A stretch of DNA of 60,381 bases, taken from positions 1 through 60,381 of the IMG/VR virus record IMGVR_UViG_3300027419_000035; one strand, 5' to 3'. The number at the start of each line of letters is the position of its first letter. Position 1 is the stretch's first letter. The position numbers were made by a program, and so were the translations under genes. The notes beneath the pieces are model-generated. The model made no database searches and was not told where the DNA came from. It saw only the letters and a program-made list of their open reading frames with translations. Shown here in pieces: positions 1-60,381 of this stretch. This DNA is from a virus. Taxonomy: Duplodnaviria; Caudoviricetes.

Positions 1-1
1 C

Positions 2-496
2 GGAACGTTAAATTCAACTAGTGCCAGTGGTACTTCTGGTAATCTTTGGGATGTAACGACCTTATCTTTACGTGATACTACTTCAATGGCACAATATGTT
101 GGTAGTGGTCTCTGTTTCGAGTTAAAATATAAAACAGATGGTTCTTATGCAGTAGTTGGTGGTATGTATGTTAGTAAAAACAACTCTACAAGTACTGATT
201 ATAACTCTGATTTGATCTTATGGAATAGAGGAAGTAGTGGAGATATTGTATTTTCTTGGGGAACGACAAAGGGAGATTTATCTACAAATGAAAAATTTAC
301 CTTTACCTCTGCTGGAAATTTTAACGCCACCGGAAACATAACAGCCAAAACATTTAATGTAATGAGATTCAGAGGTTATGGTACAACAGATCCAACAACA
401 GATTTGATCGAGGGAGATGTTTTTGATAACACTACCGGCGGTGGCCATAACGTAAAAATATATTCTAATAGTGCCTGGAGAAGTTTTGCAATTTAA
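2..496 (+). CDS. Tail fibre-like protein, C-terminal part (5' truncated)
   Basis: Frame is open from base 2 (GTLNSTSASG...). G/S/T/N-rich; 'FTFTSAGNFNATGNITA' and 'GTTDPTTDLIEGDVF' resemble phage fibre segments. Confidence 0.6.
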   Translation, partial: GTLNSTSASGTSGNLWDVTTLSLRDTTSMAQYVGSGLCFELKYKTDGSYAVVGGMYVSKNNSTSTDYNSDLILWNRGSSGDIVFSWGTTKGDLSTNEKFTFTSAGNFNATGNITAKTFNVMRFRGYGTTDPTTDLIEGDVFDNTTGGGHNVKIYSNSAWRSFAI

Positions 497-516
497 TAAT
501 ATTTTATGGAATTATA

Positions 517-2460
517 ATGAATATTGATAATAGAATAACTCTTACAAAGACACTTTCAAACCCGGATGAGTTTAATCATAATATTACTCAGTTCAGGAAC
601 GATGTTAGTTCATTAATACTGCAGGAGCTTAACCTTGAAGATTTTATATATAAATACTCTACTATTTATAGTGAAGACTATATAGAACAATTAAGGTTTA
701 CTCTTTTAGAAATGCGAGAAGAATTAATTGCACAAAAGATGTTGTGTGAGAATCTTGAATACTCTACTATTTTCCAGACAAGTTTTAATCAATCTGGTTT
801 ATTCTTACAGTATGATCCAAAATATTATAAAGATCCGAAAACAAACTATACATTTACAAGAGACAGTCTGCTTTCAGTCAACCTAAAGGCCGCAGCATTA
901 CAGTTGCCCATCCTTGATAAGGATACTGCAACGATAAAAAATATTGCCTTCAGCAATATACCTGTTGATAAGTCTTTGGTTTCTTCCACGAAACAGAGTG
1001 TATATCTCTATCAGAATACACCAGACGCATGTAATCTTGATGTTTTAGTAAGATTAAACAGCATTACGGAAATTAATAATATTACATTTAATATCAATAG
1101 TGAGTTTCCTGTTACATTATCAAAAATAGGATATTATAATAATGGTGTATATACTGAATTGAGTAATGTTAATCTGGAGAATCTGACAGGTTATGTAAGT
1201 ATGCCACTTTATTTGAACAATGTAAACATCGAAGCAGATGCGGTATTGCTCAAATTTATCCTTCCCTACTGTAAGGCGACGAACAGGCTATATAATGTTT
1301 CAACTATACAAGAGTTATTACAAAAACTTATAGGTACATCTGAATATATTGAACTTGATAATTACACTTCGGGTGAATACTCAAGTTATGTTTTTCATTT
1401 TGGCATTGATGATATAGAACTAAGCAAAATCACATATCAGACAGAAGGCATCTTTATCGGACAACCTAAAAAGTTCAAAGAACCGGCTCATTTCAAGATC
1501 AGAGTTGACCAACAGTCATCGAATGTTGGCATTGAATATTACCTGTTTATAACAGATTATGACTCCAAGGGAAATAAACTTTTTGGTTCAACAAAACTAA
1601 TTCCGATACTTATTGATGGCCAGACAAGTGTCGTTCGGGAAGTAATTAAATTTGTCAATAACAAAGCTATCTTGAATTTTTATCCTGACGATATAGAAAA
1701 TGTAAGTCTTTACTGTGATGACGTTGTTGTTGCGGAATTCAATTTGTCTGGCAAAACAATTACTCTGACCGGCACGAACGATTCAAGTATATATACCGTA
1801 AGTTATATTCCTTTCCACCTTACCAAAGACTATGTAACGCCACTTGTAAATCCACAGACAACTGTTGAATATGAACATGAGTTTATATATGATAATAATA
1901 ATGAATGCAAAGTTCTGATTACTACAGACGAAGGAGGGGTTAAAACAATTGCAGAAACTACACCGAATAATGAAGATGGTATTTCATATATCAAAATGGT
2001 CCTTCCATATGCTTATGATCCGACAAAAGCAATTACTATAAAACGTTATCTGAATAATAACAAGAATTTGCTTGATGATGCCGCACCCGTATTCTATATG
2101 TCCGGGGAAAATCAGAATGTATTTATTGTCGGAAGAATTCTGTATTTGCCGTTTAATTCCAGTTTATATCCAAAACTTACAACGTCTCTGTATATAGTAA
2201 AAGGAACATTGTTAAACATTTCAGTTACAGACGATGTATTGCTTTATTACGGCAAAGATAATTCTCTGATAATAAACTATGATGCTTTTGCTGCGTTATA
2301 TGGATCGACTTACAGTTATACACTTATTAATCCTGTTATAATCGCGCGCCTGCAGGATCTTACAAATACAGAAACATTTCTTAATCTCAAAAAATTCTAT
2401 CTGTATTCAAACACATTTAATGATTACATCCAAAATCCTAAAATATTAATAGAAACATGA
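517..2460 (+). CDS. Putative virion structural (baseplate/tail) protein
   Basis: 647 aa; helical N-terminus then beta-rich; lies in a tightly coupled structural operon. Confidence 0.5.
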   Translation: MNIDNRITLTKTLSNPDEFNHNITQFRNDVSSLILQELNLEDFIYKYSTIYSEDYIEQLRFTLLEMREELIAQKMLCENLEYSTIFQTSFNQSGLFLQYDPKYYKDPKTNYTFTRDSLLSVNLKAAALQLPILDKDTATIKNIAFSNIPVDKSLVSSTKQSVYLYQNTPDACNLDVLVRLNSITEINNITFNINSEFPVTLSKIGYYNNGVYTELSNVNLENLTGYVSMPLYLNNVNIEADAVLLKFILPYCKATNRLYNVSTIQELLQKLIGTSEYIELDNYTSGEYSSYVFHFGIDDIELSKITYQTEGIFIGQPKKFKEPAHFKIRVDQQSSNVGIEYYLFITDYDSKGNKLFGSTKLIPILIDGQTSVVREVIKFVNNKAILNFYPDDIENVSLYCDDVVVAEFNLSGKTITLTGTNDSSIYTVSYIPFHLTKDYVTPLVNPQTTVEYEHEFIYDNNNECKVLITTDEGGVKTIAETTPNNEDGISYIKMVLPYAYDPTKAITIKRYLNNNKNLLDDAAPVFYMSGENQNVFIVGRILYLPFNSSLYPKLTTSLYIVKGTLLNISVTDDVLLYYGKDNSLIINYDAFAALYGSTYSYTLINPVIIARLQDLTNTETFLNLKKFYLYSNTFNDYIQNPKILIET

Positions 2461-4937
2461 GTATAATTACAGATTCCGGCAAAGACAGTCAGTATATTAA
2501 TGATGTAAAATTTATCGATAAGAAAAAACAACTACAGACCGTACAAGAAAAGCAACTCGCAGATATAAAGAATAAAATGCTTTCTTCGTCTATCAGAGAT
2601 GACAAGTTTTTTACACCTGTTTATTTTACAACTTCCGATTTTGTTATTGGCGAAGAACTTGATGATGCTTTTACACAATGTGCAGAAGACCTTTCTGTCA
2701 TTAATAATGCAATAGATACTCTTACATTGAGTGTAAATAGTTCTAAGGACATTGTAAAAAACAATCATACCAAATTACAGTTAAATATAAACAGACTTTC
2801 TTCGTTCATAGACACTGTAGCGATGTATAATGGAACCGCCTTTTCCAATGTGGTTCCAATAACAGAATCTTTTGGCAGTGATAATGATTTGGTTAATAAC
2901 TCAATAAGCCTGCTTGCTGATACATTTGAACAGAAGTTAACCCTGTCCCCTACATTGATAGAGGTTGATAATCTGTCTAATACCACTATAGTTGTAAATG
3001 ATACGTCAAACGGTGCATTTACAAATGAATCACCAGCGGATAATATTATCGATGGTTCTGATGTCACATATGCCGAATACTATCAGACGGCATCTGCCGG
3101 CAAATTGCAGTTGAACTTTAATATTATTCTTGAAACACCAAAGATTATTAATTATCTGTCTATTGTCCCCAATAATTTCAATACCCAAAACTGGATACAT
3201 GTTGAAGATATACTTACATCTGTCGACGGATCTTCTTTTACATCAATTTATGATAGTAATACCTTTTACCGGAAGTTTCTGTTTAAGGAAGAAGATAATG
3301 CTACCATTGTAGAATTAAATCCGAATAAAAACAAATCTATAAATAAATTTATCTTTGATTTTCAACCTATCCGTGCAAAATACATTCAGATTATACTTTC
3401 ACAGGAACAATTGCATCCGGAAACCGACAACCTGCGTATAGGTATAAACGATATAAGTATCGGAAGAATAAAATATAAGACTTCTGGAAGTGTTGTAATA
3501 AAAAAGCTATGTAATCCTGCCGATGTCAAAACACTTGCTATACACACAGATCAGAGGTCGCTTGTTGATTCAAGAATATTGATCGTTACATATCAGATAT
3601 CATTTGACCAAAATACCTGGTATGATATACAACCCGTATCTTCGAGCGGAACTAAACCTGAAGTACTTTATTTTAACTCATCATGGCAATCTGGTTCGGT
3701 TGATTTGTCGGCGGTTGATAGTGATTATATTTATATCAAGGTTTCGATGTCAAAGAATACGAGTGTTTCGGATATAAATGATTTGTTATCTTCATATTCT
3801 GTAAGTACAAATGAATATTTTACTTTTCCGGTTCTGTCTCCATATAAACTAACACTAAATAAGACTGCCGTTAAAAGCAGTATTAATCTCTTTGCCCTAC
3901 CATATATGGCTGCCGGGAAAACTGGTCTTAATGATAAGGTTCTTGGTACCGTTGAGGCAAATGTATTTTATTATGAATTTGCCGTACCATTTAACTTGAA
4001 CGATATGGCTGAGATTTTTATCGGACAGAGATCTATCCAGAAATACAGTACCATTGAAAACTTGTTACTTACTGAGGATGTGGGATATTACTACGAAAAC
4101 AATATTATACATATTGCTTTCTATACGGGTCATATTGAACGCAATAATGTAAATGATCCCATCCTTATGTCAATCAACAATGATACTGCTATAATATCAA
4201 AAAACAATTCTTATGCGGGTCAACTTGTTACACTAAGAATCAATGCAGAAATTGTTTCAAGTAAAAGTAGATGTATAACATTATCCTATGCAACTGATGG
4301 TATCAAAGAAAACATTTCTGTCAGACGTCTGAAATTTGATACTGACGGAAAAATATTACAGACTGTAAATATAGATTTGCTTCCTGCTGGGATGAATCAG
4401 TTAAGACTTTCGGCTAAACCTATTTCAACAGAAATAGTAGAAATACTCGGAAGGCATCAAATAAAATTCACAAACGGAGTCAATGAATTTATTGATGCTG
4501 ATGATGATAGTTTCTCAATTGATTATGACAATAGAGTCCTTTATCTGAAAACGGTTTCTACTGCAAAACTTGGTGTCAGTTATCTTAAAGAAGAGGCATT
4601 TGAATTGAATTTAGATGACTTTGATATTGCCTCTGATTTTCAGACTGCAACCATAAGAGAGTGGGCGTTTGATCCCGATTCATATTACGAATTTAAATAT
4701 AATATATCTGTTACTGTTCCTAACAGTTGCTATACTGTCTCTGCAGATAATAATTCAATACAGATAACTGATATAGAAATAATGAAATCCCTACTTGGCA
4801 TCAGTACGTTTACAGATTCAAATCTAAAGATCAAAATAAGTTATTTATATAAAGAAAATCTTAAGGAAGTTCTTGGAGAAATTGCCGATTATATTTCTCC
4901 GGTTCTTAATAAACTTACAATATTATATAGTATATAA
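2457..4937 (+). CDS. Putative baseplate/tail protein with galactose-binding/discoidin-like domain
   Basis: 826 aa; ATGA overlap with upstream gene; 'NIIDGSDVTY', 'FQPIRAKYIQIILSQ', 'GINDISI' are discoidin-like motifs. Confidence 0.55.
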   Translation: MSIITDSGKDSQYINDVKFIDKKKQLQTVQEKQLADIKNKMLSSSIRDDKFFTPVYFTTSDFVIGEELDDAFTQCAEDLSVINNAIDTLTLSVNSSKDIVKNNHTKLQLNINRLSSFIDTVAMYNGTAFSNVVPITESFGSDNDLVNNSISLLADTFEQKLTLSPTLIEVDNLSNTTIVVNDTSNGAFTNESPADNIIDGSDVTYAEYYQTASAGKLQLNFNIILETPKIINYLSIVPNNFNTQNWIHVEDILTSVDGSSFTSIYDSNTFYRKFLFKEEDNATIVELNPNKNKSINKFIFDFQPIRAKYIQIILSQEQLHPETDNLRIGINDISIGRIKYKTSGSVVIKKLCNPADVKTLAIHTDQRSLVDSRILIVTYQISFDQNTWYDIQPVSSSGTKPEVLYFNSSWQSGSVDLSAVDSDYIYIKVSMSKNTSVSDINDLLSSYSVSTNEYFTFPVLSPYKLTLNKTAVKSSINLFALPYMAAGKTGLNDKVLGTVEANVFYYEFAVPFNLNDMAEIFIGQRSIQKYSTIENLLLTEDVGYYYENNIIHIAFYTGHIERNNVNDPILMSINNDTAIISKNNSYAGQLVTLRINAEIVSSKSRCITLSYATDGIKENISVRRLKFDTDGKILQTVNIDLLPAGMNQLRLSAKPISTEIVEILGRHQIKFTNGVNEFIDADDDSFSIDYDNRVLYLKTVSTAKLGVSYLKEEAFELNLDDFDIASDFQTATIREWAFDPDSYYEFKYNISVTVPNSCYTVSADNNSIQITDIEIMKSLLGISTFTDSNLKIKISYLYKENLKEVLGEIADYISPVLNKLTILYSI

Positions 4938-4938
4938 A

Positions 4939-6792
4939 ATGAAATTTACAGACATAAGAGAGCAGGTAATAAAACAATTCATAATAAAAGAATTACTTGA
5001 TGAAAGTATTTATCCATCACTAGAACTGGTGTGTGCAATGCTTATCAGGGATTATCAGAATAGTAATATTGGACAATGTCTTCTATTAAATAAACATCTG
5101 ATTGTTAATGGTGAAACTGCTTCCGCCAGAAAAATAAATGAAATTATGAAACTTATGGATATAGATATCCAAACATTATACAAATTTATCGAGTATCTTG
5201 AGAAATTATATACGGATTCGCAATCCGCAGCCCTGCAAAAGATAAATGCACTCAATCGGCTTTGTGCAGAACTTGAATCATACGCAAAAGCGATCCTTCT
5301 TTCTAATACTGATGTCTCCGGAACAACTGAAATTATCAGTGAATCGTTTTATAATACAGGCAAAATAGATCTATTAAATACGACAGCAAATGTTGATGTA
5401 TCAAAAAATGAAATTACGGCAAGAAAAGAGAACATAAAAACATATACCAATTTTGCCTCATATGTAATAAATCCTATTATTACAACATCAACAAGTAATA
5501 TAAAAATAATTCAGGATAAGGACATTACAAATGCATTTGATAATTCTCTAGCAACATATTTTATTTATAAAGCATATACTCCGGACCAAGGGATATTTGA
5601 AATATCAATAAAACTTCCATTAAAAAAGGTCATTGAATTATCCCAGTTATCAATGGATCTTTGTGGTTCAAAATATGATGTTAGTCTTGTAATGCGTGTT
5701 AATGGTATTTATAACAATATTGCCAACTATGCAACTTATACAGACCAGTGTGTTATCAATTTCGATCCTGTCGAAACTGATTATATTATAATAAAATTAA
5801 GATCTGCATCCGGTACAAAGTGTAATGCTGGTATTGAATATATTTTTAATCTAAATAATATCCGTTTTTCAAAATTGAATTTCAGTAGTGAGTCCATATT
5901 TACTACTTCCGAAATTAATACAGACAGTGATTTTTCTATTATTGGTCTCTATACCGAAGAAACAATTCCAAATACTGGAAATATTTTATATACAGTACAT
6001 TGGAAAACAGAAAATAATGGCATTGCAAGTTGGCATACAAGTTCAATTTTTCCATATAATCACAGTGGAATCGATCTTACTAAATATTTGAACATTGACG
6101 AATCATCAGAATCGATCATATCAATAAAAACGATTGATTTCACATTGGTGCATCCGTATATTTGCAAAGCAAATATATCTACAACAGCTACTTTAGATTC
6201 TGATCAATATAATAATCTCCGTTATGTTCAACCCAAACTGCTCAGAAATCTTGGTGGTTTTGATATCTTCAATAGTGACACTGGCATAATTACTACTGTC
6301 TTATATGTTGTCAGCGATTTTACTGTAGATTTTTCACTGATTCCAGGAATAATAACCGGGGGTAGTTATAAAAACTATAAGATTACAAACAAACTTTCTT
6401 TAAGTCCCGGTTTCTATACATTTTCATTTAACAGTAGCAACCTAATAAGCACATACAAAACTTACCTAGATTCAATTGTAGGTGATAATTTTAAATATGG
6501 TTCGAATGTAGCTTCTTATGTCATTCCACAGGACTTTATTAACCGCATTGAAGATAATAATTATAATGTCCATACCATATTGCCAAACAAAGACGGCGGA
6601 TATAATCTTGTTATAAAAATGTTGAATGGCAATGTAACTTCCGACACGACATGGGATAAAGAAAGTATGCTCTTTGTTTATGCCAGTTTCAGTCCGAATC
6701 AGATCGGCAAGGCGGTAAAACTTGTGGCAAAAATAACTTCGTCTGGAACAGAGACGCCAAAATTAAAACAATTTAAAATCAAATTGAGTTAA
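4939..6792 (+). CDS. Putative baseplate/tail protein, similar in architecture to the two upstream genes
   Basis: ATG at 4939 just after the upstream stop; 'NAFDNS', 'FDPVETDYIIIKL', C-terminal 'TPKLKQFKIK'. Confidence 0.55.
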   Translation: MKFTDIREQVIKQFIIKELLDESIYPSLELVCAMLIRDYQNSNIGQCLLLNKHLIVNGETASARKINEIMKLMDIDIQTLYKFIEYLEKLYTDSQSAALQKINALNRLCAELESYAKAILLSNTDVSGTTEIISESFYNTGKIDLLNTTANVDVSKNEITARKENIKTYTNFASYVINPIITTSTSNIKIIQDKDITNAFDNSLATYFIYKAYTPDQGIFEISIKLPLKKVIELSQLSMDLCGSKYDVSLVMRVNGIYNNIANYATYTDQCVINFDPVETDYIIIKLRSASGTKCNAGIEYIFNLNNIRFSKLNFSSESIFTTSEINTDSDFSIIGLYTEETIPNTGNILYTVHWKTENNGIASWHTSSIFPYNHSGIDLTKYLNIDESSESIISIKTIDFTLVHPYICKANISTTATLDSDQYNNLRYVQPKLLRNLGGFDIFNSDTGIITTVLYVVSDFTVDFSLIPGIITGGSYKNYKITNKLSLSPGFYTFSFNSSNLISTYKTYLDSIVGDNFKYGSNVASYVIPQDFINRIEDNNYNVHTILPNKDGGYNLVIKMLNGNVTSDTTWDKESMLFVYASFSPNQIGKAVKLVAKITSSGTETPKLKQFKIKLS

Positions 6793-6795
6793 AAT

Positions 6796-7398
6796 ATGAA
6801 TTTGCAATTCGATCAATCAACGATGCCAATCTCAGTAGCAAAGGGAGCTTCGTTTAAATCAGAAGATATCAATGCCTTTACCAAGGCGACTGCCGGCGAT
6901 TTTGCAACACTGTCTTCGCTATTGAACGATAATGTGTTCAAAATATTAAATACGCTGCCTGCCTTTTATGATCCTGAAAATAGTCATCTTGATGGTAAGG
7001 GTTTTTATGTTGATTCAGATTCGACTATTGTCAAGGATAACGGTTTATTTTATTTAAATGACACGCAGAATGCCAGCAACAGCAGGCCACTTACTGTATA
7101 TGAGACTTTTATTTTGATCATGCAGATACTTGCCAACATAGAAAATGCACAACGTGAAGGAGTTACCGTTGGTTCATATGCAAATAAGGTGGCCGTCAGT
7201 TCTACGTCTTCGCTAACATATGTTTGGCCATATGCAGACAGAATTTATCAGTCTAATCTTTTTGAGATTTCCGGAGGCAATATTGTTCCGGCAACTCTTA
7301 CTTATTCTTTAAATCCAACAACCAAGATATTAACCGTTTCCTCGGCATCTCCTAAAAATATCTGGGGTTATATCTGGCATCCAGTATATTCATTTTAA
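6796..7398 (+). CDS. Putative structural protein
   Basis: 200 aa ORF inside the structural operon. Confidence 0.45.
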   Translation: MNLQFDQSTMPISVAKGASFKSEDINAFTKATAGDFATLSSLLNDNVFKILNTLPAFYDPENSHLDGKGFYVDSDSTIVKDNGLFYLNDTQNASNSRPLTVYETFILIMQILANIENAQREGVTVGSYANKVAVSSTSSLTYVWPYADRIYQSNLFEISGGNIVPATLTYSLNPTTKILTVSSASPKNIWGYIWHPVYSF

Positions 7399-7407
7399 GG
7401 TAACAGC

Positions 7408-10400
7408 ATGAGCAACAGTACATTTCAGTTTAAATCCACATCAGACAGTCCTGCTCGATTTGAATTTGTTGATATAATTAAAAACACTCCGCGTAATCCG
7501 CAGGATTATGCAGACCTGCAAAGTATTATACGGTTCAGGTTAGCCTCGATGGTTTCTGAATTATTTGGCAACTGTCGTATATCTCAGGTCACAGGTCCGT
7601 TTACAGTAGAGACCGTTGAAACAGTAAAATATTTTAAAGCAGATGGCATATGGTACATTGATGGTTATCGTATTGAGCTTAATGATGTGATTGCATCAAA
7701 TAGTGTTTCCAATACCAACGACTATTGTATCTGGTTCGGTTTTGAATTTGCAGATGTCAGTACGGATATATATAACGGCGGCGTTATGCACGATACATTT
7801 ACCGGCAGTCTGATTGAAACATCGAAACGGGTTATTATGGACGTCGGTGTAGCGGTTAGCGCATCATCTGATGTTGTTCCGTCCGAACTGGATGAATATG
7901 CTTATAAATATTATATTGCAGATGCACACTGGGATGCAGAAAACGTAACCTGGACATTTGACGAATCGTCCTCTTTTAAATTAATAAATCAGAAATATTC
8001 CGATGCACTTGATAATATTAGTCGTGCAGTCAGCAAACTTGCCTTAGATGATAAAACAGTAGAGATTGGACGTCTTGTTACGGACAATACAACTGCAAAG
8101 GCAAAATTGCTTTTCGAACAAGTTACCAATGAAAAATTAATGTTTGGTTTTACAAATGATTCCGGCAAATTGCTCGGAGCATTGGAAATTGTCAAAGAAA
8201 ATGACGAGTGGAATCCTGTTCTTTGGATGAAGGAAGACACAACCGGTTATCCATTGTCATATATGACACCGGATGGTTTTTCCGTATTTGATAATAAAGG
8301 CCAGGTAGGAAGGTTTGATAATAAGAGTATAGCTTTTGGAAACAACACAACCGGATTTTCCGCAAATAATAAAGAGATTAAATATACTACATCTGGCAAA
8401 AAAGGTTTTCATGTTAAACGCGAAGTAAATGAGTCTTCCCAAAAACTGCTCGATGTTACACCCGATGAAGGTAATATAGTTGCAACACCCGATGATCCTA
8501 TATATGAAACAGGATCTTCCTTTGCAACTTATAATACCGGTAATCCTGTATCTGCAGATACAACTGCCATTTATACTTTCGTTTTTACCGAGATACCCAA
8601 TGACAGACATTTCCAGGTTAATCACAGACTTGCCCTTGCCGATAACTGCCTTACAAGCGGGTTTGTAAAAGTAGATGTACACGTTAAAAGTGGTACTGAT
8701 ACGTATACATTTGTTGATACACAGAAATACCTGTTGAAACCTGGCGATGTTATTGTTGATGATCCGTTTCTTATTGCACTGCCGAGAAAGTTCGATATAG
8801 ACAAAGATGCAAACAATGCAACAGTGAAACTTACTTACTCACTTGAAACATTTACCGCTGATTATAATATTGCAGCTGAAGTTGGTTTTAAACACGACGA
8901 GAATATTAGTTACGAATTGGTTGCTGATATGTCGGTTGTAACTGAAGTTGACGTCCTCAGAATCAATGACCATGTTTTGTATGTTGATGACAACGGTAAA
9001 CTCAGAATGAAAGAATTGTCGAATCTTACAAATCCGGCTGCTGAAGTTGCTCTGTTAAAAGACAGTACTAAAGGATATTCTGAGGGAATACGTACAGTCG
9101 GAGGTGCAACGTCTGTTATTGTCGATTACAATTCTACTGACATACCCGAACCTATATATGAGGATGAGAACTTTGTATTTCCTGTTGTGGACAAAATTGC
9201 CGCCGCTACAGGAGCGGGTCTTATGAGCAAGGAAGCTTATAATACACTGCTTTCGTTAGAAGGTTCGTTCAGTTCGCTTGCCGTTGCAAACAGGTATCCG
9301 AGAAATACTGTTTTTGTTTCCAACCAATGGAGAAATGATTTGGACTATGATGCAGTTACAAATAATTTTCCTTATTTCAGTGACATCCAGTCGGCTATCA
9401 ACTGGATACAAAATCCTGTTGCCAATAATGGTGGTGGAAGCGATTCCGCAAGTGGCACTGCCACAGATAGTAGTGGCGCTGTAATTATTCTATATCCAGG
9501 TGAGTATGGTTCAGGTACACAGGAAATAAAACTTGTTCCATATTCATACTCACTAAACAAACCGATTGCTATTGTCGCTCCATGGCGCGGTACTACAAAA
9601 ATTACTGCTACTATTAAGGATGGAGAACAGGCGGCGACCGCCTTTATAGATGTTCCTGTCGAACCTACCGGTGGTGTAAGAGCGTTAATATCCGGCAATT
9701 CAGGATCCAATATAGTGTTTGGTCCTAATGCTACGATTACTGCCGGCATCAATAATACAAATGGGTTGATTGCTATTAATTCTGCTGATACAGTTCATTT
9801 CTATGGATCAATTTCACATCTTGGAACTGCTACCGGGCAAAACGGAATTATACAGATCGGATATAATGGAACCGGAAACGTTAATGTACATTTTCATAAT
9901 ATAATTACACATACAGGCGGATGTTTGTTTAATATAAGTAGTGGCAATGTTTATCTTCATAGTCAGGTTGTATCTACTGAAACTTCTACCAATTACCAAA
10001 GCAATGCACTCTTTTATATTAATAACAATGTTGCAAAAGCAGTTAATCTTTATATAAATGAAGATATCATAATGAGTAATCTGCAGTTTATATACTCAAC
10101 ATCAACACAGTCATCTGCCAACGTGAATATCAAAGTTAAGGGAGACGTCACAGCAAACTTTTCTGCCGACACTGCATTTGTAAATCTGATAAAAACTAAA
10201 CTTGAATTCAGCGGACATCTGAAAAATACAAATACGATTTATACCGATAACAAATCTGTCTTTGCCGTTGGAGATCTTTCAAGACTTATAACAAGAAACA
10301 CCCTTCTCGAAGTTGCTTATGGTAGTATAATTTCATTAAGCGGGAATACTCCTGGTATGCTCGTGACAAATTCGACACTTATAACAAAGAACGATGCCAT

Positions 10401-10545
10401 AGGTACTTATTCAATCAAGAATAGCGGTACCAACTCGCTGTTAGCTGCAACATATTCGCAGGGGAGTCACCCTGTAAGTGCCGGCAGCGCTACATTGGTT
10501 GGTTTGTTTACAGAAAATCCTTCATTACGTGTATTTGTATTTTAA
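7408..10545 (+). CDS. Tail spike / receptor-binding protein with C-terminal parallel beta-helix
   Basis: 1045 aa; 'FSDIQSAINW...VIILYPGEY' beta-helix cap motif followed by about 340 aa of N/G/I/S-rich strands; 'AATGAGLMSKE' fibre motif. Confidence 0.65.
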   Translation: MSNSTFQFKSTSDSPARFEFVDIIKNTPRNPQDYADLQSIIRFRLASMVSELFGNCRISQVTGPFTVETVETVKYFKADGIWYIDGYRIELNDVIASNSVSNTNDYCIWFGFEFADVSTDIYNGGVMHDTFTGSLIETSKRVIMDVGVAVSASSDVVPSELDEYAYKYYIADAHWDAENVTWTFDESSSFKLINQKYSDALDNISRAVSKLALDDKTVEIGRLVTDNTTAKAKLLFEQVTNEKLMFGFTNDSGKLLGALEIVKENDEWNPVLWMKEDTTGYPLSYMTPDGFSVFDNKGQVGRFDNKSIAFGNNTTGFSANNKEIKYTTSGKKGFHVKREVNESSQKLLDVTPDEGNIVATPDDPIYETGSSFATYNTGNPVSADTTAIYTFVFTEIPNDRHFQVNHRLALADNCLTSGFVKVDVHVKSGTDTYTFVDTQKYLLKPGDVIVDDPFLIALPRKFDIDKDANNATVKLTYSLETFTADYNIAAEVGFKHDENISYELVADMSVVTEVDVLRINDHVLYVDDNGKLRMKELSNLTNPAAEVALLKDSTKGYSEGIRTVGGATSVIVDYNSTDIPEPIYEDENFVFPVVDKIAAATGAGLMSKEAYNTLLSLEGSFSSLAVANRYPRNTVFVSNQWRNDLDYDAVTNNFPYFSDIQSAINWIQNPVANNGGGSDSASGTATDSSGAVIILYPGEYGSGTQEIKLVPYSYSLNKPIAIVAPWRGTTKITATIKDGEQAATAFIDVPVEPTGGVRALISGNSGSNIVFGPNATITAGINNTNGLIAINSADTVHFYGSISHLGTATGQNGIIQIGYNGTGNVNVHFHNIITHTGGCLFNISSGNVYLHSQVVSTETSTNYQSNALFYINNNVAKAVNLYINEDIIMSNLQFIYSTSTQSSANVNIKVKGDVTANFSADTAFVNLIKTKLEFSGHLKNTNTIYTDNKSVFAVGDLSRLITRNTLLEVAYGSIISLSGNTPGMLVTNSTLITKNDAIGTYSIKNSGTNSLLAATYSQGSHPVSAGSATLVGLFTENPSLRVFVF

Positions 10546-10547
10546 TT

Positions 10548-10928
10548 ATGAATAAAGGTGATATTCTTATTGTCTCTAAAGATAATATTGAATTAAGTGA
10601 TATATATATTATTTATGACAGGACACTTGCGCTCACCTTTTCCATCTTTGGTATTTCTATAGTTAATACGGAAAATCTTGTAAAGGAAAATGCAAAGATT
10701 CTTACGTTGGCTAGAAATATAAATTATCCCCGTCGCAAAATGCTTGGAAATTTTATTGCCGGGTTAATTACGGGAGATGTTCAGACTACTATTAAGGAAA
10801 GAATGAACATTCTTAAATACATCCTCTGGATGTACAAAAAAATATTAAATATTAATTTAATAGACACACCAATACCAGTTAGTATATCTAGTCTTTTAAA
10901 ATCAAGACAATTATTTCATATCAAATAA
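10548..10928 (+). CDS. Hypothetical protein (weak resemblance to a degenerate permuted papain-like fold)
   Basis: 126 aa; starts 'NKGDILIV'; no Cys, so no papain-type nucleophile. Confidence 0.35.
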   Translation: MNKGDILIVSKDNIELSDIYIIYDRTLALTFSIFGISIVNTENLVKENAKILTLARNINYPRRKMLGNFIAGLITGDVQTTIKERMNILKYILWMYKKILNINLIDTPIPVSISSLLKSRQLFHIK

Positions 10929-10957
10929 AATTACCTACAACTACATAAGAGACTATT

Positions 10958-11389
10958 ATGGTCGACCAATTCAAAACCCAGATTGACGATATAAAGAAAC
11001 GTACGTCCGATATTAAAAAGATGTTTGAGAAATATGATTTCAATGGCGATTTATTCGCAAAGATTTTTGATAGGATTCCGGTCTTTATGTTTTATAAAGA
11101 CTGTGAAAATAGAATTATAAAAGTCAATCGGTTTTTCTGTGATGTTTTGAATGTAGAAAAAGAAGATGTAGAAGGAAAGCATATGAGTGAATTCACTGAC
11201 GATAAAATAGTGGTTGCCAAGTATGCACAAAATGATATTGATATAATTGAATCTGGCCAACCAAAGACAGGGATCATTGAGCCAATGTATGATATGGATA
11301 GATGGTTTCGTACTGATAAGTTCCCTGTCTTTGATAAGAAAGGACAGGTCATTGGGGTTCTGGGAATGTCTGTGGAGGTGGTAAAATAA
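10958..11389 (+). CDS. Standalone PAS/PAC domain protein
   Basis: 'IPVFMFYKDCENRIIKVNRFFCDVLNVEKEDVEGK' and 'RWFRTDKFPVFDKKGQVIGVLG' are PAS_4/PAC signatures; no output domain. Confidence 0.85.
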   Translation: MVDQFKTQIDDIKKRTSDIKKMFEKYDFNGDLFAKIFDRIPVFMFYKDCENRIIKVNRFFCDVLNVEKEDVEGKHMSEFTDDKIVVAKYAQNDIDIIESGQPKTGIIEPMYDMDRWFRTDKFPVFDKKGQVIGVLGMSVEVVK

Positions 11390-11706
11390 TGTCCGATGAC
11401 CTGTCTTATCAGAAGATGCTCTTCGAAAATATTATCAACAATCTTGAAGCTGTCAATGCGTCTCTTGAAAATGTAATAGAGAAGACACATCAGCTTGAAC
11501 TCGATATTCAAAAGGTAGACCAGAAGGAAGCACTGCATCAATCGGGTTGTCCTTTAAATAAAGTTTATATCGAAGACATGATTAATACAGCCTTGATGAA
11601 AAAACAGGTTGAACGACCGTCAAAGATTAGTAAAGCTATTATGTGGGTAGTAACTATTACAAATCTGCTTATTCTATCTGCACTCGCAATCACACAATTA
11701 TTTTAA
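11389..11706 (+). CDS. Holin-like protein (coiled coil plus C-terminal TM helix)
   Basis: TAATG coupling to the PAS gene; single TM 'AIMWVVTITNLLILSALAI'; upstream of endolysin. Confidence 0.55.
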   Translation: MSDDLSYQKMLFENIINNLEAVNASLENVIEKTHQLELDIQKVDQKEALHQSGCPLNKVYIEDMINTALMKKQVERPSKISKAIMWVVTITNLLILSALAITQLF

Positions 11707-11717
11707 ACGGAGAAAAA

Positions 11718-12209
11718 ATGAACTGGAAAATAACAGGTTGGTTAAAAAAGAACCAGACTGTTGCCACTGTCGGACTTATTGTTGCCTGCGCAATTGCGTT
11801 TTTATGGGTTACACCAACAATAAATAATATCAATAAAGTTGTAACCGAAACATCAACTATAGCCGCCAATGTACTCGTCGATTCAACAGGAGAAGGTCTT
11901 CAAAAAGTTATTGATCTACAGGATAAAATCGCAGATACCAAAACAGATGGGATATGGATGCTATATATGAATTGGCTTACACTTTCTTTTATCGGAGTTA
12001 CAATGACAGGCATGTTGGCCTGGTGGTTGCAACATATATTTACTAATCTTTCATTTACAAAAAAGAAATTCACAGATGAAGATGGAATTCTGAATAAACA
12101 GGACAGATATAATTCAATGTCAGTTCTTGCTGCTTCGCTCATCAGTGCAGCATTGATTGTTTTAATGTCTGCTTATGTAGTTTTTGCTATTCTGAGTCTA
12201 CAGCAATGA
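11718..12209 (+). CDS. Putative holin (3 TM helices)
   Basis: ATG 11718 preceded by GGAG; three hydrophobic segments; ATGA overlap with endolysin. Confidence 0.6.
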   Translation: MNWKITGWLKKNQTVATVGLIVACAIAFLWVTPTINNINKVVTETSTIAANVLVDSTGEGLQKVIDLQDKIADTKTDGIWMLYMNWLTLSFIGVTMTGMLAWWLQHIFTNLSFTKKKFTDEDGILNKQDRYNSMSVLAASLISAALIVLMSAYVVFAILSLQQ

Positions 12210-12706
12210 AACGTTTATTGTTGTTAATTTTATTATCGGCGTCTCTTTGCTTTGGACAGTCTCGTATTACAAATACAGGTATTGAAGTAATTAAACACTA
12301 CGAATCATTCAGGGCAAAAAGTTACCTCTGCCCTTCTTCTGTATGGACTATCGGCTTTGGGAGTACTGAAGGTATTAGACCTAATATGACAATAACACTT
12401 GACAAAGCTGTCATTTTATTGAAGAAGGACATTACAAGATTTGAACAACACGTGAGCGGAAAGACGACAAGGATATTAAAATGGAATGAGTTTGATGCAC
12501 TTGTGTCGTTCTCTTTTAATGTGGGTTATCAGATAAAAGGCAGTCTACGTACTGCAGTTAATAATGGCAATACAAAATTGGCGGTTTTCTACATGAAAAA
12601 ATACAATCGCGGGCGTGCAAAAGGTGTGTTAACAGTTTTACCTGGTTTGGTAAAGCGAAGAAAAACTGAAGGAATTTTATATGAAAGCGGTAAACTTGTT
12701 TTTTAA
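12206..12706 (+). CDS. Endolysin, GH24 phage lysozyme with N-terminal signal/SAR sequence
   Basis: E-x8-C-x5-T triad 'ESFRAKSYLCPSSVWTIGFGST'; 'FDALVSFSFNVG'; 'LPGLVKRR'; hydrophobic leader MKRLLLLILLSASLCFG. Confidence 0.92.
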   Translation: MKRLLLLILLSASLCFGQSRITNTGIEVIKHYESFRAKSYLCPSSVWTIGFGSTEGIRPNMTITLDKAVILLKKDITRFEQHVSGKTTRILKWNEFDALVSFSFNVGYQIKGSLRTAVNNGNTKLAVFYMKKYNRGRAKGVLTVLPGLVKRRKTEGILYESGKLVF

Positions 12707-13478
12707 TAAAGCACTAGAGTGGTTCTGGACTAATAGAAAATATACTATTCCCATTACGGGGGTTCTGATAGCTATTCTGTATGTGTATTTAAAATTTAAT
12801 AATTACAACAACCAGATTGCTGATCTTAATAATGAACTGATTAAACAGAAGGGTTTTACACAAATTGCCGAAACACAATATGAAACTCAGGTTCAGATAG
12901 TTAACGATTTGAAGATTAAGAATAAAGATTTGAATAAAAGATTGGACGAGACAGATAGAACCGCACGACATTGGGCATCCTTATGTATAGTTTATAAAGC
13001 CAAACTTAATGCAATCAGCACTCAGCCGGTTGGCAAGGATACTGTTTATATAGCCGGCGAACCGGTCATTGTGGATTCAACAGACAGGATGTTTGAAGAG
13101 ACTTTTAATAATGAAGTATATATAGCGGGATACTTTCAGACTGTATCTCCTTTTGATTTATATATCAGAAGTCTACAGTTGAAATTTAATATTGAAGTAT
13201 TGTTGAGCGAAAGCGAAAACGGCAACTGGTTTTATGACGTTGATACACACTCAAAATATCTAAGTGTAACAAATATGGACATAAAGTTGGCGCCCAAAAA
13301 GAACAGTTGGTACATGGTCTATGGTATAGATAGTAAGCTGAGAAATGTAACTATATGTGGTGTCGGTATAAATGCCGGAATTGGCTATGGGGATAATATG
13401 GTCACAGCAGGTTATTCTGTCATTCAACAGACTACACCTATATGGTCAGTGGGGTTTTTAAGAAGAATTGCGTTTTAA
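12681..13478 (+). CDS. Spanin-like lysis accessory protein
   Basis: N-terminal TM, coiled coil, then beta-strand-rich C-terminus ending in Phe; directly after endolysin. Confidence 0.5.
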   Translation: MKAVNLFFNKALEWFWTNRKYTIPITGVLIAILYVYLKFNNYNNQIADLNNELIKQKGFTQIAETQYETQVQIVNDLKIKNKDLNKRLDETDRTARHWASLCIVYKAKLNAISTQPVGKDTVYIAGEPVIVDSTDRMFEETFNNEVYIAGYFQTVSPFDLYIRSLQLKFNIEVLLSESENGNWFYDVDTHSKYLSVTNMDIKLAPKKNSWYMVYGIDSKLRNVTICGVGINAGIGYGDNMVTAGYSVIQQTTPIWSVGFLRRIAF

Positions 13479-13489
13479 GGAAGAAAGTC

Positions 13490-14131
13490 ATGTCTGATTT
13501 AGAAAAAAAGATAGAGGAGGTTCTTGCTTCCTATGTGCCGAAGTTACAATGGAAACAGTTAGATACTGTCCGGACTACTGCAGTTAATAAGGCGCTTGCA
13601 GATATCGAGAATATAAAAGCACAAATTGTTAATCTTACAAAACCTGAAGTAGATATGAGTTCCTATGTACCAAAATTACAATGGAAACAATTAGATACTA
13701 TTAGAGCGGCTCAATATAGACAGATTGAATTGAAAATAGAAGAATTAGAAACAAGGATCAATAATATAGGATCATGGGTTTCCAAAACAATTCGTATAGG
13801 GCATACATTCACAATCTATGGTGAAATTAAAGTCCCTTCAGGAAATACTGATTATATATGTCCTTTCTTCCTTGACCTTCCAACAGGACAAACTGCAAAA
13901 CTTGTAACTTGCAGATACCTGATTAACTCAGGTGTTTCGGTTGTGTTTAAATTACAAGTAAACGATTCAGACATTGCTGGATTTACAGGTTTATCGGCAA
14001 CCATGGTTGCCGAAGCTAATCCGGCTGATGTTACATTGGTGGACGGAGATAAAATCGCATTAGTAGTAACCGCTGTGTCGGGTGCACCAGAAAACTTATC
14101 AGTAACAGTCTTTATAGACTACACTGTGTAA
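13490..14131 (+). CDS. Hypothetical virion-type protein with internal duplication
   Basis: SYVPKLQWKQLDT occurs twice; beta-sandwich-like C-terminus; last gene of the + strand block. Confidence 0.5.
   Translation: MSDLEKKIEEVLASYVPKLQWKQLDTVRTTAVNKALADIENIKAQIVNLTKPEVDMSSYVPKLQWKQLDTIRAAQYRQIELKIEELETRINNIGSWVSKTIRIGHTFTIYGEIKVPSGNTDYICPFFLDLPTGQTAKLVTCRYLINSGVSVVFKLQVNDSDIAGFTGLSATMVAEANPADVTLVDGDKIALVVTAVSGAPENLSVTVFIDYTV
13529..13699 (+). repeat. 39-bp intragenic direct repeat (13529-13567 and 13661-13699)
   Basis: 35/39 identical; all four differences are synonymous third-position G/A changes. Confidence 0.9.
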
Positions 14132-14136
14132 TTGAT

Positions 14137-14946
14137 TTATGATTCCTCTTTGTTTGGTAAGGCGAATTTTATAGATGGTTTAATTAATCTGTCTGTTATT
14201 TCGTATATGCCAAGATAACCAACCTTTACAAGTTCATTTGTATATTCTTCGATTTGAGATATACAATATTTACGTGATTTGCTTGGAGAAAATCCAAAGA
14301 TCTGGCGTGCTAAATATTCAATGGGAATTTCGATAGGACGGTTATGTTTATAGAATCTTTTTGACAATACCCGGTACAATTTACGAGCACCGGGTTTTTT
14401 TATTTTAAGATAGAGGTCAAAATCAAGTGGTTTTATATGGCCAGACAAAATACTGTCAGCTATTTCTTTGCCCCAGGTAATTTCAACATTTTTAACAGTA
14501 TGATAACTGTCTATAATGTGAAAACCTGCATGTCCGTATGTCTGTGTCTGTTTGTTATACCAGATGTCAGTTTCAAATATCATTCCTGCCAGACGCCGCA
14601 GTGAGTCTTTTATTCTAGCAGAGTTTTTACCGGCTTTCTTAAGTTTTAATCTTCGTACAATTTGTGTGACACTTTGAATGGTTAATACGCGTGAGTTACT
14701 GAAGTAGGATTCTGAACCGAACGAGATAAGAGCAAGAAGCAGGTCCTCGTCCTGTGGTAGAAGTGTGTTTGTTTTTTCATCCTGGATATAATAGATACGT
14801 AAATATCCTGATATTGGATGATGATTGTTTTTGTTATATATGGATATTCTGTATTCTCGATTACTAGTTGTTTCTTCAGCTTTTGTCTCTTTGCCGAATG
14901 CAACGAGAGGCCAATCAATTATATTGACAAGATCGTATGTATTCAA
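14137..14946 (-). CDS. repA: Plasmid-type replication initiator (RepA/TrfA-like winged helix)
   Basis: 'DWPLVAF', 'LPQDEDLLLALI', 'IKDSLRRLAG', 'GFHIIDSY', 'LDFDLYLKIKKPGARKLYRVL', 'ELVKVGYL'; iteron array upstream. Confidence 0.78.
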   Translation of the reverse strand: MNTYDLVNIIDWPLVAFGKETKAEETTSNREYRISIYNKNNHHPISGYLRIYYIQDEKTNTLLPQDEDLLLALISFGSESYFSNSRVLTIQSVTQIVRRLKLKKAGKNSARIKDSLRRLAGMIFETDIWYNKQTQTYGHAGFHIIDSYHTVKNVEITWGKEIADSILSGHIKPLDFDLYLKIKKPGARKLYRVLSKRFYKHNRPIEIPIEYLARQIFGFSPSKSRKYCISQIEEYTNELVKVGYLGIYEITDRLIKPSIKFALPNKEES

Positions 14947-15076
14947 AGGTGTTCCAAAAGTTTAATTATCCACATATAAACACTATTATTATTAATTAAT
15001 GATTTTGTGCCTTTAAAAATATCTACGCATCAAAAATGCATATTATAAGGTAAATTCCCAAGAATTAAGTGCGATA

Positions 15077-15167
15077 AGTACACCGTTTTATTGTTTTGGT
15101 TCACCAATTTGTTAAAATAGTACACAATCTTAAAAATAAAGTTCACTCAAAACATTTTTCAGTTCAC
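15077..15167. repeat. Iteron array (putative replication origin): five RGTWCAC cores at 21-bp period
   Basis: Cores start at 15077, 15098, 15119, 15140 and 15161. Two further copies, ACCAAATAGTAC, lie at 15212 and 15310. AT-rich flanks. Confidence 0.8.
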
Positions 15168-15364
15168 CATTACTTCAAATAATGCAAACAAAAATGTTGA
15201 TAAATACCTCTACCAAATAGTACGCCGCACATTAAGAGAAAATGGCCGGAATAGAAAGGTTTATTCTTTTTAGAAATAAATCTGTGAGTTATATCAATCC
15301 GGCAAAATCACCAAATAGTACACTCGAAATTATTTGTTTATTGGCTGAAAGTCAAGAAAAATAT

Positions 15365-15389
15365 ACCCCGGATCATAAGAATCCGGGGT
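15365..15389 (-). terminator. Intrinsic terminator
   Basis: ACCCCGGAT/ATCCGGGGT 9-bp stem followed by a U-rich tract on the - strand; separates the long - operon from ori/rep. Confidence 0.8.
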
Positions 15390-15407
15390 TAGGAGTAACT
15401 CTTTCGA

Positions 15408-15569
15408 TTATTTAGAAGTATTGGATTCTGATTCATAATCCTCTTTGAGCCATATTTTGAAGACATCCTCATCGGGTTTTACACTGATGACAACGGCTTT
15501 CGGCTCTTTTGGTTTATTTAACCAGGCAAGAATTTTACTAAGCGATGTGATAAGCCATAGTTTTATCAT
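15408..15569 (-). CDS. Small hypothetical protein (53 aa, MIKLWLITSLSKILAWL...)
   Basis: Translated by hand; ATGA overlap with the dNMP kinase stop. Confidence 0.5.
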   Translation of the reverse strand: MIKLWLITSLSKILAWLNKPKEPKAVVISVKPDEDVFKIWLKEDYESESNTSK

Positions 15570-16306
15570 GCGGCCATTTCCAATACAATATTGGCACGTT
15601 TACCCATTTCCTTAAGAATGTCGGTCATTATACTTATGACCTGTTCTTTTATGTTGTCTATGTCGCCCGTCTTGGCGACAATTCCGTACCGGCTTAAGAT
15701 GCCGTCAAGTCCCATCTCACTTGCATGATTTGGATCTCTGTCGGTCGCAATGAACCTTGTACCATCTTCATTCAAACGCACAAGATCAATGTAATATCCG
15801 TTGTTACGTGTTATTGCGGATAATTCATTTAAAAATCTGGTATCTGGAATAAGAATAATTGCAGGTTGTTCGATATTATTGCCATAACGATTATCGATTT
15901 CCTTTATTGTTTCCATTGTTTTATCCACCCAATATTCCTCTCCGCAAAGACTGCGTCTAAAACCTGTTCCCCAGAACTGGAGTATAGGACTATCTTTTTC
16001 GTCCATTCCCCAATATGAAGTGATACCCCTTTCTTTGAATATTTCATTAATCTGAGGCACTTCAGTGGCTTTAAATTGCAGATAATCACCATATTCGGCA
16101 TTATCAAGCAATTGATACCACACGTCCGTTTGATTACTGACTCTTACAATCAGAGGATATTTTCTTTCTTCATTTTTAACTTCTTTGTATAAGCTGTCAG
16201 CCCAATGCGCGACATGAACATTCTTGTATAACTCACTTATCATAGAAGCAGTTATATCTTTTCCCTGACGTGCTTTATGGCCTAAACCTATCAGTATTGA
16301 ACTCAT
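15566..16306 (-). CDS. Deoxynucleoside monophosphate kinase
   Basis: P-loop 'GLGHKARQGKD', 'LQFWGTGFRR', 'IPDTRFLNE', 'HASE'. Confidence 0.85.
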   Translation of the reverse strand: MSSILIGLGHKARQGKDITASMISELYKNVHVAHWADSLYKEVKNEERKYPLIVRVSNQTDVWYQLLDNAEYGDYLQFKATEVPQINEIFKERGITSYWGMDEKDSPILQFWGTGFRRSLCGEEYWVDKTMETIKEIDNRYGNNIEQPAIILIPDTRFLNELSAITRNNGYYIDLVRLNEDGTRFIATDRDPNHASEMGLDGILSRYGIVAKTGDIDNIKEQVISIMTDILKEMGKRANIVLEMAA

Positions 16307-16566
16307 TGTGTTTCCACCTTTTCTTTGTATTGTTTATAAATCATTAATATCATCATGGCCGCCTCATAGAGGTAGCCTTCGTCGGTCTCGAGTAAAAACC
16401 GATTAACCATGAGTTCTATGTCGCCAGGAGTAATTTGGTTTATACTCTCATGGAAAATCGGCAACAAGTGCATGTCCTCCGTTCCACCATTGGCGTCAAG
16501 TCTTGCCGAATAATCAAATAGTTTTGCTGCGAATGGAGGTACAAATTCGATAAGTTTACGTGTCAT
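16303..16566 (-). CDS. Hypothetical protein
   Basis: 87 aa, coupled to the kinase gene. Confidence 0.5.
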   Translation of the reverse strand: MTRKLIEFVPPFAAKLFDYSARLDANGGTEDMHLLPIFHESINQITPGDIELMVNRFLLETDEGYLYEAAMMILMIYKQYKEKVETQ

Positions 16567-16629
16567 TGTGAATCCTTATTAAGTTTGAAAATACTTTCAA
16601 ACCCAAACCGGATTATTGATGATGTGTAT

Positions 16630-17061
16630 TTATGAGCAGAGAGTCTCTTTGTTTAATATTGAGAAGTCAATATGCCAGTCTATCTTACTCCTCTCTCTCC
16701 ATATCTCAAAGGATTTTTCAATATATTCTATTGCCTGGCTTTCAGTGATTTTATTTATTTTCATGAGATGATTAATTACCAAAGAACTTTCTCCTTTCAT
16801 CTTAGCCAAGCCAGGATGTTTTACTCTGTGGCAGTTCTTGCACAGGGCTATTAAACCAGCTAATCTCTGTGTCTTCGTGTCATTGTTAAACTCCCAGATT
16901 TCATGACATTCCAATCTTCCGGAAACTCCGCAGATCTCACATCTATATCCGGCATTTGCATAGCAGTTGTGACGCAGTGTGTCCCACTCTGTTTGGGAAA
17001 CGAGTGAACGGACATTGTTATACCATGTAGTTGACGGAACAAGTTCGATAGTTAGTTTCAT
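16630..17061 (-). CDS. HNH endonuclease
   Basis: 'CEICG', 'LECHE', 'LCKNCHRVKH'. Confidence 0.85.
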   Translation of the reverse strand: MKLTIELVPSTTWYNNVRSLVSQTEWDTLRHNCYANAGYRCEICGVSGRLECHEIWEFNNDTKTQRLAGLIALCKNCHRVKHPGLAKMKGESSLVINHLMKINKITESQAIEYIEKSFEIWRERSKIDWHIDFSILNKETLCS

Positions 17062-17192
17062 TTGTTAATTCTCTCTGTTATATAACAGCAGTAAATCCCT
17101 GCCGGCCAATCAAGGCCAGCAGAAATTCCTTTATATTATTAATAACAAACATCATGTTATTGAAAAACGAAGCTATATAAGAAGCCACCATA

Positions 17193-18480
17193 TCAAGCAG
17201 CAAGTTCATATGTTTCTCCTTTTGCCGCATACCAGGTGTCAAGGGCGCCCTTATTACACAATTTATTATATGGACAATCAGTAATTTGTTAACCTACCAA
17301 CTTTTTATTTGGTAGTTCTATATCTTTTTTTTGATATAGTTCGGCGTACATTTTCATCCACTTGGGATGTCGGATACTCTTGGGTGAATTATATTTATTC
17401 ATCACCTACGCTCTACGGTGTCAATCTGTCTTTCGCGATCAGATTGCTTACCACGGTATTTGCATCTCAGCATTCACCGTATTTACCCAATTCCATTAGT
17501 TATATTGCTATAACCCCAGCCATTGTCGTATAGCTGCATTGCCAGTCGCCCTTGTATTCTTTCTTCTTCATATGTGTCTCATATGCAGTATCACCGATAT
17601 CACCGTTGTCATGCATTTTTGTTATCTGCTCCTCACTATATATAAGATCGAAGTCTTTTTCTGGAGGATCAAGCTGTTCAAATGTTGAACCGCCCCTAAG
17701 CAGAATTGTATCAGTATTCACTTTTGCCGCAAGTCCTGCATAACGTGCATAAATGTCTTCAACAAAGAAACGATAATCTATTTCTCCGTTGACCATTAAA
17801 CGATGTTTTTCACCTTCCTTGACAATGGTAATATCGAATTCTGTTCTATTGCAATTGTCTCTTAGGAAGTATACCAGTTTTCCACCTATCAAATCTGGAT
17901 CATCCCGGTGAGTATAGAGGTAAGTAGCCAACTGGAGCATATTACCATCTTTCGGAATTGCTTTAACGAATTTCCTCGCCTTACCTCTTCCTTCATGATG
18001 GTCAAATAAACCTCTTGCTACACCCTGTTCTTCTCCATTGTGTATCTTCCCACCCCAAGTAGTTTTAATCTCACAGAATATATAACCAGTTTCTTCGACT
18101 GGTATTTCAACTACAAGATCTATTTCTCCTGACACATGAGAACCTCTATCCCAGAATTTTACACTATTGTTATTATATATTCCAGCCTTCTTTGACAGGT
18201 CTGCAATGAATTCTTCTATAATTCTACCAAGTGCAAAGATATATTCTGATTTTGTTGTTGTCGGATCAGACGGTGGCACACGCATAAGTCGATACCATGA
18301 TTTTCTGGCACAACCTCCCAATACAGAAGCTTCTTTTGTATCTGGATCAATGGCAATCACAGAGGCTTCGCTTGGGTATAAAGAATCCCTACGCTCGCCC
18401 GAATACCGATGTTTCATTATTGCTTCATCGAGTTTTGGCCAGAATCTGAACGACTTTAGTTTATTGTAATCCATTATCAT
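17193..18480 (-). CDS. Cas4-like PD-(D/E)XK exonuclease, two exons (18480-17532 and 17278-17193), 344 aa spliced
   Basis: 'GCARKSWY', 'SGEIDL', 'EIKT', 'QLATY'. Splicing restores the Fe-S motif WQCSYCPYNKLC. Confidence 0.88.
17279..17531 (-). ncRNA. Group I self-splicing intron, 253 nt, no ORF (IA-like, with P7.1)
   Basis: P1 CAGCU|AU/AUGGCUG with U-G wobble at the splice site; P2 with GCAA loop; P3 UUGGGUA/UAUCCGA; P4 ACGGU/ACCGU; P7 G(A)GCGUA/UACGCC; P8 CAUCC/GGAUG; two P9 hairpins; terminal G; P10 GACAAU/AUUGUC. Confidence 0.93.
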
Positions 18481-18489
18481 CCTTATTAA

Positions 18490-18708
18490 TTAATTAGTTA
18501 AAATTTCTTTCTGTATATCTCTAATAATCATCTCGGGATATTTTTCCATGTCCTCATCGTCGAAGATACATGGTATCCAGTTGTTATTATAGAACAGATT
18601 TAGTGTTAAAAGTCCAGAGTCTTTATCTATGATAAGACAGTGTCTTTTCCCCGCCGGCGTCGGAAAAGTTGCCTGTGCAAGGTTTAATAAAATTTCTGCA
18701 TTAAACAT
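18490..18708 (-). CDS. Hypothetical protein
   Basis: 72 aa, coupled. Confidence 0.5.
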   Translation of the reverse strand: MFNAEILLNLAQATFPTPAGKRHCLIIDKDSGLLTLNLFYNNNWIPCIFDDEDMEKYPEMIIRDIQKEILTN

Positions 18709-19724
18709 TAGTTCTCCTGCATAGTGAATCCCATTGATGTACCACTATAGAGTTTTTTATTTTGCTGTTTATTCGTTGTGGTCATCTCTTCGATAAGTTT
18801 TATTATATCCTTTGTTTTTATTGCTTTTGGAAAGAATGAACTATCGAGTAAAAATGCCTGTCGTGCATCTTCGATTAAATTATCCAGATCAACTTTCTTT
18901 GTAAGAATTGCAATATGTTCTTCTACTTTCTTGTTGATAAGTCTGTTAATTATTTCCGGAAGATCTGCACCGCTGAACTGTTTATCCTCTATCGATGGCC
19001 GTACCTGGTTCCAATCTATTTTTTGTAATTGTGTGGAAGGAAGATTTCTCTTTCCTAAATGTATTTTTAATCCTTCAATAATTGCATCTGTATCTAAAGC
19101 AATATATTCAACTATTTTATCGAATCGTCCGGGACGCCTAGCAGCTTTGTCAACGCCATCAATGTAATTGGTTGCGCCGATTACAGTAATATTTCTTGTT
19201 GATGTAAAACCTCCATCCATCCATTCGAGAAATATATTTACCCTCTTCATCGAAGTTTCGTGAAGTTGCGCTTCCCTGTTTGGAATCATGGCATCTATTT
19301 CATCTATAAATATTATGACGTGTTTTGTCTTTGAATATTCTTCAGCAGCATTAAAGAAGTTTCTTAAATGTTCGATGGGCATATCTACCCATTTGGAAGC
19401 TATATCTAAATAACGCAATTCCATCAGAACAACACTGTCGTCAAGTTCTTTTGCCATGGCTTTTACACTTGCCGTTTTGCCAACGCCGGTAGGTCCAACT
19501 AGCAGAATACCCTTTGGCGAGGACAATCTCCAGGTATTATATATATCCCTGTATTTGATCGAACTTACTAAATTCTTAAGTTCCTTTACAGCTGCATTCT
19601 GCCCTACAATCTCATATAAACTGAGATTGCCTATATCCATTAAATAATCGCTGTTCCTGATATCATCCTTACTCTCTGTTGTTGGTTTCATTATGGGTGT
19701 GTCTGTTCTGTTTAAGTCGGACAT
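18708..19724 (-). CDS. AAA+ ATPase (CDC48/FtsH/proteasomal clade)
   Basis: 'PKGILLVGPTGVGKT', 'IIFIDEID', 'IGATN', 'DKAARRPGRFD', 'FSGADL'. Confidence 0.9.
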   Translation of the reverse strand: MSDLNRTDTPIMKPTTESKDDIRNSDYLMDIGNLSLYEIVGQNAAVKELKNLVSSIKYRDIYNTWRLSSPKGILLVGPTGVGKTASVKAMAKELDDSVVLMELRYLDIASKWVDMPIEHLRNFFNAAEEYSKTKHVIIFIDEIDAMIPNREAQLHETSMKRVNIFLEWMDGGFTSTRNITVIGATNYIDGVDKAARRPGRFDKIVEYIALDTDAIIEGLKIHLGKRNLPSTQLQKIDWNQVRPSIEDKQFSGADLPEIINRLINKKVEEHIAILTKKVDLDNLIEDARQAFLLDSSFFPKAIKTKDIIKLIEEMTTTNKQQNKKLYSGTSMGFTMQEN

Positions 19725-19733
19725 TATTTATTT

Positions 19734-20429
19734 TTACTCCTGATAAATAACCTTTGCCAGCAATTCGGCCGTTGAATTTTCATATCTGTATTTGAATTGC
19801 CGCATTGTCAATGACAGTAATTTTGCAGTTTCTTTGATGTCAATACCACGCCCATAAAGTTGATATAAAATATATCCGTCAAGTATCGGCATGATTGAAC
19901 TTTCATCAAAGACCGGAAAGTTATCTTCATATGACTCTGATGTATAATGTGATTTAATAATTTCTTCATTATAAACGCCGCTTATTTCATGGTATAACCG
20001 ATTCATAAAACGGTATTGTCCTCTGATATAATCTCTGAAATTTGTCATCGTATTTTTTATTATAAATAATGCTAAAGATGATCTTGGTTTTTTAAATGAC
20101 AGATATTTCTTAAGCGCTCTATGAAATGCTATATAAATTTCAGCACACATTGATTCTATGGTGTTGAATTCAATAAGTGTATTTATAAAATCTGTTAGCT
20201 CAAATGGTGTTATTATAGTTGCATCATCTATGATACATGCTCGTTTCAAATAGTATGGTGTATATTCCCGATGCATCGATTTAAGTAATAGTATATTACA
20301 AAGAGCCTGAAAGAATTCAGGCTCTTGTAAATAGAACTCAGAGGCAATCATATCAGCATTATTACCATCTGTACGTAACCTTTGTAATGTATTCTCTATC
20401 CGAGAGACATCTTTATTAGTTATTTCCAT
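19734..20429 (-). CDS. Divergent sigma-factor-like protein (C-terminal region-4 HTH)
   Basis: 'ILYQLYGRGIDIKETAKLLSLTMRQFKYRY' HTH; central helices weakly region-2-like. Confidence 0.5.
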   Translation of the reverse strand: MEITNKDVSRIENTLQRLRTDGNNADMIASEFYLQEPEFFQALCNILLLKSMHREYTPYYLKRACIIDDATIITPFELTDFINTLIEFNTIESMCAEIYIAFHRALKKYLSFKKPRSSLALFIIKNTMTNFRDYIRGQYRFMNRLYHEISGVYNEEIIKSHYTSESYEDNFPVFDESSIMPILDGYILYQLYGRGIDIKETAKLLSLTMRQFKYRYENSTAELLAKVIYQE

Positions 20430-20919
20430 ACTGTAGTCTTCCATATGCTGCAATTAATAGTGAATCTCCGCGACCGTCAATTGGACCGCCTCTCGGGCCG
20501 AAAAGCAGTTCAGATATGTCCGGATAGAGTTGTTGTGCCCTATAACAAGACGCTGCTTTTTCTTTTCCCATGCCTTTCATCATGGTTTTTTTCCATTCCT
20601 GTGGAGTAACAAGAGTTAATGGCAGCTCATATGCGGCTACAATACCACGCCAGAGTCCGTAACCAACTCCCATACTAAACATAGAGGTAACACCCTGACC
20701 GGGCATACTATGAATCTTTTCAAGGAATATATGGGTGTGTTTTGGATCGAACGATTTTAATATCGATGCCATACTTGAATCAAGATATTCGCGTTTTATT
20801 CCTTTACCTTTACTTAGTTCTATAACGGGTGCATCCAATATTTCAATATTGCCGGCGTCGTTTATCACCGAGACTGCTCCGTTTAATCCAGGATCAATAC
20901 CAATTAAAGTATTTATCAT
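20416..20919 (-). CDS. ruvC: RuvC-like Holliday junction resolvase
   Basis: 'IGIDPG', 'FLEKI', 'VTPQEWKK', 'DGRGDSLLIA'. Confidence 0.85.
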   Translation of the reverse strand: MINTLIGIDPGLNGAVSVINDAGNIEILDAPVIELSKGKGIKREYLDSSMASILKSFDPKHTHIFLEKIHSMPGQGVTSMFSMGVGYGLWRGIVAAYELPLTLVTPQEWKKTMMKGMGKEKAASCYRAQQLYPDISELLFGPRGGPIDGRGDSLLIAAYGRLQYGNN

Positions 20920-21269
20920 TGTACAGTCTCCTTGTTTATGTGAGCTTCTTTTCTCCCTCCTTTTAAATAAAGCAGAAAGAAACCTCGAAGGATTTCAGAG
21001 GCCTTTTTGTTCACTTCACTTCCGGCCAGATCGGCTTCCAGGGGCAGTGGTGATTTATATAAAAAATCAGCCGGATCATCACTCTTCTTAAGCATATCAC
21101 GAAATACTATAATGGGTTTGGCAAACAAATATATAGTCTGAGAACCGGGGTCTTCATAGATCCCGAACTCAGAAAATAAATTGCTACCCATAAACAGACC
21201 ATTGAGATATTGTAAAAGGGCTTTTTGTCGTTCGCCTAATTCTGTTTTTTGTTTAACTTTCTTTCTCAT
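20916..21269 (-). CDS. Hypothetical protein
   Basis: 117 aa, coupled on both sides. Confidence 0.5.
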   Translation of the reverse strand: MRKKVKQKTELGERQKALLQYLNGLFMGSNLFSEFGIYEDPGSQTIYLFAKPIIVFRDMLKKSDDPADFLYKSPLPLEADLAGSEVNKKASEILRGFFLLYLKGGRKEAHINKETVQ

Positions 21270-22168
21270 TTGTAATAATTAACCGCCATGTTATTATATA
21301 AAAGCTGAACAGCATCTGAATAAAATTCATTGATTGCTTTTCTTGTTGCCTTGTTGATTTTTCCATTTATAGGACCATTATATAAACATGCATACCGTAG
21401 TTTTTTCTGCATGGTTACAGCAACATTTTTCTGTATACTGTTTATATCAACAAGTACTCCGGGTGAATCTTTTATATCTTTATGACCCTTTAGCCAGGGT
21501 ATCAAGTTGGATCTTACAGAAGACTGAGTCTTGATGGCTTTATAAGGATCCAACTTGAACTCAAGACATAGAATTGTAAGTATTTTTTCTAATGACTTAA
21601 TTATTTTACTTGTAGGTGGTGCACTGTTATTGTCTACTTTATATTGAATTACAATACCGATACTCCTGGTGTTTACTCCCGGGGTATGATATGTTATATT
21701 TTCAAAAGCTGAAATGCGTTCAACAATATCCGAAGCATTTACAAATAAATGATATGAAGAACCCGGCAATGGTTTACCAGGTGTAATATTATTCTCTTTA
21801 CTGGTGTCTAAATCAAAGAGACTCGCTGCATCCCAACCAACGCCTCCATTGGTGGCTGCGATTACGATTGTATCGATAACCGACAAATGCCGTTTATGCC
21901 ATGGTTTAATACCGTCCTTTTCACAGTTATTATAATAATCATACATTTGAGTTGTATCTATTATGGTCCATGGAAACAGCCTTGACTGTTTGATGATCGT
22001 ATGCCTGATGGCTTCTATCTGCTGTTCTGTTGGGTTATGCAGCAGATGGCCTTTTCGTTTTAATGTATTCCGCGGCAACGGATGCAATAGATTATATGTC
22101 TTTGCACTAAAACCCAATGCTTGCGCTATATGCAGCAAGGTTATCCATAATTTTTGGATAATGTTCAT
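21266..22168 (-). CDS. Amidase_2/PGRP-fold protein with PG-binding domain, probably catalytically inactive
   Basis: AGGAGG before ATG 22168; 'SYHLFV', 'YHTPGVNTRSIGI'; C-terminal 'NGPINGKINKATRKAINEF'; Zn ligands substituted. Confidence 0.75.
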   Translation of the reverse strand: MNIIQKLWITLLHIAQALGFSAKTYNLLHPLPRNTLKRKGHLLHNPTEQQIEAIRHTIIKQSRLFPWTIIDTTQMYDYYNNCEKDGIKPWHKRHLSVIDTIVIAATNGGVGWDAASLFDLDTSKENNITPGKPLPGSSYHLFVNASDIVERISAFENITYHTPGVNTRSIGIVIQYKVDNNSAPPTSKIIKSLEKILTILCLEFKLDPYKAIKTQSSVRSNLIPWLKGHKDIKDSPGVLVDINSIQKNVAVTMQKKLRYACLYNGPINGKINKATRKAINEFYSDAVQLLYNNMAVNYYK

Positions 22169-22625
22169 TGATGATCCTCCTAATGTTGGTTTCATCTGTC
22201 TTTTCGTTATATGGAATACGTATTATGTATATGTATTCTAAATCTGCCAATTTATTTTTGGCCCCATCATTATATTGTTGTCTTTCAAATTTGTATTGTC
22301 CACTATTTCCTTCGCCGTGATAAAATGTATTACGGTCAAAATGCTGGATACCATCATATTCAAAACAGAGACGTAGTTTGTCGATATAGAAATCCATATA
22401 ATAAGTTCCAATTGGAACCTGTTCCTCTATTTTATGCTGTGGATATATAATAGCCAGTACTTCCCGCATTGCCATTTCTCCTTTGCTTCTGTTAAGTCTT
22501 TTAAATTTTTTCAATACTTCATTGATATTCTCTTCGGTAGTATTAAGTTTTTCAGCAATCTGAGAAATTTCGAGCTTTTCCAGCAGGTACATCTTTTTTA
22601 TAAACTTTATTGTTTCTTGCTTCAT
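22107..22625 (-). CDS. HTH plus DUF559/Vsr-like endonuclease
   Basis: 'ISQIAEKLN' HTH; 'SKGE', 'YYMDFY', 'FEYDGIQH', 'IRIPY'. Confidence 0.75.
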   Translation of the reverse strand: MKQETIKFIKKMYLLEKLEISQIAEKLNTTEENINEVLKKFKRLNRSKGEMAMREVLAIIYPQHKIEEQVPIGTYYMDFYIDKLRLCFEYDGIQHFDRNTFYHGEGNSGQYKFERQQYNDGAKNKLADLEYIYIIRIPYNEKTDETNIRRIINEHYPKIMDNLAAYSASIGF

Positions 22626-22915
22626 GGTGTTTCTTTTAATTCTTTCTGTAATACATTCAGTATTGTTAAAAACAGATTGTCGTCATCTATATAGATTAAG
22701 AGGTCATCTCCGTAAATAACATCAGAGATTTTATTAGAAATCTTTTCCTCGATATATTTCTTGCCATCAGCGGTGTTCTGATAGAATACAAAAGTTCTCC
22801 CGAGCATATGTATGTCTGCAAGATGTCTGATTTTAATACCGCTAAATGTCATATATCTGTAATCATCGGTATAGTCAAACACTTTACAAGGTACTTGTAA
22901 CATTTCTTTACTCAT
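22622..22915 (-). CDS. Hypothetical protein
   Basis: 97 aa, coupled. Confidence 0.5.
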   Translation of the reverse strand: MSKEMLQVPCKVFDYTDDYRYMTFSGIKIRHLADIHMLGRTFVFYQNTADGKKYIEEKISNKISDVIYGDDLLIYIDDDNLFLTILNVLQKELKETP

Positions 22916-22924
22916 TGTATTACC

Positions 22925-23632
22925 TTAGAATTTACATTGGTTAATGAACTGACACGTTTTACAAGAGTCTGTATTTGGCACGTTATAATCACGCCCGATC
23001 AGATTGACGATTGATTCCAGGTCCTGCGATGCTCTCTGAATATACGAGTCAGATACATGGAATAGATTAACAGATGTTGAAAGTGCCACTCTTGCCTGAA
23101 TTTTTATAACATATAAATCTCTGATCGTATATCTCAGAGCCGCATTTAATGCGGCAAGTGCAAAACGAAATTCATTATCCCTTATATATAATTCCGGTTT
23201 CGTGGAAAACATAACCGGTATAATCTTATTCTGTTTTTTCTGAACCATTAATGCCGGAATGATCGCTCTGTACGTTCCTCTCGATACATCAAAATCAGCA
23301 GTGAAATTAATTGCAACCGTTTGAAGTTCATCTTTAAAAGTTTTCTTAAACTGATCAAAAAAATCTTTAAGTCCGAGTAGCATTGTACTTCCGTCTCTGG
23401 CATTTGTTGTATCTAGATTCTTTCCCCAATAAGTTAATAGAGGACGAATATCAGGAATATTCTCTACACGCATGTTTTCAAAAAATACACGTTCGATACA
23501 ATTCCTGATGTTTCGTTCGATTTGCGATATGGGATTTTGATGATTGTGGAACTTATTGAATAATAACGGACATCTTTGAAAAACAACAATATCGCTATGC
23601 TGCAATATTGTGGTTTTCACCATAGATTTCAT
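22925..23632 (-). CDS. Degenerate Cas4/AddB-like protein with Fe-S-type cysteines
   Basis: 'FQRCPL' plus C-terminal 'CKTCQFINQC'; PD-(D/E)XK acidic residues not evident. Confidence 0.6.
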   Translation of the reverse strand: MKSMVKTTILQHSDIVVFQRCPLLFNKFHNHQNPISQIERNIRNCIERVFFENMRVENIPDIRPLLTYWGKNLDTTNARDGSTMLLGLKDFFDQFKKTFKDELQTVAINFTADFDVSRGTYRAIIPALMVQKKQNKIIPVMFSTKPELYIRDNEFRFALAALNAALRYTIRDLYVIKIQARVALSTSVNLFHVSDSYIQRASQDLESIVNLIGRDYNVPNTDSCKTCQFINQCKF

Positions 23633-26237
23633 TCTCGTATGTTTTACTTAATAAATATTGATTCTGAGCCATAGGCTTCATTGATGCTGTTTCTGATTTG
23701 CCGAAATAATAGTTTCCAATTTTATTTCTTAATGATTCAGTTAATCCTACAATATCATTTCTTGTCATTTCAAGAAATACTGCATGTTCGTCAAGAAAAT
23801 AATAGTGCAATTCGCCCTTATATTTGCTTACTTTATTCTTTCCTATTATCATCCGGATAATTGGAGAACAATTATCCATGTTTCTCATCGATTCGGGAAT
23901 GGTTGGTCCCCAGAAATACATATCAGTATTTTCAGAATTATTATATGTCTCATTAATAAGGTGACCTATCCAGTTTGCATGGTATTCCAATGATTTTGAT
24001 TCTTTCATCATCTCGTTTAATTCGAGTCTTGAAGTAGAACCCTTCTGTCCTTTCTTATATTCAACGGTACAGAATCCCATGACTTTATATGGAACAAGAA
24101 TTTGTTGTTTCAATACTCTGGAGATTTCCTTAATACGCCGTACATCATCATCAATATTTGGAAAATCGGCAAGATTATAAAGATTATCACATATATAAAT
24201 AATGTGTCTGTCCGGATGTTTATCCTTCAGGTGCCTTATCATCATCTCAGCTGTCGTAAGAGTATTTCCGATGCCTGTGTCTTTGATGACAAGACGTTCA
24301 TCTCTTGCCCATTCACTGAGCTGCTTGAATGCATCATTCCTAGCTTCAAACAATAACTTGGGATCTCTGACTGCTGCAGAATTCGGATCATCCATATAAT
24401 TAATAGTTGCTTCCTGTGTTATTTCGAAAGCAAGGGCTGACAGAAATCTCGGAACTATCTCGTATCTTGCATCATCAATGGTATGATAAATAATAGTGAC
24501 GTTATTTATATTAATATCATCTTTTCGTTGATTCCAGTATTGAGCCTCCTGTCCTGCTTTTAATGCAGAGATACACCAGTTAATCATCCATGACGTTTTG
24601 CCTGAACTTGGTTGACCACCAAGCAGAAATAGTTTTCCTGCAGTTGAACCTCTGAATTTTTCTTCAAATCTCGGCATTCGCCAGAGACGAATAAAATCTT
24701 CATGAACTGACTGTTCTTGTTTTTGCTTTATATTCTGAAGTTCATGAAGATATTCCTGACCGTCCCAAAGATTTGTATTATGTCTTTCGCCTATACTACG
24801 TATAGAATCAAGTGTGCCGGATAAAATAACCTGTGCATCACTGGGATTCTTTTTTATTGATTTCATCAGGTTGTCAAGAATCGCATCACGTTCAGCTTCC
24901 ATCTGTATCTTATCGTCATTTGCGATTTTGCTGACTTCTTTACGGATTGTCATGATTGGTATGTCGCAGATATCTGATATCTGTTTGCACATCCTGTCAC
25001 GTTGTATTTCTGATTGTTCATTGACTATCAGCGGAATCATCTGACTGGCCAATTCATGGTTGTCAAAATCTTTTTCCTGCTGAAGCTTAAACAGTCTCCA
25101 TTCAAATGCTGTAATATGTGGGAGTCCGAGCAATTCTTTTATACTGAATTTTCTTACAAATGTATCTGGATCGTAATCTTCCGGAAGAGTGACAATTCTT
25201 ACTCTGAAATTTCTTATGCCTTCCATAACTTCAGTGATTATTCTTGCCGTATTTTCGATGCCAGGAGCATCGCCGTCCAGTAAGAATACAACGTCGGTTT
25301 CCCCGACTCTCTGTAACAATGATATATGGTCATTTGTAAATTTTGTACTGCCAATTGCAACGGCCTTCAGGCCTGCGCGGTCAAGAGTAATAGCATCTGT
25401 CTGACCTTCTACTATATATAAACTTGAATGTTTTGATACTTTCTTTGTTACTGCATGGTTAAGATTATATAACAGACTTCCCTTTTGAAACAAAGAATTG
25501 TTTTCTGTATTGTAATATTTGGATCCCACTTTATTACTGGGATCGAAATAACAATTACGCGCAGCAAAGCCTCTTGTAATGCCACGTTCATCAATGATAG
25601 CAAATATCAGATTATTGGGATTAAATATATATTGTTTGATTCCTATCTTATTCAGATATGTTTCATCAAGTTGATAACCTTTCAGTTCATTTAAAAAATC
25701 CTGCCAGTTTGGAACATATCCTAAAGCATATTCTTTGCTGTCTGTAGCAACATCCAACTGCTTGTCGTTCATATACTGAAGTACATTCTGATCGATAACT
25801 CCGGCCTTATCACATCCGAATCTCAACCTTGTTATAATAATATCTTTCACAAGATTATAAATCGAGCGCATGTTCATTTCTTCCATCTCTTCCTGAGATA
25901 AAGGTCGAAATTCATATTCGATATCGAACATTTCGCATAACATCTTCACATTCTGAGTCATAAATTCATAACCAATCAAAGGTACTTTGTTGATTACACT
26001 ATTGGCAACGAAAATATCGCCGACCTTATTCTCGGTAAAGCAGTAATACATCTTTTCATTGTTATAAGATTCAAAAATATGAAGGCTCGGAGTTCGATCA
26101 TTGTGTCCCGGATGGAAACAATGAAACATGTTCTTGTTTCCATTCCCACGTTTGATACCAGACTTTTCTAAAAATTCCGGTAGTTTTGATTTAAGAACCC
26201 GTTTGAGTTCTTCAAAATCTCTAATTGTTCTGCTCAT
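23595..26237 (-). CDS. dnaG: DnaG-type primase fused to DnaB-like helicase
   Basis: Zn-binding region 'CFHPGHNDRTPS'; 'KYYNT'; TOPRIM 'VEGQTD', 'LDGDAPG', 'DPD'; Walker A 'GGQPSSGKT'; 'ICDNL'; 'GKNK'. Confidence 0.88.
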   Translation of the reverse strand: MSRTIRDFEELKRVLKSKLPEFLEKSGIKRGNGNKNMFHCFHPGHNDRTPSLHIFESYNNEKMYYCFTENKVGDIFVANSVINKVPLIGYEFMTQNVKMLCEMFDIEYEFRPLSQEEMEEMNMRSIYNLVKDIIITRLRFGCDKAGVIDQNVLQYMNDKQLDVATDSKEYALGYVPNWQDFLNELKGYQLDETYLNKIGIKQYIFNPNNLIFAIIDERGITRGFAARNCYFDPSNKVGSKYYNTENNSLFQKGSLLYNLNHAVTKKVSKHSSLYIVEGQTDAITLDRAGLKAVAIGSTKFTNDHISLLQRVGETDVVFLLDGDAPGIENTARIITEVMEGIRNFRVRIVTLPEDYDPDTFVRKFSIKELLGLPHITAFEWRLFKLQQEKDFDNHELASQMIPLIVNEQSEIQRDRMCKQISDICDIPIMTIRKEVSKIANDDKIQMEAERDAILDNLMKSIKKNPSDAQVILSGTLDSIRSIGERHNTNLWDGQEYLHELQNIKQKQEQSVHEDFIRLWRMPRFEEKFRGSTAGKLFLLGGQPSSGKTSWMINWCISALKAGQEAQYWNQRKDDININNVTIIYHTIDDARYEIVPRFLSALAFEITQEATINYMDDPNSAAVRDPKLLFEARNDAFKQLSEWARDERLVIKDTGIGNTLTTAEMMIRHLKDKHPDRHIIYICDNLYNLADFPNIDDDVRRIKEISRVLKQQILVPYKVMGFCTVEYKKGQKGSTSRLELNEMMKESKSLEYHANWIGHLINETYNNSENTDMYFWGPTIPESMRNMDNCSPIIRMIIGKNKVSKYKGELHYYFLDEHAVFLEMTRNDIVGLTESLRNKIGNYYFGKSETASMKPMAQNQYLLSKTYENEIYGENHNIAA

Positions 26238-26613
26238 TATTATCTTCCTTTTGCTCGCCGACTGCATTGTAAAATAACAGATTTAGTAATTCCTGACTCG
26301 GTTCTTCACCGCATAATCTCAAATACTGTGTCTTAAAATCATTCTCTGTTATATTCGCATACTCAACGACGATACAAAATAACGTTAATGCAAGTTTCTG
26401 TGTTTCAGTCATACCTTTCGATATTATATCCATATGTTGTCCGAGTGTTTTTACATTCATCATAACAGAACTCCAGAAATTGCCCTGTCTTTCCTGTTCT
26501 TTAATAATACGTTTCATAATTGAAATATCATCGCCAGGTACTATTTGTTTGTTTTCCTGGTTAGTAAGATCACCCACACGGATGATCTTACTGTTTGGAG
26601 AGTTGTCACTCAT
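26221..26613 (-). CDS. Hypothetical protein
   Basis: 130 aa in the replication operon. Confidence 0.5.
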   Translation of the reverse strand: MSDNSPNSKIIRVGDLTNQENKQIVPGDDISIMKRIIKEQERQGNFWSSVMMNVKTLGQHMDIISKGMTETQKLALTLFCIVVEYANITENDFKTQYLRLCGEEPSQELLNLLFYNAVGEQKEDNNEQNN

Positions 26614-27629
26614 TTAGTTTTTCCATAGTAATGAGGAATAATATTTTCCAGCTTTTTATCTTTGGACAAAACCAATAAGGTTTGTTCTGCCATACCATAT
26701 AACCCGAGCTCATCGGAATAATCATTTGGACCTGCAGCGCTGCCAAGTCGTATTACCTTCATAGGGCCGATACTGACTAGTGCACTATCGTGCAAATGAC
26801 CGGTAAGTATGTAATCTACATTCTTAAAAATGTAATTAAGATTATGTACTTTATTCCTTGATCCAGGATTCATTAAATTGGCTGGCAACCTATGTGTAAG
26901 CAGGACTTTATTATCCTTTATAGTTGTCATAAAATATCTTTCTTCGAGAGGGAATTCCATACTTACATTATTAAGTATTGAACAGCCGACTTCTCTGCTT
27001 TTATGTATTGTGTTATAAAGAAATTTCATTGTACCGGTATCATAATTACTGGCAATCGGATGGGCTGCACTATTTGAGCGCTGTTCTCCATGATTACCGG
27101 CAACACCGATAATTTTTACTTTCCCTTTATCACCGATAAATTCGGCGGCTCTTACTGTGTTCTTAAAGATACAGTCCATAAACCGTGCCATTTGTTCCCA
27201 TATACTTGCCTGACTTACCAGACGAAATATTTGTCCGTCAAAAATAGAACCGTCGCCTTCAATATTGTCTCCGCCAAGTACGATAATGATTTCATCATAA
27301 TTGTCTTTTCCGGAAACTAATATTTCATTGAACGCCCTATCAAACAAAGAACATATGGCTTCGTCTCCAAGATCAAAATCATATGCAATCCGACTATTTC
27401 GTATGATTCTCTCGCCGAAATGTGAGTCGAATAGATTAATTAACATTGATTTTTTGCTCTTAGACTTCGGAGCTTTTGTAGGGATCTGTTTGGTATGTGC
27501 CTTAACGTTTGTCTGAAACCTTTCATCAATTAAAGATGTAAGTGTCTCACGCAAATCCACTCTATCAATACGTCTTGTTAACGGTGTATCGGGTAGACCG
27601 GAAGCAGGCATATCATTAAGATGAACCAT
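26610..27629 (-). CDS. Calcineurin-like metallophosphoesterase
   Basis: Five motifs: DSH, GGD, GNHG, H, GHLH. Confidence 0.85.
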   Translation of the reverse strand: MVHLNDMPASGLPDTPLTRRIDRVDLRETLTSLIDERFQTNVKAHTKQIPTKAPKSKSKKSMLINLFDSHFGERIIRNSRIAYDFDLGDEAICSLFDRAFNEILVSGKDNYDEIIIVLGGDNIEGDGSIFDGQIFRLVSQASIWEQMARFMDCIFKNTVRAAEFIGDKGKVKIIGVAGNHGEQRSNSAAHPIASNYDTGTMKFLYNTIHKSREVGCSILNNVSMEFPLEERYFMTTIKDNKVLLTHRLPANLMNPGSRNKVHNLNYIFKNVDYILTGHLHDSALVSIGPMKVIRLGSAAGPNDYSDELGLYGMAEQTLLVLSKDKKLENIIPHYYGKTK

Positions 27630-27656
27630 TGCTATCTCACTTTGTTGTTGGTGTTA

Positions 27657-30038
27657 TTAGAAATATAAATCAGTGAATCCTGGACAACATTGGAACCTGG
27701 TGTTTTGTCCCTGCATATCCAGAATTAAGTGGTGTGATTTTTTGTTTACTGTTAGATCAGTGTATTTATTGTGTAATGTATTTAAAAATTTAAGTCCATA
27801 ATTATTCATTGGTATTGTTGCAACAAGTGGACTTGAAAACGATGTAATCTCATTTTCAAATGAAGCAATAGAAGTTACTTTATATCTGTTCTCTTCAAGT
27901 ATTCTTGTATTAACACATACAATCGTGCCGACAAGTTTATCCATGCCGCTTTTACCGATTCTCGACCATACATCAGAAAATATCTGATAAGTTGTATCGG
28001 GATCGTTCTCAAACGATATAAAACAACCGTTCTTCTTTTTCTTGAAGATGCTGTAGCCTTTAAGAAAATCTACTCTTGCAGTGGGATTTTCTTTTTTATA
28101 ATTGCTTATGGCTTCCTGGTAAATAATGAATGGATTAGAAGTTAACCATAATTCTGTGACTTCTTTTTCGAGGGCAATAAGTTTAATTTCCGGATACTCC
28201 GGTTCAAAAGGCAACTGTATCCATTCTTCATCAAAAGGCAGAGGAATATATCCTTTATTGATGAACCGTTTTACCATTTCTGTCAGTTCATCTATATACA
28301 TTAAAGGTTCGTCTTTACCCTCGCGCAATATATGCATCAGTTGTGATCGTTTTGCAAAAGAATCAAAACAACCCGCCTTTATCATATTTAATACGATATT
28401 ACTTTTTGTATTGGTGCGATAAAGAAAATCTGTTACAGATTTATAGGCCCCATTTTTGTTGCGTTCTTCAATAATCGGTTCAGCTGCAGATTCGCCTACA
28501 TTGACAATACCCGCAAGACCAAAACGGATTTTTTTGTCGTTAACAATAGTAAAAATTCCATTTGATTCATTCACATCAGGGGATAAGATATCTATGCTAA
28601 ATAATTTTGCTTCATAAATAAACTCAGTGAATTTATGTATGTCGCCCAACTCATAGGCAATATTTGCAACATAAAATTCAGTAGGATAATGTGCTTTAAG
28701 CCATGCGGTCACCATTGTATTCTTTGCATAAGACACGGCATGAGCTTTATTGAAAGCATAATTTGAAAATTTCTCCATCTCTTCCCAGAGATGATCGATA
28801 TCTTCCTGTGTTAGTCCTTTCTCAAGAGCTTTTGATGTAAATCTTTTCTTTTCTTTCTCTATCTTTTCACGCTGTTTCTTTGCAACCATCTTTCTGAATT
28901 CATCGGCTTCTGAATCATTATATCCAGCAAGTAACTGAACAGTTTTCTGAATCTGCTCTTGGAAAATAAAATATCCATATGTTTCAGCAAGGATATCTTT
29001 CAGGATTGGAAATCTTTCAGAATGAGGTTCGATTTCAATACTAGTCCTGCCATTCTTCTTGTCTTTTATACTCATTGCAAAAGCCATCGGGCCAGGCCGG
29101 TAACCGGCCAGTATAAAAGCAACATCCATAAAATTCTTGGGTTTAAAATCCCTTGTATAACTGGATATATCTTTACCTTCTAACTGGAATATTCCAAGAA
29201 GATTTCCTGTTGCCAGCAATTTATAAATATCAGGATCAGAAAAATCAACATTCAATGAATTATAATTTGTTTTATGTCTTTCATTGACAAGTTTGAATGC
29301 CATATCAATAACAGATAATGTTTTTAAACCCAACAAATCCATCTTGATAAGTCCAAGTTGTTCACTTTCATTCATATCGAATTCAAGTATTCTCGAATTC
29401 TTCTTCATATAAGTTGGAGCTATATCATCAATCTTCTGATTTGATATAATAATACCAGCAGCGTGTTGACTACGGTTATTATATGTGCCGTATAGTTTAC
29501 GTGCGTATTTAAATAAATTAACTACTTCGGGATCACTTGTCTCAAGAATGGCTAATTCTTTAACCTCCTGAATAGCCTCGTCAACACTCCAGTTTACTCC
29601 CTGCTTTGGATCTGGAATTAATCTTGCAATGTAATCTACTTTATCGCTCGACATGCCAAGTGCCTTTCCCACCTGTCTGATTGCAAGTTTCGCATGCATT
29701 ACGCCATATGTACCGATATTTGTAACGCGATTGCTGCCATACTTATTCCGGAGATATTCTATTACCTCCTCTCTTCTGTCTTTGGCAATGTCGGTATCAA
29801 TGTCCGGCATTGTACCACCTTTATATTTTAAAGGTTCGGTCGGTTTTTCATCGGTAATACCAACAAGATAAGCAACTATTGAATTGCTTTTGTTAGTTAC
29901 TTTTGTTTTGAAATTAAGCATATCAAAGAAATAAGGTTCCATCTTATGAATTTCGATTGCCCCTATTTCCTTCTTAAAACTGGCATAGTCAACTTCATTC
30001 AGTCTGTCGCTTTCTAAACATAATTTACGTAACTTCAT
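27657..30038 (-). CDS. dnaE: DNA polymerase III alpha, C-terminal half (palm Asp, fingers, HhH)
   Basis: 'MPDIDTD', 'HAAGII', 'KMDLLGL', 'FQLE', 'RPGP', 'FQEQ', 'YAFNKAHA', 'PDVNES'. Confidence 0.93.
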   Translation of the reverse strand: MKLRKLCLESDRLNEVDYASFKKEIGAIEIHKMEPYFFDMLNFKTKVTNKSNSIVAYLVGITDEKPTEPLKYKGGTMPDIDTDIAKDRREEVIEYLRNKYGSNRVTNIGTYGVMHAKLAIRQVGKALGMSSDKVDYIARLIPDPKQGVNWSVDEAIQEVKELAILETSDPEVVNLFKYARKLYGTYNNRSQHAAGIIISNQKIDDIAPTYMKKNSRILEFDMNESEQLGLIKMDLLGLKTLSVIDMAFKLVNERHKTNYNSLNVDFSDPDIYKLLATGNLLGIFQLEGKDISSYTRDFKPKNFMDVAFILAGYRPGPMAFAMSIKDKKNGRTSIEIEPHSERFPILKDILAETYGYFIFQEQIQKTVQLLAGYNDSEADEFRKMVAKKQREKIEKEKKRFTSKALEKGLTQEDIDHLWEEMEKFSNYAFNKAHAVSYAKNTMVTAWLKAHYPTEFYVANIAYELGDIHKFTEFIYEAKLFSIDILSPDVNESNGIFTIVNDKKIRFGLAGIVNVGESAAEPIIEERNKNGAYKSVTDFLYRTNTKSNIVLNMIKAGCFDSFAKRSQLMHILREGKDEPLMYIDELTEMVKRFINKGYIPLPFDEEWIQLPFEPEYPEIKLIALEKEVTELWLTSNPFIIYQEAISNYKKENPTARVDFLKGYSIFKKKKNGCFISFENDPDTTYQIFSDVWSRIGKSGMDKLVGTIVCVNTRILEENRYKVTSIASFENEITSFSSPLVATIPMNNYGLKFLNTLHNKYTDLTVNKKSHHLILDMQGQNTRFQCCPGFTDLYF

Positions 30039-30052
30039 ATTTCTGCCTGTTA

Positions 30053-30511
30053 TTATGCGGCTTCATTAAGATTGCGTTTTCCTAACCGTTCATCAATTAA
30101 CATTTCAATCTTATCTTTTGCTGTTTTTGATATATTCTCATTGCTACGTTTTATATATAATGCGTTTGCCGATGATATATGATATTCTAAAGCGCAGCCT
30201 ATTATGTTGTGTAGTCTTTCAAAAAAGCATTTATCCTCTTTTGTTTTAAAATTCCAGGCACGACCGCATTTTTTACAGTAATATGCATATACACCGGTAG
30301 TACCAAAATCATCATAATCGGTTTTTTCAATAAATTCTTCCAGCTGTTCAATAGTATAATTACCAAGAAAATCGGCAAGTTTATTATCTAAAGCCAGTGT
30401 AAATAAATTAAAATTAATCACTTCCATTCCATCGATTGAACGCGGTGTCTGCGTCTCAACGGAAGGTTCTTGTACAGTAATATTTTCCTGTACAGAAATT
30501 TCATTTTCCAT
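30053..30511 (-). CDS. Hypothetical protein (CxxC, possible Zn ribbon)
   Basis: ATG 30511; 'YCKKCG'. Confidence 0.5.
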   Translation of the reverse strand: MENEISVQENITVQEPSVETQTPRSIDGMEVINFNLFTLALDNKLADFLGNYTIEQLEEFIEKTDYDDFGTTGVYAYYCKKCGRAWNFKTKEDKCFFERLHNIIGCALEYHISSANALYIKRSNENISKTAKDKIEMLIDERLGKRNLNEAA

Positions 30512-30572
30512 TCTTTGGATCTCGTTGTTGGTGTAGTATGTTATAAGAAGGGAGAAATATCTCCCTTTAATC

Positions 30573-31178
30573 TTAATTATAAGTGGTAGAATCACCAGTG
30601 CGACTAGAACATACATATGAAGACATTTTATTAAATGCATTCACAGTACCCGGTCCGTCTGATACATATGAATAGGTGGCCGAACGCATTATGCCAAGTG
30701 ATGCTCCGACTGCGAATACATCCTGGTTTGCCCCAAGATATGTGAAATCCCATTTATAAACATCCTGTTGATGTTTTATTCTTTCAAATGCATCTGACTG
30801 TTTATATTTGGTACTTGAATTTTCTTCTCCGTCAGTTAATATTGCCACAATAACTTTTTCCGGACGATCCTTTTCATTCATCTGTGCAAGATGTTTACCT
30901 GTTTTGTCAATGATTTCACATAACACATCATATAAGGCGGTTGAACCGCTTGGATTGTATGTAATATCATCAAGATCCGGTAGTCTATTAATATCAACAA
31001 AATCAGCAACAATATTATAATCGTTACTGAATAAAACGTGTGTAATAGTTGCTGTATTAGGTAGGTCTCTCTGTGTTTTTACAAAATTATTAAAACCGCC
31101 TATAGTATCGTTTTTAATTTTGTGCATTGAACCTGATTTATCTGTAATACACACTATATGGGTATAACCTTTTTTCAT
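30573..31178 (-). CDS. von Willebrand factor A domain protein
   Basis: MIDAS motifs 'DKSGSM', 'GSTALYD', 'ILTDGEENSS', 'YLGANQD'. Confidence 0.9.
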   Translation of the reverse strand: MKKGYTHIVCITDKSGSMHKIKNDTIGGFNNFVKTQRDLPNTATITHVLFSNDYNIVADFVDINRLPDLDDITYNPSGSTALYDVLCEIIDKTGKHLAQMNEKDRPEKVIVAILTDGEENSSTKYKQSDAFERIKHQQDVYKWDFTYLGANQDVFAVGASLGIMRSATYSYVSDGPGTVNAFNKMSSYVCSSRTGDSTTYN

Positions 31179-31199
31179 GATTTCTCTTTGTAGTTATTG

Positions 31200-31484
31200 T
31201 TATTTTTCATTTCTGAGTTTTACAATAGAGTCATATGTATCTTCTTCTGCTGTTTCTATATCAAGCATATACTGGTTGTTCTCGTCAAGATAGGCATCAG
31301 AAACTGCAAGTAACCATGTTGATATTCTTGTTCCGTTTCTTTCATTGTCTTTATCGAGTATACGAAAAATGTCACCGGTCTTGATATCTTTAAAATCAAT
31401 TGTTTCATGATCTTCTTCAGAAGAGTATTTATAAATTGCTCTAAGTATAACTTTCTTTGATTCTGTATTTTGTTCTTGTTCCAT
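31200..31484 (-). CDS. Hypothetical protein
   Basis: 94 aa. Confidence 0.5.
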   Translation of the reverse strand: MEQEQNTESKKVILRAIYKYSSEEDHETIDFKDIKTGDIFRILDKDNERNGTRISTWLLAVSDAYLDENNQYMLDIETAEEDTYDSIVKLRNEK

Positions 31485-31487
31485 TTT

Positions 31488-31871
31488 CTATTTCTCTCCT
31501 ATAAACTTGTCGATTACAGGTTGAGCCTCTTTTGTCCACGCGAACAACAGTCCGCAAGTAGGACAATAGTTTAAATAACTTGCCATATTTTTCTGACTCC
31601 ATATATTTAAACTATGAATAATTACCTTAGTATAATATTCGTTATTTCTCATCCATTTTGCAACAACACTGCCATAATCTTCTTGGTCAAAATCTATCTG
31701 TTTGCCATTTAAATCATGGTCAAGCATAACAAGATCAAAATGATTATTTTTTAATTGTTCGATAGCTTCATATGAATGTTCTACTATAGTAAGATCATAT
31801 CTATCCATGTTTATCTGAAAGGCAGCAATTCTTTCTTTACTGTCCTCAAGTATTAATATCTTCTTTCTCAT
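31488..31871 (-). CDS. Receiver-fold protein (cyclic-phosphate-processing receiver type)
   Basis: 'ILILED...R', 'MLDHDL', 'IIHSLN'. Confidence 0.75.
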   Translation of the reverse strand: MRKKILILEDSKERIAAFQINMDRYDLTIVEHSYEAIEQLKNNHFDLVMLDHDLNGKQIDFDQEDYGSVVAKWMRNNEYYTKVIIHSLNIWSQKNMASYLNYCPTCGLLFAWTKEAQPVIDKFIGEK

Positions 31872-32088
31872 TCTTTAATTTATCCCATTCAGGGCATTCA
31901 AACATTGGTGTAGTGATATGGTATTTTACGCAATTATCGAATGTAGCTTGTGCAATTCTACAATTGAATAAAGTACCTGGTAAAAATTTACTGCATTTAA
32001 AACAAAGACACATATCTCTATGTTTGCCTTTTAATTCTTCAAAGACAAATACATCTTTACCATGGTGGTTATATTTTATTACTGTCAT
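31846..32088 (-). CDS. Cys-rich small protein
   Basis: 'CLCFKC...C...C...CP'. Confidence 0.55.
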   Translation of the reverse strand: MTVIKYNHHGKDVFVFEELKGKHRDMCLCFKCSKFLPGTLFNCRIAQATFDNCVKYHITTPMFECPEWDKLKNEKEDINT

Positions 32089-32121
32089 TTTATATTTTGA
32101 TTAATTAATAAAAATAGTTGG

Positions 32122-33465
32122 TTAAACAGCCAGTCTGGAATTTTGTTGTTGTTTCAGTTTCCATTCAGCAAAGGGATATTCAGGAAAGTCTATTTGTGGT
32201 ATTGATGCTCTCCCTGAGTTCAGGAATCTCGCAAAGGAGAGATCATATTCGAGAGGATTTACTTCGGTAATTTCGAGAGCATAAGCTACGATAGAGCCAG
32301 CGGCCGACCCTCTACCAGGCCCGACCGGAATTCCTGTTTTCTTTGCCCATTTTATATAGTCAGAGACCATAAGAAAATATGATGGAAACGTCATTTGTAT
32401 AATTACGGTAATCTCTTCCATTGCACGTGACATTATTTCGGCAGGAATGGGATTGCCGAATCTCATCTTTAATCCTTCTTCTACAGCTTTAATAAAAACA
32501 TCGTCTTCATCTTTAAGATCTGCTATATGAGGCAACTGGAAGTTACCAAAATCAAACTTAATATTGCAACGTTCTGCAATTTCCATAGTATTATGAACGG
32601 CTTCCGAATGACCGGGAAATCTTTTGAGCATCTCCCCCTCCGTCGGAAAAAAGTAACCGTCACCGCTATATTTTATCTTTTGCATTTTTTCATCATGCAC
32701 CGTGCAATTGCTTCTTATAGCAAGCATGATGTCATGGGCGTGTTCGTCTTCCGGTTCAACAAAATGCGTATCACCGGTAGCTATTGTTTTTAAACCCAGT
32801 TTACCGGCAGTATCAAATATTACATCTTGAACCCTGGACTCGGCCGCAATTCCATGATGTTGTACTTCAAGGTATAGTCTGTCGCCAAAAATCTTTTTAT
32901 GCCAGCCAATAACATCTTTATATGACTCTGTAAGCATCCGCGTTTCATCTTCTGAATCAAGATGAGCGCACTCGAGATCGTCCTCGCCCTCATCGTCAAT
33001 CGAATGAATGTTCAGATCTTTCAGTATCACTTTTGCTACATTGCCCTGTAAACAACCGGTCAGGCAAATTAATCCTTCATTATACTTTGCAAGCAATTCT
33101 CTGTCTATCCTGGGTTTTATATAAACAAAATCCGGATTATAACTCATCGTAACTAATTTAGTAAGATTTTTCCATCCAGTCTGATTCATTACAAGTAGAG
33201 TAAGATGATAATATTTATCTATACCATGAACCTTTTGGGTTCTATGCCGAGTACTTACATATACTTCACAACCGATTATAGGTTTGATGTCATTCTCATT
33301 GCATTCTGAATAAACTTCAAGTGCTGCACCCAACGTACCATGATCCGTTATGGCCATTGCCGAATGGCCAAAGGCTTTCGCCTTGCCGACTAGTTCGGGA
33401 ACTTTAGCTATTGAATCACGAATTGAATATATAGAATGACAATGAAGATTTATAAAATTTGACAT
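32122..33465 (-). CDS. dnaE: DNA polymerase III alpha, N-terminal half (PHP domain plus start of palm)
   Basis: 'HCHSIYS', 'ITDHG', 'GCE', 'HLTLL', 'KPRID', 'DTH', 'GPGRGSAAGSIVAYAL', 'FARFLN'. Confidence 0.93.
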   Translation of the reverse strand: MSNFINLHCHSIYSIRDSIAKVPELVGKAKAFGHSAMAITDHGTLGAALEVYSECNENDIKPIIGCEVYVSTRHRTQKVHGIDKYYHLTLLVMNQTGWKNLTKLVTMSYNPDFVYIKPRIDRELLAKYNEGLICLTGCLQGNVAKVILKDLNIHSIDDEGEDDLECAHLDSEDETRMLTESYKDVIGWHKKIFGDRLYLEVQHHGIAAESRVQDVIFDTAGKLGLKTIATGDTHFVEPEDEHAHDIMLAIRSNCTVHDEKMQKIKYSGDGYFFPTEGEMLKRFPGHSEAVHNTMEIAERCNIKFDFGNFQLPHIADLKDEDDVFIKAVEEGLKMRFGNPIPAEIMSRAMEEITVIIQMTFPSYFLMVSDYIKWAKKTGIPVGPGRGSAAGSIVAYALEITEVNPLEYDLSFARFLNSGRASIPQIDFPEYPFAEWKLKQQQNSRLAV

Positions 33466-33467
33466 TA

Positions 33468-33653
33468 TTACCTCAATGCCATTTCTTGTTCCATATCATA
33501 TACCTTATCATCAAGACGTGTAATTGTATTTTCGTATTCTTTTATCTGTCCTTTCAGATCTTCGTTTTCTACTTCGAGTTCATCAATAGCGTTTAGAAGA
33601 CTGTCTATTATATATGATATATTTTCCGCTTCTCTTTTTAATTTATAATCCAT
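33468..33653 (-). CDS. Small coiled-coil protein
   Basis: 61 aa with heptad pattern. Confidence 0.5.
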   Translation of the reverse strand: MDYKLKREAENISYIIDSLLNAIDELEVENEDLKGQIKEYENTITRLDDKVYDMEQEMALR

Positions 33654-33669
33654 TATTAATATCCTTTTA

Positions 33670-34122
33670 TTAACCTACTTTTTTATAAACAAGTAAATAT
33701 CTTTCATCAAATCTTCCGCCAGAACATTTTTTACATGAATACCGTCTTTTAGGTTGTCTATTCATATGATAAATCATATTGCAACACTGACATATGGCCT
33801 GATATTTTCCAGCCGGAATTTTTACATCTGAACTTAAATATTTTGAAGGCTCAATACCAAAAGTCCTTGCGACACGCCGCCATTTGTAGTTATGAGCTTG
33901 CCAGGGACCGACAATAGCATGAGCGACTTCATGTTTTATTATTTTTTCTATGGCTTCCATATCGTTTGTCAGTATGTACGGCAGCGAAATGTAGATAGTC
34001 TTTTCTTTGTGTGCACATCTGCCGCCAAAGCATTTTGAACGTATTATATCAACGTTCCATGTAGAAAGATTATTTTCATTCAGTATCCTCCTTGCCATCT
34101 CAAAAGTATCTTCGATTTTCAT
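33670..34122 (-). CDS. SprT-like Zn metalloprotease
   Basis: HEVAH, 'H..W', C-terminal CxxC...CxxC. Confidence 0.85.
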   Translation of the reverse strand: MKIEDTFEMARRILNENNLSTWNVDIIRSKCFGGRCAHKEKTIYISLPYILTNDMEAIEKIIKHEVAHAIVGPWQAHNYKWRRVARTFGIEPSKYLSSDVKIPAGKYQAICQCCNMIYHMNRQPKRRYSCKKCSGGRFDERYLLVYKKVG

Positions 34123-34132
34123 ATTGACTATT

Positions 34133-34588
34133 TTATTTTACCTTTTTAAATCGTTCTTTATATTCATCCAATAATGCCAGAGTTTCTTCTTCTTTTGCAG
34201 TATTAAAATCCGGATATACAAGTGTATTCTCTATTGGAGTAATATCGGTAATAAATTGCGTCTGAATCATTTGTGTTCTATAAGCGTAATAACATTCATT
34301 CTGCAGTTTAGTAAAAAACAAAGATGGTTCTCCAGATTTAACTATAGACTTGCAAAAAGGATATTTAATTAAGCTAAACGTTACATTGTCAAGAATCTGA
34401 CATTGTATCATTACCCGATTTAACGGATATGTGCCATCAATGATTTTCTGATAGTCATTTATAGCAAATAATACATCAACATCTTTTCCGTCATACCGAA
34501 TTGTAGCGGGAGCATGTATATTATTTGCTGTTTCGGGACCTTCAGCAAAAGAAACTTCGTCTTCTAATAAGAAATCATTTTCTGTCAT
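34133..34588 (-). CDS. Hypothetical protein
   Basis: 151 aa, coupled. Confidence 0.5.
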   Translation of the reverse strand: MTENDFLLEDEVSFAEGPETANNIHAPATIRYDGKDVDVLFAINDYQKIIDGTYPLNRVMIQCQILDNVTFSLIKYPFCKSIVKSGEPSLFFTKLQNECYYAYRTQMIQTQFITDITPIENTLVYPDFNTAKEEETLALLDEYKERFKKVK

Positions 34589-35345
34589 TATTTGCTCCTG
34601 CTTTAAATTTGTGACGTATTGTATAGAATATTTTTAAAGCATAATAAAATGCTTTATTACGACCACTCCATTCGCCCCGGACTTTTTCCGGATCTTCCAA
34701 TGGAACGAGTAAATAATCTCCCAACGATAACATCAGGCAGTTCTTTTTCAGAGCTTCTTCAGCAGAACCAATGTGACGATATTCGGTATTTTCAACATCT
34801 TCAAGAGTAAGATAATTGTGTGTAGAATGAGGTTGAACTTTACCGATGATTTGTTCAAAAACAATCTTATCCTCTCCGCCAACAATGATATTAAATGCGT
34901 CATATCCAAGACTGATAATCGCCTTTGGCTGTAAGATTTCCAATAATGACTGGAATATCCACAACATCTTATCAACAACTGCAGGCGGATACATGGTACC
35001 AGCCATAGGATAGAAAGGAATTATATTAACATAGACAAAGTCTTTATCAGGATTGAAACCGGCCTTTGCCGCAGCACTTTTGAATGTATGTCCGCCTGGA
35101 CCTGTGCATACGTAATCCTTATGGGTGTCATGTCGCATGGCCCAGTTTAATTCAGCGTTATCTGGATGTGTTTGTACAACCATGATTTTTGAATCAATAT
35201 TGCCGGCATATAATATATAATGAGGAGAGCCAATTCTACACCCGGTAGAATAGTTCTCAAAAGAATCTTTGATTACTTCGCTCAACGATTCTAGTTTGGT
35301 GATTTTCTCGCTAGTCATTTTTTGCTCTTTGTGATGCCTAAGCAT
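34575..35345 (-). CDS. Divergent uracil-DNA glycosylase superfamily protein (family 4-like)
   Basis: 'GNIDSKIMVV', 'GPGGHTF', 'YVNII', 'LQPKAIISLG'; catalytic motifs altered. Confidence 0.7.
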   Translation of the reverse strand: MLRHHKEQKMTSEKITKLESLSEVIKDSFENYSTGCRIGSPHYILYAGNIDSKIMVVQTHPDNAELNWAMRHDTHKDYVCTGPGGHTFKSAAAKAGFNPDKDFVYVNIIPFYPMAGTMYPPAVVDKMLWIFQSLLEILQPKAIISLGYDAFNIIVGGEDKIVFEQIIGKVQPHSTHNYLTLEDVENTEYRHIGSAEEALKKNCLMLSLGDYLLVPLEDPEKVRGEWSGRNKAFYYALKIFYTIRHKFKAGANNDRK

Positions 35346-35459
35346 CCTTAGTGGTAGTGATCTTCAGATACGGTGATATCCGAAGTTAGTGGTGAAAAAC
35401 GATTCGAAGAAACATATGATAGATAATATAAACTACCCATCATATTAACTCCCGAATCT

Positions 35460-36572
35460 TTAGGCGGCCAACGTCTTCTTCCCCTTCTTTGTAGACTTTG
35501 ACTCTTCCTCAATAATTTCTCCGGTTGTAATATCAAAGACCGGATTTAATGCTAATTTTGTTTTATCCCAAATTTTGTCGGTTAATTCATGGTTTTCTTT
35601 TAGAATACCACGGACAGTATCTATTCCCTGTCCTATTCTTTCTTCACCGAAAGAATACCAGGAGCCTGATTTTTTACATACTCCTGTATTTAACGCCAGG
35701 TTAAGTATGTCTGTTTCTCTGGAGAATCCCTCTCCTGGATAAAGCATGAAAAGACCATATTGTTTTGGAAAAGCCAATTTGTTCTTCTCAGCTTTAATTA
35801 AAATTTCTTGACCGATGAATTCAGCCATATCACCAGTTCCTTTTTCAACTTCTTCTTTACGCCTGAAGAATAACGTGCAATGGGGCGCAAATAACATTGT
35901 ATTGCCACCGGTTTGTTTCTTGCCATAGGCCATACCGCCGGAAATATTTGCACGCAACTGGTTTATATAAATAATACTTGTACCAGCCTCATTACATTTA
36001 TTGATAATTCGCGGAATATGTTCAGCAATCCTTCTTGCCAACGTTGCCATTGAATTGCTATTGGCATCGTTCTCATTTGAAGCAGATGCACCTAATGCCG
36101 GTATCGAATCGACAACAGCCAAATCAACAGCCTGATTATCGACAAGAGACTGTAAAGCATCAAATGCTTCTTCTGCATTATCTGGTTTTAACAATATAAA
36201 ATGTTCAGTATCATATATATCTATGCCAAATACATTCTTTGCATATTCAGGATCAAAACTATTTTCTTTGTCCAACCATGCAACAACCCCTCCATTCTTG
36301 ATGATTGTTCCAGCAATATATAAGGACAAAGCCGTTTTGCCGGTTGATTCCATTCCAACAAAGCTATACAGTTTGCCCATTGCAAAACCTGAATGCTCGC
36401 CAAAATATTTCCCCGATAATATTTTATTTAATGTAGGTAAAGGTAATTCGAGACGCCGGATACTTGTATCTGTCTCATATGGATCTATAAATATTTTCTT
36501 TCCTGCGTGTGCTTTTATCGCTTCGAACTGCAAGCGTGCCAGTTCAAGATTACTTGTATCTCTTTTAAACAT
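35460..36572 (-). CDS. recA: RecA recombinase
   Basis: 'GMESTGKT', 'VVDSIPAL', 'INQLR', 'TGGN', 'KNKL', 'KSGSWY', 'IGQG'. Confidence 0.95.
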   Translation of the reverse strand: MFKRDTSNLELARLQFEAIKAHAGKKIFIDPYETDTSIRRLELPLPTLNKILSGKYFGEHSGFAMGKLYSFVGMESTGKTALSLYIAGTIIKNGGVVAWLDKENSFDPEYAKNVFGIDIYDTEHFILLKPDNAEEAFDALQSLVDNQAVDLAVVDSIPALGASASNENDANSNSMATLARRIAEHIPRIINKCNEAGTSIIYINQLRANISGGMAYGKKQTGGNTMLFAPHCTLFFRRKEEVEKGTGDMAEFIGQEILIKAEKNKLAFPKQYGLFMLYPGEGFSRETDILNLALNTGVCKKSGSWYSFGEERIGQGIDTVRGILKENHELTDKIWDKTKLALNPVFDITTGEIIEEESKSTKKGKKTLAA

Positions 36573-36892
36573 TATTATATTTCTCCAATAAATTCTTTAT
36601 GATCCAACTTTTCAAGTAAGGCCGGACAAAACTCTTTCCATCTTTTAAGTTTATGATTATTTAATCTGTTTAATGTGAACCAAGAAATTTCACTACGGAA
36701 ATTATCTTGTGTAAATTTATCTTTCATAATTATACGCATAGTTGATTTGGATTGTCTTGTTACCAAAACAATATGTATCTATCTGTTACCGGAAATACCT
36801 CGAGGTAATCTTTTTGGCCCTATGAAAACTTACATTATACGACAAGGACACTTCTAATATAACGTATTTATCTAATTTCCATACTGGCATCA

Positions 36893-37186
36893 TTATTTCC
36901 TTATATATGATACCAGTTCATTCAACGAAACAATTTTCTGTTCCTGTATCTTTCCATTTAAAAAATATGTTAATGTGACCTTGCTGTCATTATTATTGGC
37001 CAACATACCAATTTCATGTTTTTTGTTTTTCATAACAAGCATTACTTTGCTTGTATTAATTTTAATCTTGCTTAATGAATCCATATCATATAGAAATGAT
37101 TCTAAAATTGTTTCCGGAACTATTTCCGGAATAACTTGCTGTTCAGCAATAACAGTTAACTGTTTTTTGTTTCCTTTTTTTGCCAT
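36893..37186 (-). CDS. Hypothetical protein
   Basis: 97 aa; first gene after the structured RNA and terminator. Confidence 0.5.
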   Translation of the reverse strand: MAKKGNKKQLTVIAEQQVIPEIVPETILESFLYDMDSLSKIKINTSKVMLVMKNKKHEIGMLANNNDSKVTLTYFLNGKIQEQKIVSLNELVSYIRK

Positions 37187-37200
37187 TATAATTTCTTTTT

Positions 37201-37229
37201 AAAAAAAGGTGGAGCCACCACACTCCACC
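37201..37229 (-). terminator. Intrinsic terminator (possible attenuator)
   Basis: GGTGGAG/CTCCACC stem plus 7 U on the - strand. Confidence 0.8.
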
Positions 37230-37240
37230 ACCCTTATTCA

Positions 37241-37351
37241 GGTACACCACCAACTAATGTCTGACGTGAGCAAAACGCCAAACACGGTTTGAGCGAGAAA
37301 AACTTTAATTAATTTCTCTTATCGCTAAAATATCCAAACTAAGTGGTGACC
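37241..37351 (-). ncRNA. Candidate structured RNA (three-way junction)
   Basis: Closing stem CACCAC/GUGGUG; arm AGCGA..AGAAA/UUUCUCGCU; 10-bp hairpin UGUUUGGCGU/ACGUCAGACA; intergenic. Confidence 0.5.
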
Positions 37352-37358
37352 TTTAAAT

Positions 37359-37832
37359 TCAGTCGTCGCTCACAATACTGTTAATATAAGTGTGATTATC
37401 ACTCGGGTATATATAATATGTATAATTTGGTATATACTGTGTCATATAAAATGGCATTATACCTAACCATTGACGATACGTATATCCAGTCGATATAAGA
37501 CTAAAATTTGTTGGCGTTATTAAATTTCCGCTAACTGTAACTATAACTTCCCGTCTTGGAATCTGTAATACGAAGAATCCAATTGAGTTTGCATTTGGAT
37601 ATTTAGCCCAGAATTCAGTTGTTTCTTCAAAGGTCATACAAGGATCTTCAACATCCCATTTTGTGGAAAGAGAATGACAAGCAATTTCATATGCTTGTAA
37701 AGTTGTACTATTAGAACATTCATTGATCTTGTTTATATCTACCGGTGTCAAAGAGTCCAACGTGAATATTATATTTTTGCCTCCTCTTTTTGGAATCAGA
37801 GTATATTTTCTTGGTCTCGTTTTTTTAATCAT
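37359..37832 (-). CDS. Hypothetical protein
   Basis: 157 aa. Confidence 0.5.
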   Translation of the reverse strand: MIKKTRPRKYTLIPKRGGKNIIFTLDSLTPVDINKINECSNSTTLQAYEIACHSLSTKWDVEDPCMTFEETTEFWAKYPNANSIGFFVLQIPRREVIVTVSGNLITPTNFSLISTGYTYRQWLGIMPFYMTQYIPNYTYYIYPSDNHTYINSIVSDD

Positions 37833-37888
37833 CTTCTTCTATATATTTAATATCAGCCCATTTCTTTTCCTGCATAGAAAATGGATCA

Positions 37889-38098
37889 TTATCTTCTGAA
37901 TAATTTTTTTATCACTGCAACGATCCTATCATTGTCATAATCCACTTCAATCATTCCGCCTTCAAGACAATCTTTGTTAAAGATACCGCCTTCAGCAAAA
38001 ACACAGAGTGTTTCTATATCATCGGTAGCTGCTTCACATATTCTGTCAAGCATAATGTCTTTAAGATGATTTACAGGTATTGTTATTTTAGTTCTCAT
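37889..38098 (-). CDS. Hypothetical protein
   Basis: 69 aa, ATGA overlap. Confidence 0.5.
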   Translation of the reverse strand: MRTKITIPVNHLKDIMLDRICEAATDDIETLCVFAEGGIFNKDCLEGGMIEVDYDNDRIVAVIKKLFRR

Positions 38099-38403
38099 TT
38101 TCTGTTCTCTATTAATTGTTTAACAGCGGTAATTTTATCTTCAAGGTTCTTACGATTAGAACTAGAACAATATGTTAATTGTTCTTCTATTTTCTTTATA
38201 TACATTTCTGCTGTTACAACTTCGTTTTTAATAGTAATAGGAGACTCAGATTCAACGGTAAAACTACCGGCACAAGTTTCTCCCCAGCCTTCATCCATAA
38301 GATCCTGATCAAGTTCACATAGTTCTTTAGATTCCATAAGCTGCGGATAAGCGCTTCCGTCCCCACCATTTTGTATACTGTAATAAAGTTTTAATTCATA
38401 CAT
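38095..38403 (-). CDS. Hypothetical phage protein
   Basis: 102 aa; 'NGGDGSAYP', 'EGWGE'. Confidence 0.55.
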   Translation of the reverse strand: MYELKLYYSIQNGGDGSAYPQLMESKELCELDQDLMDEGWGETCAGSFTVESESPITIKNEVVTAEMYIKKIEEQLTYCSSSNRKNLEDKITAVKQLIENRK

Positions 38404-38413
38404 ATATTAATTC

Positions 38414-38872
38414 CTACGCTGCCTGTTTAGCAAATTTGGTTAAATAATTGATTACAGCATCGACATCATCATAAATAATGTCAGCAGCTTCCAGAACAAA
38501 ACCATGCTGATGGATATTATCTTTTTCCATAGCAACGATTGTATGTTTTCCTTTATCATGCGCCCAAGCCAATTCCATGCAAGTGCCGATCGACACTCTC
38601 TCGGTACCGAGCAAATTGGCAAATACAATGTCTGCCTGAGAAACCATCCAACGATCACGTTCAATAATTGCATGATTGGTAGATTCAGGGTTACCATAAT
38701 TCTTAGCTTTGAACTCTATTTCTGTACGCATAAAACCTTTGCCGGTCATAGGTTGAAATACGAAGTAACCCATGCTGGTTAAAAGTTCATTCATTTTATC
38801 ATAATAGCCAATCACTTCTTCCCCATTACAACCTGAAATAGGTCTAGCAAGATATATTTTCAGTTGATTCAT
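38414..38872 (-). CDS. Nucleoside 2-deoxyribosyltransferase / nucleotide N-hydrolase-like protein
   Basis: 'IYLARPI', 'ERDRWMVSQADIV', 'SIGTCMELAWA'. Confidence 0.82.
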   Translation of the reverse strand: MNQLKIYLARPISGCNGEEVIGYYDKMNELLTSMGYFVFQPMTGKGFMRTEIEFKAKNYGNPESTNHAIIERDRWMVSQADIVFANLLGTERVSIGTCMELAWAHDKGKHTIVAMEKDNIHQHGFVLEAADIIYDDVDAVINYLTKFAKQAA

Positions 38873-39293
38873 TTGTTTCCTTTAATGTTTGTAGAATATC
38901 ACACTCTGCAGATGGAGCTGTCCAGATTTGTTTGTTTGAATGAATATTATGGATTTTATTATACAGTTTTTCAGGAGTTAATTCCAGATCGCCGAAAGTA
39001 AGTTCAATATCAATAGATATCTCTTCTTGACTTATTTCTGTTATCAACAGATCGGCATATATAAAATCACCGCCGGAAGATAATTGATCGTTAAATTCAC
39101 CGTCAATCTTAAATTGTTTGTCTGTGTACAGGTCGAAATAAAAATCCTCACTGTTAATATCTTCTTGTGTATATTCGTAATCCTCAAGAAAATCAACTAT
39201 TACATCTTCGATACGATTAGCTTTATAATATTTTGTAAAGTCCCAGTCTATGCCACCATTTAATCCAGCATACGACACTTCATAATATTTCAT
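38844..39293 (-). CDS. Acidic hypothetical protein
   Basis: 149 aa, D/E-rich. Confidence 0.5.
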   Translation of the reverse strand: MKYYEVSYAGLNGGIDWDFTKYYKANRIEDVIVDFLEDYEYTQEDINSEDFYFDLYTDKQFKIDGEFNDQLSSGGDFIYADLLITEISQEEISIDIELTFGDLELTPEKLYNKIHNIHSNKQIWTAPSAECDILQTLKETNESTENISC

Positions 39294-39304
39294 ATAAATT
39301 TCAC

Positions 39305-39511
39305 TTAATTAATTTTTTGTTCTGATGTTTTTACTGCTAATGGACTAAGTGGTATTGCAGTATCATTTAATGTATATGGATTATTTATTAAACCTTTACA
39401 TTTCCACTGACCAAGGAGATAAGCTACCTGATCTTCCATCTGTTCATGAGCAATAAAATCAGACGGATACTCGTCAAGCGTAATTATAATTTGTAACTTA
39501 TTTTTAGCCAT
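39305..39511 (-). CDS. Hypothetical protein
   Basis: 68 aa. Confidence 0.45.
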   Translation of the reverse strand: MAKNKLQIIITLDEYPSDFIAHEQMEDQVAYLLGQWKCKGLINNPYTLNDTAIPLSPLAVKTSEQKIN

Positions 39512-39534
39512 AATATTTCCATTGATTTAAAAAT

Positions 39535-39565
39535 AAAAAGGCAAGAATTGAGCAGTTCTTACCTT
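39535..39565 (-). terminator. Intrinsic terminator after nrdJ
   Basis: - strand AAGGUAAGAA...UUCUUGCCUU followed by a U-rich tract. Confidence 0.7.
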
Positions 39566-39598
39566 CTAAAAATGACAATTAAATATGTCATTAACTTT

Positions 39599-42325
39599 TT
39601 AACCGCAACCTGTCGAATTACCGCAGTCGCTGCATGTATAGCACGAACCTGCTTTTATCATTGCAATCGAACCGCAGTTAGGACAGATTGGCCCATCGAA
39701 TTCAGCTCTTTCTTTTACCGGGACCATCACAGGTGCCGATATATCATCATCGAGGAATTCTTGTTCAAGCCATTTGGCAATATAGTCCAAAACACTATGA
39801 GCAAATGGAATGGATTTATTTTGAGTAAATCCAGCTGGATCAAATTTAGTATTCTTAAATTTATCCACAATATCACGCAAAGGTACACCGTATTGCAATG
39901 ACACTGACAGAAGCAATCCAATTGCATCCATCAATCCCCGGATAGTATTTCCGGTTTTACTCATATTGATGAAAGTTTCGCCAAGATCGCCGTTTTCAAA
40001 AAGACCAACAGTAAGATATCCTTCCTGGCCTCCAATAGAAAACTTATGAGTTAAAGCTTCTCTTGTAGTTGCCATATGTTTTCTAACGGGTTTCGGACGT
40101 CCGTTAGAAAGTTTTTCTGTTTTAACAACTACGGTCTCAGGTTTTATCTCTTCTTTTTTATCAGTTGTTACGGGCTGATAAACTTTTGATCCGTCTCTGT
40201 ATATGGCTATTGATTTAAGTCCTAACTTCCATGCCTGCATATATACATTGGCAACATCATGTTCAGTTGCTTTATTAGGCAGGTTAACTGTCTTAGAAAT
40301 CGCACCTGATAGAAACGGTTGAACAACTGCCATCATTTTGACATGTGCAATAGGATCTATAAAATTATCTTTACTTAATGCAGTAGCAAAAATCTTTCTG
40401 TGTTCAGGTTGAATAGCCTGTATAAAACTTATAGAATGTTTTTCCGGATTAACGATAGAATCAGTCATATCATTAATGGATGTACTATCATATCCAAGTT
40501 TCTGTAATGCTATTTCAACGGATGGAACTGTTAATTTTAACATTCCTCCACCGACTAGATTTTTATATGTGACAAGGTCGAGAGCCGGTTCAATACCGGT
40601 TGTTTCGCAGTCCATTATGAATGATATTGTCCCTGTCGGAGCAAGTACTGTTACCTGTGCATTTCTAAATTGTTTATCTTCAGCTGCATTTTGTTGTGCA
40701 CAACGTACTGCTGTAGATATTATTTCTGTAAAATTTAAATCGTAACCAGGTACTTTTGTAAGTTTTATCGTTGCATCAAGATGTCTCTTCATGATATTTC
40801 TCATAGGTTCGCGGTTGCCTTCCCAGGCTTTAAACGGACCAAGAATTTTTGCTATTTCTGAAGATACTTTATAAGCTGTATTATGCATTAAAGCATTAAT
40901 TGCCGCCGCATAGTTTCTTCCTTTGTCACTATCGTATGCAATACAATGCCGTAACAGATATGCACCCAGGTTAGTATAACCAAGGCCAAGCGTACGATAT
41001 CGTTTTGTTTTTTCTGCAATACGTTCGGTCGGATAAGAAGAATAATCTACAAGTATATCCTGAGCAGTCAGCGCAATTCTTACGCTATGCTGAAAACTTT
41101 TTATATAAAATAGTCCATTGTCATCAATAAACTTCAATAGATTCAATGAGCCAAGATTACACGAAGTATCATCAAGGAACATATATTCACTGCAAGGATT
41201 CGATGCTCGAATCTCGCCGTCATTTGGGCAAGTATGCCAACTGTTAATTGTATCATGGAACTGAATACCAGGATCGCCGGTTTCCCATGCACATTTAACC
41301 AAAGAACTAAACAATACGCGTGCTTTTATCCATTTAATAACTTTATAGTATGACTCAGATACAGAAGAACGGATATACCATGAACTATTATATAAATAGA
41401 AATCTCCCTGCGAAGTCGTTCTACTCATATCTTCTATCAGTTCAAAGTTAACAGATTTTCTTTCAAGTAATGCCCATTCTTCATTGCCTTCAACACATTT
41501 CATAAATGAATCAAAAGCTCTTACAGATTGGTTAGAATTCTGAAAGAACACACTATTAATTGCTTCCTCAATGCTATATCCAGCTTTAATCAAAACCTTT
41601 GCTTTATCTTCTTCTCTTTTCTTCTGCCAGATAAAAGTTTCTATGTCGCCATGATCAATATCTAATATTTCCATGATGGCCGCTCTGCGCGATATGCCAC
41701 CTGATTTTGTAACTGCACCAACCTGGTCATGAATTCTTGTAAAAGAACATGGCCCGGAAGATGATCCGCCTCCGGAGATAGTTTCATGAGACGATCTCAA
41801 TAAACTTTTATTTGAACCTACACCGGAACCGTCTTTAAAAATCTGCATCCAGGTGTTTAAACTTTCACCTATTGATTCTAAAGTATCGTCAATTCTGCTT
41901 ATAAAACATGCAGACGACTGATATTTGCCGTTACGGAACTTATTGCCAAGATTAAACCATACAGGAGAATTAAAGGCATATATCTGATGAAGCAGCATAT
42001 AAGTTAATTCATCTTTAAAGATGATTTCATCATCATTAGTATCAAAATATCCCCGATCATTACCCCATCGTCTGATAGTGTCAACTATCCTGTAAATTAA
42101 CTGTTTTAAACTATATTCTCTGTCAACTCCAATTATTCCGGCAAAATATTTACTAGCAATTATATTAACAGCATTCTTTGAATAAAAGTCAGGAAACTCT
42201 ACATCTTCCTGGCAAAAACTTCTTTCTGGATCTTTATGATTTATAATTTCTGCTATAGTAGTAATCCAAGTAACTTCATCAAATGGATGAATACCTGCTT
42301 TAGTATAAAATCTTTTAAATTGCAT
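39599..42325 (-). CDS. nrdJ: Class II (B12-dependent) ribonucleotide reductase with C-terminal TSCPD and Zn ribbon
   Basis: 'FNSPVWFN', 'SACFI', 'SNPCSEY', 'APTGTI', 'GAISKT', 'YRDGSK', 'CPNCG...CSDCG...CG'. Confidence 0.95.
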   Translation of the reverse strand: MQFKRFYTKAGIHPFDEVTWITTIAEIINHKDPERSFCQEDVEFPDFYSKNAVNIIASKYFAGIIGVDREYSLKQLIYRIVDTIRRWGNDRGYFDTNDDEIIFKDELTYMLLHQIYAFNSPVWFNLGNKFRNGKYQSSACFISRIDDTLESIGESLNTWMQIFKDGSGVGSNKSLLRSSHETISGGGSSSGPCSFTRIHDQVGAVTKSGGISRRAAIMEILDIDHGDIETFIWQKKREEDKAKVLIKAGYSIEEAINSVFFQNSNQSVRAFDSFMKCVEGNEEWALLERKSVNFELIEDMSRTTSQGDFYLYNSSWYIRSSVSESYYKVIKWIKARVLFSSLVKCAWETGDPGIQFHDTINSWHTCPNDGEIRASNPCSEYMFLDDTSCNLGSLNLLKFIDDNGLFYIKSFQHSVRIALTAQDILVDYSSYPTERIAEKTKRYRTLGLGYTNLGAYLLRHCIAYDSDKGRNYAAAINALMHNTAYKVSSEIAKILGPFKAWEGNREPMRNIMKRHLDATIKLTKVPGYDLNFTEIISTAVRCAQQNAAEDKQFRNAQVTVLAPTGTISFIMDCETTGIEPALDLVTYKNLVGGGMLKLTVPSVEIALQKLGYDSTSINDMTDSIVNPEKHSISFIQAIQPEHRKIFATALSKDNFIDPIAHVKMMAVVQPFLSGAISKTVNLPNKATEHDVANVYMQAWKLGLKSIAIYRDGSKVYQPVTTDKKEEIKPETVVVKTEKLSNGRPKPVRKHMATTREALTHKFSIGGQEGYLTVGLFENGDLGETFINMSKTGNTIRGLMDAIGLLLSVSLQYGVPLRDIVDKFKNTKFDPAGFTQNKSIPFAHSVLDYIAKWLEQEFLDDDISAPVMVPVKERAEFDGPICPNCGSIAMIKAGSCYTCSDCGNSTGCG

Positions 42326-42834
42326 TATTCCTCAAAATGATTTTGATATTTGGAATGCTTCCATTCACTCATTTCAGAAATGAGCAAAGATTGCAAATGT
42401 GCTGCTTTGTCTTTAAGTTTCCACAATTGTGTTTCCCATGCGTCAAGAATAAGATTTGCCCATTGTGTAGTCATCGTATGTTTTAAATTATCAATGGTAG
42501 CATTACGTTCTGCAGCTGTAATTTTCATTTTCTTTACCTGCAAATTATCTCCGATAGCAAGATTTAATGAACATTTTTCATTCATCTCAGCCATCCTGGC
42601 AGCAAGTTTTATTTTGCTTAATATATTAGAACACTCATTCATCTTATCAGATGTTTCAGCAAGTCTTGCCCGTAAGATAAACATATCATCATAGCCGTCG
42701 ATTTCAACGTTAAAATATTCAACCCAATCCTGGAGCGTTTTATCGCCGATATAAATAGTAGCCGGCAACTTATTGAAAAATGCCTCAAACGATTTTGCAG
42801 ACTCATCTCTTATTTCAATTATTTTATCATTCAT
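42325..42834 (-). CDS. Helical hypothetical protein
   Basis: 169 aa, coupled to nrdJ. Confidence 0.5.
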   Translation of the reverse strand: MNDKIIEIRDESAKSFEAFFNKLPATIYIGDKTLQDWVEYFNVEIDGYDDMFILRARLAETSDKMNECSNILSKIKLAARMAEMNEKCSLNLAIGDNLQVKKMKITAAERNATIDNLKHTMTTQWANLILDAWETQLWKLKDKAAHLQSLLISEMSEWKHSKYQNHFEE

Positions 42835-42835
42835 A

Positions 42836-43408
42836 TTATGTTCTCACAATGTCAAATTTATTAAATCTAAATAATGATTTGGCTGATATGAGAACAAGAA
42901 ACTCCGTGAATGTTATTGAATTTTCTTTCGATGCTGGAAAATTATCTGGACGTATTTCAAGTTGCCAATCATTTAACTGTAAATTAAAAACTCTTTTTTC
43001 CCCGCCTATCATAGCCTGAAGTTCCTGTGGAATTCTTGTTGGTAACAGATCTGTATGTATGGTTGTTGAAATAACGCCGGTAAGTTCAGTAATTTTATCC
43101 CAAACAACCTGCTTTAAAACTATATCTTTTGCAAAAACATCTGGCGTTGGTATATGTACATATTTCTCAAGAGACATCATTATATCTTCCCCGTAAATTG
43201 CTTCTAACTTTTCCTCAAAGGAAGATTTCTTTTTTGTGGTATTAAACACAAGTATTACTTTTGCTCTGGTAAATTCAACCCTTGTAGGGAATTCACCAGG
43301 TTCATTTATATCAAGTATTTTATACCATGGATACTTTGTATATTCAATAATTTTTTCAAGTATATATCTATCGCTCTGTACTATTTTATTTATAACTATG
43401 TAAATCAT
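42836..43408 (-). CDS. Hypothetical protein
   Basis: Likely start at ATG 43408 (MIYIV). Confidence 0.5.
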   Translation of the reverse strand: MIYIVINKIVQSDRYILEKIIEYTKYPWYKILDINEPGEFPTRVEFTRAKVILVFNTTKKKSSFEEKLEAIYGEDIMMSLEKYVHIPTPDVFAKDIVLKQVVWDKITELTGVISTTIHTDLLPTRIPQELQAMIGGEKRVFNLQLNDWQLEIRPDNFPASKENSITFTEFLVLISAKSLFRFNKFDIVRT

Positions 43409-43435
43409 ACTTTTTTCTCTGACGAAAAAAATCAT

Positions 43436-43471
43436 AGGTGTCATAATTACTATAATTCTGTTATGACACCT
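43436..43471 (-). terminator. 11-bp inverted repeat, probable terminator
   Basis: AGGTGTCATAA-N14-TTATGACACCT, then a U-run on the - strand. Confidence 0.55.
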
Positions 43472-43490
43472 GGTAAACCGTCTTCGTCTA

Positions 43491-43964
43491 TTAGACAGCT
43501 TTCAATCCACAAATCGCAGTCGATAAATTTCTCATTATATCAAAGATTAATAAGAGTTCACCAACAGAAGCGATTACAGAAACTTTCTTTTCTTCTTTGC
43601 CAGTCTTTTCATTAAGATTGATAAAGTAGATTAATTTCTGATCTTTATTAAGCATACTGGAAATACTAAAAATCTTTACGGTCTTTCCTTTATTGTCTGT
43701 TCCTGCATTCGGATCATGAAGCAGTTTTAAATCAATTTTGCCATTCCTGACAAATCCCTGAAACTGTTCATACATATGAGGCAAGTCATTAGTGCTACAT
43801 GCAAATGATACTTTTGCATCTTTTGCCCAATTATATTCCTTGTTTTCTCCATTTGCCCCTTCAAATAGAATGGCGCCTTCTTTTTCCAAGAAGCCTTTCT
43901 CATTAAATGTTGGAGGAATGAACTTAAGCTGTAATGCTGATTTAGTGCGAGCTAAGTATAACAT
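43491..43964 (-). CDS. Whirly-fold ssDNA-binding protein
   Basis: 'KSALQL...PPTF...KEGAILFE...YNW...F...LHDP..G...KGKTVK' follows the plant Whirly motif order. Confidence 0.72.
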   Translation of the reverse strand: MLYLARTKSALQLKFIPPTFNEKGFLEKEGAILFEGANGENKEYNWAKDAKVSFACSTNDLPHMYEQFQGFVRNGKIDLKLLHDPNAGTDNKGKTVKIFSISSMLNKDQKLIYFINLNEKTGKEEKKVSVIASVGELLLIFDIMRNLSTAICGLKAV

Positions 43965-43967
43965 ATT

Positions 43968-44201
43968 TTACTTCTCCTTTTTATGAAATCCATGTTTATA
44001 CAAATTTTCTCTTGATACTTCTTCGTAACTATCTTTAAATGTGCCCGCCAGATTAGGATCTTCAAATTCTAAATTATAGTAAACAGCACCACATTCCGTA
44101 CAGTACACGTCAGAGTCAAACCTTCGTTTGATTTTTCTTTTTAATTCTTTACAACCATCGAAATGACATCCGCCTTCTTTGGTATATTTGGGTACACTCA
44201 T
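43968..44201 (-). CDS. Small Zn-ribbon protein
   Basis: 'CHFDGC', 'CTECG'. Confidence 0.5.
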   Translation of the reverse strand: MSVPKYTKEGGCHFDGCKELKRKIKRRFDSDVYCTECGAVYYNLEFEDPNLAGTFKDSYEEVSRENLYKHGFHKKEK

Positions 44202-44401
44202 TAAAAATGCTCCATTATTTTAAATATTGTAAAGGCATCCTTGACCAAGATACCTTTACTATTTGTTTACGAGAACTGGTTGGTCAAAATTTATTATCAA
44301 TCGTCCTATCCCATAATGTTTTCTGATTGCAAGTAAACGCCCTATTTTAAAAATTAAATTATTTTATATTTACTTATGCAAAATATTTAATGTTCAAGAT
44401 G

Positions 44402-47400
44402 TCATTCTATGCTAATGTCATTTTCTTCGGCCTCAATATCAAGAATGAATTCTTTAATATCTGTATTAACAGATTTCAGATCGTCCCAATACTGAGATAA
44501 CATACGAGAATATGACATACAGTTTCGAACTTTATCATTGATCTCAGTAAGATATGTTAAGTATTTGGTTATCATTGATACATCGCCACCACCAGGCAAC
44601 CGGGCCAATGCGGTTGCAACACGATTATCTTTAACATTTTCTGCAATCATTATAAACAGATCTGCAGTATCTTCATCACAACCCATATTATATATAAGAT
44701 CTTCTCTTACGGCTTCTTTATTAAAAATATTAAGATTATAAATATCATAATTACTTGAACCGCCAGTATTATGTTTTATACCGCGGACAACATAATCCTG
44801 AACAACACGACTAAACAAGAACTGTAACTTTAACATTTCATCTCTTGTTATCTTACCCTCAATAAAAGCATATTCACAATTTGCATGAAATTTCCACAAA
44901 TCAACGGTTGCATTACCAACTTTCATTTTGGCAATGGCAGCATCTGCCAAGGCATTGGCAAGGAAACTCCGTTCAACTGTATGATATTTAAATGGAACAG
45001 TTTCAGCATTCAAAAAGTTTTTATTGCTAGCTTCTTCACTAATATAGGCGTTAACCCAACTCAGTTCATAGTTATATAACTTTGGTTCAGATAATATATA
45101 TTTATGAATATTATCCTGTATTTCCATATCAAGCGGTACAGCTATCGGGAATAAATCCCCGTCGGTATCACTCTGATCGTACAAGGCGTCAATAGTATTT
45201 CTTAATACAATTCCATCTGAACAATCAGACAGAATAATATTCGATATAGTTTTACCTATGGAATATAAATACTTTTCAAAGACATCTTTTAACCATATTT
45301 GTTTTGGTCTAAATTGAAAACGCCACAATACAGGATTTCTTACGCCTATATCATAAATGCGTTTTTTATACTTTAATTTAAATTGTTTGATTTTATTACT
45401 TAATGCATTATCTAAAATAACAGTAATACCCTGTGGTACAAAAGAAGAAACAAGTTGCTTTAAATTTCCACCGGTTACAATCGGAGCAACTACCGTTGGT
45501 AATGCTGCCTTCTTAGTAAAAATGACACTATTGACGGCATTTAAATATCTATTAATATTCTGCATTACCTGCTTTTTATCCGCTTTGTTATTACTCAACA
45601 GTCTTAAAGACAGTAAGAACCACATTGCATATGTATAATAAGCCGGATAAACCAGTTTATTCAAAAACACACTGGACTGATAATTAATCAGTTTTGATGA
45701 CGGCATCCTTACAATAAGTCCGTTAAAATCAATATAAAAACCATTATTTAACGGATTTAATAATAATGTCTGCTGAACATTATGTGTAATATCTACAGAA
45801 TCAACAATATTAAAAATATACTTATTAAGGACAGATAATAACACAGAATCGTTATATTTCCATATCGGTAATTTATCACTAATCATATTAGAAGTTAAAT
45901 GCAAACTTTCACGAAGAATCCATTTATCTTCCTGAAGTATATTATTATTTACAAGCAAATCTGCTATTCTTATCGCATTTTCATTGTCAGTAAGATACAT
46001 GTATTTCAAAGTTTCAGGCATAATTCTTACATCTTCGGAACGACAATCTTTAGCGATATCTGTAACGTTGAATCCTATAAATCCTGCATAGACCTGATAA
46101 TTTTGGCCATTATAATGCCAGGTAATTTTCTGAAGATCACTTGTAAGATTGTTAATTTCTTCTTCAGTGATTTTATCAGGTTTAACATTAAGCTGCTGAG
46201 GTTCATTTAGAATGGCCTGTTTAAGTGCAAGCCAGGCCAAACGAATACCATTAACATCAGTCTTAAGACTATTCGGCCCAATAACCATAGCGACATCAAG
46301 TATTTCGTCTTCCCCGAATATCTTTTTCGGCAATGTAATTGTCCCAAGATCTTTGCGCGGATGAGTCACACCTTTAATTCCATAATCACTTATTATACGT
46401 GCAACGCCAAGATTGGATTTAATCTTTAAAACAATTTTATAACTACCTAATCCCTTCTCGACAAACTCAACAAGAGCATCACGGTATTTAAGATCGTATA
46501 TAATATCAGCATTACCTTCAACATCATAAGCAAGTATATCACCAGGTTGAATAACAGAATTCTCCTTTACTACATCAACATTCAATGAAGAAGTTGTAAA
46601 GGTTCTCCTGATATAATATTTATATTTTGATAAAGCCTCATTAATCAAAACTTCGCCGCCAATTAAAGTGTTATAACCTAATGGACCATCATCCTTAAAT
46701 ACAGGATTTTCCTCGGCCTGAATAGGACAGAACACTGCAATAGCCATAGTCTTTTCAGGTTTAGCTTCTGCATTAAGAATATCAGTCATTGGTGCGGCTG
46801 GTTCAAGATAATTAGAAGTATAATGCTGTCTTAATCTTTCTGGCAAATTAGATTTTTGCGGAAACAGACTTGTAATTTTTTTGTTATCAGCAGCATAACC
46901 AACACCAGAATAGTTCTCATCAGTAAGACAACAATAAATACCTTCTGTCAGAGCTTCAACTCTGATAGGATCATTAAACAACATAGCATATTTTTTAATA
47001 TCATTTTCAGAATTTGGTATACGACCAGACCAAAAAGCATCACCAAAAGATTCATAATAAAACTTACCTTTTTTGGTTTCCTTATATGTCTTAATAACAC
47101 GTATGCGGTTTCTGATTTTCAAATCATTATTATATGCATAAGGAATAATTCCAGTATAAGTTCGCATGACAGCGCTAATGTCACGTTTTAATAATTTATA
47201 CTGTTTAAATTTATATTTTACTGTTCCGTCGTCAGTTCCTTGCAAATGTTCAAAACGACTAATAACAACAGCCATCAAAACATCATTTAAATCAAGGATA
47301 ATCCCGTCATCATCAACATAAAAGTATGGACTGTATAAAATTTGTTGTGCGGTCAACCTTGGAATGTAAACAGATGAATGAAGATTTTTATTAAAAAATA

Positions 47401-47524
47401 TCTCATAATATCTGCTTGTTTTGCTCCTTATGCGAAATAACTTTCCCGAATTACCATAAACTTGTACAATGTCATCAATATTTCTAAACTTTGATATATA
47501 TTTTTCAAATAATTTCTTATACAT
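44402..47524 (-). CDS. Single-polypeptide two-barrel RNA polymerase (YonO-like)
   Basis: beta-like 'RIISDYGIKGV'; beta'-like 'VRNP' and 'QSDTDGD'; 1040 aa. Confidence 0.75.
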   Translation of the reverse strand: MYKKLFEKYISKFRNIDDIVQVYGNSGKLFRIRSKTSRYYEIFFNKNLHSSVYIPRLTAQQILYSPYFYVDDDGIILDLNDVLMAVVISRFEHLQGTDDGTVKYKFKQYKLLKRDISAVMRTYTGIIPYAYNNDLKIRNRIRVIKTYKETKKGKFYYESFGDAFWSGRIPNSENDIKKYAMLFNDPIRVEALTEGIYCCLTDENYSGVGYAADNKKITSLFPQKSNLPERLRQHYTSNYLEPAAPMTDILNAEAKPEKTMAIAVFCPIQAEENPVFKDDGPLGYNTLIGGEVLINEALSKYKYYIRRTFTTSSLNVDVVKENSVIQPGDILAYDVEGNADIIYDLKYRDALVEFVEKGLGSYKIVLKIKSNLGVARIISDYGIKGVTHPRKDLGTITLPKKIFGEDEILDVAMVIGPNSLKTDVNGIRLAWLALKQAILNEPQQLNVKPDKITEEEINNLTSDLQKITWHYNGQNYQVYAGFIGFNVTDIAKDCRSEDVRIMPETLKYMYLTDNENAIRIADLLVNNNILQEDKWILRESLHLTSNMISDKLPIWKYNDSVLLSVLNKYIFNIVDSVDITHNVQQTLLLNPLNNGFYIDFNGLIVRMPSSKLINYQSSVFLNKLVYPAYYTYAMWFLLSLRLLSNNKADKKQVMQNINRYLNAVNSVIFTKKAALPTVVAPIVTGGNLKQLVSSFVPQGITVILDNALSNKIKQFKLKYKKRIYDIGVRNPVLWRFQFRPKQIWLKDVFEKYLYSIGKTISNIILSDCSDGIVLRNTIDALYDQSDTDGDLFPIAVPLDMEIQDNIHKYILSEPKLYNYELSWVNAYISEEASNKNFLNAETVPFKYHTVERSFLANALADAAIAKMKVGNATVDLWKFHANCEYAFIEGKITRDEMLKLQFLFSRVVQDYVVRGIKHNTGGSSNYDIYNLNIFNKEAVREDLIYNMGCDEDTADLFIMIAENVKDNRVATALARLPGGGDVSMITKYLTYLTEINDKVRNCMSYSRMLSQYWDDLKSVNTDIKEFILDIEAEENDISIE

Positions 47525-47525
47525 T

Positions 47526-47954
47526 CTAAAGTTTCTTCTTTTTCCTATGTATTGTTGTTATCCGATACACAATTAATTCAGCTACCCCGATATCAACAAT
47601 GCCCAATTCTTGAGCAGCACGCAAAGATAAATCTAGGTCCCGATTACTATGAAAAGGACCACGATCATTAACCCTAACTACAACAAAACGATTATTTTTA
47701 GGATTAATTACTTTAAGACGGGTACCGATTGGCAGATATCTATGTGCAGCTGTAAGAAATGTTGCATTAAAACGTTCGCCACTCGCGGTTTTTTTATTAT
47801 GAAATTTCACACCATACCAAGATGTGTTCATTTTCTTTGGTTTACTAAAATTAACAGTGATTTTATCATATTTTGTATTCTGCTTTTCAGAACTTCCGGA
47901 AGTAAAAACCAATACTATGAATATTGTGACAAATAATATTTTTGCAATTCTCAT
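47526..47954 (-). CDS. rlpA: RlpA-family lytic transglycosylase (DPBB) with signal peptide
   Basis: 'SWYG..FH.KKTASGE', 'TAAHR.LP', 'VRVNDRGPF', 'DLS..AA..LG'; AGGAGG RBS. Confidence 0.92.
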   Translation of the reverse strand: MRIAKILFVTIFIVLVFTSGSSEKQNTKYDKITVNFSKPKKMNTSWYGVKFHNKKTASGERFNATFLTAAHRYLPIGTRLKVINPKNNRFVVVRVNDRGPFHSNRDLDLSLRAAQELGIVDIGVAELIVYRITTIHRKKKKL

Positions 47955-47973
47955 GCTCCTCCTTTGTTGTTTA

Positions 47974-48002
47974 AAACAAAGGGCCTGTTAAAGCCCTTGT
48001 TT
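47974..48002. terminator. Intrinsic terminator (possibly bidirectional)
   Basis: AAGGGC/GCCCTT stem flanked by AAAC/GTTT. Confidence 0.6.
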
Positions 48003-48031
48003 ATCGCAAATCAAAATAACAACCATCAATA

Positions 48032-48253
48032 TTAAGCATGAGACAGAGTGCCATATGCATCAGAAAGACTATAAAACAGTCTAATCGCAATAATAAATGC
48101 CATAGCAATGGTTCGATTAAATAATGCGAACGCAAAAGCTATTGTTATTGCCACGGCGGTTAAAAACCGCCTGTCTTTAACGAGATCTTTTAACTGTATT
48201 AGTTTCTCATTGATGTATGTACCTGTCTTTGCCCCATAAGACCGATCTTGCAT
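48032..48253 (-). CDS. Small membrane protein
   Basis: Hydrophobic hairpin; GGAG RBS. Confidence 0.55.
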   Translation of the reverse strand: MQDRSYGAKTGTYINEKLIQLKDLVKDRRFLTAVAITIAFAFALFNRTIAMAFIIAIRLFYSLSDAYGTLSHA

Positions 48254-48279
48254 AGTAGCTCCTTTGATTATAATAAGCT

Positions 48280-48819
48280 TTAGGCAATAGTAGAGGCAAA
48301 CAATTCCTTCTCTGCATTCTCCTTTTTAAGACTTTCCTCAGTAATTCTATACTGATCGCGTGGTCTTAATTTAATAATTGTTGGTTCATCGACATTTAAT
48401 GCACGACAAATTAATTTATCCTGCATCATATCATAATAGACAATAAACAACACGTCGCCCGTATGAACGGTGTTATCTTGTATTAACTGATATTTTAAAT
48501 AAAATTCCATCTTGGTCAGACTTTTTGCGCCCTGGTACATATCGCAATACTCACCTATCTCTTCAACAAAACTCATAAATTCCTTAATGTTGATAGTGGT
48601 ATTGTTAACCGTATATATACTTGTAATAACAGGAACATCAGCAATCTTTACAGTATCGATAAACGGCCCATTAACAAATGCACCATTAGTGCCAAATATC
48701 AAAGCCAATTTATATCGTTCAGCAATCTCAATTATTTTAATAATATTTTCTACACGGTTATTGACTCCGGATTTCACAAGTATCCGGTTAACCAACCGTA
48801 TATAGGTTATGATATTCAT
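48280..48819 (-). CDS. Hypothetical protein
   Basis: 179 aa, coupled. Confidence 0.5.
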   Translation of the reverse strand: MNIITYIRLVNRILVKSGVNNRVENIIKIIEIAERYKLALIFGTNGAFVNGPFIDTVKIADVPVITSIYTVNNTTINIKEFMSFVEEIGEYCDMYQGAKSLTKMEFYLKYQLIQDNTVHTGDVLFIVYYDMMQDKLICRALNVDEPTIIKLRPRDQYRITEESLKKENAEKELFASTIA

Positions 48820-49037
48820 TATCCGGTACCCTTACCGTAATCTGTTGAATAAAAGCCAGAGCCCGTAAATTTAGCTCGCGGCGGATTATTATATATTCTT
48901 TGCATTGTCTTGCCACATTTTGGGCAGGCCGTATGATCTTTGACTACATCATACTCAGTATGTGAAAGCAATACAGTATCAATCTGTTCATAGTTTGTAC
49001 ATCCACTGTTTTTGCAAACAAAATCATATAATGGCAT
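48819..49037 (-). CDS. FmdB-family Zn-ribbon protein
   Basis: 'MPLYDFVC...C...CPKCG..MQR...FTGSGFYSTDY'. Confidence 0.85.
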   Translation of the reverse strand: MPLYDFVCKNSGCTNYEQIDTVLLSHTEYDVVKDHTACPKCGKTMQRIYNNPPRAKFTGSGFYSTDYGKGTG

Positions 49038-49329
49038 AATTCCCTTCTTGTTAGTGGTGGTTAAAAAATGATTAATGTTCCATATAACAATAGAGGCCAA
49101 ACGACGTATTTTTTTGATTTTTACCAGTCCAGACTTTGTTGTTTTATGCAGGCGAGACCAACATTATATCTTTTAATTCTTTACATATGTTGATTAAATT
49201 ATTTCCCTTAATAGCATCTATCAATTTATAATATTCTTCGGTAATAATACCAAGAATCTCATGGGAAAAAGTAAGGGATATTTTCCTTAACCAGTTGTTA
49301 GTTTTCAGATTTAATTATATCTCTTAACA

Positions 49330-49737
49330 TTAATTTCTCTCTTCATCATCATTTTCATCATCGCCGATTTCTGGACGTGACTCCCCGTCTATTTCACGTA
49401 GAGCACAACTTACACCATTATTCATAGTGCAATTTACATGACATAAATAATCACTGCTATCATAATCTTCAAGATTCAAGAATTCACCATGATCGCAATC
49501 CATACATATTTGCGATTCAGGCCATTCTGTAATAACCGGTCCGGTAAAGATGCCAAGATTATCATTAATTTTTACAATAGAAGTATTACTTAAAGGAATA
49601 TGAGTATCATTTCCTGTTTTATCATCATGAATATTACCATCTTTAAAACCTAATTTCTCAAAAAATAAAGCCAACCTATCTTCTAGTAATTCGGCTTCAT
49701 CAGAAAAAACATCTGGCAATTCAATTGTTAGTTTCAT
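49330..49737 (-). CDS. Hypothetical protein (Cys cluster, acidic tail)
   Basis: 135 aa; GGAG RBS. Confidence 0.5.
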   Translation of the reverse strand: MKLTIELPDVFSDEAELLEDRLALFFEKLGFKDGNIHDDKTGNDTHIPLSNTSIVKINDNLGIFTGPVITEWPESQICMDCDHGEFLNLEDYDSSDYLCHVNCTMNNGVSCALREIDGESRPEIGDDENDDEERN

Positions 49738-49938
49738 TTATTCTCCTGTAAAATAAATTGGTTTCCAGGTTTTTCTTGTAAGTATTTCCCAGACTTCCTT
49801 TTGCTTTACTTAGATCTACAATATCGTCTGCACACATAGTAAAATCCTCATGGCAGGCAATTTACCATTTAAGTTCACAGATAACTTCATCAAAAACAGT
49901 TTTTATTTTATCTTTCTGTTCATCAGTTAATATTATGA

Positions 49939-50508
49939 TTATATCTCGTGTATTGGTTCTATAAAAGTAGCATCTTTTAATATTTTGCCATCCTTATCTT
50001 TCTTACTGCCTTTAGCATCATTATGATCACAGATAGTTCTAAGGACTTCTTCGGGATTACCACCAAGCTTCATTATTGTGCCTATAGCAATAAAACTGAT
50101 ATCACCGGAAGCATCAATCATCGCTTCCCTAATAACAGGATTCTTACCTGAATGTTCTTTAGCAAACTTAATGGATAAGCACTTTGATTCTTCACGGCTG
50201 TAACCGCAAAACTCAAAGAGTTCTTCTGCCCACATTTTTGTTTCAAGGAAATGATTAAAATTTGTATTGCAACGAAAATTATTCCATGCAATAACACGAT
50301 CAAATAAATTAGACATGTCTGCTGTAGATAATTCCGGTAGAAGTTCGATATCCTTTTCTGATACATGGAATACAGAGATACCACCGTCAATAACTTTGCA
50401 TATAAATATCAAAGGTTCTTCTGATTCAATTTCTGTTATTCTCAATTTTATATCAAGAATCTTATGTTTAACAAGTCTGCCGACTAATGATGATAGATTC
50501 TCTGTCAT
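49939..50508 (-). CDS. All-alpha NTP pyrophosphohydrolase (MazG/PRA-PH-like) with N-terminal extension
   Basis: 'EELFE', 'IDASGD', 'N.AK', 'DKDGKILK...F.EP'. Confidence 0.75.
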   Translation of the reverse strand: MTENLSSLVGRLVKHKILDIKLRITEIESEEPLIFICKVIDGGISVFHVSEKDIELLPELSTADMSNLFDRVIAWNNFRCNTNFNHFLETKMWAEELFEFCGYSREESKCLSIKFAKEHSGKNPVIREAMIDASGDISFIAIGTIMKLGGNPEEVLRTICDHNDAKGSKKDKDGKILKDATFIEPIHEI

Positions 50509-50527
50509 CTTATGTTATTCTCCTGTT

Positions 50528-50758
50528 CTAAACTGCCAAATTATTTTCATCTTCATAAATTGCCGTTACTTTAGGAGTCCCATATAACAAATCAAAATCG
50601 CCATCAAACTCATAATCTTCAATACTAGCGACACCTTCTCCATCATGAAATTTTTCCATTGCCTCTTTTTCAGAGTCGGCAATAATACGTGTCTTTTCAT
50701 ATAAATGTATTGATGCACCATTACAAAATTCTTCAAATGATATCTCAAAAATTGACAT
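50528..50758 (-). CDS. Small acidic protein
   Basis: 'IADSEKEAMEKF'. Confidence 0.5.
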   Translation of the reverse strand: MSIFEISFEEFCNGASIHLYEKTRIIADSEKEAMEKFHDGEGVASIEDYEFDGDFDLLYGTPKVTAIYEDENNLAV

Positions 50759-50767
50759 ATATCTTCC

Positions 50768-52855
50768 TTAATTTGCACCAAACAGATAACTATATCTAGA
50801 TGATGATTGTTTATTTTTAATCGCCATCAGAAGCGCCTGTTTTGATCCAATCAGAATCATTGTTTTAGCGGCTCTTGTAACAGCTGTATATAAAAGTTTT
50901 CTCTGCAGCATAATATAATGTGCCATAGTAATTGGCATAATAATACAAGGATACTCTGATCCCTGAGATTTATGAATAGTTATAGCATAAGCCAATATAA
51001 GTTCATCAAGATCACTTATATTATAATTAACAAGTTTATTATTAAAATCTATTATAATAATCTGTTCTTCTATATTCATATTAACTATAACACCGATGTC
51101 GCCGTTAAAGACCTCTTTATCATAATTGTTCTTTAGCTGCATTACCTTATCGCCAATCTTAAAATTCTTTTGTCCCGATACAGATATTTGTTCTTTATTA
51201 TTTAATACACTCTGTAAGGTTCTATTTAAATTAATAGTACCAGTCTGACTTCTATGCATAGGAGTAATTATCTGTATATCCTTTATAGGATCATATGAAT
51301 ATGTTGATGGTAACCTAAACGCACATAGATTGGCAATTATATCAGGAATTTTTGTATCATCTTTTTCTTCAATAAAGAAAAAGTCTGATTTATTATCTAT
51401 CTGAATCCATTCTCCTCTGTGTATTCTGTGGGCATTTGTAACAATCTGGCTTTCCTCAGCTTGCCTGAATATAGTTGTAAGATTCATTGTAGGAATCTTT
51501 CCATGATATATCATATCATACAAAACATTACCGGCGCCAATAGACGGTAACTGGTTGGCATCACCAACAAAGATGATAGTAGTATTTTCATCTATTGCAT
51601 TAAGTAAATGATTCATTAAAACAATATCTACCATTGATGTTTCATCAATAATAATAATATCAGCTTTAAGATAATCATCAGCATTCTTTTTAGGTTGACC
51701 ATTTGATGGATTAAATTCAAGCAAACGATGAATTGTTTTGGCTTCCATCCCAATAACTTCACTCATACGTTTGGCAGCTCTACCTGTCGGAGCAGCGAGC
51801 AAAATCTCTTTATTTAATTGACTATATGCATTAATAATACCTTTTAATGTAGTAGTCTTTCCAGTCCCAGGTCCGCCTGTTAATATCATAACATTATTTT
51901 CAAATGCCATACGTATAGCTTTAATCTGTTGAGATGAATAAAATTTTGTATCAATCCTTACTTTATTAAACTGTTTAATAAAACTTTCTGAAATCTTATG
52001 GTTGTACATTGACAATATTGATTCTACATGTCTTTCAGAATAATAGAATAATGACAGATAAAATCTTGATTCACTGATAACAATAACGCCATCATGATTC
52101 ATTTTTTTTAAAATAGAATCATATCGTGTTAAATCGATTGTTAAAATTTTCTGACATCTTTTACATAATTCTTCATATAGTAAGAATGTATGACCTTCAT
52201 TAGATGCTTCAGTAAGTACATATTCTATTCCTGATCTTATACGCAAAGGATTATCGGTACTGAACCCCATATTCATACCAACTTTGTCGGCAAACTTAAA
52301 ACCTATTCCCCAGATTTCAGTTAATTTATATGGATTTTCACTAACAATTTTTATAGAATCACGTTTATATTGATTATATATTCTTAATGCCATTGCAGAA
52401 GTAATATCATACGACTGCAGAAAAATCATAATATCTTTAACAGCTTTTTGCTCTTCCCATCCTATTTTAATTGACTCAAGTTTCGCTTTACCAATTCCAT
52501 TAATTTTGATCAACTGATTAATATCGTTATCAAGAATATTAAGTGTATTATCTTTAAATAACGCTACTATCCTTTCCGCGATGGCAGGACCGATCCCTTT
52601 AATAATGCCTGAACCAAGATATTTTTTAATACCATATTCAGTTGTTGGATAAATAATTTCATAAGAATTAATTTTGAATTGTTTCCCAAACTTTGGATGA
52701 TTACGGTATTCACCAGATAACTTCAATTTCTCACCAACCTTAATATCTGGTAAAATTCCTGTTGCGACGAGATCATTAGATAAAGCAATAATATTAAAAC
52801 CAGTATTAGTATTTTTATAAATATATTTCTCTAACGTTGCTTCTACAGTAATCAT
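50768..52855 (-). CDS. recD2: RecD2-family ATP-dependent helicase
   Basis: N-terminal OB/HhH 'KGIGP', 'GGPGTGKTT', 'APTGRAA', 'TIHRLL', 'DETSM', 'GDANQL', 'TIHKSQGSE', 'YTAVTRA'. Confidence 0.95.
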   Translation of the reverse strand: MITVEATLEKYIYKNTNTGFNIIALSNDLVATGILPDIKVGEKLKLSGEYRNHPKFGKQFKINSYEIIYPTTEYGIKKYLGSGIIKGIGPAIAERIVALFKDNTLNILDNDINQLIKINGIGKAKLESIKIGWEEQKAVKDIMIFLQSYDITSAMALRIYNQYKRDSIKIVSENPYKLTEIWGIGFKFADKVGMNMGFSTDNPLRIRSGIEYVLTEASNEGHTFLLYEELCKRCQKILTIDLTRYDSILKKMNHDGVIVISESRFYLSLFYYSERHVESILSMYNHKISESFIKQFNKVRIDTKFYSSQQIKAIRMAFENNVMILTGGPGTGKTTTLKGIINAYSQLNKEILLAAPTGRAAKRMSEVIGMEAKTIHRLLEFNPSNGQPKKNADDYLKADIIIIDETSMVDIVLMNHLLNAIDENTTIIFVGDANQLPSIGAGNVLYDMIYHGKIPTMNLTTIFRQAEESQIVTNAHRIHRGEWIQIDNKSDFFFIEEKDDTKIPDIIANLCAFRLPSTYSYDPIKDIQIITPMHRSQTGTINLNRTLQSVLNNKEQISVSGQKNFKIGDKVMQLKNNYDKEVFNGDIGVIVNMNIEEQIIIIDFNNKLVNYNISDLDELILAYAITIHKSQGSEYPCIIMPITMAHYIMLQRKLLYTAVTRAAKTMILIGSKQALLMAIKNKQSSSRYSYLFGAN

Positions 52856-52858
52856 TAA

Positions 52859-53152
52859 TTATCCATCTTTAAATTCTATTTCTTTTATTACTTTCTGAAT
52901 AGCTTTCTTGAGCGCTAAAGAATAAACATGTACTTCAGCCGCTTCAACACTGTCAAATGTTATATCTTTATAATATTCAGAACCAGAACCATCTATACCA
53001 AAATTATCCACTCTATGTTGTAAAGTGTGCCATGTCAACTTATATCTTTTCTCAAATGGATAATCAAAACGCAGCCAGTTTAATAAATTTCGCACATAAT
53101 ACTGGCGTTGGACTTTATATACATTGCCTTCCTTAATAATTCTATATTTCAT
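52859..53152 (-). CDS. Hypothetical protein
   Basis: 97 aa. Confidence 0.5.
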   Translation of the reverse strand: MKYRIIKEGNVYKVQRQYYVRNLLNWLRFDYPFEKRYKLTWHTLQHRVDNFGIDGSGSEYYKDITFDSVEAAEVHVYSLALKKAIQKVIKEIEFKDG

Positions 53153-53419
53153 TTTATTTTTCCGAATAAATCAATAATGGCTTGTCTGCCACATTCATTT
53201 AATTTACGCGTGCCTATATCTGTAAAGCTGTCAGGAAATTCAGGTAGCATATTATTATCTTCTATTACCCAGCTGTTTATCTGAAAGTATTATTCTGTTA
53301 AGTGATTTAGTTGAATGTCCCTTAAAAGAGTATGCTTTTACCTGTCATCTTTTCTTTAATGCTTTTTGTTCAAAAAGTAAATCAGTGTCGGCAGTGCAGC
53401 CTATATGTAAAATTTTCAT
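53149..53419 (-). pseudogene. Decayed SLOG/DprA-like gene remnant
   Basis: MKILHIGCTADTDLLFEQKALKKR*QVKAYSFKGH... then a frame change to ...FTDIGTRKLNECGRQAIIDLF; ATGA overlaps at both ends. Confidence 0.5.
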
Positions 53420-53688
53420 TTATCTATATTCTCATATTCTTGATTTCGTAATTCAACTACACAACCATCTTGATTAACAAAATCTGTTAATAGACATACA
53501 TCATTATTCCAGTTAGCATATAGATTATCTTTCCAATCTTCCAGATTAAAACCTTCTATATCATAATCTAATACACGTATTTTCATTCCTGCAGGTAGAT
53601 TCTCAACTTTTACAATGCCGTCTTCTAATTTTATTACAATAGTATTTGGATCAGGATTAGGTAATCTTGGTTCGTTGTCTCTACGCAT
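53416..53688 (-). CDS. Hypothetical protein, paralog A
   Basis: 'IVIKLEDGIVKVENLP..IRVLDYDIE...NDVC'. Confidence 0.6.
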   Translation of the reverse strand: MRRDNEPRLPNPDPNTIVIKLEDGIVKVENLPAGMKIRVLDYDIEGFNLEDWKDNLYANWNNDVCLLTDFVNQDGCVVELRNQEYENIDK

Positions 53689-53701
53689 TTTTATTATTCC
53701 T

Positions 53702-53959
53702 TTATTGTTTAATTATATCACTTACTATAGTATTATCTTCAAGTAAATATTCAGCAGCAGAACATACATCATTGTCACTATCTTCATAGATATATTCAGA
53801 ATCTGGATTATAATCTTCTATGTCGTAATCCAGAATACAAACTCTTACGTTTGGTGGCATTTTCTGTACATCTGCAACTCCACCCGTTATTGTAATAACC
53901 ACAGTATTATCCGATTCTGCGGGTAATTTTTTTAAATTGTCTTCAGTATAAGCTTTCAT
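53702..53959 (-). CDS. Hypothetical protein, paralog B
   Basis: 'VVITITGGVADVQKMP..VCILDYDIE...NDVC'. Confidence 0.6.
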   Translation of the reverse strand: MKAYTEDNLKKLPAESDNTVVITITGGVADVQKMPPNVRVCILDYDIEDYNPDSEYIYEDSDNDVCSAAEYLLEDNTIVSDIIKQ

Positions 53960-54052
53960 TTTATTGTTCTCCCACCTATATGTTTTATAATATCCATTTT
54001 TATTCAAAACATATGGCAGATAGACTATTATCTAACTGCCATATAATAATCA

Positions 54053-54238
54053 CTAAGTTATACTTGCATTCATCTTAAGAGCAGACAACTGTGTTTTTAC
54101 AGAATTGATGTGCTGATTAACAATTTTTGCAAGTGAATTTGCAATACCTTTATCAAGTTTACCACTTGCCAGTTCGATACGATATTTTTCAAGATCTTTC
54201 TCGAGCCTGTCAAGGGCATTTGTTTTCGCTTTTGCCAT
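54053..54238 (-). CDS. Small helical protein
   Basis: MAKAKTN...; overlaps the end of the upstream gene. Confidence 0.5.
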   Translation of the reverse strand: MAKAKTNALDRLEKDLEKYRIELASGKLDKGIANSLAKIVNQHINSVKTQLSALKMNASIT

Positions 54239-54665
54239 TAGTGGTTTGTTCCTTATTTTGTTTGTTAAGTTCCCTATTAAATAAGATTCTTTGTCGATAC
54301 GCACCTATAAGACTACCAGGAACATCGGAGCGTCTTATACCGTTATAAGTAACTATTAATGCCTTTATATACCCATTGCGCAATTGTTCACGGCCTCTTT
54401 TTCGCTGTCTGCGTTTGCTTGCTGTAACTCTTTCAGGATGTTTTGCTTTATATCGTTTACTTTCAGCGAGCCTATATGGTTTTTTGCGTATCTGGTCACA
54501 GAAGCGACAACATGTGCGGATATATCTCTTATTGTATCCCTTACGTGGATAAATACCAAAATCTGTTAAGGGCTTTACCTGTCCGCAGCCGTGTTTTCCA
54601 CTGCACTTTTTATATTCAACACCATCAATAATAAAAACGGGTTCAGCTGGTTGTCTTACACTCAT
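54210..54665 (-). CDS. Basic Zn-finger protein
   Basis: 'KKCSGKHGC...KPLTDF...CRFC'. Confidence 0.6.
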   Translation of the reverse strand: MSVRQPAEPVFIIDGVEYKKCSGKHGCGQVKPLTDFGIYPRKGYNKRYIRTCCRFCDQIRKKPYRLAESKRYKAKHPERVTASKRRQRKRGREQLRNGYIKALIVTYNGIRRSDVPGSLIGAYRQRILFNRELNKQNKEQTTNGKSENKCP

Positions 54666-54958
54666 TATTGTTCCTCTGTAACTTTAACAAAATCTGAATG
54701 AAGCTCATTCATTAACTGATAATCAGCTTCTCCAGACATAAACACTTTGCGGGCCTCTTCCGGAGTATTGGCAAAAATTCTCGCATAAAACTCATCTCTG
54801 TATGTAACAGAATATTCCGTACTACAAGAGAAAAGCCCGGATACACTTGAACAATTTGCTATCTCATTATTAATCATTTCATCTAATTTTTTATAAGCTT
54901 CATCTATACTTTGTACATCAGTAATGTCTATAAATAATCTAATCATTAGAAACTCCAA
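54665..54958 (-). CDS. Small acidic protein
   Basis: 'IFANTPEEARKVF'. Confidence 0.5.
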   Translation of the reverse strand: MEFLMIRLFIDITDVQSIDEAYKKLDEMINNEIANCSSVSGLFSCSTEYSVTYRDEFYARIFANTPEEARKVFMSGEADYQLMNELHSDFVKVTEEQ

Positions 54959-55034
54959 TAGATTTTGTTAATATAAAAACTGGCATATTATTCCTTAATT
55001 TATTATTATTGCACTAACTATATGGAAAAGCCAC

Positions 55035-55796
55035 ATGGGTAAAATACTTGCTGTTTCAATTAAAAAAGGTGGCGCAGGAAAAACCACAATCGCCATTAAT
55101 CTTTCAGTAGCCTTACAGTTATTGGGTAAAAAAGTTCTTTTAATCGACATTGATTCACAAAGAAATGCCAGTCGTGGTTTTGGAGTTGATCCAACTGATA
55201 ATCAGATTACAATACTTAAACTGATGCAGGATAACTCAATTCCAACAAGAAATGCTATACTTAAAACACAATTCGGCGTCGATATTATTCCGTCGCATAA
55301 GAAACTTGCACGGGCGGAATTGTCTATGGATCCTATGTATATGTACTTCATCAAACAGACCCTTGCGCCTATAAAAGATGAGTATGATTATATAATTATT
55401 GATACTGCTCCACAGGATCAGTACCTTACTTTAGGCTCATTAATTGCCGCAGATTATGCACTTATTCCTTTTGAAATACATCCATTTTGCTATGAAGCAA
55501 TCGATGATATGCTCGACATTATTGAAGATGTACGAAAAACCCAGAACAATTCAATAAAGGTAGCAGGTATCGTCCCTAACAAATTTCAAACTATAGTTAC
55601 ATCACAAAAAGCTTTGCTTGAAGCAGCATTAGAAAAATACAACAGTATGCTTATACAGCATTATATACCATTCCAGGTAGATATTTATAATTCACAACTT
55701 GCCGGTCAACCTCTGTATTATTACAATAAATTGCATGCCGGTGTTCAAATTTTTAATCAAATCGCACTACATCTTATAGGTATTAGCCATGAGTAA
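55035..55796 (+). CDS. parA: ParA/Soj partition ATPase
   Basis: Deviant Walker A 'KKGGAGKTT', 'LIDIDSQRNAS', 'YDYIIIDTAP'. Confidence 0.93.
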   Translation: MGKILAVSIKKGGAGKTTIAINLSVALQLLGKKVLLIDIDSQRNASRGFGVDPTDNQITILKLMQDNSIPTRNAILKTQFGVDIIPSHKKLARAELSMDPMYMYFIKQTLAPIKDEYDYIIIDTAPQDQYLTLGSLIAADYALIPFEIHPFCYEAIDDMLDIIEDVRKTQNNSIKVAGIVPNKFQTIVTSQKALLEAALEKYNSMLIQHYIPFQVDIYNSQLAGQPLYYYNKLHAGVQIFNQIALHLIGISHE

Positions 55797-56295
55797 AATT
55801 CGTAATTTCAAAGAAATTATTCAACTACAAGAAGCTAAACGTCCTCAACTCGATTCGATTCCTGATGTTTTAAGCCAAAATCCAACAAAAGAACAAATTG
55901 ATATCAATGCAAACAATGAAGTCATTGACGACAATGTAAACAACGAAGATAATGAAGGAAATAAAATATTAAATGAAGTCATTGTTGACGTTCCTTCAAA
56001 TATTAAATCTTCTAAACCCAAAAAACCCAATGCTGATTTTAAAATTAATAACTTTATTAAGTTATTAAGTGAAAAAGAAGACAGAAAGAAAAATAAAGCA
56101 GTTCAGGGTTTTTTACCTCGTGATGAATATGCAAGTTTTATAAGAGTAATGGGAAAAATTAAGACTCTTGCCGCATTAAAAGATTCAGATACCAGGACTT
56201 CCTCAACAACACTAATAAGATTAATGATAGCAGAATCATTAAATAAGATTGAAAAGGCACTGGATATAGAAACCGCATCAGAAGAGAATAAGTAG
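55789..56295 (+). CDS. Putative non-ParB centromere-binding partner of ParA
   Basis: Overlaps parA; low-complexity N-terminal half; C-terminal strand-helix-helix pattern. Confidence 0.55.
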   Translation: MSKIRNFKEIIQLQEAKRPQLDSIPDVLSQNPTKEQIDINANNEVIDDNVNNEDNEGNKILNEVIVDVPSNIKSSKPKKPNADFKINNFIKLLSEKEDRKKNKAVQGFLPRDEYASFIRVMGKIKTLAALKDSDTRTSSTTLIRLMIAESLNKIEKALDIETASEENK

Positions 56296-56346
56296 GAAGA
56301 TCACTCTCTCTTATTTTTCCTTTTTTCTTCTTCTTAAATTCAGCTA

Positions 56347-57039
56347 CTATGCAGATGGGCTTTCAATGGCGACCTCATTTATGCAATCAGACTCAGTAGA
56401 TTCATTAATAACTTCAGTCAGAATGTTATCAATAGGATTAATCAAATCCTTAGCAATATTTATTGATTGATTAAATAAAATAGCATTGTCTTTTATTGTT
56501 TCTAATTTTTCTGAGGTTGGTAAGATAATTTTATCATCTTTATTCTTCTTAATTTTATTACCAATTATTGAATACAATGTTTGTTTAGAGTTATCTATAT
56601 TGTTAATATCTTTAGAACATAAACCTACCATTAATTTTTTAGCATATTCAATTATAGTTTTTAGAGTATTAACATTTTGAAGTTTATTATAAATATTATA
56701 ACCATCCATATGATTTACAATGGTTAAATATTTTGTAGCAAAATCATATAGAAATTCATATTGCTCATTAATTAAAATTAATCTTCTTTCTTTTGCAAAG
56801 AATTTAATATTAATTGCATTAGGAATAGACATTAATTTAATGTCTTCCATATGTATTTGATTAAGAAAATGTTCTAATTCAAACAAATGACTGTTAATCA
56901 TTGCAGAAACAAGAGAGCTAATGCTAATCTTATGCTCAATTGCTAACGGAATAAATTGTAATAAGAATTTATCAAATGTAATCGGCTCTACCGTTCTAAA
57001 AATATAGGATTCTGATATGTTGATTCTGAAAAAATTCAT
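56347..57039 (-). CDS. Hypothetical protein
   Basis: 230 aa, very AT-rich; divergent from the RHH gene. Confidence 0.5.
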   Translation of the reverse strand: MNFFRINISESYIFRTVEPITFDKFLLQFIPLAIEHKISISSLVSAMINSHLFELEHFLNQIHMEDIKLMSIPNAINIKFFAKERRLILINEQYEFLYDFATKYLTIVNHMDGYNIYNKLQNVNTLKTIIEYAKKLMVGLCSKDINNIDNSKQTLYSIIGNKIKKNKDDKIILPTSEKLETIKDNAILFNQSINIAKDLINPIDNILTEVINESTESDCINEVAIESPSA

Positions 57040-57097
57040 GTGACACCTTGATTTATAGTGTTTTTTAAATTACTTTTTGTGACACATTTGTGACACA
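57039..57097. promoter_or_regulatory. TGTGACAC direct repeats (operator or centromere-like)
   Basis: Copies at 57039, 57078 and 57089; TTTGTGACACA tandem at 57076-57097; between divergent genes. Confidence 0.6.
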
Positions 57098-57104
57098 AAA
57101 TATT

Positions 57105-57305
57105 ATGAAAAAAGAACCCCTATATGCCCGTTACACATCGGATGTGCACTTTCGTATTGGCAATCAATATAAGGAAATGCTTACAAAAATCTGCGGCGCA
57201 TCGAAGAAAACCGAAAGTGATATCTGCAGAAATATATTTGAAGGAGCAATTTTACGAAGATATAAGAAGATAACTAATAATGAACAGGAATTATTACCTT
57301 TCTAA
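57105..57305 (+). CDS. Ribbon-helix-helix (CopG-like) regulator
   Basis: 'VHFRIGNQYKEMLTKIC...TESDICRNIF'. Confidence 0.65.
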   Translation: MKKEPLYARYTSDVHFRIGNQYKEMLTKICGASKKTESDICRNIFEGAILRRYKKITNNEQELLPF

Positions 57306-57530
57306 TTCTTTCAATTCAAGTTTAATGATTTTAATAAGTTTAAATCCTACTTCTTCAATAGAAATATTCACACTATCCTTGTCATTAACAGTAGCATAGA
57401 AATATATATCGGGAATAATTAACTTGTTGTCATTTACAATACAAAACATGCCATTGGACAAAAGTTAGATTTCAGCCTCTACAGGCACAGATAATACAAA
57501 AGAAGTATCAACAGTAATATTCTTAACCAT
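57294..57530 (-). pseudogene. 79-codon frame broken by a single in-frame TAA (57465-57467)
   Basis: MVKNITVDTSFVLSVPVEAEI*LLSNGMFCIVNDNK...ELER*. Confidence 0.5.
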
Positions 57531-57912
57531 TTACAACCTTTAATGTTTCTTTTAATTCTTTGGAGAAGACATCTTTATCTATACTTTTATCGTCTGTAAG
57601 CAGTCTACACATATCTTTTAATAATTTACGCATTTTATAAAAGCTATTACAAGCATGTACAATGAATTTTATATCAGTGTTACGTTCTATACCTTTATAT
57701 GCAAAATGTTTATATACAGGACCAGCAGGTCCTTCAATACCATTATTAAAGGAGTTCCAAGGTAAAGGTGAATGTTTTTGAACAAAAGATTGTTTCTTTT
57801 GTAATGACATAACATTTAACCTACGGTTTTGTTCCTTAACATGACCGGACATTATATTTCGTCCTCCATCATAAGTAATGGATACATTTTCAATACTGGA
57901 TCTTCTTCCCAA
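57523..57912 (-). CDS. Hypothetical protein (true start probably internal)
   Basis: 'HSPLPW...FIVHACN' resembles a common small phage protein. Confidence 0.5.
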   Translation of the reverse strand: MGRRSSIENVSITYDGGRNIMSGHVKEQNRRLNVMSLQKKQSFVQKHSPLPWNSFNNGIEGPAGPVYKHFAYKGIERNTDIKFIVHACNSFYKMRKLLKDMCRLLTDDKSIDKDVFSKELKETLKVVNG

Positions 57913-58040
57913 AAAATGAAAGGAGACGAATAACCATATAATTCTGCTAATCCGTATAATTCATTGTAATCCAGAAAATCCATATAATCATCAAATTGAT
58001 CTTGTAATTTTATTTCACAAAGATGCATATCACTTGCCAT
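57852..58040 (-). CDS. Small acidic protein
   Basis: 62 aa. Confidence 0.45.
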   Translation of the reverse strand: MASDMHLCEIKLQDQFDDYMDFLDYNELYGLAELYGYSSPFIFWEEDPVLKMYPLLMMEDEI

Positions 58041-58263
58041 TGTTATGTTCCTCTTGAATATTATCTTCTGATTTAAACAGAAGTTCTATTTGATTATCTA
58101 AATAAGCCTTTAAAATCTGTGTATCGTCTAAGCCTTCTATAATAATATCTACAGCATCTTGCTCAGTCCATCCGGCACATTGCAATATGTCGTTTAATTT
58201 CTGTTGTCTAAGCCAATTGATAGCATTTTCGATATCTATGTCAATTGATGTAATTTGCGGCAT
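58030..58263 (-). CDS. Hypothetical protein
   Basis: 77 aa. Confidence 0.5.
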   Translation of the reverse strand: MPQITSIDIDIENAINWLRQQKLNDILQCAGWTEQDAVDIIIEGLDDTQILKAYLDNQIELLFKSEDNIQEEHNNGK

Positions 58264-58272
58264 TCATTTTTC

Positions 58273-59058
58273 CTAGTATTCTTCTGATGCTAATTTCATT
58301 AAATATGTTCTTAAAATTTCTTTATGTAGTTCATTGGCAAAGTCTGGATCAATATTATTACGAAGTTCAGACATCATATAAGCCTGCTCAATAAGAGCAA
58401 ACTTATCATTTGCCATCTTTACAATTTCCTTATACGTAAATGTGCCTTCGCGAATAGAAATAAGTAACTGCCTTTCCGGACGCATTACCTGTACTTCTTT
58501 TTCCACAAGAGCATCAAAACACATATTAAGCAAACGCATCATATGGCTGGCATTCTTAACCGAATAGCCATACTTCTTGAATTCTTCGAGTCTCTTCTTG
58601 TTCTGGTTAATCTTCTCATTTAGTTTATTTAGCCTATTTAACTGTGCAAAAGCATAACCGCCGAATGAATGCTTTAGTTTCTTTGACAATAACTGATTTC
58701 TTACAGCAATTAACTTAGGCCATACAACACTGTCCTTGTAGACATACATCGACGGATGATGCCATAATAACTCAATTACATTTGGATTCTGCTGGACCAT
58801 AAGATGATACCATTTCTGAAAACTAAATAGCATCCCTTCAACATTATCTGCTTTTTCTTTAATTTCAATTTGTTCATTCTTAAGCATACCAAGAATATAA
58901 TCTTCGGGCGGGAGATATAATCCCATAATATCATAATCAGATTCTGATGTTTGCATACCATAGGCATGACTGCCAGTAATAGCAACACAGATCAGATAAT
59001 AGTTATTCTTACCAAATACTTCATCTAATCGATCTTTAACAATTTGACGTATTTTCAT
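58273..59058 (-). CDS. Pol-beta superfamily nucleotidyltransferase (YcgL/RlaP-like)
   Basis: 'GSHAYG...SDYD..G', 'NPNVIELLW', 'GYAFAQL', 'KNASHMMRLL', 'IREG'. Confidence 0.87.
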   Translation of the reverse strand: MKIRQIVKDRLDEVFGKNNYYLICVAITGSHAYGMQTSESDYDIMGLYLPPEDYILGMLKNEQIEIKEKADNVEGMLFSFQKWYHLMVQQNPNVIELLWHHPSMYVYKDSVVWPKLIAVRNQLLSKKLKHSFGGYAFAQLNRLNKLNEKINQNKKRLEEFKKYGYSVKNASHMMRLLNMCFDALVEKEVQVMRPERQLLISIREGTFTYKEIVKMANDKFALIEQAYMMSELRNNIDPDFANELHKEILRTYLMKLASEEY

Positions 59059-59062
59059 TAAA

Positions 59063-59308
59063 TTATTTTCTTGTTAACGGACATGGTAGTTCACATATAC
59101 ATTGATTATATATATCACAATATTCTTTAAACGTTTCATCTATATTGTTACATCCGTCAACGGCACAGTATAGATGAAGAAAAAAGTAACCATCCTTGCT
59201 TTTACTAAATTTAAATATCATTTTGGTATTGTGAATGTCACAATATTTTGGATTAGCATTATAAAAAGCAATAGCTTGTTGTACACCCTTTATTGTTTTA
59301 AATACCAT
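59063..59308 (-). CDS. Cys-rich hypothetical protein
   Basis: 81 aa. Confidence 0.5.
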   Translation of the reverse strand: MVFKTIKGVQQAIAFYNANPKYCDIHNTKMIFKFSKSKDGYFFLHLYCAVDGCNNIDETFKEYCDIYNQCICELPCPLTRK

Positions 59309-59669
59309 TAATTTTTTATTTCCTTATATATATAATAATTTTTTTCATGAACTAATTTTCTTTTGTAACCTTGAAAAACTGTAATATCAACCATGTCTCT
59401 TTACTTATTTTTATTATATTTCTTACTAAAAAATGAATTTTGCAACCCCTTACTATCAGGCAATAAAAGCATATTATGACAAACGTTACGTATCACATAC
59501 AGACTCCAACTGTATTACTGTAATCCTCAGCTACCTCCTTGGCAGGGAAGAATATATTATTTGCTGATAGATTAGTTGCAAAAACTTTTAATTAATTGTT
59601 TTATAAAATATCAGACAAGTATCTATTTTAATCTTTTATTCTTTCTTTCCATAAATTCTTCTTTGTTTA

Positions 59670-59701
59670 AAAAACAAAAGGCAGCCTTTTATGACTGCCT
59701 T
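59670..59701 (-). terminator. Intrinsic terminator
   Basis: AAGGCAG/CTGCCTT stem plus U-rich tail on the - strand. Confidence 0.7.
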
Positions 59702-59740
59702 CAAGCTATTCAGCTTATGTCTCTCGGGTAATATTTAATA

Positions 59741-60145
59741 CTATACTCTGTTTTCATTAAACTTGGCAAGATTAATTTGCATTTTAGTAATATTAATCAA
59801 TGTTAAAATACTCTGGTTAATTGCCTGTGCTTGTTTTATAAACGAAGAATCTGTCTTCAATTTATCGATATTACCTAATACCAGGTTAGTAAGATTTGGT
59901 AACTGTTCATGACCCAATACTATAGGCATTGTGTTCTTCTTCCTGGTCACCGGCTTTTCATCAGAAACTGGAAGCCATTCTTCGAGTACCAAGTCTATAT
60001 GTTTTTTATGAAAGTTGAAATCTTTCTTATCAGTTATAATAGTAACGGTGTTTTCAACAATTGAATAATCAATCATTCTATAACATTCAAGTTTGTACAT
60101 CCACACACTATCAAGCATGTTGTCCAGTTTTTTCTCTAATTGCAT
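59741..60145 (-). CDS. Hypothetical protein
   Basis: 134 aa; C-terminal 'NIDKLK...QAQAINQSI...KMQI'. Confidence 0.55.
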   Translation of the reverse strand: MQLEKKLDNMLDSVWMYKLECYRMIDYSIVENTVTIITDKKDFNFHKKHIDLVLEEWLPVSDEKPVTRKKNTMPIVLGHEQLPNLTNLVLGNIDKLKTDSSFIKQAQAINQSILTLINITKMQINLAKFNENRV

Positions 60146-60381
60146 TGCGGATTTCTCTTTTTAATTGTAATTGTAGCCTTTTAATTCTTAATAACTCAGG
60201 TTGTTTAAGTAATTCTATTTTTAATTCTTTATCGCGCTCTATCAAAGAAGCAACATGTATGTCACTAGCTCCGTTATGCCAGTATTCTTCCATCGATTTA
60301 CGCATTGCCTCCGGATTTCTATTCCGATCAGCCTGCTCTTGACGTGTAATAAGTTCTAAATTTTCAATGCGCACGTCAAGT
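60111..60381 (-). CDS. HNH-like protein, C-terminal part (truncated by window edge)
   Basis: 'DVRIENLELITRQEQADRN' resembles the end of an HNH_3 motif. Confidence 0.5.
   Translation of the reverse strand, partial: LDVRIENLELITRQEQADRNRNPEAMRKSMEEYWHNGASDIHVASLIERDKELKIELLKQPELLRIKRLQLQLKREIRNAIREKTGQHA

Follow-up and report, generated by a model that had tools for sequence, protein, structure and literature searches.

The window analysed here is the whole 60,381-nucleotide stretch of the virus record IMGVR_UViG_3300027419_000035 (Duplodnaviria; Caudoviricetes). Between positions 10958 and 13478 it carries a lysis cassette of plus-strand genes. The first gene (10958..11389) encodes a stand-alone 143-aa protein made up of a helix and a PAS domain, which is cytoplasmic, has no output domain and groups with other short PAS proteins of the phage type in one clade. 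It is followed by the gene for a 105-aa tail-anchored coiled-coil membrane protein (11389..11706), here called ccTM, and by that for a 163-aa small membrane protein with two to three transmembrane (TM) segments (11718..12209), the candidate holin, with a counterpart in another viral contig (L004). The cassette is completed by a GH24 phage lysozyme, the endolysin (12206..12706; PF00959, phrog_7), and by a 265-aa protein in the spanin position, which has an N-terminal TM segment and no family (12681..13478). The TAATG overlap between the first two genes that had been picked out in an earlier, sequence-only reading of this DNA is indeed present: the TAA stop codon of the PAS gene (11387-11389) shares its final base with the ATG of ccTM at 11389. 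The start of the endolysin gene overlaps the stop of the multi-TM gene (ATGA). In GC content, the cassette genes (0.347-0.362) match the window (0.342), which indicates that the cassette is no recent foreign insertion. A scan of 10300-14400 for promoters and terminators gave the counts that shuffled sequences predict. An antisense open reading frame (ORF) at 11092-11541 (149 aa) was ruled out as a true gene, since the sense ORFs are conserved and carry domain matches. Two DNA sequencing runs containing the stretch are labelled as groundwater metagenome, and no RNA run is listed. The second DNA run holds five small identical pieces of the stretch, and the parts that it does not cover are uninformative; the other run may be the source.

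The 143-aa protein belongs to the PAS domain family by its match to Pfam PAS_4 (PF08448; E = 3.3e-11, 43.8 bits against a cutoff of 23.1), and it also matched the NCBIfam sensory_box family (TIGR00229; E = 9.3e-08, 32.3 bits against a cutoff of 22.9). Its AF2 model (mean pLDDT, 81.4) consists of a helix (residues 2-39) followed by a five-stranded PAS core, with strands at 43-48, 52-56, 103-109, 116-125 and 131-141 and helices between them, and so has the PAS fold. Foldseek analysis with this model returned NifL, the CitA PASc domain, VqmA and LOV domains at a probability of 1.00 and approximately 20% identity; the match to cofactor-type PAS structures, such as LOV, holds at the level of the fold only. 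No matches (0) were obtained when the PDB was searched by sequence with the PAS profile. Pfam and hydropathy analyses revealed neither a TM segment nor an output domain of any sort (kinase, DNA-binding or other), and the protein has no signal peptide. This bears out the earlier description of the gene as a PAS-only ORF.

The ccTM protein comprises a long N-terminal coiled-coil helix with hydrophobic residues at heptad-like spacing, a loop with a C-P-x-N-K motif, a second helix, a basic stretch rich in K and R in which Pro77 is invariant, and a single C-terminal hydrophobic segment (residues 80-105). The AF2 model (pLDDT, 74.8) has helices at residues 2-53, 58-75 and 79-104. The PAS protein has neither signal peptide nor TM segment, and the K/R-rich stretch of ccTM precedes its sole TM segment, so the soluble parts of both proteins should be cytoplasmic. 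ccTM could not be placed in any known family in Pfam, PHROGs or NCBIfam, and a search of BFVD with its model gave nothing below an E value of 8. Neither the PAS protein nor ccTM matched a PHROG family at E ≤ 0.01, and no antiholin match was found for them in Pfam or NCBIfam. The sequence-only reading had taken ccTM for a holin-like protein with a coiled coil and a TM segment; the coiled-coil helix and the C-terminal TM segment stand, but no holin family was matched.

The 163-aa protein encoded downstream begins at an ATG that has GGAG as its ribosome-binding site 7 nt before it; a GTG at 11643 is an alternative start. Two strong hydrophobic segments (12-36 and 131-163) were evident. The middle segment is weaker and was scored as a TM segment in the homologue at the same position in L004 (35% identity over 96 aa; E = 1e-15), so that the three TM segments proposed earlier for this protein are plausible rather than firm. 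The protein has no family in Pfam, PHROGs or NCBIfam, the Atlas feature search was uninformative (best score, 0.84), and tblastn detected no relatives among GenBank phages. Holin families in Pfam, PHROGs and NCBIfam matched neither ccTM, nor the multi-TM protein, nor their counterparts in the four other viral contigs described below. What is present is a small membrane protein with at least one TM segment adjoining an endolysin, which is an architectural feature of holins only. The endolysin itself was recognized correctly in the earlier reading: it matched Phage_lysozyme (PF00959; E = 2.1e-28) and the PHROG endolysin family (phrog_7; E = 2.4e-30), and its N terminus has signal-like hydrophobic residues (1-22). 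The 265-aa protein has a TM segment (21-39), a coiled-coil stretch and a beta-rich C-terminal part ending in RRIAF, and it matched no family in Pfam, PHROGs or NCBIfam, spanins included. Proteins of like build and without detectable similarity occupy the same position in L003, L004 and L070; BLASTP among the proteins of the window, L004 and L003 found no similarity.

The PAS-ccTM pair recurs in four further viral contigs (L002, L003, L004 and L070). At 5/5 viral loci, counting that of the window, the gene immediately upstream of the ccTM homologue encodes a PAS homologue; the gaps are -1, -11, +6 and +32 nt, and in L070 the start overlaps or abuts. The PAS homologues of the other four loci are 40 to 47% identical. 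This recurrence argues that the arrangement is more than chance. Small TM proteins follow ccTM at all five loci, and an identified endolysin comes next at three of them (GH24 in the window and L004, Amidase_3 in L003). The pair is thus kept while the remaining cassette changes: the endolysin family differs between loci, homology of the TM proteins was seen only between the window and L004, and the estimated genome sizes differ greatly (the window record is 60 kb and 36% complete; that of L003 is 62 kb and 90% complete). Homologous genes flank the cassettes of L004 and L070, which are therefore not independent witnesses. The protein that takes the place of the enzyme in L070 (182 aa) matched nothing in Pfam, PHROGs, NCBIfam or the PDB. 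A lack of linkage between PAS homologues and lysis genes had been set beforehand as grounds for rejecting a role in lysis, and the linkage held in the neighborhood survey, with ccTM adjoining in 5/5 loci and an endolysin in 3/5.

A profile of ccTM, when run against all ORFs of 67 loci and the window, matched only ORFs adjoining PAS genes. The ccTM of L070, which had been left out of profile building, was matched at E = 5.3e-05. No match was found at 61 cellular PAS loci, and a word-index search with the profile returned only the four sequences already known. The aligned ccTM sequences vary too much to be of use in scanning for loci. The profile also found nothing in 4 + 401 Bacteroidota genomes, a search that tells little since it had no positive-control genome. 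No close relatives of the region 10500-14200 were found among GenBank phages by blastn; tblastn of the PAS protein gave no GenBank phage match at E ≤ 1e-3 and, at E ≤ 10, two chance-level matches (E = 0.6) to an Ndd gene; and tblastn of the 639-aa structural protein found no relatives among GenBank phages. Scans of viral contigs with single proteins (PAS, the endolysin, the 265-aa and 639-aa proteins, and P0107, another member of the short-PAS clade) detected no relatives, and a word-index search with PAS alone found only itself. A metagenome scan yielded two distant PAS loci that lack ccTM.

A family search over the range of 78 to 468 aa returned 24 proteins of 98 to 434 aa and identified 22 homologues of the PAS protein that are short or fused to a receiver (REC) domain. 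The short proteins form a single clade (21 rows; support, 100/100; stem, 0.79), which stands apart from the multi-domain PAS proteins of the 61 cellular loci. Genomic context is known for 5 of the 23 clade members. Short PAS proteins are also listed in BFVD for uncultured Caudovirales and for the Cellulophaga phages phi18:3 and phi19:1. Residues C61, A90, N92, R118 and F122 are near-invariant and clade specific when set against the 61 cellular domains, and K47, D48, N51, N57, D93, E108, T119, K121, P123, G133 and G136 are common to the phage and cellular sets.

Further inspection of the viral loci revealed REC domains (PF00072) at two of them. In L004 the domain is fused to the PAS protein (E = 1.8e-11), and in L070 it is encoded by a separate gene just upstream that abuts the PAS gene (E = 4.7e-12). 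Both are receiver domains, with scores of 44.6 and 46.5 bits, respectively, against a cutoff of 30.2. In an alignment of the two, the acidic pair (DD/ED), the central D, the T/S and the K-P are in register, at positions that we take to correspond to those of CheY. Neither has a DNA-binding output. Within the window, the only match to REC was a distant cREC_REC-type gene (31488-31871), and the kinase ATPase domain HATPase_c was found in 0/5 viral records. The fusion of REC to PAS in L004 and its position beside PAS in L070 indicate that in these phages the input is probably phosphorylation, with PAS as a transducer or output. The PAS protein probably is a transducer or output rather than a ligand sensor alone.

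Taken together, these observations support the notion that PAS and ccTM are a functional pair tied to lysis cassettes. The position of the pair at the front of the lysis genes in several uncultured phages suggests that the moment of lysis is tied to a cellular signal. We consider there to be an even chance that the two proteins are a conserved signaling pair at the cytoplasmic face of the membrane, encoded at the promoter-proximal end of the lysis cassette, that would modulate triggering of the downstream candidate holin. In such a mechanism, PAS and ccTM would be translated together, as the TAATG overlap suggests, and the N-terminal helix and/or beta-sheet of PAS would associate with the cytoplasmic coiled coil of ccTM. 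A change in the state of PAS would alter this association. Candidate settings of that state are a bound metabolite and a change in thiol or redox state at Cys61, which is specific to the clade; where a phage carries REC, it might be set by phosphorylation from a host kinase. The altered association would in turn change the capacity of ccTM to restrain or favor hole formation by the neighboring TM protein, and the time of lysis would follow the physiological condition of the host during infection, in whichever direction the control may run. A more specific version is possible and is offered tentatively: PAS, driven by REC in some lineages with a host histidine kinase as phosphodonor, may act on the holin post-translationally via ccTM as an adaptor, so that host two-component or metabolic signals would decide when the cell bursts.

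A different explanation, which we think unlikely, is that ccTM is a structural holin partner needed for hole formation, in the manner of XhlA with XhlB, and that PAS is a chaperone or assembly factor that senses nothing. ccTM would suit this role, being a coiled-coil protein with a C-terminal TM segment encoded immediately before a TM protein and an endolysin, and the nearest named cluster in the Atlas feature search was the hemolysin XhlA family, at a score (0.89) that is below the tool's bar and makes it a lead only; PF10779 is found on 43% of the members of this cluster. According to PMC5589764, XhlA is a membrane protein that acts with the holin XhlB, and all three genes are needed. However, Pfam scans of 4 ccTM sequences gave no match to the XhlA family (PF10779) at E values up to 10, and a chaperone role is hard to fit to PAS and, at 2/5 loci, to REC with aligned phospho-acceptor positions, which are signaling modules.

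It is rather improbable, in our judgment, that the pair is a membrane-tethered signaling unit for some late function other than lysis, such as superinfection sensing or exclusion, control of a host membrane process or counter-defense, and merely sits with the lysis genes at the end of a late operon. Each of the five cassettes closes a block of late or structural genes, and shared late expression could by itself account for this position; tail-fiber-like or other late genes are the upstream neighbors in the window, L003 and L004. L002 offers further ground for such a function, for there the pair and one TM protein stand beside a tRNA array, no endolysin follows, and the next genes are convergent; nor does the pair show homology to known lysis regulators. 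Against this, the upstream neighbors vary across loci, whereas the downstream neighbor is a small TM protein in 5/5, and the endolysins found at 3/5 loci come from two enzyme families, with reading frames that overlap or nearly abut.

It is very unlikely that the two ORFs are halves of a split PAS-TM sensor, in which an ancestral membrane-anchored PAS protein was divided and ccTM is the anchor only. The tight coupling (overlaps of 1 nt and 11 nt) would fit, as would the long helices with which both proteins start and which could pair. However, no PAS-TM fusion occurred among the 24 proteins that the family search yielded over 78 to 468 aa, and REC-PAS was the sole fusion seen. The cellular proteins nearest to the PAS protein are repeats of soluble domains within multi-PAS proteins, and every ccTM detected had a PAS gene beside it, with none in the cells searched (61 PAS loci and 405 Bacteroidota genomes). 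In addition, the order of PAS and then a C-terminal TM anchor differs from that of usual PAS sensors, and a lone anchor provides no output.

Lysis timing largely determines phage fitness. To our knowledge, few mechanisms are known by which lysis is adjusted to conditions, namely, T-even lysis inhibition, dual-start antiholins and transcriptional switches such as VqmA(Phage), and we found no such PAS-type regulator of lysis timing described in the literature. If the signaling pair acts as proposed, a PAS/REC module would let host physiology or host kinase signaling gate lysis after late-gene expression, and it would represent a class of lysis-timing regulator unrelated to antiholins of the RI/RIII or dual-start type. 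At least 23 short PAS proteins, together with an orphan family of membrane proteins from uncultured phages, would then gain a likely role. The system is small and defined, with two or three genes that can be cloned with any holin-endolysin pair, and identification of the signal could make it a ligand- or phosphorylation-controlled lysis switch.

Among cellular proteins, the multi-PAS sensor histidine kinases with PAS_4/PAS_9 "S-box" repeats share a subfamily signature with the phage proteins, with identities of up to 43%. In those kinases, PAS lies inside proteins of 242 to 1781 aa (measured stop to stop), apart from two partial matches at contig ends, whereas the phage proteins are single-domain and carry their own clade-specific substitutions. 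The sharing of PAS core residues with these kinases weighs against the proposed signaling pair.

The gene order of the cassette resembles that of XhlA-XhlB-XlyA in PBSX, and the general build of ccTM resembles that of XhlA. In Bacillus subtilis PBSX, the gene for XhlA immediately precedes those for the holin and endolysin, and all three products are required (PMC5589764). The systems differ in that none of the ccTM proteins scanned (4/4) matches PF10779, PBSX has no PAS or REC partner, and the host is of another type.

A receiver domain is linked to holin/endolysin-type cassettes in LytSR-lrgAB and in Yersinia entomophaga as well, and the LytSR regulator binds DNA and acts on transcription. 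DNA binding is the mode of both regulators, whereas the REC domain of L004 and L070 joins PAS beside a membrane protein. Such control concerns cid/lrg (PMC6997555) and, in Y. entomophaga, the lysis cassette with its PhoB-like regulator (PMC10101115); that of lrgAB by LytSR is of the two-component kind.

In T4, RIII is cytoplasmic and stabilizes the holin-antiholin complex (PMC8385771 and PMC2962797). RI and RIII, which act on holin T, are small phage proteins that are encoded apart from the holin and tune lysis timing to a signal, as is proposed for the PAS protein, which would, like RIII, work from the cytoplasmic side. There is no sequence or family relation between them (0 PHROG families for PAS and ccTM). 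Superinfection is sensed in T4 via periplasmic RI, whereas here the candidate input module is PAS, plus REC in 2/5 loci, and the immediate partner of PAS is a tail-anchored coiled-coil protein that is a candidate holin at most.

VqmA is a transcription factor with a PAS domain and a DNA-binding domain that acts on the lysogeny-lysis switch, and VqmA(Phage) is a parallel in kind, as a phage-encoded PAS-domain receptor linked to a lysis decision. VqmA(Phage) of vibriophage VP882 is named in PMC8284805. The solved PAS domains of V. cholerae VqmA occupied ranks 6 to 10 in the Foldseek analysis of our PAS model, at approximately 20% identity. Unlike VqmA(Phage), the PAS protein described here has no DNA-binding domain; its gene is part of the lysis cassette, and it is paired with a membrane protein. 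Any control that it exerts on lysis would therefore be post-translational.

The gene at 10958-11389 (+) encodes a 143-aa protein with a PAS domain (PAS_4, E = 3.3e-11, with a score of 43.8 bits where the cut-off is 23.1; it is also matched by TIGR00229). Domain scanning and hydropathy analysis revealed neither a transmembrane (TM) segment nor a second domain, and the AF2 model (five homologues, mean pLDDT of 81.4) comprised a single long helix (residues 2 to 39) followed by a canonical PAS core. The sequence-only reading of a PAS-only protein with an N-terminal helix and no output domain was thus borne out. Foldseek matched the model to the solved PAS domains of NifL, CitA (PASc), VqmA and LOV at approximately 20% identity; a profile search of PDB sequences with the protein returned no matches. 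The stop codon overlaps the start of the next gene, as had been claimed (TAATG, in which TAA and ATG have one base in common).

This next gene (11389-11706, +) encodes a 105-aa protein, here designated ccTM, which had been described as coiled-coil/TM and holin-like. Hydropathy analysis and AF2 upheld the coiled-coil and TM build. The protein is predicted to be all-helical (residues 2 to 53, 58 to 75 and 79 to 104, with a Cys-Pro-containing loop at 54 to 57), and its sole hydrophobic segment is C-terminal (residues 80 to 105) and preceded by a K/R-rich stretch. As no signal peptide is present, and by the positive-inside rule, ccTM should be tail-anchored, with the coiled-coil part in the cytoplasm. 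The holin assignment was not supported by family matches: neither ccTM nor the PAS protein belonged to the described holin, antiholin or XhlA families. In an Atlas feature search, the nearest neighbours of ccTM were unnamed viral clusters of 106 to 111 aa (0.91 to 0.92); an XhlA-containing cluster came next at 0.89, which is a lead only.

The reading frames of the cassette overlap or almost abut from end to end. The downstream genes had been called a 3-TM holin, an endolysin and a spanin-like gene, and of these the endolysin was confirmed as a GH24 lysozyme (12206-12706, +; PF00959, E = 2.1e-28). The small membrane protein in the holin position (11718-12209, +), which is preceded by a GGAG ribosome-binding site, has two strong hydrophobic segments and a third that is only weaker, and it matched no described holin family. 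The 265-aa protein in the spanin position (12681-13478, +) does have an N-terminal TM segment, but no similarity to spanin families was detectable. The last plus-strand gene (13442-14131, 229 aa) has a weak tail-fibre PHROG match (E = 0.0043) and carries a near-exact internal repeat, SYVPKLQWKQLDT, in two copies with a spacing of approximately 43 residues; beyond these, the C-terminal part is rich in beta structure. A different study contributed a second public DNA run, labelled, as was the first, as a groundwater metagenome, and this run contains five small pieces identical to sequence within 10548-13478; one of them (11294-11484) covers the junction between the PAS and ccTM genes.

Scanning 2.9 million viral contigs for patterns from the family alignments yielded four loci besides the window, and the genomic context is visible for these five of the 23 clade members. 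L003, a 62-kb record that is 90% complete, has tail-fibre-like genes and a 166-aa coiled-coil protein upstream, a PAS protein of 153 aa and a ccTM of 127 aa with an 11-nt overlap, and downstream two small TM proteins, an Amidase_3 endolysin (E = 1.9e-20) and a 211-aa N-terminally anchored protein. In L004, a LamG-type protein and a 191-aa protein precede a 267-aa REC-PAS protein, in which a response-regulator receiver domain (REC; PF00072, E = 1.8e-11) is fused to PAS. Its 112-aa ccTM is followed by a 150-aa TM protein (35% identical to that of the window, E = 1e-15), a GH24 lysozyme with a signal-like N terminus and a 273-aa N-terminally anchored protein. L070 comes from a related phage: a 193-aa homologue of the 191-aa protein and a separate 162-aa REC gene (PF00072, E = 4.7e-12) lie upstream, the latter abutting the PAS gene (171 aa), and the ccTM (148 aa) is followed by a 135-aa TM protein, a 182-aa soluble protein without family identification and a 169-aa TM protein. 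In L002, the pair (145 and 103 aa) is followed by a 107-aa TM protein and then by convergent genes, including one for a ClpB-like ATPase. Just upstream is an array of 15 tRNA genes (1176-3077) on the strand opposite to the PAS gene, in which tRNAs with the same anticodon lie side by side (two each for Trp, Leu-taa, Ala, Val and Glu, and three for Asp); Leu-tag and Leu-aag occur singly.

The proposed linkage of the PAS gene to lysis genes was therefore corroborated. PAS lies directly upstream of ccTM and a small TM protein follows ccTM at all five loci, a family-identified endolysin is found downstream at three, and REC is fused or adjacent to PAS at two. What is conserved is the PAS-ccTM pair, and the surrounding holin-type protein and endolysin are exchangeable, since the endolysin is GH24 in some cassettes and Amidase_3 in another, and the holin-position TM proteins of L002 and L003 are unrelated. 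With a constant pair, exchangeable neighbours and estimated genome sizes that differ widely among the five records, the pattern is what one expects of an accessory module serving lysis cassettes in general.

The GH24 endolysins of the window and L004 (5148-5684) have a hydrophobic, signal-like segment at the N terminus (export of the Sec or SAR type), whereas the Amidase_3 endolysin of L003 (9376-9948) has none; one type of pair thus precedes cassettes with differing endolysin export logic. The gene after the enzyme position encodes an N-terminal-TM protein in the window (12681-13478), L003 (9867-10502), L004 (5697-6518) and L070 (7881-8390), with a beta-rich C-terminal part in three; the window copy ends in RRIAF. 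No similarity of these four proteins to one another or to spanin families was detectable. They may act as a non-canonical component in disrupting the outer membrane.

The ccTM homologues of the five loci are only 23 to 29% identical to one another. They fall into one length class, and each has a long heptad-like helix at the N terminus and a C-terminal TM segment that an invariant Pro immediately precedes; four of the five carry a C-P-x-(N/D)-K loop motif (residues 54 to 58, 11548-11562, in the window). A profile made with four of these sequences matched only ORFs adjoining PAS when run against all ORFs of 67 loci and the window. In a set of 410 ORFs it recovered the ccTM of L070, left out of profile building, at E = 5.3e-05. 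At 61 cellular loci, the 5 kb to either side of the PAS match contained no ccTM that the profile could find.

In an exhaustive HMMER search with the window PAS protein, 17,570 proteins matched at E <= 0.001. Most of the best 150 were long, with PAS matches in several stretches each; P0107 (143 aa, 42% identity over the full length) and P0130 (267 aa, 47% identical) stood out from the rest. A family profile search (78 to 468 aa, E <= 1e-10) gave 24 proteins: the window's own, 19 further short single-PAS proteins (98 to 171 aa, 38 to 48% identical), the REC-PAS protein P0130 and three multi-PAS proteins. In trees that included the best PAS domain from each of the 61 cellular loci, the short proteins formed one group, both in a quick tree (23 rows, SH-aLRT of 99) and in a careful tree from which two fragments (P0172, P0169) and L005, a row on a long branch, had been omitted (21 rows, support of 100/100, stem of 0.79). 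The cellular relatives are ORFs of 242 to 1781 aa (stop to stop), save two short matches, one cut off at a contig end (L062) and one partial and near a contig end (L067). The next-larger supported set in the quick tree takes in 11 cellular rows, mostly Bacteroidota, which is a weak hint as to the donor lineage. Further short phage PAS proteins without characterisation are present in BFVD. The top match was a protein of 169 aa from an uncultured Caudovirales phage (24% identity, TM score of 0.71); two Cellulophaga phage proteins also matched.

The clade retains the subfamily core of the cellular domains (K47, D48, N51, N57, D93, E108, T119, K121, P123, G133 and G136) and has near-invariant residues of its own: C61 (A in cellular relatives), A90 (W), N92 (D), R118 (Q) and F122 (I). 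Cys61 (11138-11140) occurs in 90% or more of 22 sequences from the clade, and cellular relatives mostly have Ala.

REC is the canonical input domain of two-component signalling. In L004 and L070 it lies N-terminal to PAS or immediately before it, and the acidic pair, central Asp, Thr/Ser and Lys-Pro of the two REC domains all align. No histidine-kinase ATPase domain was found in the five viral records, four of which are fragments, which points to a host kinase as the probable source of the signal in REC-bearing phages; PAS would pass this signal on. Because an input domain precedes it, PAS would be a transducer or output element, most plausibly acting on its constant neighbour, ccTM. In versions without REC, such as that of the window, the PAS domain itself or Cys61 may take the input. 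The ccTM loop also has a conserved Cys, which keeps alive the earlier idea of redox gating: a thiol-based switch via this residue and Cys61 is conceivable. Overall, the proposal of a lysis timer is partly supported. The comparative loci bear out the tie to lysis cassettes, and the mechanism favoured at present, at roughly even chances, is one in which PAS acts on a membrane protein associated with the holin, through the coiled coil of that protein. REC-driven signalling is a new element that was invisible from the window alone.

The window record (60,381 bp, approximately 34% GC) is an estimated 36% complete. Large genes of structural and tail-fibre type form a block (517-10545, +) upstream of the PAS and lysis genes, and a long minus-strand block of replication and nucleotide-metabolism genes lies downstream, including a split DnaE-like polymerase, a primase-helicase, a RecA/UvsX-like recombinase and RNR. 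No close relative was found among GenBank phages by blastn and tblastn with several window genes, and the polymerase was at most 34% identical to GenBank phage records among the best 12 listed. Its halves (27657-30038, -, phrog_405 positions 442 to 1078; 32122-33465, -, positions 42 to 449) are approximately 2 kb apart, with several small genes between them, including a cREC_REC receiver-type gene (31488-31871, -; PF20274, E = 1.4e-12). This cyclic-phosphate-processing receiver domain occurs in the same phage as an RlaP-type nucleotidyltransferase (58273-59058, -; PF10127, E = 5.9e-21), and both family names point to RNA repair. Two further proteins with cell-wall-active domains are encoded outside the lysis cassette, an Amidase_2 protein (21266-22195, -; E = 5.9e-10) and a DPBB_1 lytic-transglycosylase-like protein (47526-47954, -; E = 1e-21). 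A replication initiator protein A-like gene (14137-14946, -; PF10134, E = 6.1e-12) and a ParA-like partition ATPase (55035-55796, +; AAA_31, E = 7.2e-45) hint at an episomal, phage-plasmid-like lifestyle, for which conditional lysis control would be more useful.

VqmA(Phage) is a transcription factor. This protein of VP882 was the one PAS receptor of a phage with a link to lysis that emerged from a literature search, as far as the available part of the source shows (PMC8284805), and bacterial response regulators are described in part of another source as controlling lysis cassettes at the transcriptional level (PMC10101115). No protein with a PAS or REC domain in the lysis cassette of a phage was described in the titles and abstract openings from a full-text search of literature outside subscription journals. 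The nearest analogue in function is T4 lysis inhibition, in which, according to the portions available, periplasmic RI and cytoplasmic RIII regulate the holin T (PMC8385771, PMC2962797). In architecture, the nearest cassette is xhlA-xhlB-xlyA of PBSX, in which XhlA, a small membrane protein, acts together with the holin, according to the accessible part of the report (PMC5589764).

What the first reader, a model, noticed from the sequence alone, without database searches (positions are those of the whole stretch)
27657..33465. Intein-less split DnaE with a duplicated, reciprocally degenerate junction; the active site is divided between two genes
Seen: dnaE is two clean ORFs separated by about 2 kb and five unrelated genes. 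There is no intein motif (no junction Cys, no HN-C/S) and no intron structure. The N-half ends ...RAMEEITVIIQMTFPSYFLM...GRGSAAGSIVAYALEITEVNP...FARFLNSGRASIPQIDF. The C-half begins ...FKKEIGAIEIHKMEPYFFDM...NKSNSIVAYLVGITDEKP...GGTMPDIDTD. So the same roughly 75-90 aa palm segment is in both halves. The N-half keeps the GS motif and the RFLN..R arginines, but its PDIDxD motif has decayed to PQIDF. The C-half keeps PDIDTD but has lost the GS motif and arginines. Known: in family C polymerases the GS motif and arginines bind the dNTP triphosphate and PD.D.D supplies catalytic Asp; the classic split DnaE (cyanobacteria) uses a split intein. Inference: duplication followed by complementary loss produced a heterodimeric polymerase whose catalytic site forms in trans.
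Basis: partly seen in the sequence, partly recalled or inferred. Interest (0 to 1): 0.85.

Follow-up and report, generated by a model that had tools for sequence, protein, structure and literature searches.

The report
Two-gene phage DnaE with overlapping halves
A large environmental phage makes its replicative DNA polymerase from two separate genes that both keep a copy of the same piece of the catalytic core, one copy holding the nucleotide-binding motifs and the other sitting next to the metal-binding motifs, and this odd arrangement is conserved in a whole group of related phages.

Summary
On the minus strand, a 447-aa N-half (32122-33465: PHP domain plus first palm segment) and a 793-aa C-half (27657-30038: second copy of that segment, then the rest of DnaE) overlap on Pfam PF07733 positions 68-105 and on Taq DnaE residues 428-466. 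It is not an artefact. An independent contig bridges the gap. The split defines a monophyletic clade (25 N-half and 17 C-half protein clusters; 8 loci with both genes). In three 75-88% complete relatives it is the only DNA polymerase found.

Both overlap copies are under purifying selection, so neither is decaying. RGS and the two Arg are invariant in 26 of 26 N-halves. The Asp triad, Lys and third Asp are invariant in 18 of 18 C-halves.

Models place the N-half on E. coli alpha residues 3-394 and the C-half on 396-911. That leaves the C-half head (1-72) and the N-half tail (418-447) as extra parts in a confidently modelled interface.

In relatives the two genes lie 0.14-0.6 kb apart. The 2 kb here is lineage-specific cargo plus one conserved small Cys/His-motif ORF.

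Best reading: an obligate, non-covalent two-subunit DnaE with a composite active site. This is a new variant of known split polymerases. No biochemistry exists.

The parts
32122..33465 (-). dnaE N-half gene (447 aa): PHP domain plus the first palm segment
   Evidence: ORF. Pfam PHP E 3.8e-47 and PF07733 positions 3-105 E 3.8e-39. The AF2 model (pLDDT 84.3) superposes on Taq DnaE 2hpi with Z 38.2, rmsd 3.3 A and 386 residues aligned. On 4jom, model residues 1..417 align to chain residues 3..394.
32854..33447 (-). PHP domain (residues 7-204 by Pfam)
   Evidence: H8, H10, D17, H42, E67, H87, C138, D232 and H234 are invariant in 26 of 26 N-halves. That these nine are the PHP metal-site positions is recalled, not tested here.
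32185..32439 (-). N-half copy of the palm segment (residues 343-427). It holds RGS (32305-32313), RFLNSGR (32209-32229) and the strand IPQIDF without catalytic Asp (32185-32202).
   Evidence: It aligns to Taq 382-466. R385, G386, S387, R413 and R419 are invariant in 26 of 26. At the Asp-equivalent positions, D occurs in 1, 11 and 2 of 26. This is the most conserved part of the N-half: mean pairwise identity 0.62 against 0.51 for PHP.
32125..32184 (-). N-half C-terminal tail (residues 428-447), with no counterpart in unsplit DnaE
   Evidence: F427 is invariant, E429 is kept in 25 of 26, and the consensus is FxEYPxxxW. Residues 417-427 fall below pLDDT 50 in the monomer model. Residues 407-430, 432, 435-436 and 439 lie in the modelled interface.
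31846..32088 (-). Cargo ORF, 80 aa, no family hit
   Evidence: No homologue was found in the other clade loci compared.
31488..31871 (-). Cargo ORF, 127 aa, receiver-like domain
   Evidence: Pfam cREC_REC PF20274 E 1.4e-12. Not found in the other clade loci.
31200..31484 (-). Cargo ORF, 94 aa, no family hit
30573..31178 (-). Cargo ORF, 201 aa, phage family of unknown function
   Evidence: phrog_7371 E 2.7e-49. No Pfam hit at E<=0.01.
30053..30511 (-). Conserved small ORF with a CxxC...H...C motif, just upstream of the C-half. The longest ORF runs to 30640; the likely start is Met44 at 30511.
   Evidence: Homologues lie between the halves in L004, L005, L035, L037, L038, L041 and L044 (BLASTP E 2e-11 to 5e-18). 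It is absent in L003. No Pfam or PHROG hit. The Atlas search gave no usable hit.
29823..30038 (-). C-half head (residues 1-72): second copy of the palm segment, without RGS and without the Arg pair
   Evidence: Pfam and HMMER overlap from residue 51. Weaker collinear homology from residue 3. Invariant in 18 of 18: S10, R12, K23, E24, G26, E29, E34, Y36, S53 and P66. Mean pairwise identity is 0.53. The AF2 model shows an all-helical head. The head is left out of all 16 structural alignments to DnaE/PolC, which start at residues 73-77.
27657..29822 (-). Rest of the C-half: catalytic strand PDIDTD (29790-29807), K232/D234 (29337-29345), thumb, fingers, HhH and an OB-like C-terminal domain
   Evidence: D79, D81, D83, K232 and D234 are invariant in 18 of 18. 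Pfam finger and HHH_6 hits. Model residues 73..591 align to 4jom residues 396..911 with Z 21.2, rmsd 4.6 A and 500 aligned. OB-fold matches at residues 649-732 reach Z about 7.

Best explanation
This is the replicative family-C (DnaE-type) DNA polymerase of a large phage, about 150-200 kb. It is encoded as two genes whose products assemble non-covalently into one alpha subunit, with no protein or RNA splicing.

**N-subunit.** It supplies the PHP domain and the first palm segment in its normal place. That segment carries the nucleotide-triphosphate-binding RGS loop and the two Arg residues.

**C-subunit.** It supplies everything from the catalytic strand onward: the PDIDxD aspartates, the Lys and third Asp, thumb, fingers, HhH and an OB-like domain.

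**Active site.** It is therefore composite, with nucleotide-binding residues from one chain and metal ligands from the other.

**The extra pieces.** The break left each chain with a redundant piece. The C-subunit keeps an N-terminal helical head that descends from the same palm segment but has lost the catalytic motifs. The N-subunit keeps a copy of the catalytic strand without its aspartates, plus a short new tail. Both pieces are under purifying selection. They most likely act as the clasp that holds the two chains together.

**Shown versus inferred.**
- Shown: the gene structure, its conservation, the motif distribution and the structural complementarity of the models.
- Inferred: actual assembly, activity, the clasp role, and the origin by a duplicating gene break.
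For: **1. The arrangement is real and conserved.**
- There are 25 clusters of N-halves (422-489 aa, 45-59% identity) and 17 clusters of C-halves (774-811 aa).
- In 8 of 8 clade loci with enough flank, the N-half lies upstream of the C-half on the same strand.
- The clade is one branch of the tree: 25 rows, SH-aLRT 100.
- A 32,435-nt contig from another assembler covers 27600-32453 with no differences, though it may come from the source sample.

**2. It is the only polymerase found.** Three relatives (75-88% complete) hold only the two PF07733 pieces and no PolA or PolB Pfam match.

**3. Motifs are kept reciprocally and invariantly.**
- N-halves: R385, G386, S387, R413 and R419 in 26 of 26.
- C-halves: D79, D81, D83, K232 and D234 in 18 of 18.
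- 0 of 26 N-halves have PD[IV]DxD.
- 0 of 18 C-halves have RGS at the homologous place.

**4. The models are structurally complementary.** The N-half model residues 1..417 align to E. coli alpha (4jom) 3..394. The C-half model residues 73..591 align to 396..911.

**5. The complex model passes.**
- ipSAE is 0.84, 0.83 and 0.84 in three runs, against 0.00 for the best of 3 controls. This mark was reached by 58 of 80 solved complexes and 2 of 110 mismatched pairs.
- The runs agree in at least 97% of contacts, and the partner pLDDT is at least 85.
- The pass may come from memory of solved single-chain DnaE structures. It shows likeness, not binding.
- In the model, N 370-381 touches the C helix 85-95 that follows the catalytic strand. 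The head (18-56, 70-76) and the tail (407-439) are in the interface.

**6. The extra pieces are conserved.** The head has mean pairwise identity 0.53, against 0.45 for the Mg-binding palm. F427 is invariant and E429 is kept in 25 of 26.

**7. An intein marks the N-copy as the important one.** In the related locus L034 a mini-intein sits inside the GS motif of the N-copy. That inteins favour functionally critical sites is recalled, not tested here.

**8. Precedents exist.**
- Split NrdA of phage Aeh1 needs its break-derived tails (PMC3045599, abstract).
- Split gp43A and gp43B co-purify and polymerise (PMC2988022, passage).
- A minimal Pol III alpha split into NTP-binding and Mg-binding proteins has been proposed (PMC7824862, passages).
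Against: - No expression, interaction or activity data exist for any member.
- The complex score is the kind expected for halves of a protein whose whole structure is solved, so it adds little beyond showing that the pieces still fit.
- The tool gave no coordinates. The position of the head and tail relative to each other is therefore not known, and the clasp role is an inference.
- The roles I give to the RGS loop and the Arg pair in family-C polymerases rest on recalled knowledge of Pol beta-like nucleotidyltransferases and the Taq ternary complex. No call tested them.
- Homology of head residues 1-50 to the palm is only marginal.
- The relatives searched for other polymerases are incomplete (75-88%), and only Pfam PolA and PolB models were used.
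Confidence: 0.7

Rival explanations
1. The C-half is a self-sufficient polymerase that binds dNTP in a non-canonical way, with its own head in the palm. The N-half is a separate PHP exonuclease or accessory subunit that uses its palm fragment only for docking. In this reading the active site is not formed in trans.
For: The C-half carries all metal ligands and the conserved Lys. Its head is conserved and confidently folded, with pLDDT 77-89. PHP-only N-parts exist in other phage DnaE splits (L009-L011), which shows that PHP can be a separate chain.
Against: RGS and both Arg are invariant in 26 of 26 N-halves, which is hard to explain for a mere docking piece. The head lacks them in 18 of 18. 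The head is left out of all 16 structural alignments to DnaE/PolC. The complex model puts the N-copy, not the head, beside the helix that follows the catalytic strand. In the PHP-only splits the C-part keeps a normal GRGS.
Confidence: 0.12
2. A single full-length DnaE is made after all, by RNA splicing, ribosomal bypass or protein splicing that removes one copy of the overlap and everything between.
For: Relatives do carry inteins, intein fragments and an HNH-type ORF inside dnaE pieces. In L003 and L005 the halves happen to lie in the same reading frame.
Against: Neither half has a Hint/intein hit. There is no Rfam intron in 27000-34000 at E<=1, nor in seven clade loci at gathering score. Both overlap copies and the tail are conserved as protein, so both are translated and selected. 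L003 has two in-frame stops between the halves. The gap holds 0 to about 8 unrelated ORFs in different members. The frames differ in the window and in L004.
Confidence: 0.05
3. This rival concerns origin only. The overlap did not arise by duplication inside one gene. It arose by recombination between two different dnaE genes, or from an older PHP|palm split whose N-part later captured a palm segment. Another possibility is a staggered break made by a mobile element such as an intein or homing endonuclease at the GS motif.
For: - PHP|palm splits without duplication exist (L009-L011), and their C-parts start at the position that matches the start of the head.
- In L018 the N-part ends at PF07733 position 65 with a Hint N-fragment. 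Its C-part, 8.6 kb away, starts its Pfam match at position 68, as the window's C-half does.
- A conserved small ORF abuts or overlaps the C-half start, as homing endonuclease genes do in fractured genes (PMC2677866, passages).
Against: The small ORF matches no endonuclease family. The tree does not resolve the order of the split types. The two copies are too short and too diverged to tell their donors apart.
Confidence: 0.3
4. Assembly artefact or decaying pseudogene pair.
For: The record is a 60-kb fragment of a metagenome-derived virus, with estimated completeness 36%.
Against: The structure is the same in 8 loci from different records. A second assembler's contig bridges the gap. All ORFs are intact and conserved, with invariant catalytic residues.
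Confidence: 0.02

Closest known systems
Minimal split DNA polymerase III alpha of group 2.2 jumbo phages (Iyer et al. 2021, PMC7824862; passages read)
   Same: The Pol beta-like catalytic module is divided between two proteins, described there as an N-terminal NTP-binding unit and a C-terminal Mg2+- and template-binding unit. They were predicted to reconstitute one enzyme.
   Different: That form is minimal: it has no PHP or other DnaE domains. It is encoded by distant genes and accompanies a family B polymerase. Here the enzyme is a full DnaE with PHP, fingers, HhH and an OB-like domain. The genes are neighbours in relatives. No PolA or PolB was found in three relatives. Both chains also keep a copy of the same segment, and no such overlap is mentioned in the passages I read.
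Split NrdA-a/NrdA-b of Aeromonas phage Aeh1 (Crona et al. 2011, PMC3045599; abstract read)
   Same: An essential enzyme is broken into two genes without intein or intron. It is reassembled non-covalently. The unique tails at the break are essential and act as interaction domains.
   Different: There the break is caused by the homing endonuclease mobE, and the tails are new sequence from the insertion. Here no endonuclease is recognisable, and the extra pieces are copies of the enzyme's own palm segment.
Split family-B polymerase gp43A/gp43B of Aeromonas phages 25 and 44RR (reviewed in PMC2988022; passages read)
   Same: A phage replicative polymerase is encoded by two adjacent genes. The products co-purify and polymerise.
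   Different: It belongs to a different polymerase family. No duplicated junction is mentioned in the passages read.
Split-intein DnaE of cyanobacteria and the fractured DnaE loci of Dassa et al. 2009 (PMC2677866; passages read)
   Same: dnaE lies in two genes. In fractured genes a small free-standing ORF sits between the halves and often overlaps the start of the downstream half.
   Different: Those use split inteins that ligate the halves, and they sit at other insertion points. Here there is no Hint domain, the halves overlap, and the product must stay in two chains.
PHP|palm two-gene DnaE of other phages (loci L009-L011; PHROGs of about 460-aa and about 800-aa DnaE pieces)
   Same: Phage DnaE is encoded as an N-part and a C-part. 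PHROGs already holds separate families for such pieces: phrog_7513, 13169, 11165 and 12219.
   Different: In those loci the break lies between PHP and palm, and the C-part keeps a normal GRGS and Asp triad with no duplication.

Membership tests
Family-C DNA polymerase, DnaE type (Pol III alpha) | N-terminal PHP domain | tested here: met
   Pfam PF02811 E 3.8e-47 on the N-half. Structural match to DnaE PHP.
Family-C DNA polymerase, DnaE type (Pol III alpha) | Pol beta-like palm (PF07733) with three catalytic Asp, E. coli D401, D403 and D555 (PMC3919608, passage read) | tested here: met
   D79, D81 and D234, plus D83 (the D405 equivalent), are invariant in 18 of 18 C-halves. PF07733 is covered only by the two chains together: positions 3-105 and 68-260.
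Family-C DNA polymerase, DnaE type (Pol III alpha) | Fingers and HhH domains | tested here: met
   PF17657 E 2.1e-40 and PF14579 E 1.9e-23.
Family-C DNA polymerase, DnaE type (Pol III alpha) | One polypeptide carrying the whole catalytic core | tested here: not met
   Two ORFs, with stops in every clade locus examined.
Split-intein DnaE / fractured genes | Hint (intein) blocks at the break: N-terminal Cys/Ser, and C-terminal His-Asn followed by a nucleophile | tested here: not met
   No Hint or intein Pfam hit in either half at E<=0.01. The same search finds Hint domains in L018 and L034.
Split-intein DnaE / fractured genes | Free-standing homing endonuclease gene between the halves | tested here: inconclusive
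   None of the five intervening ORFs hits an endonuclease family in Pfam or PHROGs. The conserved Cys/His-motif ORF is unassigned.
Minimal split Pol III alpha of jumbo phages (PMC7824862) | NTP-binding and Mg-binding subdomains on separate proteins | tested here: met
   RGS and the Arg residues occur only in the N-half. The Asp triad occurs only in the C-half.
Minimal split Pol III alpha of jumbo phages (PMC7824862) | Lacks PHP and the other DnaE domains, and co-occurs with a family B polymerase | tested here: not met
   PHP, fingers and HhH are present. No PF00136 match in the window record or in 3 relatives.
Endonuclease-fragmented genes assembled by break-derived tails (Aeh1 NrdA type) | Unique terminal sequences at the break that are needed for assembly | not testable with these tools
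   The head and tail exist, are conserved and lie in the modelled interface. Whether they are needed requires experiment.

The most novel reading that the evidence does not exclude
This would be an obligate heterodimeric family-C replicase whose active site is built from two chains, and in which a duplicated sub-domain has been partitioned. One copy kept catalysis. The other copy, together with a de-aspartated copy of the catalytic strand on the partner chain, was re-used as a permanent inter-subunit clasp. That would be subfunctionalisation below the level of a domain. It has been stable through more than 50% sequence divergence and recurs in several phage lineages: L006/L007/L025, L008 and L034 show the same pattern of GS motif in the N-part and Asp triad in the C-part. 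The inter-gene gap has since become a landing site for accessory genes.
Probability: 0.55. Interest if true: 0.65.

Novelty: new variant of a known kind. Interest (0 to 1): 0.55.

Why it matters
Split replicative polymerases are known, and so are genes broken by mobile elements. In the known cases the pieces are either ligated by inteins or held together by new tails.

Here the pieces overlap. Both copies of the overlap have been kept by selection, and they carry complementary motifs. That gives a natural, testable example of three things:
- how an essential enzyme survives being broken inside its catalytic fold;
- how a redundant segment can be turned into an assembly element;
- how far the Pol beta-like palm tolerates having its nucleotide-binding half and its metal-binding half on different chains.

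It also matters for annotation. Pipelines call such halves partial or pseudogenised DnaE.

It may be of practical use as a naturally evolved split-polymerase pair.

Tried and rejected
**Close relatives in annotated phages.** Megablast of the 5.8-kb region found nothing. tblastn found only unsplit genes at 40% identity or less. Exact-peptide scanning of IMG/VR with the single C-half found nothing. The alignment-based scans worked.

**Direct BLASTP of the two halves.** Not significant: E 0.19 over 20 aa.

**Head homology.** An HMM of head residues 1-50 alone gave a best collinear E of 0.08 against 100 full-length DnaEs. I therefore do not claim firm homology for that stretch on its own.

**Intron search.** Rfam gave only a chance sroH hit at 20 bits (gathering score 80) in the window region. 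In seven clade loci it gave only a tRNA. The breaks inside the C-halves of L005 and L041 are therefore unexplained. L041 has an HNH-like ORF in one break.

**The conserved Cys/His-motif ORF.** No Pfam or PHROG hit. The Atlas gave no usable feature hit and only TM scores below 0.4, on a poor model with pLDDT 0.43.

**Single origin of all overlapping splits.** The tree leaves L034, L008 and L006/L007/L025 unresolved beside the clade and 21 unsplit rows. Rows left out of that tree:
- L001 and L002 (pieces of the window);
- L027, L030, L033 and L044 (under 200 aligned residues);
- every second protein of P0139-P0174.

**Sequencing runs.**
- No RNA holder was listed, so nothing can be said on expression.
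- Run X2, a second study at depth about 3, holds near-identical short contigs over parts of both halves. It has none over 29964-31933, and no contig joins across that stretch. A part without cover proves nothing.

**Structural search.** Foldseek gave no aligned ranges, so I used VIA-align for them (and 89/90). No solved chain in those lists covers C-half residues 1-72.

**Literature.** Five searches and the passages read turned up no description of a DnaE split with an overlapping, duplicated junction. Subscription papers were not searched, for example Petrov et al. 2010 on gp43 and the Taq ternary-complex paper. The figures and supplements of PMC7824862 and PMC2677866 may show details that I could not see.

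Full report
**What is there.** The window is a 60,381-base IMG/VR virus record with estimated completeness 36%. On the minus strand lie two intact ORFs: 32122-33465 (447 aa) and 27657-30038 (793 aa). They are separated by 2083 nt that hold five further minus-strand ORFs.

- Pfam puts PHP (E 3.8e-47) and PF07733 profile positions 3-105 on the first ORF. It puts PF07733 positions 68-260, the finger domain and HHH_6 on the second.
- Against Taq DnaE (2hpi), the N-half aligns up to residue 466, ending with IPQIDF opposite MPDIDT. The C-half aligns from residue 428.
- The neighbours form a replication module: a DnaG-DnaB-type primase-helicase, a metallophosphoesterase, a SprT-like protein, a UDG-like protein and RecA.

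**How far the overlap reaches.** C-half residues 51-83 are unambiguously the DnaE segment that the N-half also carries. Upstream of residue 51 the evidence is weaker.

- Direct BLASTP of the halves gives E 0.19.
- Profile-profile comparison aligns N 351-405 with C 24-67 at E 1e-3, probability 22%.
- An HMM of head residues 1-72 aligns collinearly (positions 3-68) with residues about 303-386 of three of 100 full-length DnaEs at E 1e-6 to 3e-6.
- An HMM of residues 1-50 alone is not significant; its best collinear E is 0.08.
- tblastn of the whole C-half against unsplit phage genes starts at residue 3 in several records.

I read the head as a diverged copy of the palm segment from about N-half residue 322 onward. 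That is firm for its last third and probable for the rest.

**Not an artefact, and not unique.**

- A protein search restricted to lengths of 245-783 aa returned 25 clusters of N-halves of 422-489 aa at 45-59% identity. Below them identity falls to 43% or less, mostly longer proteins and DnaE pieces of other lengths.
- The C-half search returned 17 clusters of 774-811 aa. Below them came mainly full-length DnaEs of about 1000-1250 aa.
- Scans of IMG/VR and metagenome contigs gave clade loci L003 (also fetched as L036), L004, L005, L035, L037, L038, L041 and the short L044.
- In 8 of 8 loci with enough flank (window included), the N-half lies upstream of the C-half on the same strand.
- In a tree of the palm-thumb region (75 rows, 281 columns), the 25 clade rows form one branch with SH-aLRT 100.
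- A 32,435-nt contig made by a different assembler from run X1, possibly the source sample, covers 27600-32453 without a difference.
- Three relatives of 154-177 kb, estimated 75-88% complete, contain only the two PF07733 pieces and no Pfam PolA or PolB match. The split enzyme is therefore the only recognisable DNA polymerase of these phages.

**The gap.** The 2 kb with five genes is a local state.

- The distance from N-half stop to C-half start is 138 nt in L003, 353 in L004 and 612 in L005. It is about 0.3-0.6 kb in L038 and L035, about 1.3 kb in L041 and about 2.65 kb in L037.
- One of the window's five ORFs is conserved. This is 30053-30511, a small protein with a CxxC...H...C motif. It lies between the halves in 8 of 9 loci and is missing in L003.
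- In 7 of those 8 loci it abuts or overlaps the C-half start. In L037 it lies about 1 kb upstream.
- It matches no family.
- The other four window ORFs have no counterpart in the other clade loci compared. They are a phrog_7371 protein, a cREC_REC receiver-like protein and two orphans.
- L037 and L041 carry different cargo in the same place, for example proteins that look by eye like a Nudix hydrolase and a thioredoxin. I did not test those two assignments.
- The gap therefore behaves as an insertion hot spot.

**Selection on the overlap.** Neither copy is decaying.

| Region | Mean pairwise identity within the clade |
|---|---|
| N-copy (residues 343-427) | 0.62 |
| PHP domain | 0.51 |
| C-half head (residues 1-72) | 0.53 |
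| Mg-binding palm | 0.45 |
| Fingers | 0.52 |
| C-terminal domain | 0.22 |

- In the N-halves, R385, G386, S387, R413, R419, P423 and F427 are invariant (26 of 26).
- The three positions that correspond to the DnaE aspartates hold Asp in 1, 11 and 2 of 26 N-halves.
- In the C-halves, D79, D81, D83, K232 and D234 are invariant (18 of 18).
- None of the 18 C-halves has RGS at the homologous place. The one KGS found lies at residue 69 of P0131, a different position.
- The head has its own invariant residues: S10, R12, K23, E24, G26, E29, E34, Y36, S53, P66, G74 and G75.

**Structure.**

- The AF2 model of the N-half has mean pLDDT 84.3. It superposes on DnaE as one body: 2hpi with Z 38.2, rmsd 3.3 A and 386 residues aligned. 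On E. coli alpha (4jom), model residues 1..417 correspond to chain residues 3..394.
- N-half residues 417-427, the strand without aspartates, fall below pLDDT 50 when the chain is folded alone.
- The C-half model has pLDDT 85.6. It superposes from residues 73-77 onward in all 16 DnaE/PolC rows, for example 4jom with model 73..591 aligned to chain 396..911, Z 21.2 and rmsd 4.6 A.
- Its head is a confident helical unit (helices 2-8, 18-30, 34-42, 54-59) joined by a low-confidence linker at 73-76. It is not part of any of those superpositions.
- The two models thus tile E. coli alpha with a joint at about 394|396, just before the catalytic strand. That leaves C 1-72 and N 418-447 as extras.
- The complex prediction used the whole N-half with C-half residues 1-450, each with its alignment. 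It scored ipSAE 0.84, 0.83 and 0.84 against 0.00 for the best of three controls. This mark was reached by 58 of 80 solved complexes and 2 of 110 mismatched pairs. The runs agree in at least 97% of contacts, and the partner pLDDT is at least 85.
- Whole DnaE structures are solved, so this pass may reflect memory of the fold. It shows that the pieces still fit, not that they bind.
- In the complex model, N 370-381 lies against C 85-95, the helix after the catalytic strand. The head (18-56, 70-76) and the N tail (407-439) are both in the interface.

**Inteins and other breaks in relatives.** Neither half has a Hint domain, and no intron family was found. More distant phage loci show that this part of dnaE is often broken.

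- L006, L007, L025 and L008 repeat the pattern of GS motif in the N-part and Asp triad in the C-part, with a motif-less head.
- L034 has the same pattern plus a mini-intein inside the GS motif of its N-copy.
- In L018 the N-part ends at PF07733 position 65 with a Hint N-fragment. Its C-part lies 8.6 kb downstream and starts its Pfam match at position 68.
- L012 and L017 break just before the catalytic strand.
- L009-L011 break between PHP and palm, with no duplication.
- The C-halves of L005 and L041 are broken again, and L041 has an HNH-like ORF in one break.
- PHROGs already has separate families for such N-pieces and C-pieces.

**Mechanism I commit to (confidence about 0.7).** The two products form a non-covalent alpha subunit.

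- The N-subunit brings the PHP domain. Nine His/Asp/Glu/Cys positions in it are invariant, which I recall to be the metal-site pattern of active PHP proofreaders.
- The N-subunit also brings the nucleotide-binding loop and Arg pair, in their normal place.
- The C-subunit brings the metal ligands and everything downstream.
- The motif-less head and the de-aspartated strand plus tail are kept because they hold the chains together. This is comparable to the break-derived tails of split NrdA in phage Aeh1 (PMC3045599, abstract).

The roles of the RGS loop and the Arg residues in triphosphate binding are recalled knowledge of Pol beta-like nucleotidyltransferases. The Asp assignments are from PMC3919608 (passage).

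**Rivals.**

- A self-sufficient C-half with an accessory N-half (0.12).
- A joined product made by some splicing or bypass (0.05).
- An artefact or pseudogene pair (0.02).
- For the origin only, alternatives to simple internal duplication (0.3).

**Comparison with what is known.**

- Split phage polymerases and endonuclease-fragmented genes are established (PMC2988022 and PMC2677866, passages).
- Iyer et al. proposed a minimal Pol III alpha divided into NTP-binding and Mg-binding proteins in other jumbo phages (PMC7824862, passages). That form lacks PHP and the other domains and accompanies a family B polymerase.
- Three surveys of family-C polymerases mention no such overlapping split in the passages I read: PMC3919608, PMC12926913 and PMC3201878.
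- Five literature searches found none.

I therefore class this as a new variant of a known kind: a full DnaE, split inside the palm, with a conserved duplicated junction and reciprocal motif retention.

**Limits.**

- There are no expression or activity data.
- The complex tool gives no coordinates.
- Supplementary files and subscription papers were not available.

Noticed in passing
window 30053-30511 (-); L004 9634-10050, L005 9565-10011, L035 8571-9032, L037 7488-7994, L038 8532-9038, L041 4088-4420, L044 286-771: A small protein with a CxxC...H...C motif and no family assignment is conserved between the two dnaE halves in 8 of 9 loci. It usually abuts or overlaps the C-half start, as free-standing endonuclease genes do in fractured genes. 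Its function is unknown.
   Followed up: partly
window 31488-31871 (-): A 127-aa receiver-like ORF lies among the lineage-specific cargo between the halves. It hits Pfam cREC_REC PF20274 (E 1.4e-12), described as a cyclic-phosphate processing receiver domain. It has a weak MC4/ABC-3C hit at E 0.001.
   Followed up: no
window 30573-31178 (-): A 201-aa ORF of phrog_7371 (E 2.7e-49, unknown function) is also cargo in the gap. It has no Pfam hit.
   Followed up: no
L041 4457-7821; L005 9995-12788: C-halves of two clade members are broken again. L041 is in three pieces, with an HNH-like ORF (5508-6002) in the break at the conserved RPGP motif. L005 is in two pieces with a 380-nt gap at residue 355/357. 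No Rfam intron reached gathering score.
   Followed up: partly
L034 4057-4860; L018 3-1619 and 9785-12334: In L034 a mini-intein sits inside the GS motif of the N-copy. In L018 the N-part ends in a Hint N-fragment right at the GS motif. The L018 C-part lies 8.6 kb away and has a helical head but no recognisable intein C-fragment. This may be a dead split intein.
   Followed up: partly
L025/L028, L033 (also fetched as L048), L008: Other large phages carry dnaE in three or more pieces spread over up to about 15 kb. L025 has pieces at 4565-5920, 9932-11548 and 19785-21029. L033 has one 1614-aa frame with large insertions.
   Followed up: no
L003 9851-9991: In L003, and also in L005, the two halves lie in the same reading frame. 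In L003 only 138 nt separate them, with two in-frame stops (TAA, TAG). The frames differ in the window and in L004, so this is probably chance.
   Followed up: yes
window 26610-27629 (-): A metallophosphoesterase gene (Pfam Metallophos E 9.4e-5) directly follows the C-half. It is conserved in that place in L037, L038 and L041 by BLASTP. ORFs of similar size follow the C-half in L003-L005.
   Followed up: partly
window 23595-26267 (-): An 890-aa fusion of a DnaG-type primase (zinc ribbon, catalytic core, Toprim) with a DnaB-like helicase C-terminal domain.
   Followed up: no
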